A DNA stretch of 64,000 nt from Callorhinchus milii. Lineage: Eukaryota. Positions 1-64,000 of the stretch are shown in pieces; the stretch's first letter is position 1, and the number at the start of each line of letters is the position of its first letter. Both the position numbers and the translations under genes were made by a program. The notes below the pieces were generated by a model. The model ran no database searches, was not told where the DNA came from, and worked only from the letters and a program-made list of their open reading frames with translations. Location of the stretch: positions 12,464,001 to 12,528,000 of the forward strand of contig NW_024704742.1 of the NCBI RefSeq assembly GCF_018977255.1, written 5' to 3'.

Positions 1-228
1 CGAAATGTGTATTCCAGCTCCAAGATCCACATAATGGTTGACAGTGTACTTACTGAGCTCATTGCTCTGGAAATGAGGCAAGGCAAGGCTACCCATTGTC
101 ACTCACCCTGTTCGATGTGTTCATCAATGACATGTTGGATGGCATCAGGGATGGACTTGACTATCTGTCCCAGGCCTCTCTGACAGGATTATGGTGCTCC
201 TGTTTGCAGACGAAATTGTGCTTCTGAG
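1..228 (+). mobile_element. Degenerate non-LTR retrotransposon RT fragment (RTE/RTEX/L1-like, not L2/CR1)
   Basis: Translates RQGYPLSLTLFDVFINDMLDGIRDG, then after a frameshift RIMVLLFADEIVLL (RT motifs RQGxPLS and FADD). Confidence 0.7.
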
Positions 229-2356
229 AAATTCATCTTCTGGGATGCACTCGCCATCTTTCACATCAGGAGGATGTCACGTTTGGCAATGGAATGTCAG
301 AATCAACATTCTGATGACCCTAGCGAGTCTGGCTTATTAGCAGTACTTGGAAGAGCAGACCAGTCATTGGTTCAAGGATTCTTCCCACTCAGCTCCCATT
401 AACCTTGCAAGTCAAATATGTAAAGGGTAGAGTGGTCCCAGTTGAATAAGCTAGGCAGGCAGTGCTTTCATTGTGGTTTTAGCTGATTATTCGCAGTCTG
501 CAAAGTCTTAACTTGCCATTGGCGATGCAATGGTGGAGTCAGCTAATGATGAATGGTGACTTAAGACAACTGATGTGGAAAACACCATAAATGCGCTATT
601 GAAAGTATTTCATTCTCCCTTAATCCTAATACATTTTCTTTTCATTATTTTTTATACATTTGTTTATACATTTTATGTATGCACTCCAAGACGCCGTCTG
701 GCGTGAAAGGCACTATATAAATGCAAGTTATTGTTATTTTATTCAAAAAGGAAGTTTCTAGCAATTCAATCAAAGGGTGCGGGGGGGGGGGGGGGGGGCA
801 TTTTCATAGTCTTTTTAGCCCTGTTTAAAAAAGCCTACTATAAAATTTCAGTCATCAATGAGCAACATGATGTAATTATTCGCTTACCAAAAATTAAAGA
901 TGAAGTAACACAAACTGAGTTGCTTTTAAGTGGGTTATAAAAAGCATTCATTTTGAAACATCTGTTTTGGCTGAGTAGATGTGAATGATAAAAAAAACAT
1001 TTTTGAAAGCTTCCTTTAAATGATGGCCAAGCAAAGGTATTAAAATGATCTGCAGTTCATTTTAAACAGATTCGCCAGGCTCGTTATTCACTGAGATGCC
1101 TGAAGCTTGGGTTCCTAAACCTTAGTGTATTTTTCACTCAATTGTCTTAATCTGCTTTAGTTGTAAATCTCAAATAATTTAGTCAAATGCATACTTTTTA
1201 GAGTGAACATTTATTTGATGGCCGCCTAGGACCAATAAAAGTGAGCTCCGGCCTATCATGAATTGATGGATTAGAATGAATTTACATGGCACTATATTTA
1301 AACAATATCTTTAAAATTCAGCAAACAGCCTTATCTTATTGCTGAAACATAAATATTTAATGGCTGTCCTGCTAATGGTGCTGAGTAAGGCTGCTGGTTT
1401 CAAATATATAATCAAATTTACATCTGCAAAAACTGGTTGAGGTACATTCATTCAATAGATGTACAATTAGTATACCTTTTTTAAAATTACAAAAACATAC
1501 ATGTTTGTAATGCTATTACAAAAAGGGTTTTATAATAATTACTATTAAGTATCATGACCATTTTTGTAGGCACACACAGCTATTTTGCACACAACAAATG
1601 ACCATAAGTTAAATGATCAATCTATCTGGAGGATCGTTGGCTAAGACACTGGCTAATAGCAGCAAATAATTTCTAACATCCATCTGAGGAATTCTTTCTG
1701 ATGTTGTGTGATCACTACTGTATCATAATAATCCTTATTTCTGATAGAATCACATCATTGGAACATCTCAAAATACTTCCCAGAATGTATTGCAAAGTGG
1801 ATTGACTGTGTATTGTGTAGGTGAAACGCAGCAGCCAATTACGCACGTATCAGTAAATGATATGACAATTAAAACATCTGATGAGGGACAAGATTAAGTT
1901 TGTTAAAGTTGTGAGGTGTCAGTTCCCACAATGGCTCAATTGGAAGAGATACCGACTAGTGTGTAACTGAGACCTAGAAATGCCCAAGATCATCGCTCCC
2001 TGGTCTGTCATGTGTTAGTTGATCTCAGTAATGAGCATGACAACAACAACAACATATAACACCCCTCACGCAGGGTAGAGCTCCAGAGAGCTTAATGTGA
2101 TAATCACATCAATATGTGCTTGTAAACAAGTGTAAAGCAAAGTTTCCAAACTATCTCATGAAGTGCTTGTGGCTTAACCTTGCCTGCTCACCACAAAACA
2201 TTTTGTGTCATTTCCATTTGTAGTCGATCCCAGAAAAAAAATTTAAGCTATGAAAAGTGGATTCATGTTTGAAGAGGTTTCTGCAATTCAAGTGATCAAT
2301 CAATTGGCAAGAGCAAAGGTAGCCAAGACATCCTGAGTGAGGCTACCTTTGAATTT

Positions 2357-2680
2357 GTGGAGTCCTGTAGCTCAGTGGTTAGAGCACTCGCTTTGCAAGC
2401 GAGAGACCCGAGTTCAATTCCAGGCAGAGCGAAACCTTAGGCAAGTTTCCTCACTCCACACAGAGCCTAATAATAATCCCTCCAAAACCAAAAACAATGA
2501 TAAATCGGTCATTTTCAATCTACGAGTGTTTGTGGGACATTGCTGTGCGCAATTGGCTGCCGCATTCGCCCACAAATATACAGTCAATTCACTTTACAGT
2601 GTGTTCTGTGAAGCACTTTGGGACGTCCTCCCGACGTGAAAAGCGCTATATCAAATGCAAGGATTATTATTATTATATTA
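2357..2680 (+). mobile_element. tRNA-Ala-headed Deu-domain SINE, short young form
   Basis: A box TAGCTCAGTGG, B box GAGTTCAATTCC, anticodon arm ctcgc-tttgcaa-gcgag, Deu core gtgggacattgctgtgcgcaattggctgcc, L2-like tail, (TTA)n. Confidence 0.92.
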
Positions 2681-2808
2681 TAATCCAATTATCTGAGGTA
2701 GGAAAGGGCATTGTTAAGTCCACCAGGATTCAAACAGTCATGGTTCATGTTAATGTCTTGTAGAGCAAAATATTTCAAACTCATAAATGCTGAATTGAAA
2801 ATATTATA

Positions 2809-2814
2809 TTTATT
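2809..2814 (-). promoter_or_regulatory. Candidate polyadenylation signal (AATAAA) for TECRL
   Basis: First minus-strand AATAAA seen after the stop codon, about 215 nt downstream; AT-rich context makes it weak. Confidence 0.4.
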
Positions 2815-3029
2815 ATTACTCACAAAACCAATAAAGGAATGAAACTGGCTCCTACTCAGGAATCTGATTGTGCGCCATTGAGTGATCGCTGAAGAGTTCA
2901 AACTTATTTATAAACTACAACTCTGAGGAGTTCATGTACATTCCTGAAATCCCAATAAGGCACCACTGACACTCTGACCTCAGCAATCTCTCCTTTCTTC
3001 CCATCACCAACAGCATTGCCTTCCGAACG

Positions 3030-3157
3030 CTACAGGATAAATGGGATAATGGCAGCTCTATATACAGGATAATTCTTAAAATGTTTGCGATATTTGAAAT
3101 GCTTCCTTTGAGCCCACAGGCTCAACTGGAGTGATATCATCAGAGCAAAGACAGCAA
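3030..3157 (-). CDS. TECRL: TECRL last coding exon 12 (128 nt) [41 protein letters not shown]
   Basis: Strong acceptor tctttctcttttgtttcag; ends IIPFIL-TAG like TECR/TECRL C-termini. Confidence 0.95.
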
Positions 3158-6100
3158 CTGAAACAAAAGAGAAAGAGTGTAATTATTGGCACATATATCT
3201 TAACCTCCTGTATCAACCATACAACAACGGAAATGGAGACAATGGAGGAGGCTAGTTTTCCCACTGTTTGGTATTTGCTCCTCCCAGAAGTCATAATAAT
3301 AATAATCCTTGCATTTAATATTCCAAACAAACAGTCATTCCACTTCACAGTAAAACCCTGTGAAGCACTTTCAGACATCTCAGTAACATAAGACAATCAA
3401 ATACAAGGATTACTATTATTTTTACGAAATTTCTGTGTTAGTTATCCAATCCAATTATTGCTAATAATTTGCAATGCAAAATTGAGTGTTTTTTTCACGT
3501 GGAGTCCTGTAGCTCAGTGGTTAGAGCACTCGCCTTGCAAGTGAAAGACCTTGTTCAATTCCCGGCAGAGCGAAACCTTGGGCAAGTTTCCTAACTCCAC
3601 ATGCCTGATAATGATTCCTCAAGAAAAAAATAATATTTTGGTCACATCAATCCACAACTGTTTGCGGGACACTGCTGTGCACAATTGGCTGCCACGTTTT
3701 GCCCACAAATATACAGTCAATTCACTTTACAATATATTCTGTGAAGCGCTTTGAGATTTCTAGACGACGTGAAAAGCGCTATATCAAATGCAAGGATTAT
3801 TATTAAGCGTCTTATCATGTCTGAGATAATAATAATAATAATAATAATCCTTGCATTTGATATAGCGCTTTTCACGTCGGGAGGACGTCCCAAAGCGCTT
3901 CACAGAACACACTGTAAAGTGAATTGACTGTATATTTGTGGGCGAACGCGGCAGCCAATTGCGCACAGCAATGTCCCACAAACAGTCGTGGATTGAAAAT
4001 GACCAATTTATTATTGTTTTTGGTTTTTGGAGGGATTATTATTAGGCTCTGTGTGGAGTAAGGAAACTTGCCCAAGGTTTCGCCCTCTGCCTGGGATTGA
4101 ACTCAGGTCTCTCGCCTCAAAGCCCTTCACAGAATATACTGTAAAGAAACTAATTCCCACAATATAATCTGCCATGCACCCTAATCCCAATTCCTTACTC
4201 TTTCTTTGTAAAATAATATTAATTGTACACTGTAATACACCACCCAGCCAAATCATTCCATACTCTAACAACCCTCTGGGAGGAGAAGCTCTTCAGAACC
4301 TCTCCTTCCACCTCACCCCAATCCCATGTTATAATGTTAAATTCATGCTGTTCATGAATTCAATTCAAATTCAATTGTTCCTGAATAACCCGCCTGAAAT
4401 CAGTGGCTATGTCTCTTACCCGGGAGCGTTTGTGTCATTATTGTGAAACTAATCCAGGTTCCCATCTGCAATGAGGAGAACACAGAGTTTAACTGATTTT
4501 GTAACATTGTCCAGGTTTAATCAACTAGTCCACAGATAATCATAGTGAATCCACTAACTGCTGCATTGAATAATGTGTTGCATTTACTGCCATTAGAGAA
4601 ATTGCACATGAAGAAACAACTGTACTTCTCATGTTGAAATTACTTTCATGAAAAGCAATTTTCTAAAAGAAAAGTTCATTTTAAATCCGATCAATAAAGT
4701 GGAGCAGTAGATATAATTGTAACTTTTGAAATTAAATGTGTGAAAAAGCATAAAATTGCTTCACGATTTGCATTAGAAAGGAGTGTGATGTCTGTTTTTT
4801 TTTAAAAAAAGGATACAGTCTATGTGATGGTTACAAAGACTGAATGTGACAGGAGTGACCCTGCCTTCTGCTGTTTCCAATGATGACATCCAAGAAGCAG
4901 GGCCTGCAGTGTTTGACTTGTGAATCAAGACCTTTGACCTCGAACACCAAGATTCCATATTCTTGAGATTTTATTTTCCAAAAAAAAATTGGCAGTCAAA
5001 GGCTTCAACACCACTTCTTGCTTGGGTCCAAATCCCTGAATGTTCAGCGCCTTGGGACATCCTCCTGATGTGAAAGGCACCTACACAAATGTCATTTTGT
5101 ATTGTATCTGACTTTGCAGGGTTCAGTATTGAGGGTGATGTGCGGGGAAGGAGGATATATATCAGACATGATACAACACAATTTATATTCATGTTTCGCC
5201 TTTCACATCAGAAGGACATCTTCAAAGAACTTTACACTACTGACTGTGACCCAAGCCAGGTCACGAGAGCTGAAGATGGTGGGGAGTTGAACAATGACCA
5301 AAGGCAAAGAAGTCTTGAAAGTGAGGGGGAGGAGGAGGATGAATCGGTTGGAGACACACTATGATGGAGTAAAGGAATGGAAACTGAAAGCTCACCCGCC
5401 AATGGTGGGGCGGGTTAGGGTGAAGAACATGAAGCAGGTCCAGTGAAAGCTGGAATAAGGAGCTACCAGGTTAGTAGGGTTGCAGAAGATCACAGAGCTA
5501 GGGTGCGGTAATACTGTGGAGGGATTTGAAAGTGATCAATAATAAATGGAGCATAAAAGTGGTCCCAATATAGCTCTCACCACTATGCTTACTATCAGTT
5601 ATTGGCACTTGCCCTCCTTGCAGAATTGCCCAGATTGTTGGCCAGGACACAGGGAGGAATTTCTCTTTTCAAGAAGGAAATGGGATCTTTGAAAAGTCAG
5701 ATTAGTTTAATCCGAAGAACAGCACATCCAACAATGCAGCATACCTCCAGCATTGCATCGGTGTGTTAGCTTAGACTATGCAGGGCTTGAACCATCCGAC
5801 TCCAAGGCAACCTCTCTTGTGACCACATATTAAAATAATTAATTACCTCATACGTGTAGTTAGGGCAGGAGACAAGTTTGAAGAGCCACGTGAAGGGGTT
5901 GTATGTGGCTCTTGCAAAATGAATCCCAGAACCTAGAAGTAAACAAAGCAGATAGAATATTGGCATTGGTAGATGTAATAATCCTAGCATTTTGATATAG
6001 TGTCTTTCACATCTTGAGGAAGACTCAATATGCTTCACAGGATTCACAATAATATTCATAATAAATAATAATTCTTGCGTTTGATATAGCATCTTTCACA

Positions 6101-9100
6101 TCAGGAGGGCATCTTAAAACCCTTCAGCATATACTGAAATGTTTTGTGACTATGTAACTGGTAGGCAAATACAGCAGCTAATTTGTTTACAGCAATGTCC
6201 CATAAACAGCCATGAACTGAATGGATCAACTTTATTCGGGGCATTGTTGGGCAGGACACTGGTAAGCAAAAAACCTCCTCTCTTTTTGAATAGTGCCATG
6301 GGATCTTTAACATCCACCTGAAGAGTTAGACAGGACCTCAGGTTGACATCTCATCTGAAGTGCTGCACCCAAAGCAATGCAGCCCACCTCCCATCACTGT
6401 ACCGGAATGTCGGCCTAGACTATATAAGTCTCATGTCCTGATGTGGGGCTTGAATGCACAACCTTCTGATTCCAGAGGCTGACATTTGTTCACCACTCAA
6501 CCATTGTACACAACTGAATTATCAAAATGTGACACATTTGGAGAAACACATGCCAGACAAAGCCTAAAACTATTTCCTTCTGATTTATTTGATCTTTGCC
6601 ACTAAATCTTATTCTAATTGATGCAGTGTGCATGATTATTGTATATTCTATTAAGTCACAAAATAACACTCTTTAATGGCTGTTTATTGTTATTCAGCAA
6701 TTTACATTCCTTTAACTTTGCCCTGTATACCTTGTATCTGTCCTGAAATTGCTCTAAATCGATGTCCTTTTGCTTCTTACTGTATTGATGCATCCTAAGG
6801 TATTGTTCTAAAGGGTCACATCTCAGTTAAGACATCATCATGTGCAAGTAGTGCTTTAAAATGAAACTTTCACATACCTGTTTTTTGCATGTGAACCAAA
6901 GCAATGTTTATAAAATAATTTCCAGCTTCACAGACCTAAGAGACAGAATTATTAATATTGTGGTTAAGAGATTCACCAATTAATGATTAAAACCACATTT
7001 GGATTTTAATGGGTCTGTCGCACTTTCCCCATGCATATTAGTCTAATGAAAATACATATAACTTTCACTGTCATATCTGATCAACTGTTAATTATAAAAA
7101 GAGAGAATGTGTCATAGTAAGTAATGAGATATGAGAAATAGTCAATTGAGGGTCCTGGGTTAGTTCCCTCAGGGCATGTGATACCTTCCCCATTGTGTAT
7201 ATATATATATATATATATATATTGGATCGCTTTTCCAGGGATAATAATTCCTTCAAAAAAAGTGAATAACAACAATTTGGTCACTCAATCCCCGACTGTT
7301 TGTGGGACACTCCTGAGCGCAATTGGCCACTGCCCCACAAAATACAGTATACACTTTACAATATATTCTGTAAAGCGCTTTGAGACGACTCAAAGACGAG
7401 ATAAGGCGCTATATCAAATGCAAGGATTATTATATTATATGATTATTTATATTATTATTTATATTGTTCCACCTCATTGTTGACTTTATCAAGATGAGGA
7501 ACGTTAGTGTTTGTAAGTGGAACTCTATCCTATTGTGTGAAGCCTGTATAAACATGTAACACCATGGACTAGAAAATTGGCCAATTCCCGGTCATTTAAG
7601 AAATTGTTAAAAAAAAGTGGTTCCTACTTAAAGAAATTTAAGTACAAAAACAACTTCACAATATATCTAATGTTTCACACATCTTTCCTCTGTTACCAGC
7701 AATGTGCAGGTCGTTGATAATTCATGCAATCAATGTCCTCTCTACCTATGGCCAGGGCTTCCTATGCTTCTGTGATCTCTCTGTTACCTTTGACACTGTT
7801 GATTATTCTATCCTTTGGCCACCACCTCGCCACCTTGTTAAAATAACAAAGAGTATTTTCCTAAATCTTCCAGCACCATGGACAATCTTACCATGAAATC
7901 AGAGATTCATAATACATTTAACAGCCCAGAAATAGGTGATTTGTCTGTACTAGTGCCAGCTACTTAACTGCAGCTTTAACTCCAATTTCATTTCTATGAT
8001 TCTTCTTAAATGGATCTGTCTGACATGGATTCAGGGGCTGCTGATGATTTTTGCAGTTTTCTTCCATTTTGTTTTCATATGTGAAATATTTTTTTCTGGA
8101 TGAAACCATGTCAATCTTGCAAATCTGAGCATTTGAAAGTAAAGTTACAACAACAACAACTTGCACTTACATAGTGCCCTCCACGCAGGTAGGGTCTCAG
8201 GGTCTAACAATGGCAGAGCCTGACTCCAAAGCAGGGGGAAGGGGGAGATGGCCATAAGCATGGACGACCAGGAAAGTCTTCAGGCGAGACTTGAGAGGGA
8301 AGAGAGAGGTCAAGGTGGAAGGATTGAGGGAGAGTGTCCCAGAGTTTTAGGGCATAGTGGCTGAAAGCACGACCTCCGATGGTGGGGCGGAGGATGCAAG
8401 GGACAAGCAGGAGGCCAGTGCTAGTCGAGTGGAGGCACCGGGTGGTGGATTGGGGAGTGAGGAGGTCAGAGAGATAGGGAGGTGCCAGAGACTGAAGGGA
8501 TTTGAACACGAGTGTGAAGATTTTGAAGTCAATCCAGTGATAGGGAGCCAGTGGAGCCTGGGCCAGAACTGGTGAGATGTGAGTACGGAGTTTAGTCTGG
8601 GTTAGTATGTAGGGGGCAGAGTTCTGAATGAGCTGGATCGTTTGAGTGGTGGAGCTGGGGAGACCAGCGAGTAGTACATTGGAGTAATCCATGCAGGAGG
8701 TGACAAACGCATGCACAAGAGTTTTGGATGCATTTGGGGTAAGGTACCATCAGAGGCGGGCAATGTGGCGGAGGTGGAAGGACCGGACATTGGGGAGGAA
8801 GGACAGCTGGGGGTTAAACCGGATGCCTAGGTTGCGCACTGGTTTGGTGAGTGTGAGGTCCAACCACGGAGGTTGAGAAGTTTAGATCCGCAAGAGTGAA
8901 GACGTTGATGGGAGCCAAGGAGTATGGCTTCTGTCTTGGCCACATTCAACTGCAGGAAGTTTGTACTACAGGCCCTGATAACTGTCAGACAAGCTGATAG
9001 AACATTGAGGGACCTGGAGTTGGTACTGGAGGAGGCAAAGTACCCCCAAATTAGCTGTTTGGATGCGATCTGCAGTAGATTTGGGACATCCTCCCAATCT

Positions 9101-12100
9101 GAAAGGTTCTATACAAATGTAATTTTGCATTGTATTTCTTCCTCTGGGGAACTTCTCTCAGCATTTCATAATGCCAGCCTTTTATCTTTCCATCATTAAG
9201 CTCTTTCTTAAATAATCTGACTTCTGTCACCCAATCTGATAAACCGCTGATTACCTTCTGTGCGAAAAAATGTACTCCTAGTGCCCATTCTAAAATGACC
9301 CCTGACCCTCTGAACTTGTGCCCTGTTGTCCTGCATGCAGTCTTGGAATATCTGAAAGTGTTCTCACTTTATCTTCTCAATCTCATTTTGTATCTTATCT
9401 TTTCGGCCATAAAATATCCAGTCGATTCATTTTACAGTATATTCTGGGAAGCATCTTGGCGACGTCTCAAAGACGTAATAAGGCACTATATCAAATGCAA
9501 GGATTATTATTATTACTATATGCATCTACAAGGTCTCTTCTGCAACATTTCTTTTCAAGGATGAAGGACCCCCTAGTTTACCTAATTGCTCCTGATAGCT
9601 CATCCCTCTCACAGTGTTTGTGTCATGTACCATCTGGCTATTTTTATTCATTTCAGGGTCACCTTAACATGGAATAGAATGGAATGTGCACTCTCTCCCT
9701 GTAAGAGACGCATCCTACTTACCTAATTCTGGAAAGTATTAGGTTGGCAAGAGCATGCATTGGGGTATTCCTGGAGTCTAACCAGCTAAGACCACATAGC
9801 TTGACATTCAGAGACAAGCTTTATCACTGTTTGTCCAGCTAGGACCACCAGACAAGGCCCAAGCAACTTTGGCTTGCAGGGTTAATAGGAGCTGAGTGGG
9901 ATGATTCCATGTCCCCAGTTAATGGTCTGCCCTCCCAAGTCCTGCCCATGAGCCAGGCTGGCTGTGCTCTCTTCAGCAGAGTTTAGATTATATTGCTTAT
10001 GCGGAGCAAAACAACAGGGCAGACTTGATGGGTCAAATTCTGCAGCATTATATGATTCTGCAATGGAGGTTCTAAGTTAATGTACCTTAGTTCCTGGTGG
10101 GCATGGGATAATAGCACAGAAACTGTGCTGCAGTAGTCAAAGCAGCACTACAACAGCAAAATTACATTTGTATTGGGCATTTCACATCGGGAGGACATCC
10201 CAAGATACTGGACAGTGTACAGCATTTCAGACCCGAGCTGGGGTCAGGGAGGGAGAAGGAAGGGGAGGGGAAGTGACAGATGGCATGGTTGAAGAGGAGG
10301 GTTTTGAGGCGGGACTTGAAGGAGGCTAAATTGATGTTCTCAATAAGAGAGGTCATGATTAGTGTGTATGACTAATGGAAAATTCTGGGAGTTAAGTACA
10401 GGGCCAAGCAACTTTAATCTGCCATCTATCTGCTCCAAACTCAATCTGGGAGTACTTGCGGCTCACAGTGACATTCAAAGGTAAGGAAGTATTGACATTC
10501 AAAGGTAAGGAAACACTGATACAGCTCACCTCGATGAAAGGAGATACATTCAAAGGAACAAATAGTATCTTTACTTCTGTCGTCCTGGTCGCAGCCTGAT
10601 GCCGCTACCGAAACAAGCAATATATAAAAGTTAATAATAATCCTTGCATTTGATACAGCCATGGATTGGGTGACCAAATTATTTTTTAAAAGGGATTATT
10701 ACCCCTGGAAAAGTGAAGAGTTCCTACTTACTAGGCAAACAGAGGCATGTGGGATAAGGAAGCTTTTACCTCAGGTTTCGACCCGCCCACGTTTGATAAC
10801 CCGGGTCCTCTCGCTTGCGATGCAAGTGCTCGGACACGACTCCACAAACCACAGGTGCTATGAAGTACATTCAATGGTAAGCTTTTAAAACTATGGTCCA
10901 TATTATTTAATCAAATAAACCTTGGACTCACCAGAACACTAATCACGGCTGGTATAATTTGCTTGGTGCCAAAGCCTAGGAAACAAAATATACAAAATAA
11001 TCTGTGATTTCCAGCATGCAATGTAGGCAACTGCAATCACTTTGATAAACTAGATGAACCTTTCTGCTTCTGAAGATTGTTTTCCATTTTGTAATCAGTT
11101 TTCCAGCAATTTCATAGTATCCATTTTTTAAAATTACTATAATTCCCAACCTTCCTTCTGGATGCAGAGCAAATAGGAATTTCTTGCAAAATACCAAATT
11201 AATGTAGGTCAGAACTATCCCAGGTCACTCAGAAACACAATGCAACAGGTAAAAAAGGTTCATATCTTCAAAATCTGCTCTTTCGCAACCTACTTTACAG
11301 AAGGCGTTTAAGGTCTGTTTAAAATCAACAGCTTTTCAAAGTGAAAGAGTACCAGGTGAAACATCTTTTTGAAGAATGAGCTTCATTTACTAAATAGCAC
11401 TGTCACAGACCTCAGTGATCGAGCAAGTCTTAATAATAGTTGCCAGAGGAATTGACTCTGACAAAGATGTAATCTTTATTCGAAGCAACAACAACAACTT
11501 GTTGTTTTCAATTCCAATCCTTTCAATTCCTATTTCCCACTTTCTCCCCATATCTTTTAATACCCTGACCTACCAAAAATCTATCAACCTGACTCTTTGA
11601 AGGTGTGGATGGATCCAGCATCCACTGCCTTTTTGGGGAGAGAATTCTAGATTTCTACCCCCCTTTGAGTGAAAAAATGCATCCTGATTTCACTCTTAAA
11701 TGGCTTGGTTCTAATTTTGACTATGCCCAATTGTTTTTGGATTCCCCCACCAGAGGAAATAGCTTCTCTGTATCTACCCTATCAAATCCCTTTAGCGTCT
11801 TAAGTACCTCAATCAAATCATCACTCAACCTTCTATACTCAAGGGAATACAATCCATGTTTAGGCAGCCTTTCCTAGTAGCTTAACCCTTTTTAGGCCTG
11901 GTAACATTCTGGTGAACCTGCACCCCCTTCAGGGCCAATATATCTTTCCTGAGGTGTGGTGCACAAAGTTGAACATAGTACTCCAGATGAGTCTGACTGA
12001 CCCCCTATACAGAGCCCTTCACGCCAGACGTCTAGGAGGTCTTCAAGTCGTGGACTTACCACTCAGTAAACAGAGGGTGTAGAGTAAGGAATCTTGCCCA

Positions 12101-15100
12101 ACGTTTCGCCTTGCCCAAGAATCGAACCCAGGTCTCTTGCTTGCAAGGCGAGTGCTCTAACCACTGAGCTATAGGACTCCACTGTGTTCCTAGCAACAAG
12201 TTGTGGACACCACACTTGCATTTGAAACTCAAGCCTTCTCCAGAAAAGCAGACTGCTTTGGAATGTATTCCAGAGGTATATTTTTATATTTAAATAAAGA
12301 TTTTAAGAATATAAAAAAGGATGACATGAGATAAATTCATTTGATTCCCCTCAGCACTGCTCTGTCTACAGATCATGGAGCTCTACTCAACTCATTTTTT
12401 TAAAATTCTGTATAAATCATTCTCACAATCGTAAAAGTTTTTGAGCAAAATATTTTCACATCCTTATTATCTATTTCTAATCGTGCTATCCTTCAGTCAA
12501 CAGTACCTTTTCTTCCCTCACCCTCATGCCAGCAACCTCAACAGCACAGAAATAATATCTGTTGATGTTTGATCATCTTGTTCTACATCTATCCTCATTA
12601 AGCTTCAATCACACATTAGCCAGATATTTTGCCTACAAATATACAGTCAATTCACTTTACAGTCTATTCTGTGAAGCACTTTGCGACGTCTAGAAGACGT
12701 AAAAAGCGCGATATCAAATGCAAGGATTATTATTATTTATTATTTGACAAGATCAGTTTGGATGTGGAAGAACTTTCTTATTCAGCATCAGATTGTTTTG
12801 TTGAGTTTGTTCCCATATGCGAAAAAAACATTTTTACTAATCTCTGGTCTCAGCAGACATTTCTTTCATTTTAAAACAAAATCATCTGTATAATAATCCT
12901 TGCATTTGATATAGCGCCGTATCACGGCTTTGAGATGTCTCAAAGTGCTTCACAGAATATACTGTAAATTGAATTAACTGTATATTTTGTGGACGAAATG
13001 CAGCAGCAAACTTTGCATAGCAGTGTCCCACAAACAGTCATGGATTGAGTGACCAATTTATTATTATTTATTTTGGAAGGAATTATTACCCCCGGAAAAA
13101 CGATCTGCCAATCGACTAATAACCGGGTTCCCACTTACTACTAGGTAAACAGAGACGTGTGAAGTAAGGAAACTTGAACAACGTTTCGCCCTGCCAGGAA
13201 TCAAACCCAGGTCTCTCGCTTGTGAGATGAGGCTCTAACTACTGAGCTACAGGACTCCACCAATAATACCTACCATCTTTTTCTCACACACACTCCAAAT
13301 ATCATCATACAAGTGGCAATTCATTCTCCCTACTCTGGCCTGACAGTCCAAAGCAAACCTCAAATGTTAGTCTGCCCCTTGTATGGTGAACATATCTGAC
13401 GGCTTTCTGAAAGAGCAATCAGCAATCTGCCCCTTCCCTTTAGTACACAGATCCCAGTCTATAATTAGCTGTTACATTGCCAGCTGTAGAAACCTGGAGA
13501 AGCTCATCTTCCATTTATTGCCTTCCCTCCCTGCAAGTTATCCCATTGCCTACATTCAATGTTTTCCCATGAAGATGCCTGAGATTTGAGAATACTTGTC
13601 TTATTCCCATACACTTTTAAATAAAATGCACTGATTTCCGGTGGAGTTCTGCAATAAAAAAATAATTTGGTCACTCAATCCGCGACTGTTTGTGGGCAAT
13701 GTTGTGCACAATTGGCTGCCGTGTTTTGCACGCAAAACATACAATCAATTCACTTTAGAATATATCCTGTGAAGCGCTTTGAGACGTCTCAAAATCTTGA
13801 TAAGGCACTATATCAAATGCAAGGATTATTATTATTATAAAGAATCCAAACAGATGAGGAGGTCAAAAGAGGCACTTTAGATTATAGATTAAGAAACTAC
13901 AGATTACACCATAGATTAAGATGTGAAACTTGGATCATTGCTGTCCACACAGTCTGAGCTGATTGACAGGTGAATTTACTCCAGTGCAAATAAAGCCACT
14001 GTAAAACAAAATTGCAGTGTTTCTTAATGCATTCCTTCTGATAGTGCAAAGGATACATCATAAAGCCTAGATTTCACCCCCAGCATACTCCCAACTACAT
14101 TTTATGTTTCTGTGCCACAATTCTGGCAATCATGGTTTGAACACTCTCTGGACATTTGTAATGATCACAACTTCATTCCCCTTTAGTGCTGAACTCCTCT
14201 CCTTTTAAATCAGGACAGCTAAGGTCAGGTTCCAAACCAATGCAATGACGTTAACATTTTTTATAACATTTCACAATTTATGAGTCATGGATATGTGGGG
14301 AAAGGAAGAGCGAGGCAAGGAGCTATGGTTCCATCCCCTTGTGAGTCAATAAGATATTTATTCACATGGTTAATTGTGCTCTCTGAGAGGGGTCCTGATG
14401 AAGGCATTTAAAATCATGAAAGGAATCGAAAATAAATAAGTGGGCATAAATAGGTTGAGGAGCATAAATTTGAGGTAGGCAGTAGCAGATCTAAAAGGGA
14501 ATTTAGAGGGAACATCTTGACACAGAGGATATTGAGAATGTGGAAGTCACTACTAGTTGGAAGCAGAAAGTATCAATATATTTAAAAGGAAACTCGATGA
14601 GAGACTAGGGTGGTAGATGGGATTAATTGGTGGAAGTTCAAATTCTGACGCAGACTAATTGGACCAAATGGTCTGTTTCCATTATGTAGACCATGTGGCT
14701 CTATATGAGTACAGTAGAAATGTCTATGTGATACAGTAGAAATTTCTCTCCATTGTTATTGCATTTTGGGTCTCATGAAATGATGGTTCAAAAGACTTAT
14801 TTACAACAAACACAATTGTTGCTGTGATATCCTGAAGAATTAAATATTGTTGTCTCAGGGAACTAAAAACCTTTGCAAAATCTAACACAGAACATTAAAT
14901 TGAATAACAGTTTCAGAGTGGTCAGTTCTAAATCATGCAACGAATATTATACCTACAGGGAGGTATTTATAGAGGGTGGTTGATGTAATAGGCCATCCAG
15001 GTAGTAAATCCCCAATAAAACACACAGCCCTGTGAACAAAAACAATACTAATAATGTTAAACATTTTCGATATATTTCAGATGCTTTTGATGTGAACTCG

Positions 15101-18100
15101 CTTCTTTAGATATTAGGTTTGGGAATACTTTGCCAATGCTGCATAAAAGGATGAAAAGATTGATGCAATTTACGAGACTTAAGGATTTCATTTTAATTGT
15201 TGAGACCTCTATTTTCATCTGTCAATATCAGCAACCATTGGCAAATTCCTTTGACACATTTCACTCATGGGAGGGGAGGTAGAATTGTCCCATTTATTGG
15301 CTCTCATGTTATAGCCTGCAATAGTAATTTTCTCTGTGTAGTTAAACCTGTGCTCAAATTTTGAGAGCTTTATCAGCAGTTAACATTCACCATCAGAAAA
15401 GAATACATTTACATTCTAGACCAGTAGTGGCCAACCTTTAAGGTCAGCCAACAAAATAAATGTTCTTGATTGAATAATTCTCGATTTATGCCATAAACAT
15501 GATATTTTATGCAAAATCAGCTTTGATCAGTACTCAAGATGCTACCCCATGTGAATGGCACCATATAATGCAAGTTGTTATTGTTATTGTTGGTGTATCT
15601 GAAGAGTTCTAAAGAATGGATATAGAAGTGGGAGGAAAGGAGTTCCAACACAAACCAAAACAACGAGATTACATTTGTACAGCGCCTTTCACATCCGGAG
15701 GATGTCTCAACGTGCTTCGCAGGATTTATTGTAAAGTTTATTGCTCTATATTTGAGGGGGAATACGCAGCGCATTTGCGCATAGCAATATCCCATGAACA
15801 GCCATGAAACAAATTACAAATTTTATTTGAGGGATTGTTAACTGGGATCCTGCAAGAAACTCTCTTCGCTTTTCAAGTAGTACCATGGGATCTTTAATGT
15901 CCACCTGAACAGATAAACGGGTCCTCAGTTTAACATCTCAACCGAAGGATGGCACCTCCAACAATACAATGCACACCCAGCACTGCATTTTAACCATTCC
16001 TTTAGCAAAATAGGATAATCCTGATGGCTTCCTATTAACACTATTCCAAGTTGCTTCTGTGAGATGACCCTTATGTACCAATTTAACACCATACATCAAA
16101 GATAAAGGACTGTTTTATCTTTACTGCTGAGCGATATGATAAAAAATGAATATGCCTCAATTCACCTGCAATGAATACACTGAACAACATCATAACGCTC
16201 TGTTTCAAGTACAAAGAGATGACCTGTTTTTTATGTGAAGAAAGATAATAAGTCTGTACTTTCTTTTGTAACAAGAAAAGAAGCCTATGTGTAATAAGGG
16301 CGATGTAGAAGTGCAGTCTGCCCTCATTTCTTTTGAGAGGTTAGCTGGATAACTCCTTTGGGAAATAAAAGGCAGATTATACTACCAGCTCCAGCCTTGC
16401 ATTATCTCTTCCACCTGAGCCCCTGTGCTTTACTCAGTATCACCACTGTCCTCTGGAGCACTACAATGTCATTACTGATTTGTTGAAAAACAAGAAGTTA
16501 AAACTTCGTCTGAGGCATTAAGATAATAATTTATTGAAACTGTGCTCTGCTGCGTGCGCAATTTAATCGGTTCTAGATAATAAAACATTGATGAAAGGAA
16601 TAACATTGGATAACATTGTGACTGAACAGTAAAACTGTGTAAAAGTATGATACAGCAAAACTGGATGAGGCTTGTTTTTAAAGAAACTTTGAGAAACTAA
16701 GGTGAAGGTTTCGGACCTCTCGTACAGCAGAAAAGATTTGAGGTAATAATCCTTGCATTTCATATAGTGCCTAGAACTAGTCAAAGCTTTTGTAAAGTAT
16801 AGTGACTTTATACCTGCAGGCAAACAGCACGGTAATATGCCACAAACAGCTCTGAAATTAATGTTCAATGTTTAATCTAGAAGATTGTTGGCCAGGTGAA
16901 ACTCCCTCGCTTTCGAATACTGTTAACTGGATCTTTGGCATCCACCTGAACAGGTAAGGGTTGGTTTAACATCTAATTTAAAGGACTTAGATGACACTCT
17001 GACACTGCAGTACTCCCCCAGTTTAAATTTGATCCAGAGCCAAGTGTGCTTCGAACTGAGCCGGGCTGACTCAAGAAATACCCAAGGTAGTGGTGAGGTG
17101 ATTGTTAGCTTGCCATATTTACTCCAATCTAAGATGGCTTGAATCTGAGGCAAAATCAGATTTTAGATGGTGCAAGAGAGGGATGAAGAACTTTACCACA
17201 ATTATAAAGCCCCATCATTTTGGAGGTAGTAAATAAATTGCACTCATTTTTAAGGTACTTTTTAATGCTAAAGTCTGATCTCAGTTCGAGTCAATACAGT
17301 ATTCTAGGCAGGGCGAAACCTTAGGCAAGTTTCCTTACTCCACACGTCTAATAATAATCCCTCCAAAAAACAAAACAATAATAAATTGGTCATTTTCAAT
17401 CCACGACTGTTTGTGGGACACTGCTGTGTGCAATTGGCTGCCGCGCTTCGCCCGCAAATATACAATCAATTCACTTTACAGTATATTCTGTGAAGCGCTT
17501 TGAAACGTCGAGAAGACATGAAAAGCACTATATCAAATGCAAGGATTATTATTATTTAATAAACCTCTTGCAAAACTGTTGAAACTTACCTTTAGCATAT
17601 TCTTCAGTGCTGTGTTTCCATTGGAGAAGTTGTGAACAAATAGGGTCTCCAGGAGTTGCTTAGCATAGTGAATGGAGTGACAGATACAAGCCAAGCTGGG
17701 AGGGAAGCAGAGAGAGACAAATGTAAGAGTAATTTGGAGTGAAGGTACATTGATTAATGAATAATGTGCAACATGGAAACAGGCCATTCAGACCAACCAG
17801 TCCATGCCACTGCTTATACAACAACAACAACAAAATTACATTTTACAAATTACAGCGCCTTTCAATTTGGGAGGACGTCCCAAGGCGCTGGACAGACAGA
17901 GTTACAGACCCGAGCTGGGGGTCAGGGTGGGGGATGGTGGAGGGCGGGGGGGAAGCAGGGAGATCAAAAGCATGGTCGAAGAGGAGGGTTTTGAGAGGGT
18001 CTTGAAGGTGGCATGGAGGGGGCGAGATGGAGGGACTGTGGGTTGGAGTTCCAGAGAGTGGGGGCAGAGTGGCGGAAGGCCTGCCTGCCAGTAGTGGGGC

Positions 18101-21100
18101 GAACAAAGCGGGGGACGTGAAGCTGGCCAGAGCCCGCTGAGTTGAGGGAGCGAACAGGATGGTAGGGCATTAGGAGGTTGGAGAAGTAGCAGGGAACAAG
18201 ACCATGGAGGACTTTGAAGGTGAGGACCAGGATCTTGAACTGTATCCTCTGTGTGAAGGAGTTGGGCAAGTATGGGGGTGATAGGGTCACAAAGCCTAGT
18301 GCAGAAGAGGATATGGGTTGCAGAGTTCTGGATGATCTGCAGCCTGTGAAGGGAGGAGTTGGGGAGGCCGACAAGCAGTGAGTTTGCATAGTTGAACCCG
18401 CGATGTAATGAAGGTGTGTATAAGGGTTTCGGCGGCCTGCAGTATGAGACAGTGTCGGAGCCGGGCGACGTTGCAGAGGTGGGGGAAGGCAGTGGTGCAG
18501 ATGTGGGGTAGAAAGGTTGGTTGAGCGTCAAACAAGACCCCAAGGTTCCGGACTGGCTTAGTAAGGTGGAGTGTGCAACCATGGATGGTGATGCTGTCAG
18601 CGCCTGAGGTGAGGAGGCGCTGACGGGAGCCAATCAGGAGAGCCTCGCTCTTGTTGACGTTCAACTGAAGAAAGTTAGCTCTCATTCAGGTGTTTGGCAG
18701 ATATTCTGTCAAGACAGCAGTGGGAATCAAGGGTGAAGGCAGAGAGTAGAGTTGGGTGTCATCCGCATACATGTGAACATTGACTCCATGTCTGCGGATC
18801 ATGTCACCAAGAGAGTATAATATAGATATTGAAAAGGAGGGGACCAAGGACAGAGTCCTGAGGAACACCGCACAAGATGGTCCGGGGGCTACAAGAGAAG
18901 CCGTTTCAGGAGATGCAGTGAGAGGAGAGGCAGTGAATGAGGATAGAGTAGTCGACGTTGTGGGGAGGTTGGAGATAGTGCAGTAGTTAGGGAGTACAGA
19001 AGGGTCCAGGGAGGTTTTTTTTTTTTTTTTTTTTTTAAGTACAGGAGTGATGACAGCATTTTTTATTGGGGTGGGAACAGTACCAGAGGACAGGGAGAGG
19101 TTTACAATGTCAGTGAGTAGAGGGGTAAAGAAGGTGGAGCTGAGGGATAAGGAGAGGGGTAGGGATGGGGTCAAGGAAACAGATGGTAGGTTTCATATGG
19201 GTTATGGTGGTGATGAGAAAGGAGGGGGAGACAGGTTCAAAGATGTGGAGGGAGAGATGGGTAGGGGCTTGTGGGAGGAGGAAATGGGGAGGGGGTAGCA
19301 GTTGGAGAGGCAGCTGAGTGGATTCCCTCAACTTCGGATTTGAGCAAGTCCAGCATCACCTTGCAGTTAGCATTTGAGGTGAGGATGGGTGAGACATGAT
19401 AGGGTGGATGGAAGAGCTGGTTCATGATGGAAAAGAGGAGCCTGTGGTTGTCCTTGGCCTCCAAGATTGTCTTGGAGTAGAATGATGAGTTTGTGGAGGC
19501 GAGGACAGAGCGATAGGATTTCACATGGTCCAGCCAGATCTGTCAATGGACAGTTAGGGTTGATTTAAGCCAGGCGTGCTCAGCGGAACATGCCTGGGCT
19601 TCAAGGGAGCGGAGGTGGCTGGTGTACCAAGGTGATTTGCATGAATAGGAAACGGATCGGGAGGAGAGGGAATCGAGAGTGGAGGGAGCTGTGGAGAAGA
19701 GTGATGGAGGAGGATAGGTCATTGCGGGAGGATACCCAGAGGGGAAGGAGTTCAGATGACTCCAAGGCAGCAGAGAGGGACTGGGGGGGAGATACTTTTC
19801 CAGCGGCAGTATGAGATGGGTTGGGTGGCAGTGGGGAGAGGGATTGAGGAGTTAAGGGAGGTGAAGTGATGGTCCGAGATCGCTTTGTCGATGATGGTGA
19901 GGTCTGAGACAGTGAGGCCCTGAGTGATCACCAAGTCGAGGGGGTGACCGCGGACATGGGTGACGGAGTGGATGTGGAGGGAGAGATTGAGAGAAGAGAT
20001 AAGGGAGGAAAAGTCAGCAGAGGTAGAACAGGACGGGGTGAAGTGAAGATTGAAATCGCCAAGGATGAGGAAGCATTCAGAGCAAAGAGAGAGGGAAGAT
20101 AGGAGGGTGGAGATGTCGGGGATGAAGGTGGGGGAGGGCTTGGGCGGGGCAGTAGGTAATAAAGGATAAGGTACTCAAAGGAGGGGCAAGTTCCAGAGGA
20201 GTAAGGGGATAGGCCGAGCGGGGACCAGGGGATGAGAGCCACATCGCCACCATGGCGGTTAGGTCGTGGGGTGTGATGGAAAGTGTAGCCGGGTGGTGTG
20301 GCCTCAGTAAGGGGGAAGGTGTCACCTGGCGTGATCCTGGTTTCAGTGAGGGCGAGAAAGTCAATGTGTTCATCGACGATGAGGTCTTGGATGGTATGTG
20401 TTTTCTTGGAGACATTTTGTAGACTGATGCAGAGGGGACAGTCGGTGTGGGAAAGTGGAAGGTGAGGTGGGGGAGGAAGGGGACTGCCAGGGAGGGTTGA
20501 GATGTGGATCAGGGAGGAGAGGTTGTCCCCCATCATCGGGGACCGGTGAGCTATGCGGCGAGAATGGGAGATGGGGCAGTCAGAGTAACTGCTGTTGGAC
20601 AGCCAAAGGGGACTCTCATACTCTCAGAGTATTTATACTCACATGAGGGAGGACAGATTTGCAAGGCTATGGGGAGACAGCGGGGGAATGGGATTGATTT
20701 GGGTAGCTCTTTCAACGGTACAGGAACAATGGGCCGAATGGCTTCCTTCTGTGCTGTATAATTCAATGATTCTATGAGTCTCCACTCTTTCCTTAAGACC
20801 GACTTTGAGAGGAATAGAAAGGTATGAAAGGGATCTCATACCTTTCTATTCCCTTCTTCCTCATGTGTACAGTTTTCAAACATTTTACAAAGGTGACCTG
20901 TTGACTCAGGAGTATAACCAAAGGTATTTTTATTCTTTGAGATATTACATGACTGTGTATAATTATTTGTTATTGTCTGTGATGTTGGAAATATTATAAT
21001 ATACAGCTTACAACCTCTTAAATTTGTAACAACAATGTTACATTTGTATAGCACCTTTCACATCCGGAGGATATCTCAAAGACCTAGGAGGCTGAGCTGG

Positions 21101-24100
21101 GGGTTGGAGGAGCTGAGGAAGGTAACCAAACGTGTGGTTGAACAGAAAGGTCTTAAGCTGGGCATTAAAACTGAGGAACTGAGGGGGCCTCTGGGATAAA
21201 ACTCCACAGAGAGAGGGCAACATGGCTGAAAACTCACCCACCAATGCTAGTTGTACGATGGGTAATTTTAAATTTAGCTTCATTAGTGGAAAGAACTAGC
21301 ATCTAACTAGTTAGGTTAGATGTTTTAAGGAGTTAGGCTAGCAAATACCATTAACTTACGGGAATGAATGGTGACTTTTGGGAAGGAAAATAAATTGTGA
21401 GAATACAAGGTAAGTTAGTTGTATTAAAACATGACACCAGAGAGGTATTTGGGATAACTGGTGGATCACTGAAACTATGAGTATTATGAGTTGTGTCAAT
21501 AAAGAGGACAAACATTACTCTGGGGTATATAGCTGGAGGAATAGAGCATGATTCATAGATACAGCATGATTTACACTTTCTCGCTCCCTCTCTTTCTCTC
21601 TCCGGGCTCCAGGCTATGTGAATCTCTTTGAGATGTCCTTCCAACGTGAAAGGCATTATATAAATGCAAATTGCTGTTATTGTCGTTTGTTTTGATTATG
21701 ATTAAGTCCACAACTTCATCATAATCAAAACAAATGATTGAGCAGTCACAAAGATGTGCCTAACCTTTCTCATTGTACAACCTCATTTAATTTGTTCGAA
21801 ATGATTGAGATGGATTTTGTTAGTCTGCAGCTTTTTAAAATTACATTTGGTAAATGCACATTGGTGAGAGTTGATTTGGCTGGTTTATGCCATGCTCAAT
21901 GCATTAGTCATTTTCAATTGGCAGTTACCATTCAATTTAAAAAGTGATTGAGGATTGAAAAACTAATATATAAATAATTGCAATAATAGGCCTGAACACA
22001 ATAGTAACTGCAAGAACACATGATGGTGTTCCATTGTATACAGCATTTATACCTGAATGCACCTCATTGAATAACAGATAAGCAACAATTGCTTCAAGAA
22101 CTCTTCCTCATCTATGTGCTCCCTCTCAGCGATATCATTCTCAAATACAGGGTTAACCATATATATGGGGGTGACATCCCCATATCTACTTTTCTTCATC
22201 CACTCTTGATTCCAGGTCCATTGATGTTCTAGTGAACATTCTGAGACTTTGCCTAGTGGAAAGGGTGCTATATAAATGTCGCCATTGCTGTTATCTGTCA
22301 GACAGCAATTTCCAGCAACTAAATTTAGACAAGACGTGGGGCATCTTTCTTGGCTGTCAATGCCTCCTCACTTCTGCCTCTTACCTCCACAACCACCTGA
22401 TCTCTCCAAACTCAATGAACCAGTGCACAACCTTGACGTCTGATTTGATGCTCAGCTCTCCTTTATCCCTCAATATGAGGGATAAAGGAGAGCTGAGCAT
22501 CAAATCAGACATCTCTAAACCCAAACTGTTTTCCTTCACCTCCGCAACATTGCCCAGCTCCGATCCTATCTCACACCAAATGCTGCCAAAACCCTTTACC
22601 ACATCTTCATTAGCTCTCACCTGAACACATACAGCTCCACCATCCATAACCTCTAACTTATCCAAAAGCCACTCCATGTGATTGACTGGAGAAAACACTG
22701 TTGTGGATGCTTACGCAGACTATTACTTCGTGAGAGAGTTATTACTGTTGCAGCTGGGACAAAAGCCATTGTGCAAGAAGTGGATCCTTAACTGGAGGGC
22801 ACTGTCAACTTAGCTCAGTGGCTAGCACTTTAGCCTCTGAATCAGAAGTTTGGGGGTTCAAGCCCCATCTCGGGGACACTCTCTTAAAACGATGAGAGTG
22901 CTGCATTGTCCGAGGCTCCATTCATTACAAGAGGACACATCATTAAAATAAGAACTAGGCCAGATGACAGAAAGAACTGATGTCAGGAAACATTTCTTCA
23001 CACAGGGGGTTGTGAAGATCTGGAATGCTCTGCCACAGGAAGTTATCAAAGTAGAATCCATAGGGATATTTCAATGAGAGCCAGATGCTTGTGCAGTAAA
23101 GGTATTAAGGGCTGTGGTGAAAGGACAGAGCATTGGGATTAAGAGATCAGCCATGATCTATTAAACTGGTAGAAAAGGTTTGATTGGCTGAATGGCCTCC
23201 TCATGTTCCTGTTTTTCTAAATACATAAGGAGCGATGAAAGGCTCATGAGCAATAAGTCACTCATGTTCAGGGACCAGATCAGTCCCTGACTCCCTCAAA
23301 ACTGCCGTCATCACCCCCCTCCTGAAAAAACCCTCCCTAGATCCCTCAAATCCCAGCCATTACCATCTTATCTCTAACCTGGCCTTCCTCTCAAAAGTTC
23401 TAGAACGCGTCATTGCCAACCACCTTCACGCACACCTCTCCTCCCACTCCCTCTTCAAACCCCTCCAATCCGGTTTCCTCCCTGCCCACAGTACAGAGAC
23501 TGCGCTTGTGAAAATCACAAACGACATCCTCTCTATCTGTGACCAGGGCTCCCTCTGCCTCCTTGTCCTCCTGGACCTCTCCGCCGCGTTCGACACAGTC
23601 GATCATGCCATCCTCCTCCACCGCCTTTCCTCCGCCATCCACCTCAGTGGGACCGCACTCGCCTGGTTCGAGTCCTACCTCACAACCCGCCAGCAGTACA
23701 TCTGCACAAACGGCTTCTCCTCCTGCTCTCACCCGGTCACCTACGGGGTACCCCAAGGATCCATCCTTGGCCCCCTCCTCTTTCTGATCTACATGCTCCC
23801 TCTTGGGGGTGTCATCCGCAGACATGGGTACACTTCCACATGTATGCAGATGACACCCAACTCTATTTTTCCACCTCTCTTTGCGACCCCCAGTCCCCTG
23901 ATGTTCTGTCAGCCTGCCTGTCAGATCTCAGGGGCTGGATGAGCGCAAATTTCCTTCAGCTGAATGTTGACAAGACAGAAGCCATACTCTTTGGCTCTTG
24001 TCAACGTCTAAAATCTCACGGCTCTCACCTCCTCCACCTACTCGACCTCCCCCTAAAACTTTCCAAATCCGTACGCAACCTTGGAGTCAGATTCGACCCC

Positions 24101-27100
24101 CAATTATCCTTCCTCCCCCACATCTGGTCCCTCACCAGCACCACTTTCTTCCACCTCCGAAGCATCGTCCATCTCCGCCAATACCTCTCCCCAAAAGCCG
24201 CTGAAACCCTGGTCCATGCCTTTGTCACCTCTCACCTGGACTACTCTAATGCCCTCCTCGCTGTTCTCCCATCCACTACCATCCATAAAATCCAAATCAT
24301 TCAAAACTCTGCCGCCCACACTCTCACCCGTACCAAACTCCGTTGCTCGATCACCACAGGCCATGCTAGACTGCACTGGCTGCCTATCCCAGAGAGGATC
24401 GTTTTCAAGATCCTCACCCTTGTATTCAAGACCCTGCACTCCTCTGCACCTCCCTACCTCTCTGACCTCCTCTCTCCTCAAAACAGTACCCATTTCCTTC
24501 ATTCCTCCAGGTCTGGCCTCCTCCTCGTCCCCCAAGTCCTCCACTCCACCCTCGGCGGCCGTGCCTTCAGCCACTATGCCCCGAGGCTCTGGAACTCCCT
24601 TCCTCATCCCCTTCGCCTCATCTCCTCTCTTCCCATTTTCAGGTATCGGCTGAAGACCTTTCTTTTCGACCGTGCCTTTGGTCACCTTCCCCCCCCTCCC
24701 CCTGGCTCGGTCCCGGGATCCGTTACTGTGAAGTGCTCCGAGTTGCCACCCAGCGTAGAGGGTGCTATATAAATCTAAGTGTTGTGGTACTCATAATGGC
24801 TTTCCTAGAATGCTCATTGTACAACTTAAAACATTCATCCATCTCTTTGATAATATCTTTGATAATCAACAGGTATCCAAGTATTTTATCAAGCAAAATA
24901 CTACATGAAACATTAAGAGAATATTCTTACACCAATGTCTACAAAAAGTGGCTTTTAATAATAATTATCCTTCCATTTGGTTTAACGCCTTTCAGTTTGG
25001 GAGGATGTCTAAGCACTTCACAGGATTTAAAGTATAAAGTGGAGTGACTGTAATTTATGGGCAAATGTTTGTGGGTTGTGGCTTCATTCTCTGAGGATGA
25101 CCATGACCCAATGGGGAATAAACTGGTCAAAACAAACAAGGAAAGGCCCCCCAACAAGGAATGCCTATTAACAATGCTTAAGAATAAAAATTAATGTAGA
25201 TCTATCAAAAAAATCCCAAACATCAAACATCAAAACTGTCTGTTAAAAATTCTTCAAAAATGTCAGTTTGGGAAGGTTAGAGAATCAGAAAAAAAGAGAC
25301 TACTTACTGCACCACTGAGTGACGGCTGTAATGGTTAATATCCTCCACATCATACAGATTTGGTAAACGGAAATAAAACAACAGGTAGATAAAGAGAGGT
25401 CCAGTGTATTCTGTTAGAAATACCTAAAAAAAAGGTAGGTATTTCAGCTCCATTTGTGATGATTCAAGAATGATTCCCTTAAGAAAATCTGTAATAACCC
25501 TTGCATTTGGTATAACACCCTTCACTTAAGGAGGCCATCTTAAAGGGCCTATGGCCTTTGTCCACTGAAGTATCAATGGCTAAAGTTTTTCTTGGTCAGC
25601 TGGGTTCTGACACATGTGGAAATCCATCACCATGCTTAAGAGTATCCAAACTGTTCATTCATTCCAAAATTCATTCATTCTAGTGGGTGCTGTTCTCAGT
25701 CTGAGGCATATGATTGATACAGAGTTTGGTGGAACTTTCACTGATCACCTATCCCATTCTAAAGCTGACAGGTGGCGCTGATACTGGATGCCTAGAATTG
25801 GAATTTTGTTTTATGAGCAACTTGAAGATTATAAAATTCAACAAAATGTAACACGACAAACAGGTTTCAGTCAGGCTATGTTGTTAGCATTCACCTCACT
25901 GAAGGTTGTGGATTCAAGCCCTTGTCAAACCTTTGAACTCATGTTAGTTTCCCCTGGTGTTCCAGCCAACAATCTCCCACATAAAATTAGTAACTCAACT
26001 TCATGGCTGTTTGTGGGACATTGCTGTGCACAAATTGGCTTCTTTATTCACCTACAAATGACAGTCACTAAACTTCACAGTTAACACCCATGAAGCACTT
26101 TGAGACACTTCAAGCACTTGGTGAGGTGCTTGTCTAAATGCAATTATCGTTAACTACTTGTTGAATTTGAAGAAAGAATCTAAACTTGGAATTCAGATGA
26201 TCAAAACAAAATTAAAGATTTGTTATGGTATTTTTCTGATGTCATCTGAGACCTCCAATTAGATCAGGGTCTTGTGGATCACTGAGAGAGATCCACTATT
26301 ACCTGTGTAATCAGATTTCTCCCATTACAAGTTGTGTAGAAGCATCACTATGTCAGCCAAATATTTATAAACAGTACCAAAATGTTAATATTTCCAAGGG
26401 GAATAAGGTTAATATAACAAATTGGGAATTTTTAAAATCAAACATTATCATTAATGCTGTAATATTTCATAATATTTAGTGAACCAGCTGCATTCTGGAA
26501 GAACATATCATTTTCATGCAGATTAATGAGCACACTCACAAATGACCCAGTGTATGAAGGCTGAATTTAAGTGTATTTATCAACCTAAATTGTCTTTCTT
26601 TTGCATAATTCAGTCAACTAGGATCATTTATTACTGCTAAAAAAAACACACAGGGAGTGCCACACAATATTACCTCCCTTTAAACCTCCTCTTCCTCCAA
26701 CAATCTACAGGCTTCTAAAAGTCAAGCTGTTATCATCCAACTCATCTCCTTTCATCTGCTACTCTTAAATTTGGGGTGTCTATGCTGTTAATTTAATAAA
26801 ATGAATTCCAAAAACATTGGCAACCTCAACTATTCATAACTTTGCATTAATATGGACTATATAAAAATAATTTACCTTTGCCACACAGATAACATGGTCT
26901 TAGTTACTTTTTTGGTTGTTTTCTTTGTCTTAGGTATCCTTTAAGCCAGATGTCACACCAGATGTTTGTGATTGGGTTTGTGACACCAAGCCACTTGGAT
27001 GTGAAGGCGTTCTAGAGAAAATGTTGTTCTCACCTCCTGCCTCTAACCTTTCTCTGCCCATCACAAACTCTCTGGTCTTTCTTGTATTTTATCAATGCTC

Positions 27101-30100
27101 CTCTCTCATATCCTCCCAGACTTCAAATTAGCTTCCTCCTTGCATCCTCACTCTGGAATAAAAACTACTCATAATTCAATTTTTACAAGCACTTCAAAAC
27201 TGTGGAATCCTTCTCTCCCTCAGTCTTCTTTCCTCCTACAATTCAAAATGCTAAGCTTGGCATCTTCCCTTGACAACTATGTACTTTGGTTTACAAAAAA
27301 TTACCTTCACCACACAGATAACATGTTATTAGTTACTTTTTTGGTTGTTATTTTCTTTGTTTCACATATCCTCGTTCACACTGCTTCTTGATCTCCCCTC
27401 CTGCTCTTTCCCACCTTGGTGGTGTTCCATAGTGTGGGCCTTCAATCTTTGCCTAGGTTTCTAGTTTAAAGAAATATCTGGCAGGATCAGGCTTGGAGGG
27501 GTGGAAAGGTTGCACTACTATTTTCCAGCTTTGATCAATAGATCTGGGGAAAAAAAAGTTTTCAAGCATACACAATTACTCCTTCAAATGCCAGCAATGT
27601 GCAGATATGCTCATGCTGCGTGGCAGCTGTTGCCAGATAGGAACGTTTAAGAGAATGAAGACGACATATCTTTTTCTCTTTGTATAAATGGCTTTGCATA
27701 GCATTGTGACTTTAATAGCTGGCACAGCTAGATACGCCTAGTGATGCAATTTGTCAGAGGTCACATGGAGATTTTGAAATGATTTTAAATAGCAGTGAAA
27801 GATAATCACATTGCTCCTCTTCAAAACTGTTGGTTGCTTTCCAGCTTCTGCAGGTGATTTTACTTCTGTTTTGTGTCATTGCATTGTATTACCGCTGCAT
27901 CACTGAAGAGATGTGTCCAATTAGAGTTCCCCTCACACTGAGGGCACAAACAGCTAAACCTAAGCAGAGCTGTTACAAGACCCAGATTGCACAGTAACTG
28001 AACTCTGATCACCTTGAGGGAAGGTGTTTCATTGAATTAAAGTGTTTCATTGAACAGGTCTGTTCATCACTTGTGTGTTTGATGACCAATGGGTCCTGTC
28101 ACCTACAACAACAACGACAAGATTTCATTTATAGAGCATCTTTCACGTTGGGAGGACGTCCCAAGGTGCTGGACAGTTGGGTCGGGACCCGAGCAGGTCA
28201 GGGTGAGGGGAGGGAGTAGAGAGGGGAGTTGAAGGCACGGTCGAAGAGAAAGGTCTTGAGACCGGCCTTGAAGGAGGAAAGGGAGGAGGCGGCGAAGGCA
28301 CTGGGGGATAGAGTTCCAGAGCCTGGGGGTTGAGAGGCTGAAGGCCCGGCCACCGATGGTAGGGCGGTTGGGGCGGGGGATGTGGAGCAGACTGGAGCCA
28401 GACGATACGGACAGGTAAGTAGGGGGATAGTAGGTCGGAGAGGTAGGAGGGAGGAAGGCTGTGAATGGACTTGCAGGTGAGGAAGAGGATCTTGAATTTG
28501 ATCCTCTGGGGGATGGGGAGCCAGTGGAGGCGAGCGAGGGTGGGAGTGATGTGGTCCCGAAGCCTGGTGCGGGACAGTACACGAGCTGTAGAGTTCTGAA
28601 TGACCTGCCGCTTGTGGAGGGAGATGCCGGGAAGGCCGGCGAGGAGAGAGTTCCCATAGTCCAGCCTTGAGGTGATAAAGGCGTGGTCCAGAGTTTTAGC
28701 AGTGTGAGGTAGTGCCGTAGTCTGGCGATGTTTCGAAGGTGATGGAAGGCGGTGCCAGTTGTGGCGCGGATATGAGGAAGAAAGGACAGCTCAGGGTCGA
28801 ACAGAACGCCGAGGTTCCTGATGGCCTTGAGAGGTGAAGAGTGCAGCCTTGGATGCTGTTGCAACCTTGACCTACTAGAGGAATGTTGCTACTTTTGAGC
28901 TAATATACAACACACCCTTGTACACCATGACCTTGATTCTGTGGTGGAAGGTACCAATTGGTACCAATGAAAAAAAGACGTTCTGCTTAATTTTGCCCAC
29001 AAATATGCAGTCTGTTCTGGGAAGCACTTTGATATATTGAGAAGATGTGAAAAAGCGCTACATCAAAAGCAAGGATTATTATTATTATTTATTATAACTT
29101 ATACTTATGCAGCACCTTATTGTGTTGAAACATCTCAAAATGCTTAACGGTTAATTATTGCCAGATGTGGTGACTTTTTTATAGGCAAAAGTAGCAATTC
29201 TATGCACCAGTAAAGTCCTACAAACAGCAACAAAACCTAGCAAGAATAGAGGGGAACCAAGAAGACAATGTTAACGAGCACTTGGAGAAATTAATAGTAA
29301 AGAAATGGTTTTAGATAAATTGTCATGTCTTAAAACTGATAAATCCCCTGGACCTGATGGCCTACATCCTAGGGTTTTAAAAGAGGTGGCTCCTGAGATT
29401 GTGGATGGCTTGTCTTTGATCTTCCAAAATTCTCTGGATTCTGGAACGGTTCTCATTAATTGGAAGTTCGCAAACGTAACACCACTATTTAAGAAGGGTG
29501 GGAGAGAGCAGATGGGGAACTATAGACCATATAGTCTGACATCAGTGGTAGGGAAAATTCTTCGGTCCTTAATTAAAGATGTCGTTATGGGATTCCTGGA
29601 GACCAAAACAAGATTAGGCAGAGTCAACATGGCTTTACAAAAGGGAAGTCTTGCTTAATTAATCTTTTAGAGTTTTTTGAAGACGTATCTAGCAGGTTAG
29701 ATAGGGGGGAACCAGTAGATGTAATATATTTAGATTTTCAGAAGGCATTTGACAAAGTGCCAAACAAAAGGCTGTTGCACAAGGTTAAGGCCCACATATT
29801 AGCATGGATTGAAGAGTGGCTAAAGAGTAGAAAACAGAGTAGGGATAAACGGATCATTCTCGAATTGGCAGGATGTGACTATTGGAGTGCCACAAGGATC
29901 AGTGCTTGGGCCTCAGCAATTTACGTCAATGATCTAGACGAGGACATTGAATGTAACATATCTAAATTTGCAGATGACACTAAACTAGGTGGGAGAGTAA
30001 GCTCTGAGGATGATGCAAAAAGATTGCAACAGGATATAGATAGACTCGGGGAGTGGGCGAGTAGGTGGCAGATGGAATTTAATATGGAGAAATGTGAAGT

Positions 30101-33100
30101 TATTCACCTAGGTTGCAAAAATAGAAAAACAGATTATTTTCTAGAAGGGTAGAGATTAGATAGTGTTAGTGTTCAGAGGGATTTGGGTGTCCTTGTACAC
30201 CAGTCTCAAAAAGTTAGTTTGTAGGTCCAGCAAGCAACTAAGAAGGCGAATGGCATGTTAGCGTTCATTGCAAAAGGTTTAGAGTACAAGAGTAGGGAGG
30301 TCTTGCTGCAACTGTATAGGGCCTTGGTGAGACTGAACCTAGAGTATTGTGTGCAGTTTTGGTCTCCTTATTTAAAAAAGGACATACTTGCCTTAGAGGG
30401 GGTGCAGCTTAGATTCACAAGGTTAGTTCCTGAGATGAGGGGACTGACCGATGAGGATAGGCTGAATAAACTAGGGCTATATTCTCTAGAGTACAGAAAA
30501 ATTAGAGGAGATCTTATTGAAACATATAAGATTCTTAAAGGGCTGATAAAGTAGACACTGAGGGTCTGTTTCCCCTGGTAGGAGAATCTATAACCAGGGG
30601 TCACAGTCTTAAAATTAAGAGTCAGCCTTTTAGAACAGAGTTGAGGAAACATTTCTTCACTCGGAGGGTAGTGAATTTATGGAATTCACTACTCCAGAAG
30701 GCTGTAGCTGCTCAGTCCTTGAACATTTTCAAGGCTGAGACTGATAGATTTTTTTAAAAATAGGGGGATTATGGGATATGGGGATAGGGCAGGTAATTAG
30801 AGTTAGGTCTGAAGATCAGCCATGATCTTATCGAATGGCGGGGCAGGCTCGAGGGGCCAAATAGTCTACTCCTGCTCCTAATTCTTATGTTCTTATATTT
30901 GTACAGCACCTTTCACATCAGGAGGATATCCCAAGGTGCTGGACAGTCAGAGATCCGCACCCGAGCTGGTGGTTGGGTTCAGGAGGGTTGGAGGGTGGGG
31001 TGATATGTAGGCTTAGTGTCAAACTGCTTGTCAATAAGTTCCTAATCATCAAACAACAATATATGATCCAAGTTCAGAGAGGGTGTTTCAGAATGAAGGC
31101 ATTGAAAGAACATCCTGCATACCAAAATACAAAGGAATTAATAGCATGGAACAGGCACCTTGCATGGCTGGGGNAAAAAAAATTCTTGTGTTAAGTTATG
31201 TTTCTATTGAACTTTGGTGAATCAATGAATCTCTTGTGAAGCAGAATTCCTCAGTCTGATTTGATTAATAAGACCAGGTAACAATAATAATAACAATCCT
31301 TGCATTTGATATAACGCCTTATCACATCTTCGAGACATCTCAAAACGCTACACAGAATATATTGTAACGTGAATTGACTGTATATTTTGTGAGCAAAACT
31401 AAGTATTATTAGGGATGGCAAATGTTTATTCTTGTTTGAAACAGCGACTTGTTTTGATGTGTCCCCCTTCAAAATAAAAGCATAACTCATGCAATTCAGT
31501 ATAATTGTGGTCTGTCACTTGTATTGATCTGGAATCCTGCAGATATTTTGCTGACAGCCTTGAATTAACATTAGGATCAGCATTAGAAAAAAAAATTCTA
31601 TTGCCAATAATTCAGAAACATTTCCTAGCCAAGGTTTGAAACCCTCCATTGGACTGTAAGATCTACTGACAGGTTAATGTTTTCAAAGAAAAAATATAGC
31701 CTGCATTAACCTCAGAATAAATGCAAAGCATTCAAGGCGGGAAATGGCCTGAAGCCCTTTAAAGTCTGTGGCAAGTCTCCTGTCTCTGATGGCTCAGATG
31801 TTGAGCTATGATACTGTCCTGCTCAGGCTCACCACTGTCCAGCTGAGCTGTGGCCCCAGGTCTCTGAAGTACATGGTGACAATGGAGGAGACTGCAAGGT
31901 TCTTCATGACTCTGGAGTCTTGCAATAAAGGTCCAGCTGTAAGATAAACCAGATGGAGAATAATGTTAAGTTTATATCATCACTTCAGCAAAGGGAAAGT
32001 GCCACTTTACATAGCCCACCAAAAATCCCTTTAAGAGATCCTCCTGACATGAAAAGTGCTATATCAAAGGCAAGGATGATTATTATTATTTAATAAACTG
32101 TGCTGAATATCAGTTGGAGCACGTGTACATGTTTTATGTAGAACCAGTCAAGGTTGTCCTGTTTAGAGTGACAATCACTTATCAAAAATGTATAACCTCT
32201 CTCTATGCATCATATATGGAGTCGTGGAGCCCTGTAGCTCAGTGGTTAGAGCACTCGCTTTGCAAGCGAGAGACCTGAGTTTAATTCCAGGCAGAGGGCG
32301 AAACCTTGGGCAAGTTTCCTTACTCCACACGCCTAATAATAATCCCTCCAAAACCAAAAAAAAAACAATAATAAATTGTTAATTTTCAATCCACGACTGT
32401 TTGTGGGACATTGCTGTGCGCAATTGGCTGCCGCGTTCGCCCACAAATATACAGTCAATTCACTCTACAGTGTGTTCTGTGAAGCGCTTTGGGACGTCCT
32501 CGCGACGTGAAAAGCGCTATATCAAATGCAAGGATTATTATTATTAATCTTAATTTCAGGCTACAGCAACAACAACTTGGATTTATGTAGGACCCTCCAC
32601 GCCAGATGGCATCTCAGAGCGCTTTACAGTAACGGATCCCGGGACCGAGCCAGGGGGAGGGGGAGGAAGGTGATCAAAAGACGCGGTCGAAAAAGAAAGG
32701 TCTTCAGCAGAGACCTGAAAATGGGAAGGGAGGGAGCGAGGCGAAGGGAGTGAGGAAAGCAGTTCCAGAGCCTCAGGGCATAGTGGCTGAAGGCACAGCC
32801 GCCAAAGGTGGAGTGGATCACCCGAGGAACAAGGAGGAGGCCAGATCCAGAGGAACAAAGGCAATGGGTGCTGTTTTGAGGAGAGAGGAAGTCAGAGAGG
32901 TAGGGGGGTGCATAGGAGAGCAGGGACTTAAATACAAAGGTGAGGATCTTGAAGTTGATCCTCTCTGGGAGAGGCAGCCAGTGCAGTCTGGCAAGGACTG
33001 GGGTGATCGGGGAACGGAGTTTGTGCGGGTGAGAATGCGGGCGGCAGAGTTTTGAATGATTTGGATTTTATGGATGGTAGTGGATGGGAGGCCGGTGAGG

Positions 33101-36100
33101 AGGGCATTAGAATAGTCCAACCGAGAGGTGACAAAGGCATGGACCAGGATTTTAGTGGATTTCAGAGAGAGGTATTGGCGGAGACGAGTGGTGCGTCGGA
33201 GGTGGAAGGAAGTGGTGCTGGTGAGGGACTGGATGTGGGGGAGGAAGGATAATTGGGTGTCGAACCGGACATCTAGGTTGCGTACGGATTCTGAGAGTTT
33301 TAGGGGGAGGTCGGGTAGGTGGAGGGGGTGAGAGCCGTGAAATTTTAGACGTTGACGAAAACGTCAAAGGGGTCGCAAAGAGGTGGAAAAATAGATTTGG
33401 GTGTCATCTGCATACATGTGGAAATGTACCCCATGTCTGCGGATGACATCCCCAAGAGGGAGCATACAGATCAGAAAGAGGTGGGGGCCAAAGATGAATC
33501 CTTGGGGTACCCCGCAGGTAACCGGTTGAGAGCAGGAGGAGAAGCCATTTGTGCAGATGTACTGCTGGCAGTTTGTGAGGTAGGACTCGAACCAGGCGAG
33601 TACGGTCCCACTGAGGTGGATGACGGAGGAAAGGCTGTGGAGGCGGATGGCACGATCGACTGTGTCGAACGCGGCGGAGAGGTCCAGGAGGACAAGGAGG
33701 CAGAGGGAGCCCTGGTCACAGATAGAGAGGATGTCATTTATGACTTTCGCAAGCGCAGTCTCTGTACTGTGGGCAGGGAGGAAACCGGATTGGAGGGGCT
33801 CAAAGAGGGAGTGGGAGGAGAGGTGTGCATGAAGGTGGTTGGCATTGACGCGATCTAGAACTTTTGTGAGGAAGGACAGGTTAAAAATGGGGTGGTAATG
33901 GCTGGGGTTTGAGGGATCTAGGGAGGGCTTTTTCAGGAGGGGCTGATGACCGCAGTTTTGAGGGAGGCAGTGACTGATCCAGCGGAGAGGGACTGGTTGA
34001 TGATGTCAGCCAGTAGTGGGCAGAGGAGGGAGAGCAGTAAGTAAGTTGGTGGGCAGGGGGTCGAGGCAGCAGGTGGTGGGTTTCATGGAGGTGATGGTTG
34101 GTGAGTGGGGAGGAGGGAGAGATGGGGAGGAAGGAATGTAGAATAGGGGTGGTGGTAGGAGCTGATGATGAGGAAGATGAGGGGGACAGAAAGGGCGAGG
34201 TGGTGGGTGACAAGATGCTGGTGGATGAGGCTGCCTGGCTGATGTTAATTATTTTAGAAGAAAAGAAGTCCATGACCTCCTCGCACTTGGCATTTGATAC
34301 GAAGATTGAGGAGGCCTGAGTGGGTGCACGGAGGAGGTAGTGGGTGGTGGAAAAAAGGATTTTTGGGTTGTGTTTAGCCTCCAAGAAGACGTTGGAGTTG
34401 AAGCCGTTTTTGCACGAGTCAAAGAACGGCGGTAGCTGTGGAGATGCTCAAGCCACAGTTGGCGGTGGACTGTCAGGCCAGTTTTCCGCCATCTCCGCTC
34501 GAGCAGACGGGTTTGGATTTTTTTGTGGCTGAGATTGTTGTACCAGGGTATTCGGGTGTGTTTAGAGATGGTCCTAGATTTCAGGGGCACGAGGGAGTTG
34601 AAGGTGGAGGAGAGGCGATCATGGAGCAGCTGGAAGGCTGCTTCAGGATCTCCACAGGTGGAGGGCCAGAGGCATAGGATATTTGATGATGAGAGGGCCT
34701 TCGTGAGGGTCTCAGGGTGTAGCCTTTTCCAAGGGTGGTAGAGGATGGTTGAAGGCTTGGTGGAGGAGAGGGATGTGAGAGAAGGAGATGAAAAAGTGGT
34801 CCAAGATGGCCTTGTCCACTATGCCGAGGAGGGAAATGTCAAGGCCACAGCTGATGACGAGGTCAAGTGCATGACCGCAGTTGTGGGTGGGTGAATTTAT
34901 ATGGCGGGTAAGGTTTAGGGAGGAGACGCGGGTAGTGAAATCAGCAGAAGTGGTGCAAGGGGAGTTTAGGTGGAGTTTGAAATCGTCCATTATGAGTAGG
35001 CGCTCAGAGCAGAGGGACAGGGAAGAGACGAGGGTAGAGATGTCTGCGTGGAAGGAACCGCGGGGCTTGGGGGTGTGGTAGACGAGGAGGATTTTCAAAG
35101 AGAGAGAGAGAGGTGGAAGAGGGTGAGGTGCTCAAAGGAGGGGAAGCAGCCAAAGGTGTAGGAGATGAGACCAAGGGAGGCTTTGGAAATGAAGGCCACC
35201 CCGGCACCACGTTGGTTTGGACGGGGGGTGTTGTGGAAGGTGTAGCCTGGAGGGGAGGCTTCCACTAGGGGTATGGGGTCATTGTGGGAGAGCCAGGTTT
35301 TGGTGACCCCAAGAATGTTAAGGTGCTCGACCAGGTGACGTTGTGGATGGTGAGGGCTTTATTTGAGAGGGAGTAGACATTTTGGAGGGAAATGCGGGTG
35401 GTTTTGCAGGAGGGAGGGGAAGGAGGAGAGAGTGGTGCAGAGAGGATTTTGGGTGTACAGGAGAGATGGTTGTGGAGAGTGGTGTGAGTGGACAGTTGGG
35501 GAGGGTACGTATGAGCGATGGGAAGTTGGGTTTGCCTTAAGGAGGCAGTTTGAGCGGAGGGAGTGAATGATGGGACAGTTGGGGTTGCTGATGCCCAGGC
35601 TGGAGCAGTGGGAAGTGGTGATGGGCTCAAGGAGAGAGAGAAGGCGGGGGGAGCAGTGGAAGAGAAGGACAGAGGGGAAGTAGCGGATAGTGGGGAGTGA
35701 GAGGAGAGACATTTAGGGGGAGGCTCAGGTTGGGCAGCAGCCAAAATGCGCACGCAGAGACCAGGAGCAAGCGATCAGCAGAACAGCATCAGCCCGCAGG
35801 CTTAGCCTCCCATGTCATGGTCAAGTGGCAGTGGCTGCCCGGCCACTGTTGTTGCTGGGTTTTTTATTAACTGTGACATCACTTTGTGAAACACACCCAC
35901 CCCGTCACTTACCTCAGCTCCGACCTCCACTCCCAACTGAGTGGCTCCTCACCTGACTGTGCTTTATATACACAGCTAGGCCTCAGCTCCGCCCCACACT
36001 CTCCTACCTTACACCTGCTTCCCCCTCTGCACCTAATTCCCCCTCTGCACCTAATTCCCCCTCTCACCCAATTCCTTCTCCCTCTGGCCTCACCTCAGTC

Positions 36101-39100
36101 CAGACATAGCTCGCTCTCTGCTTGAGTGAGGCTCTCGCAGTTATTCCCTTGTTATACCCTCTGGATGCAACCAGTTTCTGATTGGTCAGCAGTAATTTAG
36201 AATTAACACCTAATCAAGTGATTAATCAGTATGTTGCTTGTTATTGGTTAAGTCTAATTAGCTACAGCTGCTCCTTGTAGAGTTTCACCACGAGACCAAT
36301 CTACCAATGGTATCAAGAGTTTTAAGTAGCACAACACTTGAACACTCACGATAGCAGTTCCCACAGCAATTTCCACTCTCACTCAATTCCTTCTCACTCT
36401 GGCTATACGATCATGCAGATTAAACTCAATTCTGCCCCATCTGACCTCCACACAATCATGTATAATACAATACAGATTTATATTTAAAGACACCTTTCAC
36501 ATCAGGAGAGCATCCTTTCAGCACTCACAGAGTACTGATGAGCAGGAACCTCTACTGATTGTACCTGGAGCTATTGTAATCAATTGTAGTGCCCTCTGGC
36601 TGAGATTAGCTAACTCAGCACAAAAATAACAATGGCATCTTTGACCTTCCTCGTCCTTATACTTAGATCACACAGTGGCCAGTGAATTTACCAACCGAGC
36701 TGTCAGAAAGCTGTGTATATTTTATTTTTGCGCCTCTTTAAGTGCCATGTCCAATGGCATCCAAGAGATCAACTAGGAGGAAGCAAGACCCATCAGGGTG
36801 ACACTGCACAATAGATTCAATGTGACATATGTTATGAAATATTATAAATATCATAGGAACAGGAATAGGCCATTCAGCCAGTCGAGCTGTTCCGCCATTT
36901 AATTAGATCATGACTGATCTATATCTTTGCTAGAATTTACTAGAATTTCAAATCCAATTTCCCGCTTTCTCCCTGTATCCCTTAATACCCTGACCTACCA
37001 AAAATCTGTCAATCTCTTTCTTGAAGGTGTGGATGGATCCAGGATCCAGCATTAACAACCTTTTGGGGGAGAGAGTTTCAGATTTCTACCACCCTTTGAG
37101 TGAAGAAATGCTTCCTAATTTCACTCTTTAATGGTTCTAATTTTAAGACTATACCCCCTTGTTTTGCATTCCCCCAACATAGGAAATAGCTTTTCTGCAC
37201 CGACCCAATCAAATCCCTTTATCATCCTAAAAACCTCCATCAAATCACCCCTCAATCTTCTAAACTCGAGGGAATACAATCCAGGTTTACGCAGCCTTTC
37301 CTCGTAATCTAACCCTTTTTGGCCTGGTAACATTCTGGTGAACCTGCGCAGTACCCTCTCCAAGGCCAATATATCTTTCCTGGGTGGCGGTGCCCAAAAC
37401 TTAACGCAGTACTCCAGGTGGGGTCTGACTAACGCTTTGTACAGCTGAAGCATCCTTTCTTCCCCTTTGTATTCCAGGTCTCTCGCGATAAAGGCCAACA
37501 TACCATTTTTGTTTGTTTTGCACCTGGGAACTAGTTTTTAGTGATTTGTGGACATAGATACCCAAATCGTTTTGCTCTTCCACAGCTCTTAATTTCTCCC
37601 CATTAAGTATTCTGCCCTATCTTTTTTCGGTCCATAGTGGATGACCTCGCACTTTCTTACATTGAACTCCATCTGCCACAGCTTTGCCCATTCACTTAAT
37701 CTGTAACTTCCTACTCCCATCTTCACTACTTGCTGAGCCTCCTATATTAGTGTCATCCACAAACTTGGATATAAAACTTTCTACTTCTTCATCCAAGTCA
37801 TTTATGTACATGGCAAAAACCTGAAGTCCCAGTACAGACCCCTGAGGGACAACACTTGTCATGTCCCCCCAATCAGAGAATGTTCCCTTAATCCCTATCC
37901 ACTGTTTTCTGCCTCCCAACCAATTGCGAAGCCATGTCACAAGGTCACCTCCGATTCTGTGTGCTTCTATTTTTGCTAATAATCTTTTGTGTGGAACCTT
38001 ATCAAATGCCTTTTGAAAGTCCATGCAAACGACATCCATAGACACTCTCTTATCAACCATTGTAGTGACTTTCTCAAACGCTGAACGCTGCATGAGACGG
38101 TGCGGGGGCTGGAGGAGAAGCCGTTAGCTGAGACAAAGTGGAGACGGTGTGAAAGGTAGGACCTGAATCAGTCAAGGACAGAACCTTGAGGTGGGAGGAG
38201 AGGTGGTGGAGGAGGATTGAATGGTCCACAGTGTCAAAAGCAGTGGAAAGGTTGAAGAGGATGAGTAGTAGGAGGGAGCCTTGGTCACACATGGTCAGGA
38301 TGTCATTTGTGACCTTGACCAGATTGGAGGGGCTCATGGAGGGAGTGAGAGGAGAGAAAAGAGTGAAGCTGGGGGCCAACGGCTCTCTCGAGGACCTTGG
38401 ACAGAAAAGGGACGTTGGAGATGGGCCGATAGCTGGAAAGCTGTGATGATTCAAGGGAAGGTTTCTTCAAGGTGGGGGTGATAATGGCTGTTTTGAGGGG
38501 GCTGGAACAGTGCCAGATGATGATGTCGGCGAGTAGTGGGGCAAGGAGGTGGAGCTGGGATTTAAGGAGAGGAGTGGGGATGTCCAGGGAGCAGGTAGTG
38601 GGCTTCATGGAGGATATGGTGGTGATGATAGAGGAGGGGGTGACGGGTTCAAAGGTGTGGAGGAGGGATGGGCAGTGGTTGGAGTGTGGGGGGGGGGCGG
38701 GGTAGGGAGGAGGTGGGAGTTGAGGGGGGCAATGGCAGCTGAGCAGATTCCCTCGATTTTGGACTCGAGGAAGTCCAGCATTTCTTCACAGTGGGAGTCG
38801 GAGGAAAGAATCTGCGAGGTGTGGCAGGGAGGGCAGAGGAGCCGGTTGGTGGTGGAGAACAGGAGCCTGGGGTTGCCCTTCGCCTCCAGGATTAGCCTGG
38901 AATAGAAGGATGATTTGGCCAAGGCGAGAGTGGAGCCGTAGGTTTTGATGTGGTACAGGCAGATGTGCTAGTGGCCGGATTTGAGCCAAGTGTGTTTGGC
39001 AGCCCACACCTGGCCCTAAGTAAGCAGAGGTGGCTGGTGAACTAGGGTGAGGATCGGGAATAGGAGGCAGTTCGGGAGGTGAGGGGGGCAAGGGAATCGA

Positions 39101-42100
39101 GTATGGTGGAGAGGGTGCTGTGGAAGAAAGTAAACACAGAGGATGGGTTGTGCAGGAAATAGGCCAGAGGAGGAGGAGTTCAGAGGACTCCAGGGCAGTA
39201 GAGGGGGATTGCAGGTAGATCTTCTTCCACGGGCGGTAGGAGATGATGGTAGGTTTGGAGGCAGTGGGGAGAAGGATATAGGATTTGAGGGAGATGAAAT
39301 GGTGGTCCGAGATGGCCTTGTCGGTGATGGTGACATTCAAGACACTGAGGCCCCGGGTGATCACCAGGTCGAGTGGGTGGCCGTGAACATAGGTAGCAGA
39401 GTGGATGTGGAGGGAGAGGTTGAGAAAGGAGAGGAGAGAGAAATCTGAGGAGGTGCAGCAAGAGGGGGTGAAGTGGAGGTTGAAGTGGCCTAGGATGATG
39501 AGGCGGTCGGAGAAGAGGCAGAGGGATGCTAGAAGGGAGGAGATGTCAGAGATGAAGGTGGGGGAGGATTTGGGGTAAATTAGGAGAATTTTTAGTGAGA
39601 GATTAAGGTGACCGCCTCCCATTGTTATTGATTGTGAACTGCTGTGCTTTGCTATTAAGCAATAAGCAATGTCAGTCAGGTAGCCAGCCAACTGCTACTT
39701 GTTATTCTGCTGTGAATAAGGCTTTCTTGAAGTTGTAGTTAATGAAGTGACATTGAATTTGGGTCACAAAAGTCTTCTCAAATCATAACCAATATGGCTT
39801 GAAGCCTGAACTCAGCTCATTAACAAAAGAAGCTTGCATGCTTTAACTCGGCTATATCGAAAATTCCCTGGCAGAGGTGATAGGAAAAGACGTATTGCAT
39901 GGTCTTATTGAATGTAGCCAACTGTGATCTCAAATTTGACACTGTCTGCCATTTGTCATGCTGAGTAGGATGTGACTGCACACATGGATGCACATTTTGC
40001 TAACAAAACTGGATGGTTCAAGTAATACTTGGATATAATAGTACATTTATTTTATACCAAGCCTAAAGGTATTCAACTTTGCTTCCTCTCAGCCCTGGCT
40101 CTTGTTCACACTCTGCCCTCACTGTCTCTCACACTCAGCTCTGATCTAAATTTAACAAATTCTGAGTGGAAGTAAGCTCATCAAGTCATATATAAACATG
40201 TGTGACAATCTTTAACTATATACACCAAAAAAAATTAAATTTGAGGAATTCCTTAATTATTGCCGACATTAATTAAAATATACCCCGGAATGTTATTCCA
40301 TAGACTTCACAAATGTTTGGTTTAAAACACACAATACAGTATGGATAAATTACATCAGCCATCATGCTCTATCCAGCTTTGACCCTCTCCTGCTGGAATC
40401 TAAAGTTTGCTAAATATTTTTTATTCTATCTGACTGCACCGCTTTAATATGCTTTAACATTCCCCTTCCATTTGGGTGGCTCCCATTGCAAAAACACGTC
40501 TGCAGTAAACGTTTGATTGCAATTCATTTTACTGTGCCTTCATTTAACGTTTACAATGCTTTCCTCGGGTTTATTTCAGATGTTTCACTACCAGTGAATG
40601 TGCGCTAATCAACTTTCATGGTAAATCTAGTAAACAACTCCTGTAATTTGGTAAATATGATAAACAAATGTACAATTAAATCTGCAAATTTGCTAAACAA
40701 CTGTCAGAATTTGGCAAAGTGAGTGAGCTTTTTTTTCGTTATGATTACCCCTTTCTAATGATGATGCAATGCACTGAGTTAGTGCAGTTCTTCATTTGTG
40801 CCTCTGTTTGATTCACTTAGACATAACAGCTGCCGATAATAAAATTATTTTCTCTACATCTATTGTGACTGGTTTCTTTGATGGAGTCATTAAAAAACAC
40901 AGAAGTTAATCCAATTCCCTCTGCTTTTTCACATCTCAAAATATACCTCTTTGTACCTAACCCTGCTTTCAGTTATCTTTCCATGCCCCATCCACCTCAG
41001 GTCCACCCTGAGCTCTGGTGACCATCCAGAATTGGCAAGTGCTTTGAGACATCCTCCCAATATGAAAGGCGCTATATATGTGTAAATTGTATTGTATGTA
41101 TTGTAAAGCAGTTCACACGATGATGATGATGATAATATTAATATTAACAATCCTTGTATTTGATATCGACAGACAAGATCTTGGTTTGATGAATGACACC
41201 ACCAACAATCAACACACACCCCCAATACCACATTGGACTGTCAGCCTAGCCTATATGAGTGCATCACATTAATTGGTGGTAGTAATTCTTTTAAAATAGG
41301 CAATGATATTTCAGATTGCTCAATTTGATCTATTCCTCAAATGATTGAAATCATGGGGATGAAAACAGTTGCAATGAGAGCCACCAGCAAGTAACTGGGA
41401 CATGTGTCACGCCAACCCACAGGAATTGCACTCTGTCCTGCCAGAGTAGATTGCATCCGAGCAGTGTTCCTGTAGGTTGGCTTCCCTGCCTGCGAGAGCC
41501 GCTATTTGGAATTGATGAACATTGCCCATTGCGAGCCTGCATATTCAAACAAAGTGAGCTGTGCCTTTCAGTTAGGGAGGTAATCACCCTCCTGTCTTCC
41601 ATTACAATCAGTGACACAATATGGATTTTATTTCACTCATTGTATGAGACTTGATCTGCTTTCTTTTGAAAGAAACAGTGCCTTTCCAATTATACCAACA
41701 CATTGCGCTAAGTGACAATACAAAGGTTAGCATCCAGTTGGCACAGTCCTGACAATGTGCAACCGAAGAATCATACATTCCTGCTATAAATTATAACAAA
41801 AATGTTCAACAAAACTTACTGCGTTCCAACTGAAGACCAACATGGGAAGGGTACCACTGAGAAGCTGTCAAGGACACGAAAATCAACTACAGTCATCATT
41901 TAGCATTTCTTACTCTTCATTGAAATACTTGGCTAATTTTAATGCAGTGCCAGTGTTTGTATTCACAGTCGAGAGCTGCTGGTAAGTATAACTGGGAACA
42001 ATGTCCCTAAAAACGTGTTATGTATTTCAGTCCAAAGCCCAAATATCTCTGCCACGGTGTTCCTGATCACGCCATTATCTAAAGATAGAATATTGCCTTA

Positions 42101-44865
42101 ACTCAGTGACATTTATATTCTGTCTATAAATTGTTAGAACTATATTTCTCCCACTTACGACCTGAGACAAAATGATGGCCAAAACCTTCTAAAAAGCTCC
42201 TCCAGATTGAAGGATTGTCCTGAAGCTTCAGACGGTTTGATCCCTAAACGCAGGCCACATTATCTACTGAAATGTTATTTCATAACAGACACATATCACA
42301 GTGAATATCTTGTGAAATGTCACTAACTTACCCACAATATCATCTGTCACTGCACATGTAATTAGACTCAATCAGTCACTGCATTCAATTTGCCAAAACC
42401 AGACTCTTGACCTCTTAGCAAATGGAAAAGTTAATTTTATATGTGAATATTTATTAAAGAACTTATGAGTTGTTCAAGCAGCCATTTAGAATTAGTAAAA
42501 CCATGCCATGAAGTGGTAGTCTCTGTCTGCAACAGCGGAAGTATTTGATGCATATAGCACGGCAGGTAACACAGAAAAGACCAGACCTTAATTCACATTT
42601 CTGCAGTCAATGAATGTGCTCTTAGATAGGCTGTACCTGAAGTGTAAATGCTCCCTAGAGTCTGTCCTAAAATTGCCTTTCACAACAATTCCTGCCTCGG
42701 TGTATCAAAATATTGTTCTGGGTTTACTTTCTCAATCCCATTTAGAATCTTATTTATTTCTATACGGTCCCTTCTGAGACATCTCTTTTTAGAGACTACC
42801 ACTTCAAAGCTGAAGAGCCCCAGCCTACTTGACTGTCCCTCACAGCTCATTCCTTTGACACTGTTGATCAACCTCATTGCTCTCTTCTGCACACACTATG
42901 TAACAGCGAGCAAAACTGTATGCACCTGCCTTATGTGATAAATTAATGGCAATGTACTGCATGCAATTACTGTCATGCAGATATGATCAATGAGCTGAAC
43001 TCAAACTGGGATCAGTAAATCGTGAGGAGGATGATAGCAGACTGCAGGAAGACATAAACAGACTGGTGAAATGGGCAGACATATGGCAGATTAAATTTAA
43101 TGCAGAGAAGTGTGAAGTGATGCATTTTGGGAGGAAGAATGAGGAGAGGCAACATAAACTAGAGGGTGCAATCTGAAAGGGGGATGAAGGAACAGAGAGG
43201 CCTGGAGGTCCACATAAGCAAATCTTTGAAGGTAGCAGGACAGGTAGATACAGCTGTTAAAAATAGCATATGGGTTCCTTGGCTTTATAAATGGAGGCAT
43301 AGAGTACAAAAGCAAGGATATTACACTAAGTCTTTATAAATCTTTGGTTAGGCCTCAGCTGGAGCATCGTAGCTAATTCTGGGTACCACACTTTAGGAAA
43401 GATGTCAAGGCCTTCAAGCAGATGCATAGATTTACCAGAGTGGTAACAGGGATGAGGGACTTTAGTTACGTGAAGAGACTAGAGAAGCTGGGATTGTTTT
43501 CTTCAGAGGAGAAAAGGTTGCAGTTAAATATGGGTATTCAAAATTATGAGGGATTTTGATAGACTAGATAGGGAGAAACTGTTTTCTCTGGCAGGTGAGT
43601 GGGTAATCAGAGACAACAAATTCAAGACAATTGGCAAAAGAACCAGAGGGGAGATGAGGAGAATTTTTTTTCCACTGCAAGTTGTTACAGTCTGGAATGT
43701 ACTTCCTGAAAGGGTGGTGGAAGCAGATTCAATAATAACTTTCAAAAGAGAATTGGATAGATATTTGAAAAGGAAAAAATTGTAAGGATATGGGAAAAGA
43801 GCAGGGGGAGTGTGACTGATTGGATAGCTCTTCCAAAGAACCGGCACAAGCACGATGGGCCGAATTTCCTGATTCTGTGCTGTAATATTCTATGATTCTA
43901 TCACAACCAGAGAACTTCCTGGTTTATTGTGTATTTATCCACCAATGCAGGTTAATAATAATAATAATTGTTGCATTTGATACAGCGCTTTTCATGTCTT
44001 CGAGATGTCTCGAAGCGCTTCACAGAATAGACTGTAATGTGAATTGACTGCATTTGTGGGCAAAATGCAGCAGTCAATTGCACACAGTAGTTTCCCACAA
44101 ACAGTCATGGAATGAAATGACCAATTTATTATTGTTTTTTTTTGAGGGATTATTATCAGGCGTATGGAGTAAGGAAACTTGCCCAAGGTTTCACCCTGCC
44201 GGGAATCGAACCCAGGTCTCTTGCTTGCAAAGCGAGTGCTCTAACCACTACAGGATCACAAATGTTAAAAGCATGGTATTTATCCAGCTCGGATCATCCT
44301 ATCTGTTAGGGTTGAAGATATCTGTACAGCTTCAAGTTTAGCCTTGGATTATTTCAGACCTGCCCAGTTCCACCAACCATTCCTCATCTAAACCAGTCAA
44401 CAAATAGTAAACCTGTGGAACAGGCTCCCCAGAGAGACGATTGTAGCAGAAAATGTAAATTCCTTCAAACACAGATTAGATAGTTTTTTTTTAGCAAATA
44501 ACATTATGGAATATAGTACATAGGTAGTTCAGGGCTAATGTACATGCAATCGCCAGAAAGGTGGAAGGCGAACGAGATGGACCTTGGTCTTTTTCTCGTC
44601 TAGAATTTCTAACTCTACTTTGCTCTAAGAGGCTGGGGCTGTGTGCACCCACTGAAATTCAAACCCAGGACTTACCCATCCTGAGACCAATGCTGAGCCT
44701 ATTTGGATACCAGGACTGTTGACAAATCAACAGGGGAAGTATCCACAGCCCTACACTACATCTGCAGTATCATCCCAATCAGTAAAAAGGTATAACTTTC
44801 ATGGTTCACTTACAATTTTTGTGAAACTTGTGCTTCACATCAGCAATGGTAGATGAAGGTAGCAC
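3030..44865 (-). CDS. TECRL: TECRL (trans-2,3-enoyl-CoA reductase-like), spliced coding exons 2-12; exon 1 not found in window; contains an in-frame TAA in exon 7
   Basis: Manual splicing gives 858 nt: [284 protein letters not shown]. Motifs (VGLQLE, SSIVT, CEAGN, YNPFTW, LWAQ) resemble recalled human TECRL more than TECR, and exon sizes match recalled human TECRL. Confidence 0.93.
3499..3805 (+). mobile_element. tRNA-Deu SINE, short form
   Basis: Same head, core and tail as 2357-2680. Confidence 0.9.
3826..4116 (-). mobile_element. tRNA-Deu SINE, short young form, slightly 5'-truncated
   Basis: Reverse complement of the family; (TAA)n then ccttgcatttgatatagcgcttttcacgtcgggagg. Confidence 0.9.
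4420..4465 (-). CDS. TECRL: TECRL exon 11 (46 nt) [15 protein letters not shown]
   Basis: Acceptor ctcctcattgcag, donor gtaaga; resembles human IGSWISFTVMTQTLP. Confidence 0.95.
5847..5932 (-). CDS. TECRL: TECRL exon 10 (86 nt) [28 protein letters not shown]
   Basis: Acceptor tttacttctag, donor gtaatt; VSCPNYTYE steroid-5-alpha-reductase family motif. Confidence 0.96.
6060..6506 (-). mobile_element. Older SacSINE1-like DeuSINE, near full length
   Basis: tRNA-like head, gtgccatgggatctttaacatccacctg Deu-domain segment and L2-type tail; family resemblance recalled from memory. Confidence 0.75.
6878..6935 (-). CDS. TECRL: TECRL exon 9 (58 nt) [19 protein letters not shown]
   Basis: Acceptor tctgtctcttag, donor gtatgt; resembles human ICEAGNHFINVML. 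Confidence 0.94.
7197..7222. repeat. (TA)n microsatellite
   Basis: Uninterrupted tatata run. Confidence 0.9.
7224..7460 (+). mobile_element. 5'-truncated tRNA-Deu SINE (long form)
   Basis: gatcgcttttccagggataataat followed by Deu core and tail. Confidence 0.8.
8150..9030 (-). mobile_element. L2 LINE 3' fragment
   Basis: ORF 8204..8716 [19 protein letters not shown]...[17 protein letters not shown] (L2 ORF2 C-terminus); (TTG)n tail. Confidence 0.9.
10635..10850 (-). mobile_element. Degraded long-form tRNA-Deu SINE with internal deletions
   Basis: Tail piece, ttattacccctggaaaag...cctacttactag segment and decayed head. Confidence 0.65.
10932..10975 (-). CDS. TECRL: TECRL exon 8 (44 nt) [14 protein letters not shown]
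   Basis: Acceptor ttttgtttcctag, donor gtgagt; resembles human FGNRQITVSAINFL. Confidence 0.9.
11540..12005 (-). mobile_element. CR1 LINE 3' fragment
   Basis: Similar to 36960-37430; encodes decayed [14 protein letters not shown] CR1 ORF2 C-terminus. Confidence 0.85.
12891..13260 (-). mobile_element. tRNA-Deu SINE, long form, full length
   Basis: Head ends aggactccac; carries the extra ~75-nt segment; tail present. Confidence 0.9.
13640..13838 (+). mobile_element. tRNA-Deu SINE with most of head deleted
   Basis: gtggagttctg joined directly to Deu core and tail. Confidence 0.75.
14380..14705 (+). mobile_element. Old CR1 3' end
   Basis: Decayed LRGDLI/FTQRV...W-like coding remnant and CR1 3' UTR. 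Confidence 0.65.
14957..15029 (-). CDS. TECRL: TECRL exon 7 (73 nt) [23 protein letters not shown], with premature TAA at 14967-14969
   Basis: Acceptor tttttgttcacag, donor gtaggt; YWGF and YYINHPL motifs; reads CCT CTA TAA ATA CCT CCC. Confidence 0.95.
15655..15990 (-). mobile_element. SacSINE1-like DeuSINE fragment
   Basis: ccatgggatctttaatgtccacctg segment, Deu core and L2-type tail. Confidence 0.7.
17296..17556 (+). mobile_element. tRNA-Deu SINE, 5'-truncated short form, ending about 35 nt from the exon 6 donor
   Basis: ggcagggcgaaaccttaggcaagtttcc through tail. Confidence 0.88.
17590..17695 (-). CDS. TECRL: TECRL exon 6 (106 nt) [35 protein letters not shown]
   Basis: Acceptor cttccctcccag, donor gtaagt; [13 protein letters not shown] motif; lies within ORF 17533..17787. 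Confidence 0.96.
17820..20560 (-). mobile_element. L2 LINE, ~2.7 kb, endonuclease plus RT, many frameshifts
   Basis: ORFs include [15 protein letters not shown] (APE), [10 protein letters not shown] (RT), [16 protein letters not shown]; (TTG)n tail. Confidence 0.93.
22100..22690 (+). mobile_element. Old degraded L2 fragment containing a perfect hairpin
   Basis: Decayed [10 protein letters not shown] and L2 RT remnants. Confidence 0.65.
22438..22510. repeat. Perfect inverted repeat, 35-bp arms, 3-nt loop
   Basis: gtctgatttgatgctcagctctcctttatccctca-ata-tgagggataaaggagagctgagcatcaaatcagac. Confidence 0.97.
22960..23215 (+). mobile_element. CR1 3' end
   Basis: aggaaacatttcttcacacag...gatcagccatgatct...gaatggcctcctc CR1 3' UTR. 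Confidence 0.75.
23270..24790 (+). mobile_element. Young 5'-truncated L2 LINE; RT and C-terminus open except one frameshift near 23828
   Basis: ORFs 23508..23942 ([26 protein letters not shown]) and 23840..24772 (YADDTQLY...). Confidence 0.95.
25308..25423 (-). CDS. TECRL: TECRL exon 5 (116 nt) [38 protein letters not shown]
   Basis: Acceptor poly-T followed by ag, donor gtaagt; VFLxEYxGPL motif. Confidence 0.96.
28105..28858 (-). mobile_element. L2 LINE 3' fragment
   Basis: ORF 28103..28864 [13 protein letters not shown]...GGRAFS; same subfamily as 50062-50865. Confidence 0.92.
29235..30897 (+). mobile_element. CR1 LINE, 5'-truncated, RT region plus 3' UTR
   Basis: [36 protein letters not shown]; ends in (attcttatg)-type repeat. 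Confidence 0.95.
31833..31936 (-). CDS. TECRL: TECRL exon 4 (104 nt) [34 protein letters not shown]
   Basis: Acceptor ttatcttacag, donor gtgagc; contains the family DLGxQxSW motif. Confidence 0.95.
32224..32546 (+). mobile_element. tRNA-Deu SINE, short young form
   Basis: Intact A/B boxes, core and tail. Confidence 0.92.
32563..35760 (-). mobile_element. Near full-length L2 LINE (APE plus RT), disrupted, with internal deletion near 33355
   Basis: [32 protein letters not shown] (APE), PWYN, RT motifs; same subfamily as 23270-24790. Confidence 0.93.
36012..36075. repeat. 18-bp tandem repeat, about 3 copies
   Basis: cacctaattccccctctg units. Confidence 0.8.
36853..38075 (-). mobile_element. 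CR1 LINE, RT region plus 3' UTR
   Basis: [33 protein letters not shown]. Confidence 0.94.
38085..39600 (-). mobile_element. L2 LINE internal/5' portion (APE to RT start)
   Basis: [48 protein letters not shown]. Confidence 0.9.
41820..41864 (-). CDS. TECRL: TECRL exon 3 (45 nt) [14 protein letters not shown]
   Basis: Acceptor tccttgacag, donor gtaagt; resembles human PKWYPSRVGLQLEC. Confidence 0.93.
42650..42890 (-). mobile_element. CR1 fragment
   Basis: [11 protein letters not shown]...RLGLFS...LRRDRIE. Confidence 0.75.
42995..43900 (+). mobile_element. CR1 LINE 3' fragment
   Basis: [24 protein letters not shown]; ends (attctatg)n. Confidence 0.92.
43953..44255 (-). mobile_element. tRNA-Deu SINE, short form
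   Basis: Reverse complement of the family, head to tail. Confidence 0.88.
44814..44865 (-). CDS. TECRL: TECRL exon 2 (52 nt) [17 protein letters not shown]
   Basis: Acceptor ttcctgattaacag, donor gtaagt; resembles human VTQSSTIHDVKQKFHKA. Confidence 0.93.
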
Positions 44866-45380
44866 CTGTTAATCAGGAAACAAAATGAAGGTTACTCAAG
44901 AACAACAACAACTTGATTTATCTAGCCACCCCTCACGCAGGGTAGCATCCCAGAGTGCTTAATGTCAATGTCCCATAGTTTACATTAAAAAAAGGCTTAC
45001 ATCTCTCAACTATGTGTTAGCGGTGTCCTGTTTAAACTGAGGCATTTCTTTCTGTTCATGACATGAAAATGCGCTATATCAAATGCAAGAATTATTATTA
45101 TTATCTCTCTCCCTGAGGGCTTGAATGGACGCTCCTGCTGCTTTAGCACATTCCTCACAAATTTAGCAAACTGACTCATCAACATTTATAAGATCTGACC
45201 TTAGTTATTCCTCCTGTTGAGAGCTTCAGTGTGAACAGAATCTGCTCCAAAGAGCCCAGACAAGTTTTTGCACTACATCGATTTTGCACTACACTACACA
45301 CAAATACACACAAACACGTTCACAAACACACCAAGGAATTGATGCTCATTGCTTGATACTATGATTTTAGTGTATGTGTA

Positions 45381-45721
45381 CAGGGTGCCCACAATGTCCT
45401 GTTATCCCGTGTGTTTTGTTTACACATAATGCGCTGGCCATCAATTGAAACGTGGAAGAATGATGCTAATTGTATTTAAAAGTAATTAATTGTATTCAGA
45501 AAAGTGTTTAACTGTATTTAAATGTCAGAGGATCGATGTGTGTGTGAGCACCATCATTTTCGTGGCAGATAATGATCCATACCCATGCACAGTGCTACAT
45601 CTTCCATAATATGGATGGAATGAGGATGTGAAACACCTCTCTAACAGCTGGTTTCAGTTTCTCCGTAGTCTCATATTGCTGTTTTGTAACCGGGGGGTAA
45701 GAGGACTTTGTGGACACCCTG
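45381..45721. mobile_element. Non-autonomous Tc1/mariner-type MITE, 341 bp
   Basis: TA|CAGGGTGCCCACAATGTCCTGTTATCCC ... GGGGTAAGAGGACTTTGTGGACACCCTG|TA: 28-bp TIRs with 4 mismatches and a TA target duplication. Confidence 0.85.
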
Positions 45722-46116
45722 TATTATGTTATCACTATAATTATTAATTTGGTTTGAGGTTTTATTTTGTTTAGAAGCTGGGTGACATACAGAAACTCAT
45801 GATCATGCTTAAGAGTATTCAAAACAAACTGAGCCTGAAAGTTCTGTATATGCCACCTACATAGAGAAATGTCTGCGTCCAGAATGGACTCTGCTTCCCT
45901 AATTCAATACAGTATGACGTGGTTGGCGAAAGCCAAGTGTTAGGACCCCAGAGTGTGTGTTGGTGTAATTTTGGAGTTTAACCATCTAAATTCACATTGC
46001 TTGCCATTTAGAGCACTGTCTGGCAAGTTTCCTGCTGCTTGTCCACTCTATCAGTTGGCTTGCGGGTTAGCAAGATGAGTGTGAATAATAACAATAATAA
46101 TTCTTGGATTTAATAA

Positions 46117-46322
46117 CAATAATAATCCTTGCATTTGATATAGCACTTTTCACGCCTTCTAAAGGTATCAAAGCGCTTCAGAGAATATACTGTAAAGTGA
46201 ATTGACTGTATATTTGTGGGTGAAACGCAGCAGCCAATAGCGCACAGCAGTGTCCACAAACAGTTGTGGATTGAAGTGACCGATTTATTATTGTTTTTTT
46301 CTTGAGGGATTATTATCAGGTG
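46117..46322 (-). mobile_element. 5'-truncated tRNA-Deu SINE
   Basis: Tail and Deu core. Confidence 0.85.
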
Positions 46323-48424
46323 TTAGATATCAAAAAGGTCACCCAGCATTCCGTTTAGGTAAAATCTGTTAAGCCAAGTTTATTCAAACAGAAATATCAT
46401 TGAACCGCGCTTATTTCAGCAGTCAAAAGCGCTTCACAGGATATACTGTCAATTTTGTAGACGAAACTCAGCCAGTTTAACTTAACAGAAAATTGGGAGT
46501 AACATCGTCCTGGCTCAGGAAACAAATTATCGAAACCACCACTGAGGTTTGACTCAGTTCTGACATCACATTGCCAACTACGTCACTCTGGACTAGTTCC
46601 AAGGAGACCCCACTTATTTCCCCCCCCACCCCGGCCCCCGAAGAAGGATAGTCCTTGGAGGTTTATAAAAGCTCACTTAAATATAATATATATGTAGGAA
46701 TATATGTATATGTGATAGTGGATGTTAGAAAAGATGATACATTGAAAATTTGTCGTAATCAATCCTAATCCTTCCAGTCGAGACAAAATAATTCAGAGCT
46801 GAAAGAGACAAGTTAATAAAAACTCCTTCACTGATATATCATTAGTGAGTAAATACAAGAGTAAATCATGCGACATGTTGGGTACTGTCACATAAATAAT
46901 TGTTAAATATTTTGATATAGCATGTTATAATGTTGGTGAGCGATCTCAAAGCACTTCACAGGATTTTGATGTGAAGTGTAGTGACTGTATTTGTGGATGA
47001 ACACGACAGACAATTTGTACACAGCAATGCTCCATAACCACGTGAAGTGAATGCCCATTTTTTTTATTTGGGGGGATTGCTGGTTAGGTCCATTGATAAA
47101 TAATAATAATAATAATTATTATTCTTGCGACCATATCATTGAAATTAAAGCCAGTCAATAATGAAGGTCAATCCAAAACTAAAGACCTTTGTAGGTGAAT
47201 GTAGGTGAGCCCCTATGACTCCATCACAATGGTTTGACCCGAAGTCTGTACATCTGAAACCTGGCCCTGGAATTCACAAGATACTCCTTTTATATTACCC
47301 TCTGGTTTCTATTCCCACAGTTCTTTAATTCATACAACAACAACTTGCAATTATATATCGCCCTTCATGGCATAATTGCACCATAAAACTGGACATGTCA
47401 TTGATTCATTACAAAATATAGTAAACAATGTGAAAATGCCAGCAAAATATTATAAGGAGGGGTTTCTGTTTGATACAGTTTTCATTTTCAATGCAATGCT
47501 CGCATTAGTGTGCAGTCACTCTACTGGAAAAGTAGACCAAAGCCCATATTTTTTTCACAAGCATATTAGCTAGATGTTTGAAAACCACAACAACTTGCAT
47601 ATAACGCCCTTCATGCAGGGTAGCATCCTGGAGTGCATGGAAGTGAGCTACATTATAGGGTATGTGGTGCGATAAAGAGTGTGGGATTAGTTTAGATGTC
47701 TCATGTAGAGAAAACATCAGCTGAGACTTGATAGGCCTCTCTGGGTGCTATGATATTCTTTCAGCACTTTGGGACGTCCTCCCGACGTGAAAGGCGCTTA
47801 ATAAATGTAATTTTGTTGTTGTTAGTGGTGGTGATGCTATGAATACAGAGAGCTCTGTGACATATTGTCAGTGGATGGTACAAACTGACCCACCCAAATC
47901 AAACTAAATTAATCACAGTTAAGCATTCTCTGTGCACCGTTGCTTAAACGTAATGCTTTAATAAGAGTTCTGCCAAGTATACATAAACAATCTTTCCACT
48001 GTAGATATTTACTGATGCTAAATGCATAATTTTAATCATTCTGAGCTTCATAAAACAATTACATAGGATACATGAATTATTTGGCACTGTCCATCATCAA
48101 TTGTAGTTTAGAAATATCGATGTGCCATCAATCCTACCAGGGTATTTTTAATTCGTCTGACAATAACCTAACAGAGAATGAGGATAACAGTTGATGTGGC
48201 TTTTAGAGTCATGTGGCCTTTTCCTCATTCCCAGTCATATGCTCCAAGGTTGCTGTCCTTTTAATTTTTAACAACAGCACTGTTGATATCAGGCATGTGG
48301 AGAAGAAAAAATTGCAGTGATGGAATAATGACATTCTGTTTTTTAAATCTGCAGAAATATTGAAACAATGCCTGGCTGATTCTAAAAATCTTTAAATTAT
48401 AATTGCTAATAAATAATAATAATC

Positions 48425-48761
48425 ATAATAATAATCCTTGATATAGCGCATTATCACATCTTTGAGATGTCTCAAAGCGCTTCACAGAATATACTGTAAA
48501 GTGAATTGACTGTATATTTTATGGACAAAATGCGGCAGCCAATTGCACACAGCAGTGTCCACAAACAGTCGTGGATTGAGTGACCAAATTATTATTATAT
48601 TTTAATTTTTGGCTGGATTATTACCCCTGGAAAAGCAAACTGCCAATCGACTAACAACCGGGTTCCTACTTACTGCTAAGTAAACAGAGGCATGTGAAAT
48701 AAGGAAACTTGTCCAATGTTTCGTGTCCTCGCTTGCTCTAACCACTAAGCTGAAGGACTCC
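48425..48761 (-). mobile_element. tRNA-Deu SINE, long form, head partly deleted
   Basis: Tail, core, ctaacaaccgggttcctacttactgc segment, partial head. Confidence 0.87.
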
Positions 48762-49422
48762 TTAAACAATAATAAATACTAATCTTTGTATATCAAATAC
48801 GAGGAATATAGTATAAAAAGCTGCAGAATCTGCTATACAGCTTAGCTATTTATGATTGAACACTATTCACATGCAAGTTGTCAATCTCCTCAAAAGGGTA
48901 TTGTTTTGTTGCACATCTATGATTTTCTCTGGTGTTTAAGTCTTCATAATTCAGTTAATTTGTCATTTCCTCACAATTTGCTTCTGATCGTATCATTGTA
49001 TTTGATTACTTCTTTCACATTTCATTGGTCTTGTGCGTTCAATTTATTTGTAGTAAGATATTTATTTAGATAAATATGGTTTCTGTTCAACATTTCCCAT
49101 GTCTATTTAATGCTGATGTACCGTCACAGTTCCCAATATTATTAACCTTTTGCTGATGTCCTGATGGTGTATGCTGATTCTAATCCTTCACTTTACATAC
49201 TGTCTCATCAAAGTCTTCTAAGTAAACTATAATCAATCATTCAGTGAATGAATCTTCTCCATAAATAGCAAGAAGACTGATATTCACCTACATATATATA
49301 GTAGTCACTACACTTTACAGTATGACTTGTGAAGTGCTTTCAGATTTCTTCCTGATGTGAAAGGGGCCATATCAAATGTAAGGATTATGGTTATTATTAT
49401 TATCATTTTAATTACACTGCAT

Positions 49423-49745
49423 GTGGAGTCCTATAGCTCAGTGGTTAGAGCACTCGCCTTGCAGGCGAGACACCTGGGTTCAATTCCAGGCAGAGGGCGA
49501 AACCTTGGGCAGGTTTCCTTACTCCACACCCCTAATAATAATCCCTCCAAAACATAAACAATAATAAGTTGGTCATTTTCAATCCACGACTATTTGTGGG
49601 ACATTGCTGTGCGCAATTGGCTGCTGGGTTTCACCCACAAATATACGGTCAATTCACTTTACAGTCTATTCTGTGAAGCGCTTTGAGACGTTGAGAAGAC
49701 ATGAAAAGCGCTATATCAAATGCAAGGATTATTATTATTATTATT
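49423..49745 (+). mobile_element. tRNA-Deu SINE, short form
   Basis: A/B boxes, core and tail. Confidence 0.9.
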
Positions 49746-50061
49746 GTGTCTTTGCAGTGAAATGGCAGAGAGCACACACTAAAACAATGGAAATGGTCAC
49801 TTTAACTTTGCTCAGACCTACAAAAGAGCTCCTGCAATATATCATGGTTCTCTTGCTTTTACGTCATACCACAAATGCTCAGTCATTAAGCTTTAATTGC
49901 CTGGAACTAATTGCGTTTCCAATGCCTAAAGTTAATGGAGCCAATTACCTTGAATTCAAAATCTCTCCTTCAGCAATCAAACACTCAAAGTTCCATCATT
50001 CACTAGTTTGAGAAACTTCAATTTTGTGGACAAATACCAGAGAAACTTTAAATTGCCTCAT

Positions 50062-50865
50062 CAACAACAACAACAGATTACATTTATAGAGCGCCTTTCA
50101 CGTCGGGAGGACGTCCCAAGGCGTTGGACAGTTGGGTCGGGACCCGAGCAGGGGGGAAATGGTCAGTGTGAGGGGAGTGAAGGGAGGGACTCAGGAGGGG
50201 GTAGAGAGTCGAGAGGGGAGCTGAAGGCACGGTTGAAGAGAAAGGTCTTGAGGCCGGCCTTGAAGGAGGAAAGGGAGGAGGCGGCGAAGGCATTGGGTGA
50301 TGGAGTTCCAGAGCCTAGAGGCTGAGAGCTGAAGGCCCGGCCACCGATGGTAGGGCGGTTGGGGCGGGGGATGTGGAGCAGACTGGAGCCAGAGGAACGG
50401 AGGGTATGGGCAGGTAGGTAGGGGGATAGTAGGTCAGAGAGGTAGGAGGGTGCAAGGCCATGATTGGCCTTCTAGGTGAGGAAGAGGATCTTGAATTCGA
50501 TCCTCTGGGGGATGTGGAGGCGAGCGAGGGTGCGAGTGATGTGGTCGTGAAGTCTGGTCCGGGACAGTACTCGAGCTACAGAGTTCTGAATGACCTGCAG
50601 CTTGTGGAGGGAGGTGCCGGGAAGGTCGGCGAGGAGAGAGTTCCCATATCCAGCCTTGAGGTGATAAGGGCGTGGACCAGAGTTTCAGCAGCGTGAGGGG
50701 TGAGGTAGTGGTAGTCTGGCGATGTTCCGGAGGTGGTGGAAGGCGGTGCCAGTTGTGGCACGGATGTGGGGAAGAAAGGACAGCTCAGGGTCAAACAGAA
50801 CACCGAGGTTCCTGACTGGCTTTGAGAGGTGGAGAGTGCAGCCTTGGATGCTGATGGTGTCAGCT
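50062..50865 (-). mobile_element. L2 LINE 3' fragment
   Basis: [21 protein letters not shown]; tail gggacgtcctcccgacgtgaaaggcgc. Confidence 0.92.
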
Positions 50866-51009
50866 TCTCGTTGCGTTTATTTAGGCGTTAGTCTGGTTCA
50901 GTTAGAAGCACTCTATCCACTAAGTAAGAAAACCAGGGTTCAGGCCTCACAACAAGAGCTTGAATTCACATAATCTAGGCCCACACTCCAATGTAGTTCC
51001 GGGGTGCAC

Positions 51010-51770
51010 AGCAACAACAACAAATTATATTTGTATACCGCCTTTCACATCAGGAGGAATGAGCAAAGGTGTTGGACAGTCAAGAATTTGCCCCCGAGCT
51101 GGGGGTTGGGATCAGGAGGAGTGGAGAGGAGGGTGGGAGAGTGGCCGAAGGCACGGTCGAAGAGGAGGGTCTTGGGACGTGCCTTGAAGGAGCCAAGGGA
51201 GGAAGCGAGACAAAAGGAATGTGGGATGGAGTTCCAAAGGGTGGGGGCAGAGAAGCTGAAGGCCCGACAGCCGATGGTGGGGTGGGCTGGGCATGGGACG
51301 TGGAGCAGGCCAGAGCCTGCTGAGCGGAGATAGCGGACAGGCCGTTATGGAATTAGCAGGTCATGTGGAGTCCTGTAGCTCAGTGGTTAGAGCATTCGCT
51401 TTGCAAGTGAGAGACCTGAGTTCAATTCCAAGCAGGGCGAAACCTTGGGCAAGTTTCCTTACTCCACACGCCTAATAATAATAATCCCTCCAAAACCAAA
51501 AACAATAATAAATTGGTCATTTTCAATCTACGACTGTTTGTGGGACATTGCTGTGCGCAATTGGCTGCCGCGTTCGCCCACAAATATACAGTCAATTCAC
51601 TTTACAGTGTGTTCTGTGAAGCGCTTTGGGACGTCCTCCCGACGTGAAAAGCGCTATATCAAATGCAAGGATTATTATTATTATTATGAGGTGGAGCGAA
51701 GCCAGGCTGTGGATCGCTTTGAAATTGAAGATGAGGATTTTGAACTCTATCCTCTGGGGGATGGGGAACC
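51010..51770 (-). mobile_element. L2 3' fragment interrupted by a SINE
   Basis: L2 tail and C-terminal sequence resumes after 51688. Confidence 0.85.
51365..51688 (+). mobile_element. tRNA-Deu SINE, short young form, nested in L2
   Basis: Near-consensus copy. Confidence 0.93.
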
Positions 51771-51828
51771 CCCAGGAGGTAGTAGCAGACTAGCTCCACA
51801 GAAAGGGCTCAGATTCTCAGGTAAGATT

Positions 51829-52190
51829 GAGTCCTGTAGCTCAGTGGTTAGATCACTCGCCTGGCAAGCGAGAAACCTGGGTTTAATTCCCAGCAGGGCG
51901 AAACATTGGGCAAGTTTCCTTACTCCACATGTCTGTGTTCTCTGTTTACCTAGCAGTAAGTAGGAAACCGGTTGTTAGTCAATTGGCAGATCACATTTCT
52001 GGGGAGATAGTAATTTGTTCAAAAAGAAAAAAAGGTAATTCAATCATGACAATGTTTCTGGGACACTGCTGTGCGCAATTGTCTGCCGCGTTTCGCCAAC
52101 AAAATATACAGTCAATTCACTTCACAGTATATTCTGTGAAGCGCTTTGAGATGTCTCGAAGATGCGATAAGGCAAGGATTATTATTATTA
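51829..52190 (+). mobile_element. tRNA-Deu SINE, long form
   Basis: Head, extra segment, core, partly deleted tail. Confidence 0.87.
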
Positions 52191-52674
52191 AAATGGGTGC
52201 GTCGATTTGCGAGAGCTCCGATTCAACATAAACCTCGGTGTGTTTAAACACTTTGTCAGGGCTTAAACAGGAAGGAGGAATCCAGCTGGTGATTGGCTAT
52301 AGTAGCTGTCATTCATCAAGGAGGGTGGACTCTGAGCGATGATTGGTTGGCCAGAGCAGTCACTCACTTAGATGTGGGGCTCTTGGATAACAGACTGTCA
52401 TAAAAGAGTTCAGGTGAAGAAGGCCATTCAGTTCATTTGATGTCATCCTTTGAGAATACCCACTCTATCATCCTATAACATCAAGTTTTTTTTTGTAAGT
52501 TTAGTGACTGTATTTTCAAGGCAAGTGCAACAGTCAATTGTTATGGTGAACCTTTATAAAGCACTGGTTAGGCCTCAGCTGGAGACTGTGTTCAGTTCTT
52601 GACCCCACACTTTAGGAACATTGGGTGCAAAGGAGATTGACCAGGATGGTACCAGGAATGAGAGGACTTTCTTT

Positions 52675-53523
52675 AGTTGAACATCAACAAGACTGAAGCC
52701 CTCCTGATTGGTTCCCATCAGTGCCTCCATTCCTCAACATCACCATCCAAGGATGCATACTCCACCTTACTAAGCCAGTCAGGAACCTTGGCATCTTGTG
52801 TGACCCTCAGCTATCCTTTCTACCCACATTTGTGCCATGACCAGCTCTGCCTTCCCCACCTCTGCAACATCGCCCGGCTCCGCCACTGTCTCACACAGCA
52901 GGCCGCCAAAACCCGCATACACACATTCATAACATCCAGGCTTGACTATGCAAACTCCTTGCTTGTCGGCCTCCCCAACTCCTCTCTCCGTAGGCTGCAG
53001 ATCAGCCAGAAATCTGAAGGCCATGTCCTCTCCCGCACCGGGCTCCGCAACCCGATCAGTCCCATCCTCACCCAACTCCACTGGATTTCCGTCACACAGA
53101 GGATACAGTTCAAGAACCTGGTCCTCACCTTCAAAGCCCTCCATGGCCTCACTCCCCATACCCCTGCAATCTCCTAACACTCTACCAATCTCCCCGCTCC
53201 CTCCACTCAGTGGGCTCCATCCTGCTTCACGTTCCCCGCCTCACCAGCCCCAGCATTGGCGGGCGGGCCTTCAGCCACTATGCCCCCACCCTCTGGAACT
53301 CCCCGTAGTCCCTCTGCCTCGCCCCTCTCCTCGCCTCATTCAAGACCCATCTCAAGACCCTCCTCGTCAGTCGTACCTTCAATCACCGGCCTTCCCCCTC
53401 CCCATGCCCTCCACCCTCCCCAATCCCGAACCGCAGCTCAGGTCAAAAACACTGACTGTCCAGCACCCTGGGATGTCCTCCCTACGTGAAAGGCGCTATA
53501 CAAATGTAATTTTGTTGTTGTTG
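52675..53523 (+). mobile_element. L2 LINE 3' fragment
   Basis: NINKTEALLIGS...[16 protein letters not shown]...LHWI; (TTG)n tail. Confidence 0.92.
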
Positions 53524-53599
53524 TATCCTGAATGAATGCTTGCTGCTGTTGCTGAATGCTGCCAACTGAAATAGTGTTTTAATTGTCTTTTCAGCTACA

Positions 53600-54031
53600 G
53601 TGGAGTCCTGTAGCTCAGTGGTTAGAGCACTTGCCTCGCAAGTGAAAAGACCCGGTTCGATTCCCAGGCAGGGCAAAATGTTATGCAGGTTTCCTTACTC
53701 CACACGTCTCTGTTTACCTAGCACTAAGTAAGAACCTGGTTGTTAGTTGATTGGTGGGTCGCTTTTCTGGTGATAATAATCCCTTAAAAAAATAATTTGA
53801 TCACCCAATCCACAACTGTTTGCGCTCTGAGACACTATCCTGTGTGGAGGATGCTAAATAAGTGCAAGTTGTTGTTGTTTGTGTGACACTGCTGTGCGCA
53901 ATTGTCTGCCATGTTTTGTCCACAAAATATATAGTCAATTCACTTTACAGTATATTCTGTGAAGTGCTTTGAGATATCTCACAGACATGATAAGGTGCTA
54001 TATCAAATGCAAGGATTATTATTATTATTAT
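53600..54031 (+). mobile_element. tRNA-Deu SINE, long form, interrupted by a short L2 tail at about 53822-53880
   Basis: SINE core breaks at actgtttg and resumes at tgtgacactgctgtgcgc. Confidence 0.87.
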
Positions 54032-54139
54032 TGTGTAAAGGAACTTCCTTTAAATAATCTCTGTAATTGTTTTATTCACCACGTCAATATTAACCCATTC
54101 ATAATTTTGAACACTTCTCTGATCACATCTTGTAAGGTG

Positions 54140-54430
54140 TCAGTCTGGCTCAGATTGAGTCTTATATTTGAGCCCCACATTTCAAGCCCCACATTGGGAC
54201 TTTGAACTCCCAATCTAAGCTGATGTTCCAACACAGTGCTGGGGATGTACTGCATTGTCAGAGGTGCAGTTTTTCAGATGAGATGTTAAATCGAGTCCCT
54301 CTCTCTGCCTGTTCAGGTGGACGCTAAAGATCCCATGGCACAAGTCAAAAAGAGAAGGGAGCTTCTCCTGGTGTCCTGGCTTGACAATTTCGCAAATAAT
54401 GTTAGTCATTCACTTGATGGCTGTTTGTTG
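54140..54430 (+). mobile_element. SacSINE1-like DeuSINE fragment
   Basis: ttcaagccccac...ctgcattgtcagaggtgc...cagatgagatgttaaa...gatcccatggcac. Confidence 0.75.
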
Positions 54431-54459
54431 CTGTACTTGACTGACATCAGTTATCAGGT

Positions 54460-54853
54460 TATGTTAGAGACGCTAGGATTATTCTCCTTGGAGCAGAGAA
54501 GGAGACTTAATAGAAGTTTTCAAAATTATGAGGGGATTCAATAGGGTAAACAAGGAGGAACTACTTCCACTGGCGGGTGGGTCAGTAACCTGAGAGCACC
54601 GATTTAAAATAGTTGTTTAAGGAAATGTTTTCACACAGCGAGTTGTTCGGATCTGGAATGCATTGCCTGAACGGGTGGTGGAACCGATTCGACAGCAGCT
54701 TTTAAGAGAGAAGTAGATAATTATTTGGGGAGGACAAGTTTGCAGGGCTATGGGGAGAGCGGGGGAGTGGGATTGAATTTGATAGCTCTTTTCAAATAGC
54801 CGGCACAGACATGGTGGGCCAAATGGCCTCCTCCTATGCTGTCTGATTCTATG
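54460..54853 (+). mobile_element. CR1 3' end
   Basis: LETLGLFSLEQRR; CR1 3' UTR. Confidence 0.85.
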
Positions 54854-55480
54854 AATTTATGCACACCAATGTCCCACAGTCAGCCATGGAGTGAGTGACC
54901 AATTTTATCTGGGGCGTGTTGGCCAGTAGAATCATTGTAGTCTCTGCATTCAAATACAGAGACTTGTCTCTGAACTTCGCTGTTAAATTTAGGTACAATT
55001 TATTTAATTCATTCTCTCTACAGTTTATAATTTGCAGATGTGATGGATGATAATGCCTCAATTTTAAAAGAGAGACACAAGAAGCAAGCATGAAGTGACC
55101 CGAGCACACAATTTGAACTAGGGAATTAACTAAAGGAGGTGTCGCCAAGAGAAAACTGCATCAAAGTAACAAAAAGTCACAACAGTGAAACTAAATTGTT
55201 ATTTATTCCATGAAAAGAATGTGCTTCGGTTAGCTTAGAGATCCACTGCCAGTCTGCCAGTGGGAGTTTGTTCATTTTGATGGCTAGGTATATGAGCAAC
55301 ATTAATCTCACATCCAGTTTGTCAAGATTGAACTTTAGCTATAGACTGGCAATGAGTCTACAGTCTTTAAACATTCTTTTAAGAAGCTGGAAAATCTCAC
55401 AGCCAAACTACACAGTCACCACATTTTACAGTAAACCCTGTGAAGCGCTTTGACACAACCTAAAACATAAATACATACAT

Positions 55481-55806
55481 GTGGAGTCCTGTAGCTCTGT
55501 GGTTAGAGCACTCGCTTTGCAAGCGAGAGACCTGAGTTCAATTCCAGGCAGAGGGCGAAACCTTGGGCAAGTTTCCTTACTCCACACAGAGCCTAATAAT
55601 AATCCCTCCAAAACCAAAAACAATAATAAATTGGTCATTTTCAATCTACGACTGTTTGTGGGACATTGCTGTACGCAATTGGCTGCCGCGTTCGCCCATA
55701 AATATATACAGTCAATTCACTTTACAGTGTGTTCTGTGAAGCGCTTTGGGACGTCCTCCCGACGTGAAAAGCACTGTATCAAATGCAAGGATTATTATTA
55801 TTATTA
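55481..55806 (+). mobile_element. tRNA-Deu SINE, short young form
   Basis: Near identical to 2357-2680 and 3826-4116, including the acacagagcc diagnostic. Confidence 0.93.
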
Positions 55807-56397
55807 AGTTTATAGCCTAAGACTCACTATGATGGATGGTGTAGCAATTCAAAGCGGTTGCCCTTCGGATGAGATGTTAAACCATGAGATGTCTGCTTGT
55901 TCTTTAGGTGGGTGTAGAGAGACACCTTGGCACTACTCAAGAAGAAAAGTGAGTGTCTCCCCAATTATAATTATAATTATAATCAAGATAGATTTGTCAT
56001 TCACCTTAAGGCTGTTTGTTTGTGGTACTTTGCAGTATGTAAAAACGTTTGTCTACAAAAAGGTCAATACGCTTGACCATAATTACTGGGAAAGTGCTTT
56101 GAGATGTTTCATAAGGTTCTATAAAAATGCTAATTCTTTCAACTATCTTGCCTCATTGTAGACCTGCCTGGCTGGTAAGAATTTCTCTTCAACAGCAGAA
56201 AGCCACAAACCCCATTGAAATCCAGTGAAATCCCTTTTATGACACTTTTCTCTAACCCTCATCAATATTCTCCTTCAACTCACTGCCATCAAAAGGGCAT
56301 CTAATGACATTTACATGAAAGCACATCATTTATTAGACATTCTGGGGATTAGGATTACAGCTTCTTTGAGTGAGTGAGTTTAGAGTCCATTTTTATT

Positions 56398-56988
56398 TGC
56401 TCAGCTGAATGTCTGAGAAATGCAGAAACCCATCACCACGCTTATAAGTATCCAAACCAGACAAAGAGTTTCATGCATCCTACCTACACATGGAAATTTC
56501 AGAGATATTTATTGGAATTGAATGTGCACTCTCTCCATGGATGGATGCATCCTGCTTACCTAATTCAAGAAAGTATTAGGCGCAGGTTGGCAAGAGCCAA
56601 GGCTTGGGGACCCCAGAGTGTGGATTGGGGTATCTGCTGGAGTCTAACCAGCTAAAACCACATAGCTCGCCAATGAGAGCACTGCCTGGAAACCCTCTGC
56701 TTGTCCAGCTAGGACCACCCTACCCATTAGGGCTTTGGTTTGCAGGATTAATCGGAGCTGAGTGGGAGGTTCCCTACCCCCAGTGACAGTTTTGCTTTTC
56801 CAATTCCTGTCAATAAGCCAGGCTGACTGATCTGCCATCAGCAGTGCCCTGGAATACCACCTTGCTCAGGAACGGGACTGCCAAGACCGCCACCGAGGGC
56901 TGGTTCCGTTCCAACACTCTCAGTCTAGTTTGGATACTCTTAAGGATGGTGACAGGTTTCCACATGTGTCAGACGCCCAGATGACCAA
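56398..56988. mobile_element. Unclassified ~590-bp element with ~65-bp terminal inverted repeats
   Basis: Left tgctcagctgaatgtctgagaaatgcagaaacccatcaccacgcttataagtatccaaaccagac aligns with reverse complement of right end tggtcatctgggcgtctgacacatgtggaaacctgtcaccatccttaagagtatccaaactagac; partial copies occur elsewhere in the window. Confidence 0.7.
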
Positions 56989-59900
56989 AACAAAGGCTCC
57001 AAGTAAGTGATTTGTTCTTTTCCAGAATCTGGCATTGCCATTTTTTGTTGGCCATCAGGTAAGCACTTTTTATTTTAGGCCATATGAGTTGCAAGTTGGT
57101 TTTTTTGAATAGTGTGTTCCCAGAGCTGATCTACCAAGGAGCACTGAAAACCATGCTATTTCGATATTTGACTTCTTGAATTTCAGGCCCGGAGTGTCTA
57201 ACGTCTGATAGTCACAATGGGGTAGGTGGAGTGGGGAGGGGCAGGATAGAGAAGCATTAATTTGAGTCTCCGTGGTCAGCCTGAGGATATATTGGAGCTG
57301 GTGATCTCCAGCAGGTTTTGGTGGGATGAAAGACTGGGTGCAGTTCAGATGGTTTGCGGCTGTGTGAGCAATGGCATTTCACAGGTTAGTCTTTTTCACA
57401 CTGTGGCACCCATCACCTCCCACCCCTTTTGCAAATATCGTAAAATCAGACACCAATGCATAATAACATTCCAGTTTTGTCAGACCAGCAAACCAGTGCA
57501 AGGTAGAATTCCGATTCATCTGTACTGATGATATTAAGCCTTCAGCTACTCTGCCTTTCCAAGACCAGTCAATGAGCGAAACTACTTGTCCTCTGAAATT
57601 TCCTCCCTCAACCCTTCCATCTCACCTGCGCTCTGGCAAACAATCCCCCTAAAATCCTTGGTCATTCACTTCATTATTTTATTATTATTATTCATTGTTT
57701 CATGTCATATACACTGTAACTTTACAATAAATCCCATGGAGCACTTTAACATACCATGAAAAAACACATTTATTAAATGCAAGGATCATCATTATTATTA
57801 ATATATATATTCAAACTCTGCATAAAAATCCTCCTCCCGTCCTACCCTTATGCCTCATACTGGTTTTCCAGAAGCATCTCTGCAAACACTCCAAGATATT
57901 TCTCTACATGGAGGGCACTATATGTTTGTTGTTGTATTGCAACTTGACAAGACCATTTACACATGGTTAAAATATCCCTCACGTTGTGAACACAGGAATA
58001 TGAGTGGTTACTTTCAATTACTTGTTCACTCACCCAGGTCTATCACTATGTGAAATGGATTACCCAGGATGTAGTGAAGGGAGACTGTCAGATTATTTAC
58101 ACGAAAATTAGACAGGTGTTTGGCAAAGAAAACCGCTGATGGGTTTGGGACCGAATAGTGCAGGATTATTTATTATTTTACTTTAGAAATGATCTTTGAA
58201 AGCCTGCACCTTGCAATGGAGATGATCTGATGGAAGATTGGAGTAGCAATTTATAGGATTAGACCTTCTGCTTCCTTTCTCCAGTAGAAGTTTTTTTTAC
58301 TCGGTTTATTAATTTTGTTCCAGAGCTGCCAAATAGTACTTCAATAGATCCTCAATGCTCAGGCAATGGTTGGAGAGAGAAAGATGATAGGCTCCAACAT
58401 CTGTTTAGACATCTAATTATCTTCTCAGCACCTCATGCCAAGGTCAACAGATTTGGATCAAACCAGATTGCTGGGGCCTGGTATTCTTCTCACTTAGGCT
58501 CCTGTTACCCTTGCAAGTCAAAGCTCTAACAGTGGTCTTAACTGAACAATCAGAAGGAAGCTCCTTGTGATGGCAAGCTGCATAGTTAATCCATAGATTT
58601 TCAATACTCAGGTTATGGTTGGAATGGGGATTGAAAGTGTTTAGCTGATTAAACTCCAGAACTACTAATACGCATGACTACACTTGACAGTAAATCCTGT
58701 GACGCACTTTGAGACATCCTCCTGATCTACCAAATGTAAGAATTATTCCTATTGTAACACACACTCTGTACCTCCAAGGCTTGATTCTTATCAATTTACG
58801 CTTAATATTTTCCAGCATTAAGTGAGCTGGATGTGTCACACCAGGGAAAAAGTATATTTCAGACAAAGGGACTTGTTTATGCATATGTGGATTTGGATAA
58901 TCTTAAATGTGGCAATGGGTTTCAACATTTGTAAGTCACCCAACTAACCAAAATAAATTCTTAAAATGCCTAGAGGATGGACTTTTACGTTTAATGAGAT
59001 TTTATCTTATTCCAGCTTGATTGAGGGATACAGGAGAGAAAGAGAGAGTAGTATAGGATTATCAGGATTATTTATTATTTAAGACTCATCCTTCTCAAAA
59101 AAGCCTCCCTGCAGAACCATCCTCAGTCTCTGGGTAGAGCTTTCAACTCACTTTGACAGATATTCCAATCAGGCGGGACAGAACTGGCTTTTTCTGTTCT
59201 AAACTGAACCAATTAACACCTTCAATGGTGAGTTCAGTTCTCATTCCATGTCATACTTTAAGGAGGCCTCCAGTCATAATATTTAATGGAGATTCATTCA
59301 TTAAATTTCTTATGACACAGGATTACATGCAATCTGCTCTATTAGATTCAATAATAGAAAACTTAAGGGTCTAAATTTCATGTAATTCTCTATCAAAAAA
59401 ATAAAATTAGTGGTAATTCTGAGGGAATACGTACTTTGTTAAAATACATAATTAAATTTTGTCATAATGTTTTGACATAAAACACCAAAGCATTACCAAT
59501 ATTTATTCACAGTCAACCCTTTGATTTTACTTGAAGTAGGTGGGATTCAGAGCTCATGTAAAATGCATTTTGCACACTTTGGTCTTCCACTCCAGTAATC
59601 TAAGAATATGGGCTAGGAGAAACAGGCATATAGCACCAAACGCTTAATTGGAGAATAATGAGGAATATAAAAGAATTCCAAAATTCCTTTGGGAGTAAAT
59701 GTGATGTGTAGAGAACAACAATCAGGTGTTTGCGTTTCAAAGGATAGTCTGTGAGACAAATGCAGTATAACACTAACATTTGGTCAATTTAACTTTTCTG
59801 TTGAACAGCTTCAGAGCGTAATTCTAGCTGCAGGGAACCGAGCCCAGTACAATTCTCCTTTTATTGCAAATATAGTACGTAAACGCAAATGACACTGACT

Positions 59901-60853
59901 GCTCCTGAAACCATCTCCTCCAAACATTGCATGTTTGATGGCAAATTATCAGCAATATTGGGCAATTTGCTGCTGAATGTGCAATCTGAAGCATTAAATC
60001 CATCACAAAAAGAACAACACCCACCATGTTCCCCTTTAGCAGGAAACCGGATATGTTGAGGATTATTTAAATTAATAGGGCCAGACTGGATGGCACAGCA
60101 GTAATCTTATTTAGAAGTTCAAAGTGGGTATCCGGAAAGATGAGATGTGTTGAAGGATCTTCTTCGTCTGTACCTCTCTTGATATTCAATCAACAACAAC
60201 AACTTGCATTGATATACAGCCCATCACGCAGGGTAGCTGGTGCGTGGTGGTGAAATCCAAACCACAAGATCAATGATTGCGACACAATCGTGGGACATTT
60301 AATAAGAAGCAATTTGCCACTGATCTGCACCAGGCAACGTGGCCAGGCTAGTTTGCAATAGTTTTTGTGTTTCTGATCAGTGCACTCAAAACGTGCTCAT
60401 TAAGAAACCCCTTTAGTTGAAAAGTGCACCACAGCTTGTTTTGAATGTTTAAGTTCACTATTTGTTGCATTAAATCAGTTAGAGTGTATTTACAATAATC
60501 AACATATAAATATTTACCAGGCAAAATGGGATATGTGTGCTGTTCTCTTTCCCCAAAAATGTTTTGTGGAGGGCACAATTGTTCTCCTTCACTTTACCAG
60601 TGATAAATCTTTCTCTCTCTGTCTGCAATGCTGGCACATTACTTAGCAAATTATTTTGCTTTCTAGAAGACATCAATGTGACAACTGCTGCAATCAGTTT
60701 CATACAGAGAAAGCAGCATGCAACCTCACTGCTAATTGTCACTTACATTATCACATACCAACTCTATCCAATGAAGCAGATTAGGCGTCTAAATGTCCTA
60801 GAAAATTATCTGGAGTTGTAGTTATTAGGATGGTTAGCTGGCATTGGAGAGAG

Positions 60854-61728
60854 TGTTAGAAAATAAAATCAGCCATAATCCGTTTGCAACCAGATATTTA
60901 TTATTATTCGTTCGTTATTCCCCAATATCCCGATGGGTCAGACCAAAGGCCGGTACAATCAACAGATCTTATAACAGAATAATACCACCGTAGATATCTC
61001 GAGTTCAACACAAGCTTGATTCTTCATGCTTTCAGTCTTCTTGCTTACAGCTTTCAATCTTCCATCTGATATCCTCAGTCTTAGTGTTTCTATCTCTCAG
61101 TCTTCCATCTCCCATACCCTTGTCTTCGCAGCCCGGGATGGCCCCGTTTCCAAAGTTAACGGAACTCTTATACCGATGTTCATCCAATCCTGGTGCGGAC
61201 ATTAGATCACCTGGCCGAAATCATGCTGGGTTCACGTGAACACCTCATCAGGTGTACTTGCCTCAGCACACATACACATTGTCGCTAAGACCCCTGCTTT
61301 CTGATCTAATTGTCTAAGATAGAGGATTGATCAGTTTAGGGCTGTATCTGGTGCTCATTATTTTGTGGTGTGAGATCATTAGTACATTCCTTTTAAGTGA
61401 CTGGCTATTCCTTATCAGTATCCCGGGATAGTACCAAAGTCCTCTAGTTTAAGCAACTTGCTCATTAGCTGCTATTCTTGAGGGTTGCCTTCTGTCGGTT
61501 GGCAGGCCCTGTCAGAATCTAGCGACTTATTGCTCAGTCGAGATCCTGTGTCGACCGGTACCTTTGACCGTTACCTCTGTGGGCTTGTTGTCATTTACTG
61601 ATAAGAGGTGACCCCCTGCCCCTGTCCGTTATTCTTTCAAAAACAGAGAAAACCAGATGTGTCCTATCCCATGACTGTCAGTCCAATTGTCCCCCACACT
61701 TAACTTAAAAGTTAACCCATTCACAACA
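60854..61728 (-). mobile_element. Probable solo LTR (~875 bp)
   Basis: TGTT...AACA termini; on minus strand ATTGG (61184-61188), TATAAG (61167-61172) and AATAAA (60897-60902) in LTR order; CpG-richer than flanks; no TSD identified. Confidence 0.55.
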
Positions 61729-61759
61729 TCTATTATGATTCTAGCAGTATACAAAAAGT

Positions 61760-62245
61760 GTATATTCTAACAAGAGTGCAGCATAGATTTACTAGGATGT
61801 TACCAGGATTGAGTGGACACAGCTATCAGGAAAGATTGTACAGATCGGAGTTTTTCTCTCTGGAGATGAAATAGTTGAGAGAGATCTGCCAGAGATGTTT
61901 TAAATTTTGAAAAGACTCAATAAGGTGAATGTTAATAGGGTTGCTTTCCCTTATTGGTTAGTCCAAAATAAGGGGGCATAAACATAAACTAGTCAATGGC
62001 AGATCTATAAGGGAGTTTGGGAAGAACCTCTTTATGCAAAGAGTGGTGAGTACGTGAAGCTCACTGCTAGAACTGTGCTTGAAACCAAAAGCATAAATGT
62101 ATTTAAGAGAAATCCCGATGCTTACACGAGGAAGAAGGGAATAGAGTATATAAGTGATGGAGGTTCCTGTAGATTATAAACACCAGCATGGATAGTTGGG
62201 TCGAGTGGTTTGTTTCCGTGCTGTAATGTTCCATGTAATTCTATA
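61760..62245 (+). mobile_element. Old CR1 3' end
   Basis: [17 protein letters not shown] remnant; CR1 3' UTR. Confidence 0.8.
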
Positions 62246-62605
62246 TTTCCTCAGAAGAGGTGAGACTTCATTGGTAGTTTGTTGACACTAAATAACTTGT
62301 TACTTATATACAGTAACTGATTCTAAAAATAACTGCACAGCCACAAATTAAATTTAGAAACAAAATGTGCCCTTGAAAAGTTTTATAGCATAACTGTTTA
62401 TGTGGGGTTAATGTGGGGTTAAAATATCAATCTCCTCACTAGCAGTGTGCTCTCCAGTGCCAGTTCCCATTTCAAAGAGATTCATCTATCAGAGTTTCAA
62501 GCCAGGCTTCAATCCTATACATTAGTGGAGCGGTCTGGTTTGAATACTGGGATGCAGAGCTGTTATGTCAGTCAGTGCAGCACTTTGCTCCACAGTGGAG
62601 AATAT

Positions 62606-62967
62606 AATAATAATAATCCTTGCACTTAATACAGCGCATTATCACGTCTTTGAGACGTCACAAAGCGCTTCACAGAATATACTGTAAAGTGGATTGACTT
62701 TATATTTTGTGGGCAAAACATGGCAGCCAATTGCGCACAGCAGTGTCGCACAAACAATCATGGATTGAGTGACCCCTTTTTTTTGAGGGAGGAATTATTA
62801 CCCCACCGGAAAAGCAATCCACCAAACCATTAACAACTGGGTTCCTACTTACTGCTAGAGGCATGTGGACTAAGGAAACTTGCCCAGTGTTTTGCCCTGC
62901 CAAGAATCAAACCCAGGTCTCTTGCTTGCGAGGCGAGTGCTCTAACCACTGAACTACGGGACTCCAC
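62606..62967 (-). mobile_element. tRNA-Deu SINE, long form
   Basis: Complete head to tail, reverse complement. Confidence 0.9.
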
Positions 62968-63504
62968 AATAGGGGATATACCATTTGCTGCTCAGTGTAA
63001 CACTTTGACACTTGACCGCATTTGCAGTAGTTCTTAATTGGATTTTGTATTGAGAATTTGTCTCCTCTGATTGCTCAGTTGTCAATACCCGTAACTCCAC
63101 ATAAGGTCTGAAATTTCACCTTTCCTTAGCCTATATGACTATTTTGTTTTCAAATTTAAGTTAGGGCAGAATTGTGGAAAATTCTTAATTGAGTCTTAAT
63201 TTTTCCACAGTTCTTCAAAAGAAGTTGCTTCCAAATTAAGACTGATTTTAAAAAAGAGGCTGAAGGGAGGTAAAATGTACGATAATAATTATTCCATCAT
63301 CTGTTGCAGTTTTATCCCTGATGCCTTTGAAACTAAGTAGCTTTTAAATCGGCAGAGCTACAGCTGCATTACATTACCATTCGTTCTATATCTAGTTTTA
63401 CGCTGCCTCTGAGGTTTACTGGACATGGGATGTTTAATCATGGTTCTCCTGCTTTAGGGTGGGTAAGTGGGGTCTCCTTGGAATTGAACTGGCTCCAATG
63501 TGAC

Positions 63505-63750
63505 ATGTTTGGGAGACAGAATATCAGATTCGAGTCAGTCCCCCTTGGCGGTCTCGGTAATCTGGTTCCTGAGCCAGGGGGGGGTCTGCAACATTCCAGG
63601 TCACTGCTGATGACAGCACAGCCAGCCTTGCTCATCGGCAGGACCTGGAAGGGTAGACCAGTGACTGGGAGCAAGGAGTCATCCCACTCAGCTCCTGTTA
63701 ACCTGAAACCCAAAGTCCTAATGGTAAGATGGTCCTAGCTGGACAAGTAA
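63505..63750 (-). mobile_element. Internal fragment of the 56398-56988 TIR family
   Basis: Reverse complement matches about 56700-56920 (cttgtccagctaggacca...gagctgagtggga...tcagcagtg). Confidence 0.7.
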
Positions 63751-64000
63751 CGGGAAAGTTTGTCTGAGTAGCCAGTTTGTCTGAGATCTGTTTGTAGAGT
63801 GTTACCGTACTGAGACTGACACAGAGCACATTCTATACTGATATGCTGCCATTGTAGCTACCACTGATCTCAACCATGGGGAGATGTGAAAAGTTATGGA
63901 GAAGGTTACACTGTTAGGAAGTCATAAGCAGAGTACTGACTCTATAAGACATATCCATAGGAGTCAACCTCCAGTTACAGCCTGCCCTAAGTGAACCTCA

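Follow-up and report, generated by a model that had tools for sequence, protein, structure and literature searches.

Introduction

TECRL is a poorly understood gene of heart and muscle, and its biallelic loss causes lethal arrhythmia in humans. To our knowledge, the catalytic activity of the TECRL protein is not settled. The shark protein aligns over residues 55-356 to the solved structure of the very-long-chain enoyl-CoA reductase art-1 of Caenorhabditis elegans (22of_A, E 1.2e-71) and over residues 194-355 to the human steroid 5-alpha-reductase 2, SRD5A2 (7bw1_A), both members of the same fold family, and with respect to TECR and art-1 it belongs to a separate vertebrate paralogue clade (support 100/100). 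Three kinds of described systems are close to the locus reported here. The first are the human TECRL loss-of-function alleles (CPVT type 3/long-QT overlap); two reports attribute a severe arrhythmia syndrome to biallelic variants of this gene (PMC13492428, PMC12122765). The second are annotated TECRL isoforms that lack exons 7 and 8, such as isoform X2 of the bamboo shark Chiloscyllium plagiosum (P0004, 317 aa compared with 356 aa for the full-length protein). The third are unitary pseudogenes of recent origin, together with nonsense alleles that still segregate, as found in reference genomes; in these, a single-copy orthologue carries one disabling substitution and is otherwise free of decay.

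We analyzed the TECRL gene of the elephant shark Callorhinchus milii, the exon 7 of which contains an in-frame TAA codon. This gene is orthologous to the one affected in the human patients and the stop codon would likewise remove the C-terminal reductase-like core, but here the allele sits in a holocephalan reference genome. The 39 residues missing from the bamboo shark isoform X2 are the same ones that are missing when exons 7 and 8 are skipped in C. milii; however, in the species with such isoforms exon 7 is open and a full-length protein is annotated, whereas in C. milii the skipped form would be the sole open frame. The locus resembles this third group in that a single substitution disables it, while the single-copy orthologue shows no further decay. 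Unlike unitary pseudogenes, which are characterized by fixation, lost expression and relaxed constraint, C. milii TECRL shows protein-level constraint that looks normal. Our literature search found no paper linking TECRL with Callorhinchus or "elephant shark". We propose from the sequence comparisons below that the locus probably carries a nonsense allele or a young pseudogene of TECRL.

Results

The analysis was centred on a stretch of 64,000 nucleotides (G000:C1:12464001-12528000, hereafter the window) of a C. milii assembly of 991.5 Mb. Mapping shark and ray TECRL proteins by tblastn placed TECRL on the minus strand of the window as eleven collinear exons running from 44865 to 3030, the boundaries of which were fixed from the splice sites as read in the sequence. 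These are, all on the minus strand, exon 2 (44814..44865, 52 nt, located with shark TECRL and bounded by AG and GT), exon 3 (41820..41864, 45 nt, encoding SSQWYPSH where other TECRLs have CPQWYPSR), exon 4 (31833..31936, 104 nt), exon 5 (25308..25423, 116 nt), exon 6 (17590..17695, 106 nt), exon 7 (14957..15029, 73 nt, containing the in-frame TAA), exon 8 (10932..10975, 44 nt), exon 9 (6878..6935, 58 nt), exon 10 (5847..5932, 86 nt), exon 11 (4420..4465, 46 nt), and the coding part of exon 12 (3030..3157), which ends with a TAG codon at 3032-3030. All 11 exons have an acceptor AG and all 10 internal exons a donor GT. Splicing exons 2-12 produces 858 nt, that is, 285 codons and the terminal TAG, with no frameshift and exactly one internal stop. 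The ten exons other than exon 7 (2-6 and 8-12) are thus open, in phase and bounded by AG and GT, just as the original prediction had read them. A frame of 285 codons spread over 11 separate exons with a single stop is far beyond chance ((61/64)^285, approximately 1e-6).

The assignment of the gene to TECRL, which had been made from the letters of the sequence, was borne out by phylogeny and by domain searches. A maximum-likelihood tree built from 23 proteins placed the C. milii sequence in the clade of TECRLs (100/100), where its sister group is formed by six elasmobranch TECRLs (97/94). Two annotated protein models of the locus, P0205 and P0002, matched the Steroid_dh family (PF02544) with 72.6 and 74.6 bits, respectively (cut-off 22.6). 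P0205 also matched the ubiquitin-like TECR_N domain (PF21696) with 49.1 bits, over profile positions 38-77 only, because this model lacks exons 1 and 2. Genome-wide searches with Pfam Steroid_dh and with shark TECRL did not find a second TECRL locus; apart from the locus described here, they matched further Steroid_dh genes and, on contigs C5 and C29, TECR-like loci. Because the sequence is placed in the TECRL clade and no second locus was found, the locus is the single-copy TECRL orthologue of C. milii. The ORF of the last exon had retrieved two proteins labelled C. milii, and we also searched a protein collection with exons 4-6 as query. Among the 120 matches listed of 180 there was no holocephalan TECRL orthologue, no C. 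milii TECRL protein except the P0002 cluster, and no transcript-derived C. milii TECRL.

Exon 7 has an acceptor preceded by a pyrimidine tract (...ttgttcacAG) and a donor side reading GTaggt, and both the sequence and its translation agree with the earlier description of a 73-nt exon with normal splice sites and a TAA at 14969-14967. This codon (14967..14969, minus strand) lies 10 nt before the 3' end of the exon, at the tyrosine of the HPLYTPP motif, and the codon right after it is ATA, encoding isoleucine (14964..14966, minus strand). Both the tyrosine and the threonine that follows it are unchanged in the other TECRL and TECR proteins aligned (22 of 22). The claim that the stop replaces a conserved tyrosine, at about human Tyr240, is therefore correct: with numbering from the Met of P0069, a human-derived sequence, the position is Tyr240, and the comparison with chondrichthyan relatives that had been proposed as a check gave tyrosine in the six elasmobranch TECRLs. 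The lesion had also been considered a matter of a single base, and this did not hold because the adjacent invariant threonine has changed to isoleucine as well, so that going from TAY ACN to TAA ATA requires two base changes within four bases. Downstream of the TAA are 123 residues (about 124 had been predicted), among them NPFTW and, as anticipated, VSCPNYTYE. The Steroid_dh domain spans residues 206-356 of bamboo shark TECRL, and the residues lost after the TAA lie within it. There are five exon junctions 3' of the stop.

We then compared the C. milii protein with those of other vertebrates. The terminal branch of C. milii TECRL measures 0.16 changes per site, compared with 0.19-0.30 for the paths to the six elasmobranchs from the same node. 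C. milii TECRL is 60.9% identical to the human protein and 61.6% to that of coelacanth, the corresponding values for bamboo shark being 62.1% and 62.8%. The first 20 residues encoded by exon 7 are almost identical to those of sharks, and exons 9-12 are as conserved as they are in sharks. Faster protein evolution and several lesions, as expected of a unitary pseudogene under relaxed constraint, were thus not observed, whereas a disabling mutation in the sole copy of the gene, which is equally expected of a unitary pseudogene, is present in the form of the TAA. On this sequence evidence, the lack of accelerated protein evolution suggests a lesion that is very young, or one that still segregates or is tolerated. 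Relaxed constraint may be weakly indicated by the 89 sites that are invariant in 15 other TECRLs. At these sites the highest number of unique changes, 8, is that of C. milii (C/P to S/S in exon 3, R to H, L to F, Y to stop, T to I, F to V, and P to A), compared with 5 in coelacanth and 4 in Bombina.

A contig from organism B (run X10), which carries a different species label, was aligned to positions 1500-18500 of the window at a likeness of at least 80%. Within exon 11, organism B differs from C. milii at 4427, 4430, and 4442, and all 3 differences are synonymous and at third positions. In the adjoining intron it differs at 11 listed positions. These comparisons point to purifying selection on the downstream TECRL exons for most or all of the time since the split from the organism B lineage. 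This leaves a stop that is of very recent origin, still segregates, is tolerated, or is not real. The conservation of the downstream exons is equally expected from an assembly error or from a tolerated stop.

The stop could be real and tolerated if C. milii TECRL worked through a transcript that skips exons 7 and 8, with the rest of the gene under selection. As had been predicted from the exon lengths, skipping exon 7 alone (73 nt) shifts the frame and skipping exons 7 and 8 together (117 nt) keeps it, with the loss of 39 residues; the older C. milii model P0002 reads exactly in this way. Annotated models of 8 further vertebrate species lack exactly these 39 residues, namely those of 6 tetrapods (Petaurus, Anomalospiza, Passer, Oryctolagus, Pteropus, and Pan paniscus) and the X2 isoforms of Chiloscyllium plagiosum and Amia ocellicauda. 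Counting the old C. milii model, the deletion occurs in 9 of 15 aligned sequences, which were chosen by length so that this proportion is not a frequency. Selection on the remainder of the gene would agree with the shark-like conservation of exons 9-12 and with the exclusively synonymous differences in exon 11, and exons 7-8, with 39 of the 285 codons, hold 3 of the 8 unique changes at invariant sites. However, the near-identity to sharks of the first 20 residues of exon 7 implies that this exon was constrained until recently, and the models of the skipped isoforms, in C. milii and elsewhere, are computational. The deletion would also take approximately positions 4-58 of the 150-position Steroid_dh profile. 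We obtained an AlphaFold2 model of shark TECRL, which has a mean pLDDT of 60.8 and a pTM of 0.45 and is good for helix positions at most. In this low-confidence model, the deletion might fuse the predicted helices 204-228 and 240-269 into one, and with this fusion the conserved C-terminal part might have an inverted membrane topology, which weakly argues against a working protein. It is doubtful that a TECRL protein without exons 7 and 8 is functional, and we regard a real but tolerated stop as unlikely. The more specific scenario, in which C. milii has lost full-length TECRL species-wide and a functional skipped isoform keeps the gene under selection, seems improbable to us.

Three independent annotation models exist for C. 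milii TECRL and all of them avoid the 3' part of exon 7. P0002 (XP_007906224.1, an older RefSeq model of 216 aa) joins exon 6 to exon 9. P0003 (UniRef A0A4W3GYN4, 194 aa) exits exon 7 after ...TTWM and reads on into intron sequence by which exon 10 is extended. In current RefSeq annotation, the model is P0205 (XP_042194885.1, 303 aa), on a contig of 139,202,109 bases, as long as C1. It follows exon 7 as far as ...AYYINH and continues in exon 10, dropping 18+44+58 = 120 nt, and the sequence at this junction reads CT at the donor instead of GT. At its 5' end P0205 omits exon 2 and has three exons at approximately C1:12571593-12575967 without similarity to any TECRL. The models look like attempts at keeping the frame open around the stop, and the current one appears to have been built round it with a non-canonical junction and non-homologous 5' exons. 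The RefSeq annotation of the locus is still protein-coding, which counts against reading the TAA as a nonsense allele.

These models also bear on the possibility that the TAA is an error of the assembly or its consensus and that the animal has TAT or TAC at this position, and hence a normal TECRL. The fully conserved remaining coding sequence, with no sign of decay, fits such an error, the TAA was read here from the assembled sequence, and the window does contain an N. We take P0002 and P0003 to have been made on an older Sanger/454 assembly of C. milii. The current RefSeq assembly was built from noisy long reads (PacBio CLR assembled with Falcon, according to Table 1 of PMC12952989). If both origins hold, the disruption was seen with two technologies, since models from each avoid the same part of exon 7. 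Moreover, the site needs two substitutions and not an indel, the second of them altering the invariant threonine, and we infer that two substitutions in mixed sequence would be atypical of long-read error, which typically produces homopolymer indels. Two technologies, if so, together with a site that needs two substitutions, make a consensus error unlikely. The older and the current assemblies may come from one animal, in which case the allele is not shown to be common. The original prediction had taken the N as a sign of an imperfect consensus. It is indeed present as a single base at 31174 (31174..31174, intron 4), but it lies within GGGGNAAAAAAAA, where a run of G meets a run of A, and is of another error class than a substitution in mixed sequence, so that it says little about the latter. 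No tandem repeats at a score of at least 200 were found behind the G-rich intron stretches. We consider it improbable that the TAA is such an error.

Recoding of the UAA, whether by readthrough or as a tryptophan codon created by A-to-I editing of its two adenosines, would produce a full-length protein and has in its favour, indirectly, that the downstream exons look fully functional. We consider it very improbable because it would replace a tyrosine that all 22 relatives share, the UAA is followed directly by an A in the sequence, and the predicted fold of exon 7 with 100 nt of flanking sequence on either side is no more stable than those of shuffled sequences (z = +1.30; 185 of 200 shuffles at least as good), which gives no sign of an editing duplex or of a structure stimulating readthrough. 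UAA-A is known as a strong terminator. Neither a leaky stop context nor a stable local RNA structure is thus present at this site.

The gene had been described as otherwise intact, and this holds for exons 2-12 but not for the 5' end, since no canonical exon 1 was found in the assembly. In sharks, TECRL exon 1 has approximately 70 codons, includes the start codon, and ends in the conserved ...HSKISYVEVEILDAQTKKQICILEK. It was not found by tblastn with 8 N-termini in the window, nor by tblastn in the 40 kb and then the 240 kb upstream. A profile HMM of 15 TECRLs, run against all ORFs of at least 12 residues on both strands of 304 kb, gave a best E of 1. Searching the whole 991.5-Mb assembly for exon 1 returned two matches only, both at the TECR-like loci on C29 and C5. 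A complete ORF from the exon 1 start codon is accordingly not seen in C. milii, exon 1 not having been found and exon 7 carrying the TAA. There is a 25-N gap at C1:12567703, 59 kb upstream of exon 2, that could hide exon 1. Exon 2, which encodes part of the same ubiquitin-like domain as exon 1, shares 68% identity with the Narcine sequence and 74-79% with the other five elasmobranch sequences. Because this exon is still conserved, we consider it somewhat more likely that exon 1 is unassembled than that it has been deleted.

Discussion

With a probability of roughly 65%, and judging from sequence comparison, we favour the reading that the sole TECRL gene of C. milii carries a real and very young nonsense allele that precludes a full-length product, so that at most the form skipping exons 7 and 8 would remain. 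On this proposal, the TAA would be a genuine germline nonsense substitution in a single-copy gene, and it would have arisen together with, or close in time to, the neighbouring Thr-to-Ile change. On the evolutionary scale it would be very young: a null allele carried at appreciable frequency, or the lesion with which a unitary pseudogene begins to form. Translation of any mRNA containing exon 7 would stop 10 nt before the exon 7/8 junction, and because five junctions lie downstream of the stop, such an mRNA is expected to undergo nonsense-mediated decay. Any protein made would end in ...AYYINHPL and would be devoid of the last 123 residues, which form most of the steroid-5-alpha-reductase-like core, so that the function of TECRL would probably be lost. 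The only obvious open frame left would be that of a transcript skipping exons 7 and 8 and encoding 39 residues fewer.

A stop of this kind would be a lineage-specific nonsense allele or a nascent unitary pseudogene in a medically interesting gene. If the allele is frequent or fixed, C. milii would be a natural TECRL knockout, in which one could test whether cardiac calcium handling depends on the full protein or only on its shorter isoform. If C. milii has lost full-length TECRL species-wide and the skipped isoform proves functional, an intact reductase core would be dispensable for the essential role of TECRL, and the CPVT3 gene would have a natural model in the elephant shark. Should the base be wrong or the allele rare, the finding merely flags the reference and its gene models for correction.

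The available part of a preprint on splicing in the human heart mentions exon 11 of TECRL only and not exons 7-8 (10.1101/2025.03.21.642423). Among annotated proteins, the isoform without exons 7 and 8 extends from sharks to primates.

Structure and annotation of the C. milii TECRL locus

The current RefSeq protein model of the TECRL locus, XP_042194885.1, looks as if it was constructed around the in-frame TAA of exon 7 (window 14969-14967). This model leaves out TECRL exon 2 and splices from the middle of exon 7 to exon 10 (window 14975/5932) using a CT donor, and its first three exons (contig C1 of the C. milii assembly, G000:C1 about 12571593-12575967) lack similarity to TECRL. Curation of the model may be needed. 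TECRL exon 1, which in its canonical form spans about 70 codons and carries the initiating ATG, was detectable neither upstream of exon 2 (window 44866-64000 and G000:C1:12528001-12768000) nor in the whole assembly; the sole gap within the 240 kb examined (G000:C1:12528001-12768000) is a 25-N gap at C1:12567703.

Exon 3 reads SSQWYPSH in C. milii versus CPQWYPSR in the other 15/15 TECRLs; these differences amount to three more C. milii-unique changes at sites that are otherwise invariant in TECRL (window 41858-41864 and 41841-41843). Exon 11 is spanned by a contig from a different species label (organism B, run X10; window 4420-4543). Compared with the window, this contig has 3 exon differences, all synonymous, and 11 listed differences in the adjoining intron. 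Constraint on TECRL is therefore maintained in a related species, at a minimum across its 3' exons.

Intronic ORFs and TECR-like matches on contig C29

We identified long intronic ORFs at window 33367-34005 (minus strand), 23546-24772 (plus strand), and 19931-20623 (minus strand), which are retrotransposon remnants. Matches among the long intronic ORFs included RVT_1 (E 4.2e-24, plus a weak one at 8.3e-05) and, weakly, an endonuclease/exonuclease/phosphatase domain (0.0016). G-rich, GC-skewed intron stretches overlap these ORFs, and no tandem repeats scoring ≥200 were found there. Elsewhere in the assembly, TECR-like matches on contig C29 (G000:C29:952601-971149) are split between two strands, with residues 101-244 on the plus strand (959595-964170) and residues 273-356 on the minus strand (967873-971149). 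An inversion, a pair of partial copies, or a misjoin might account for this strand switch.
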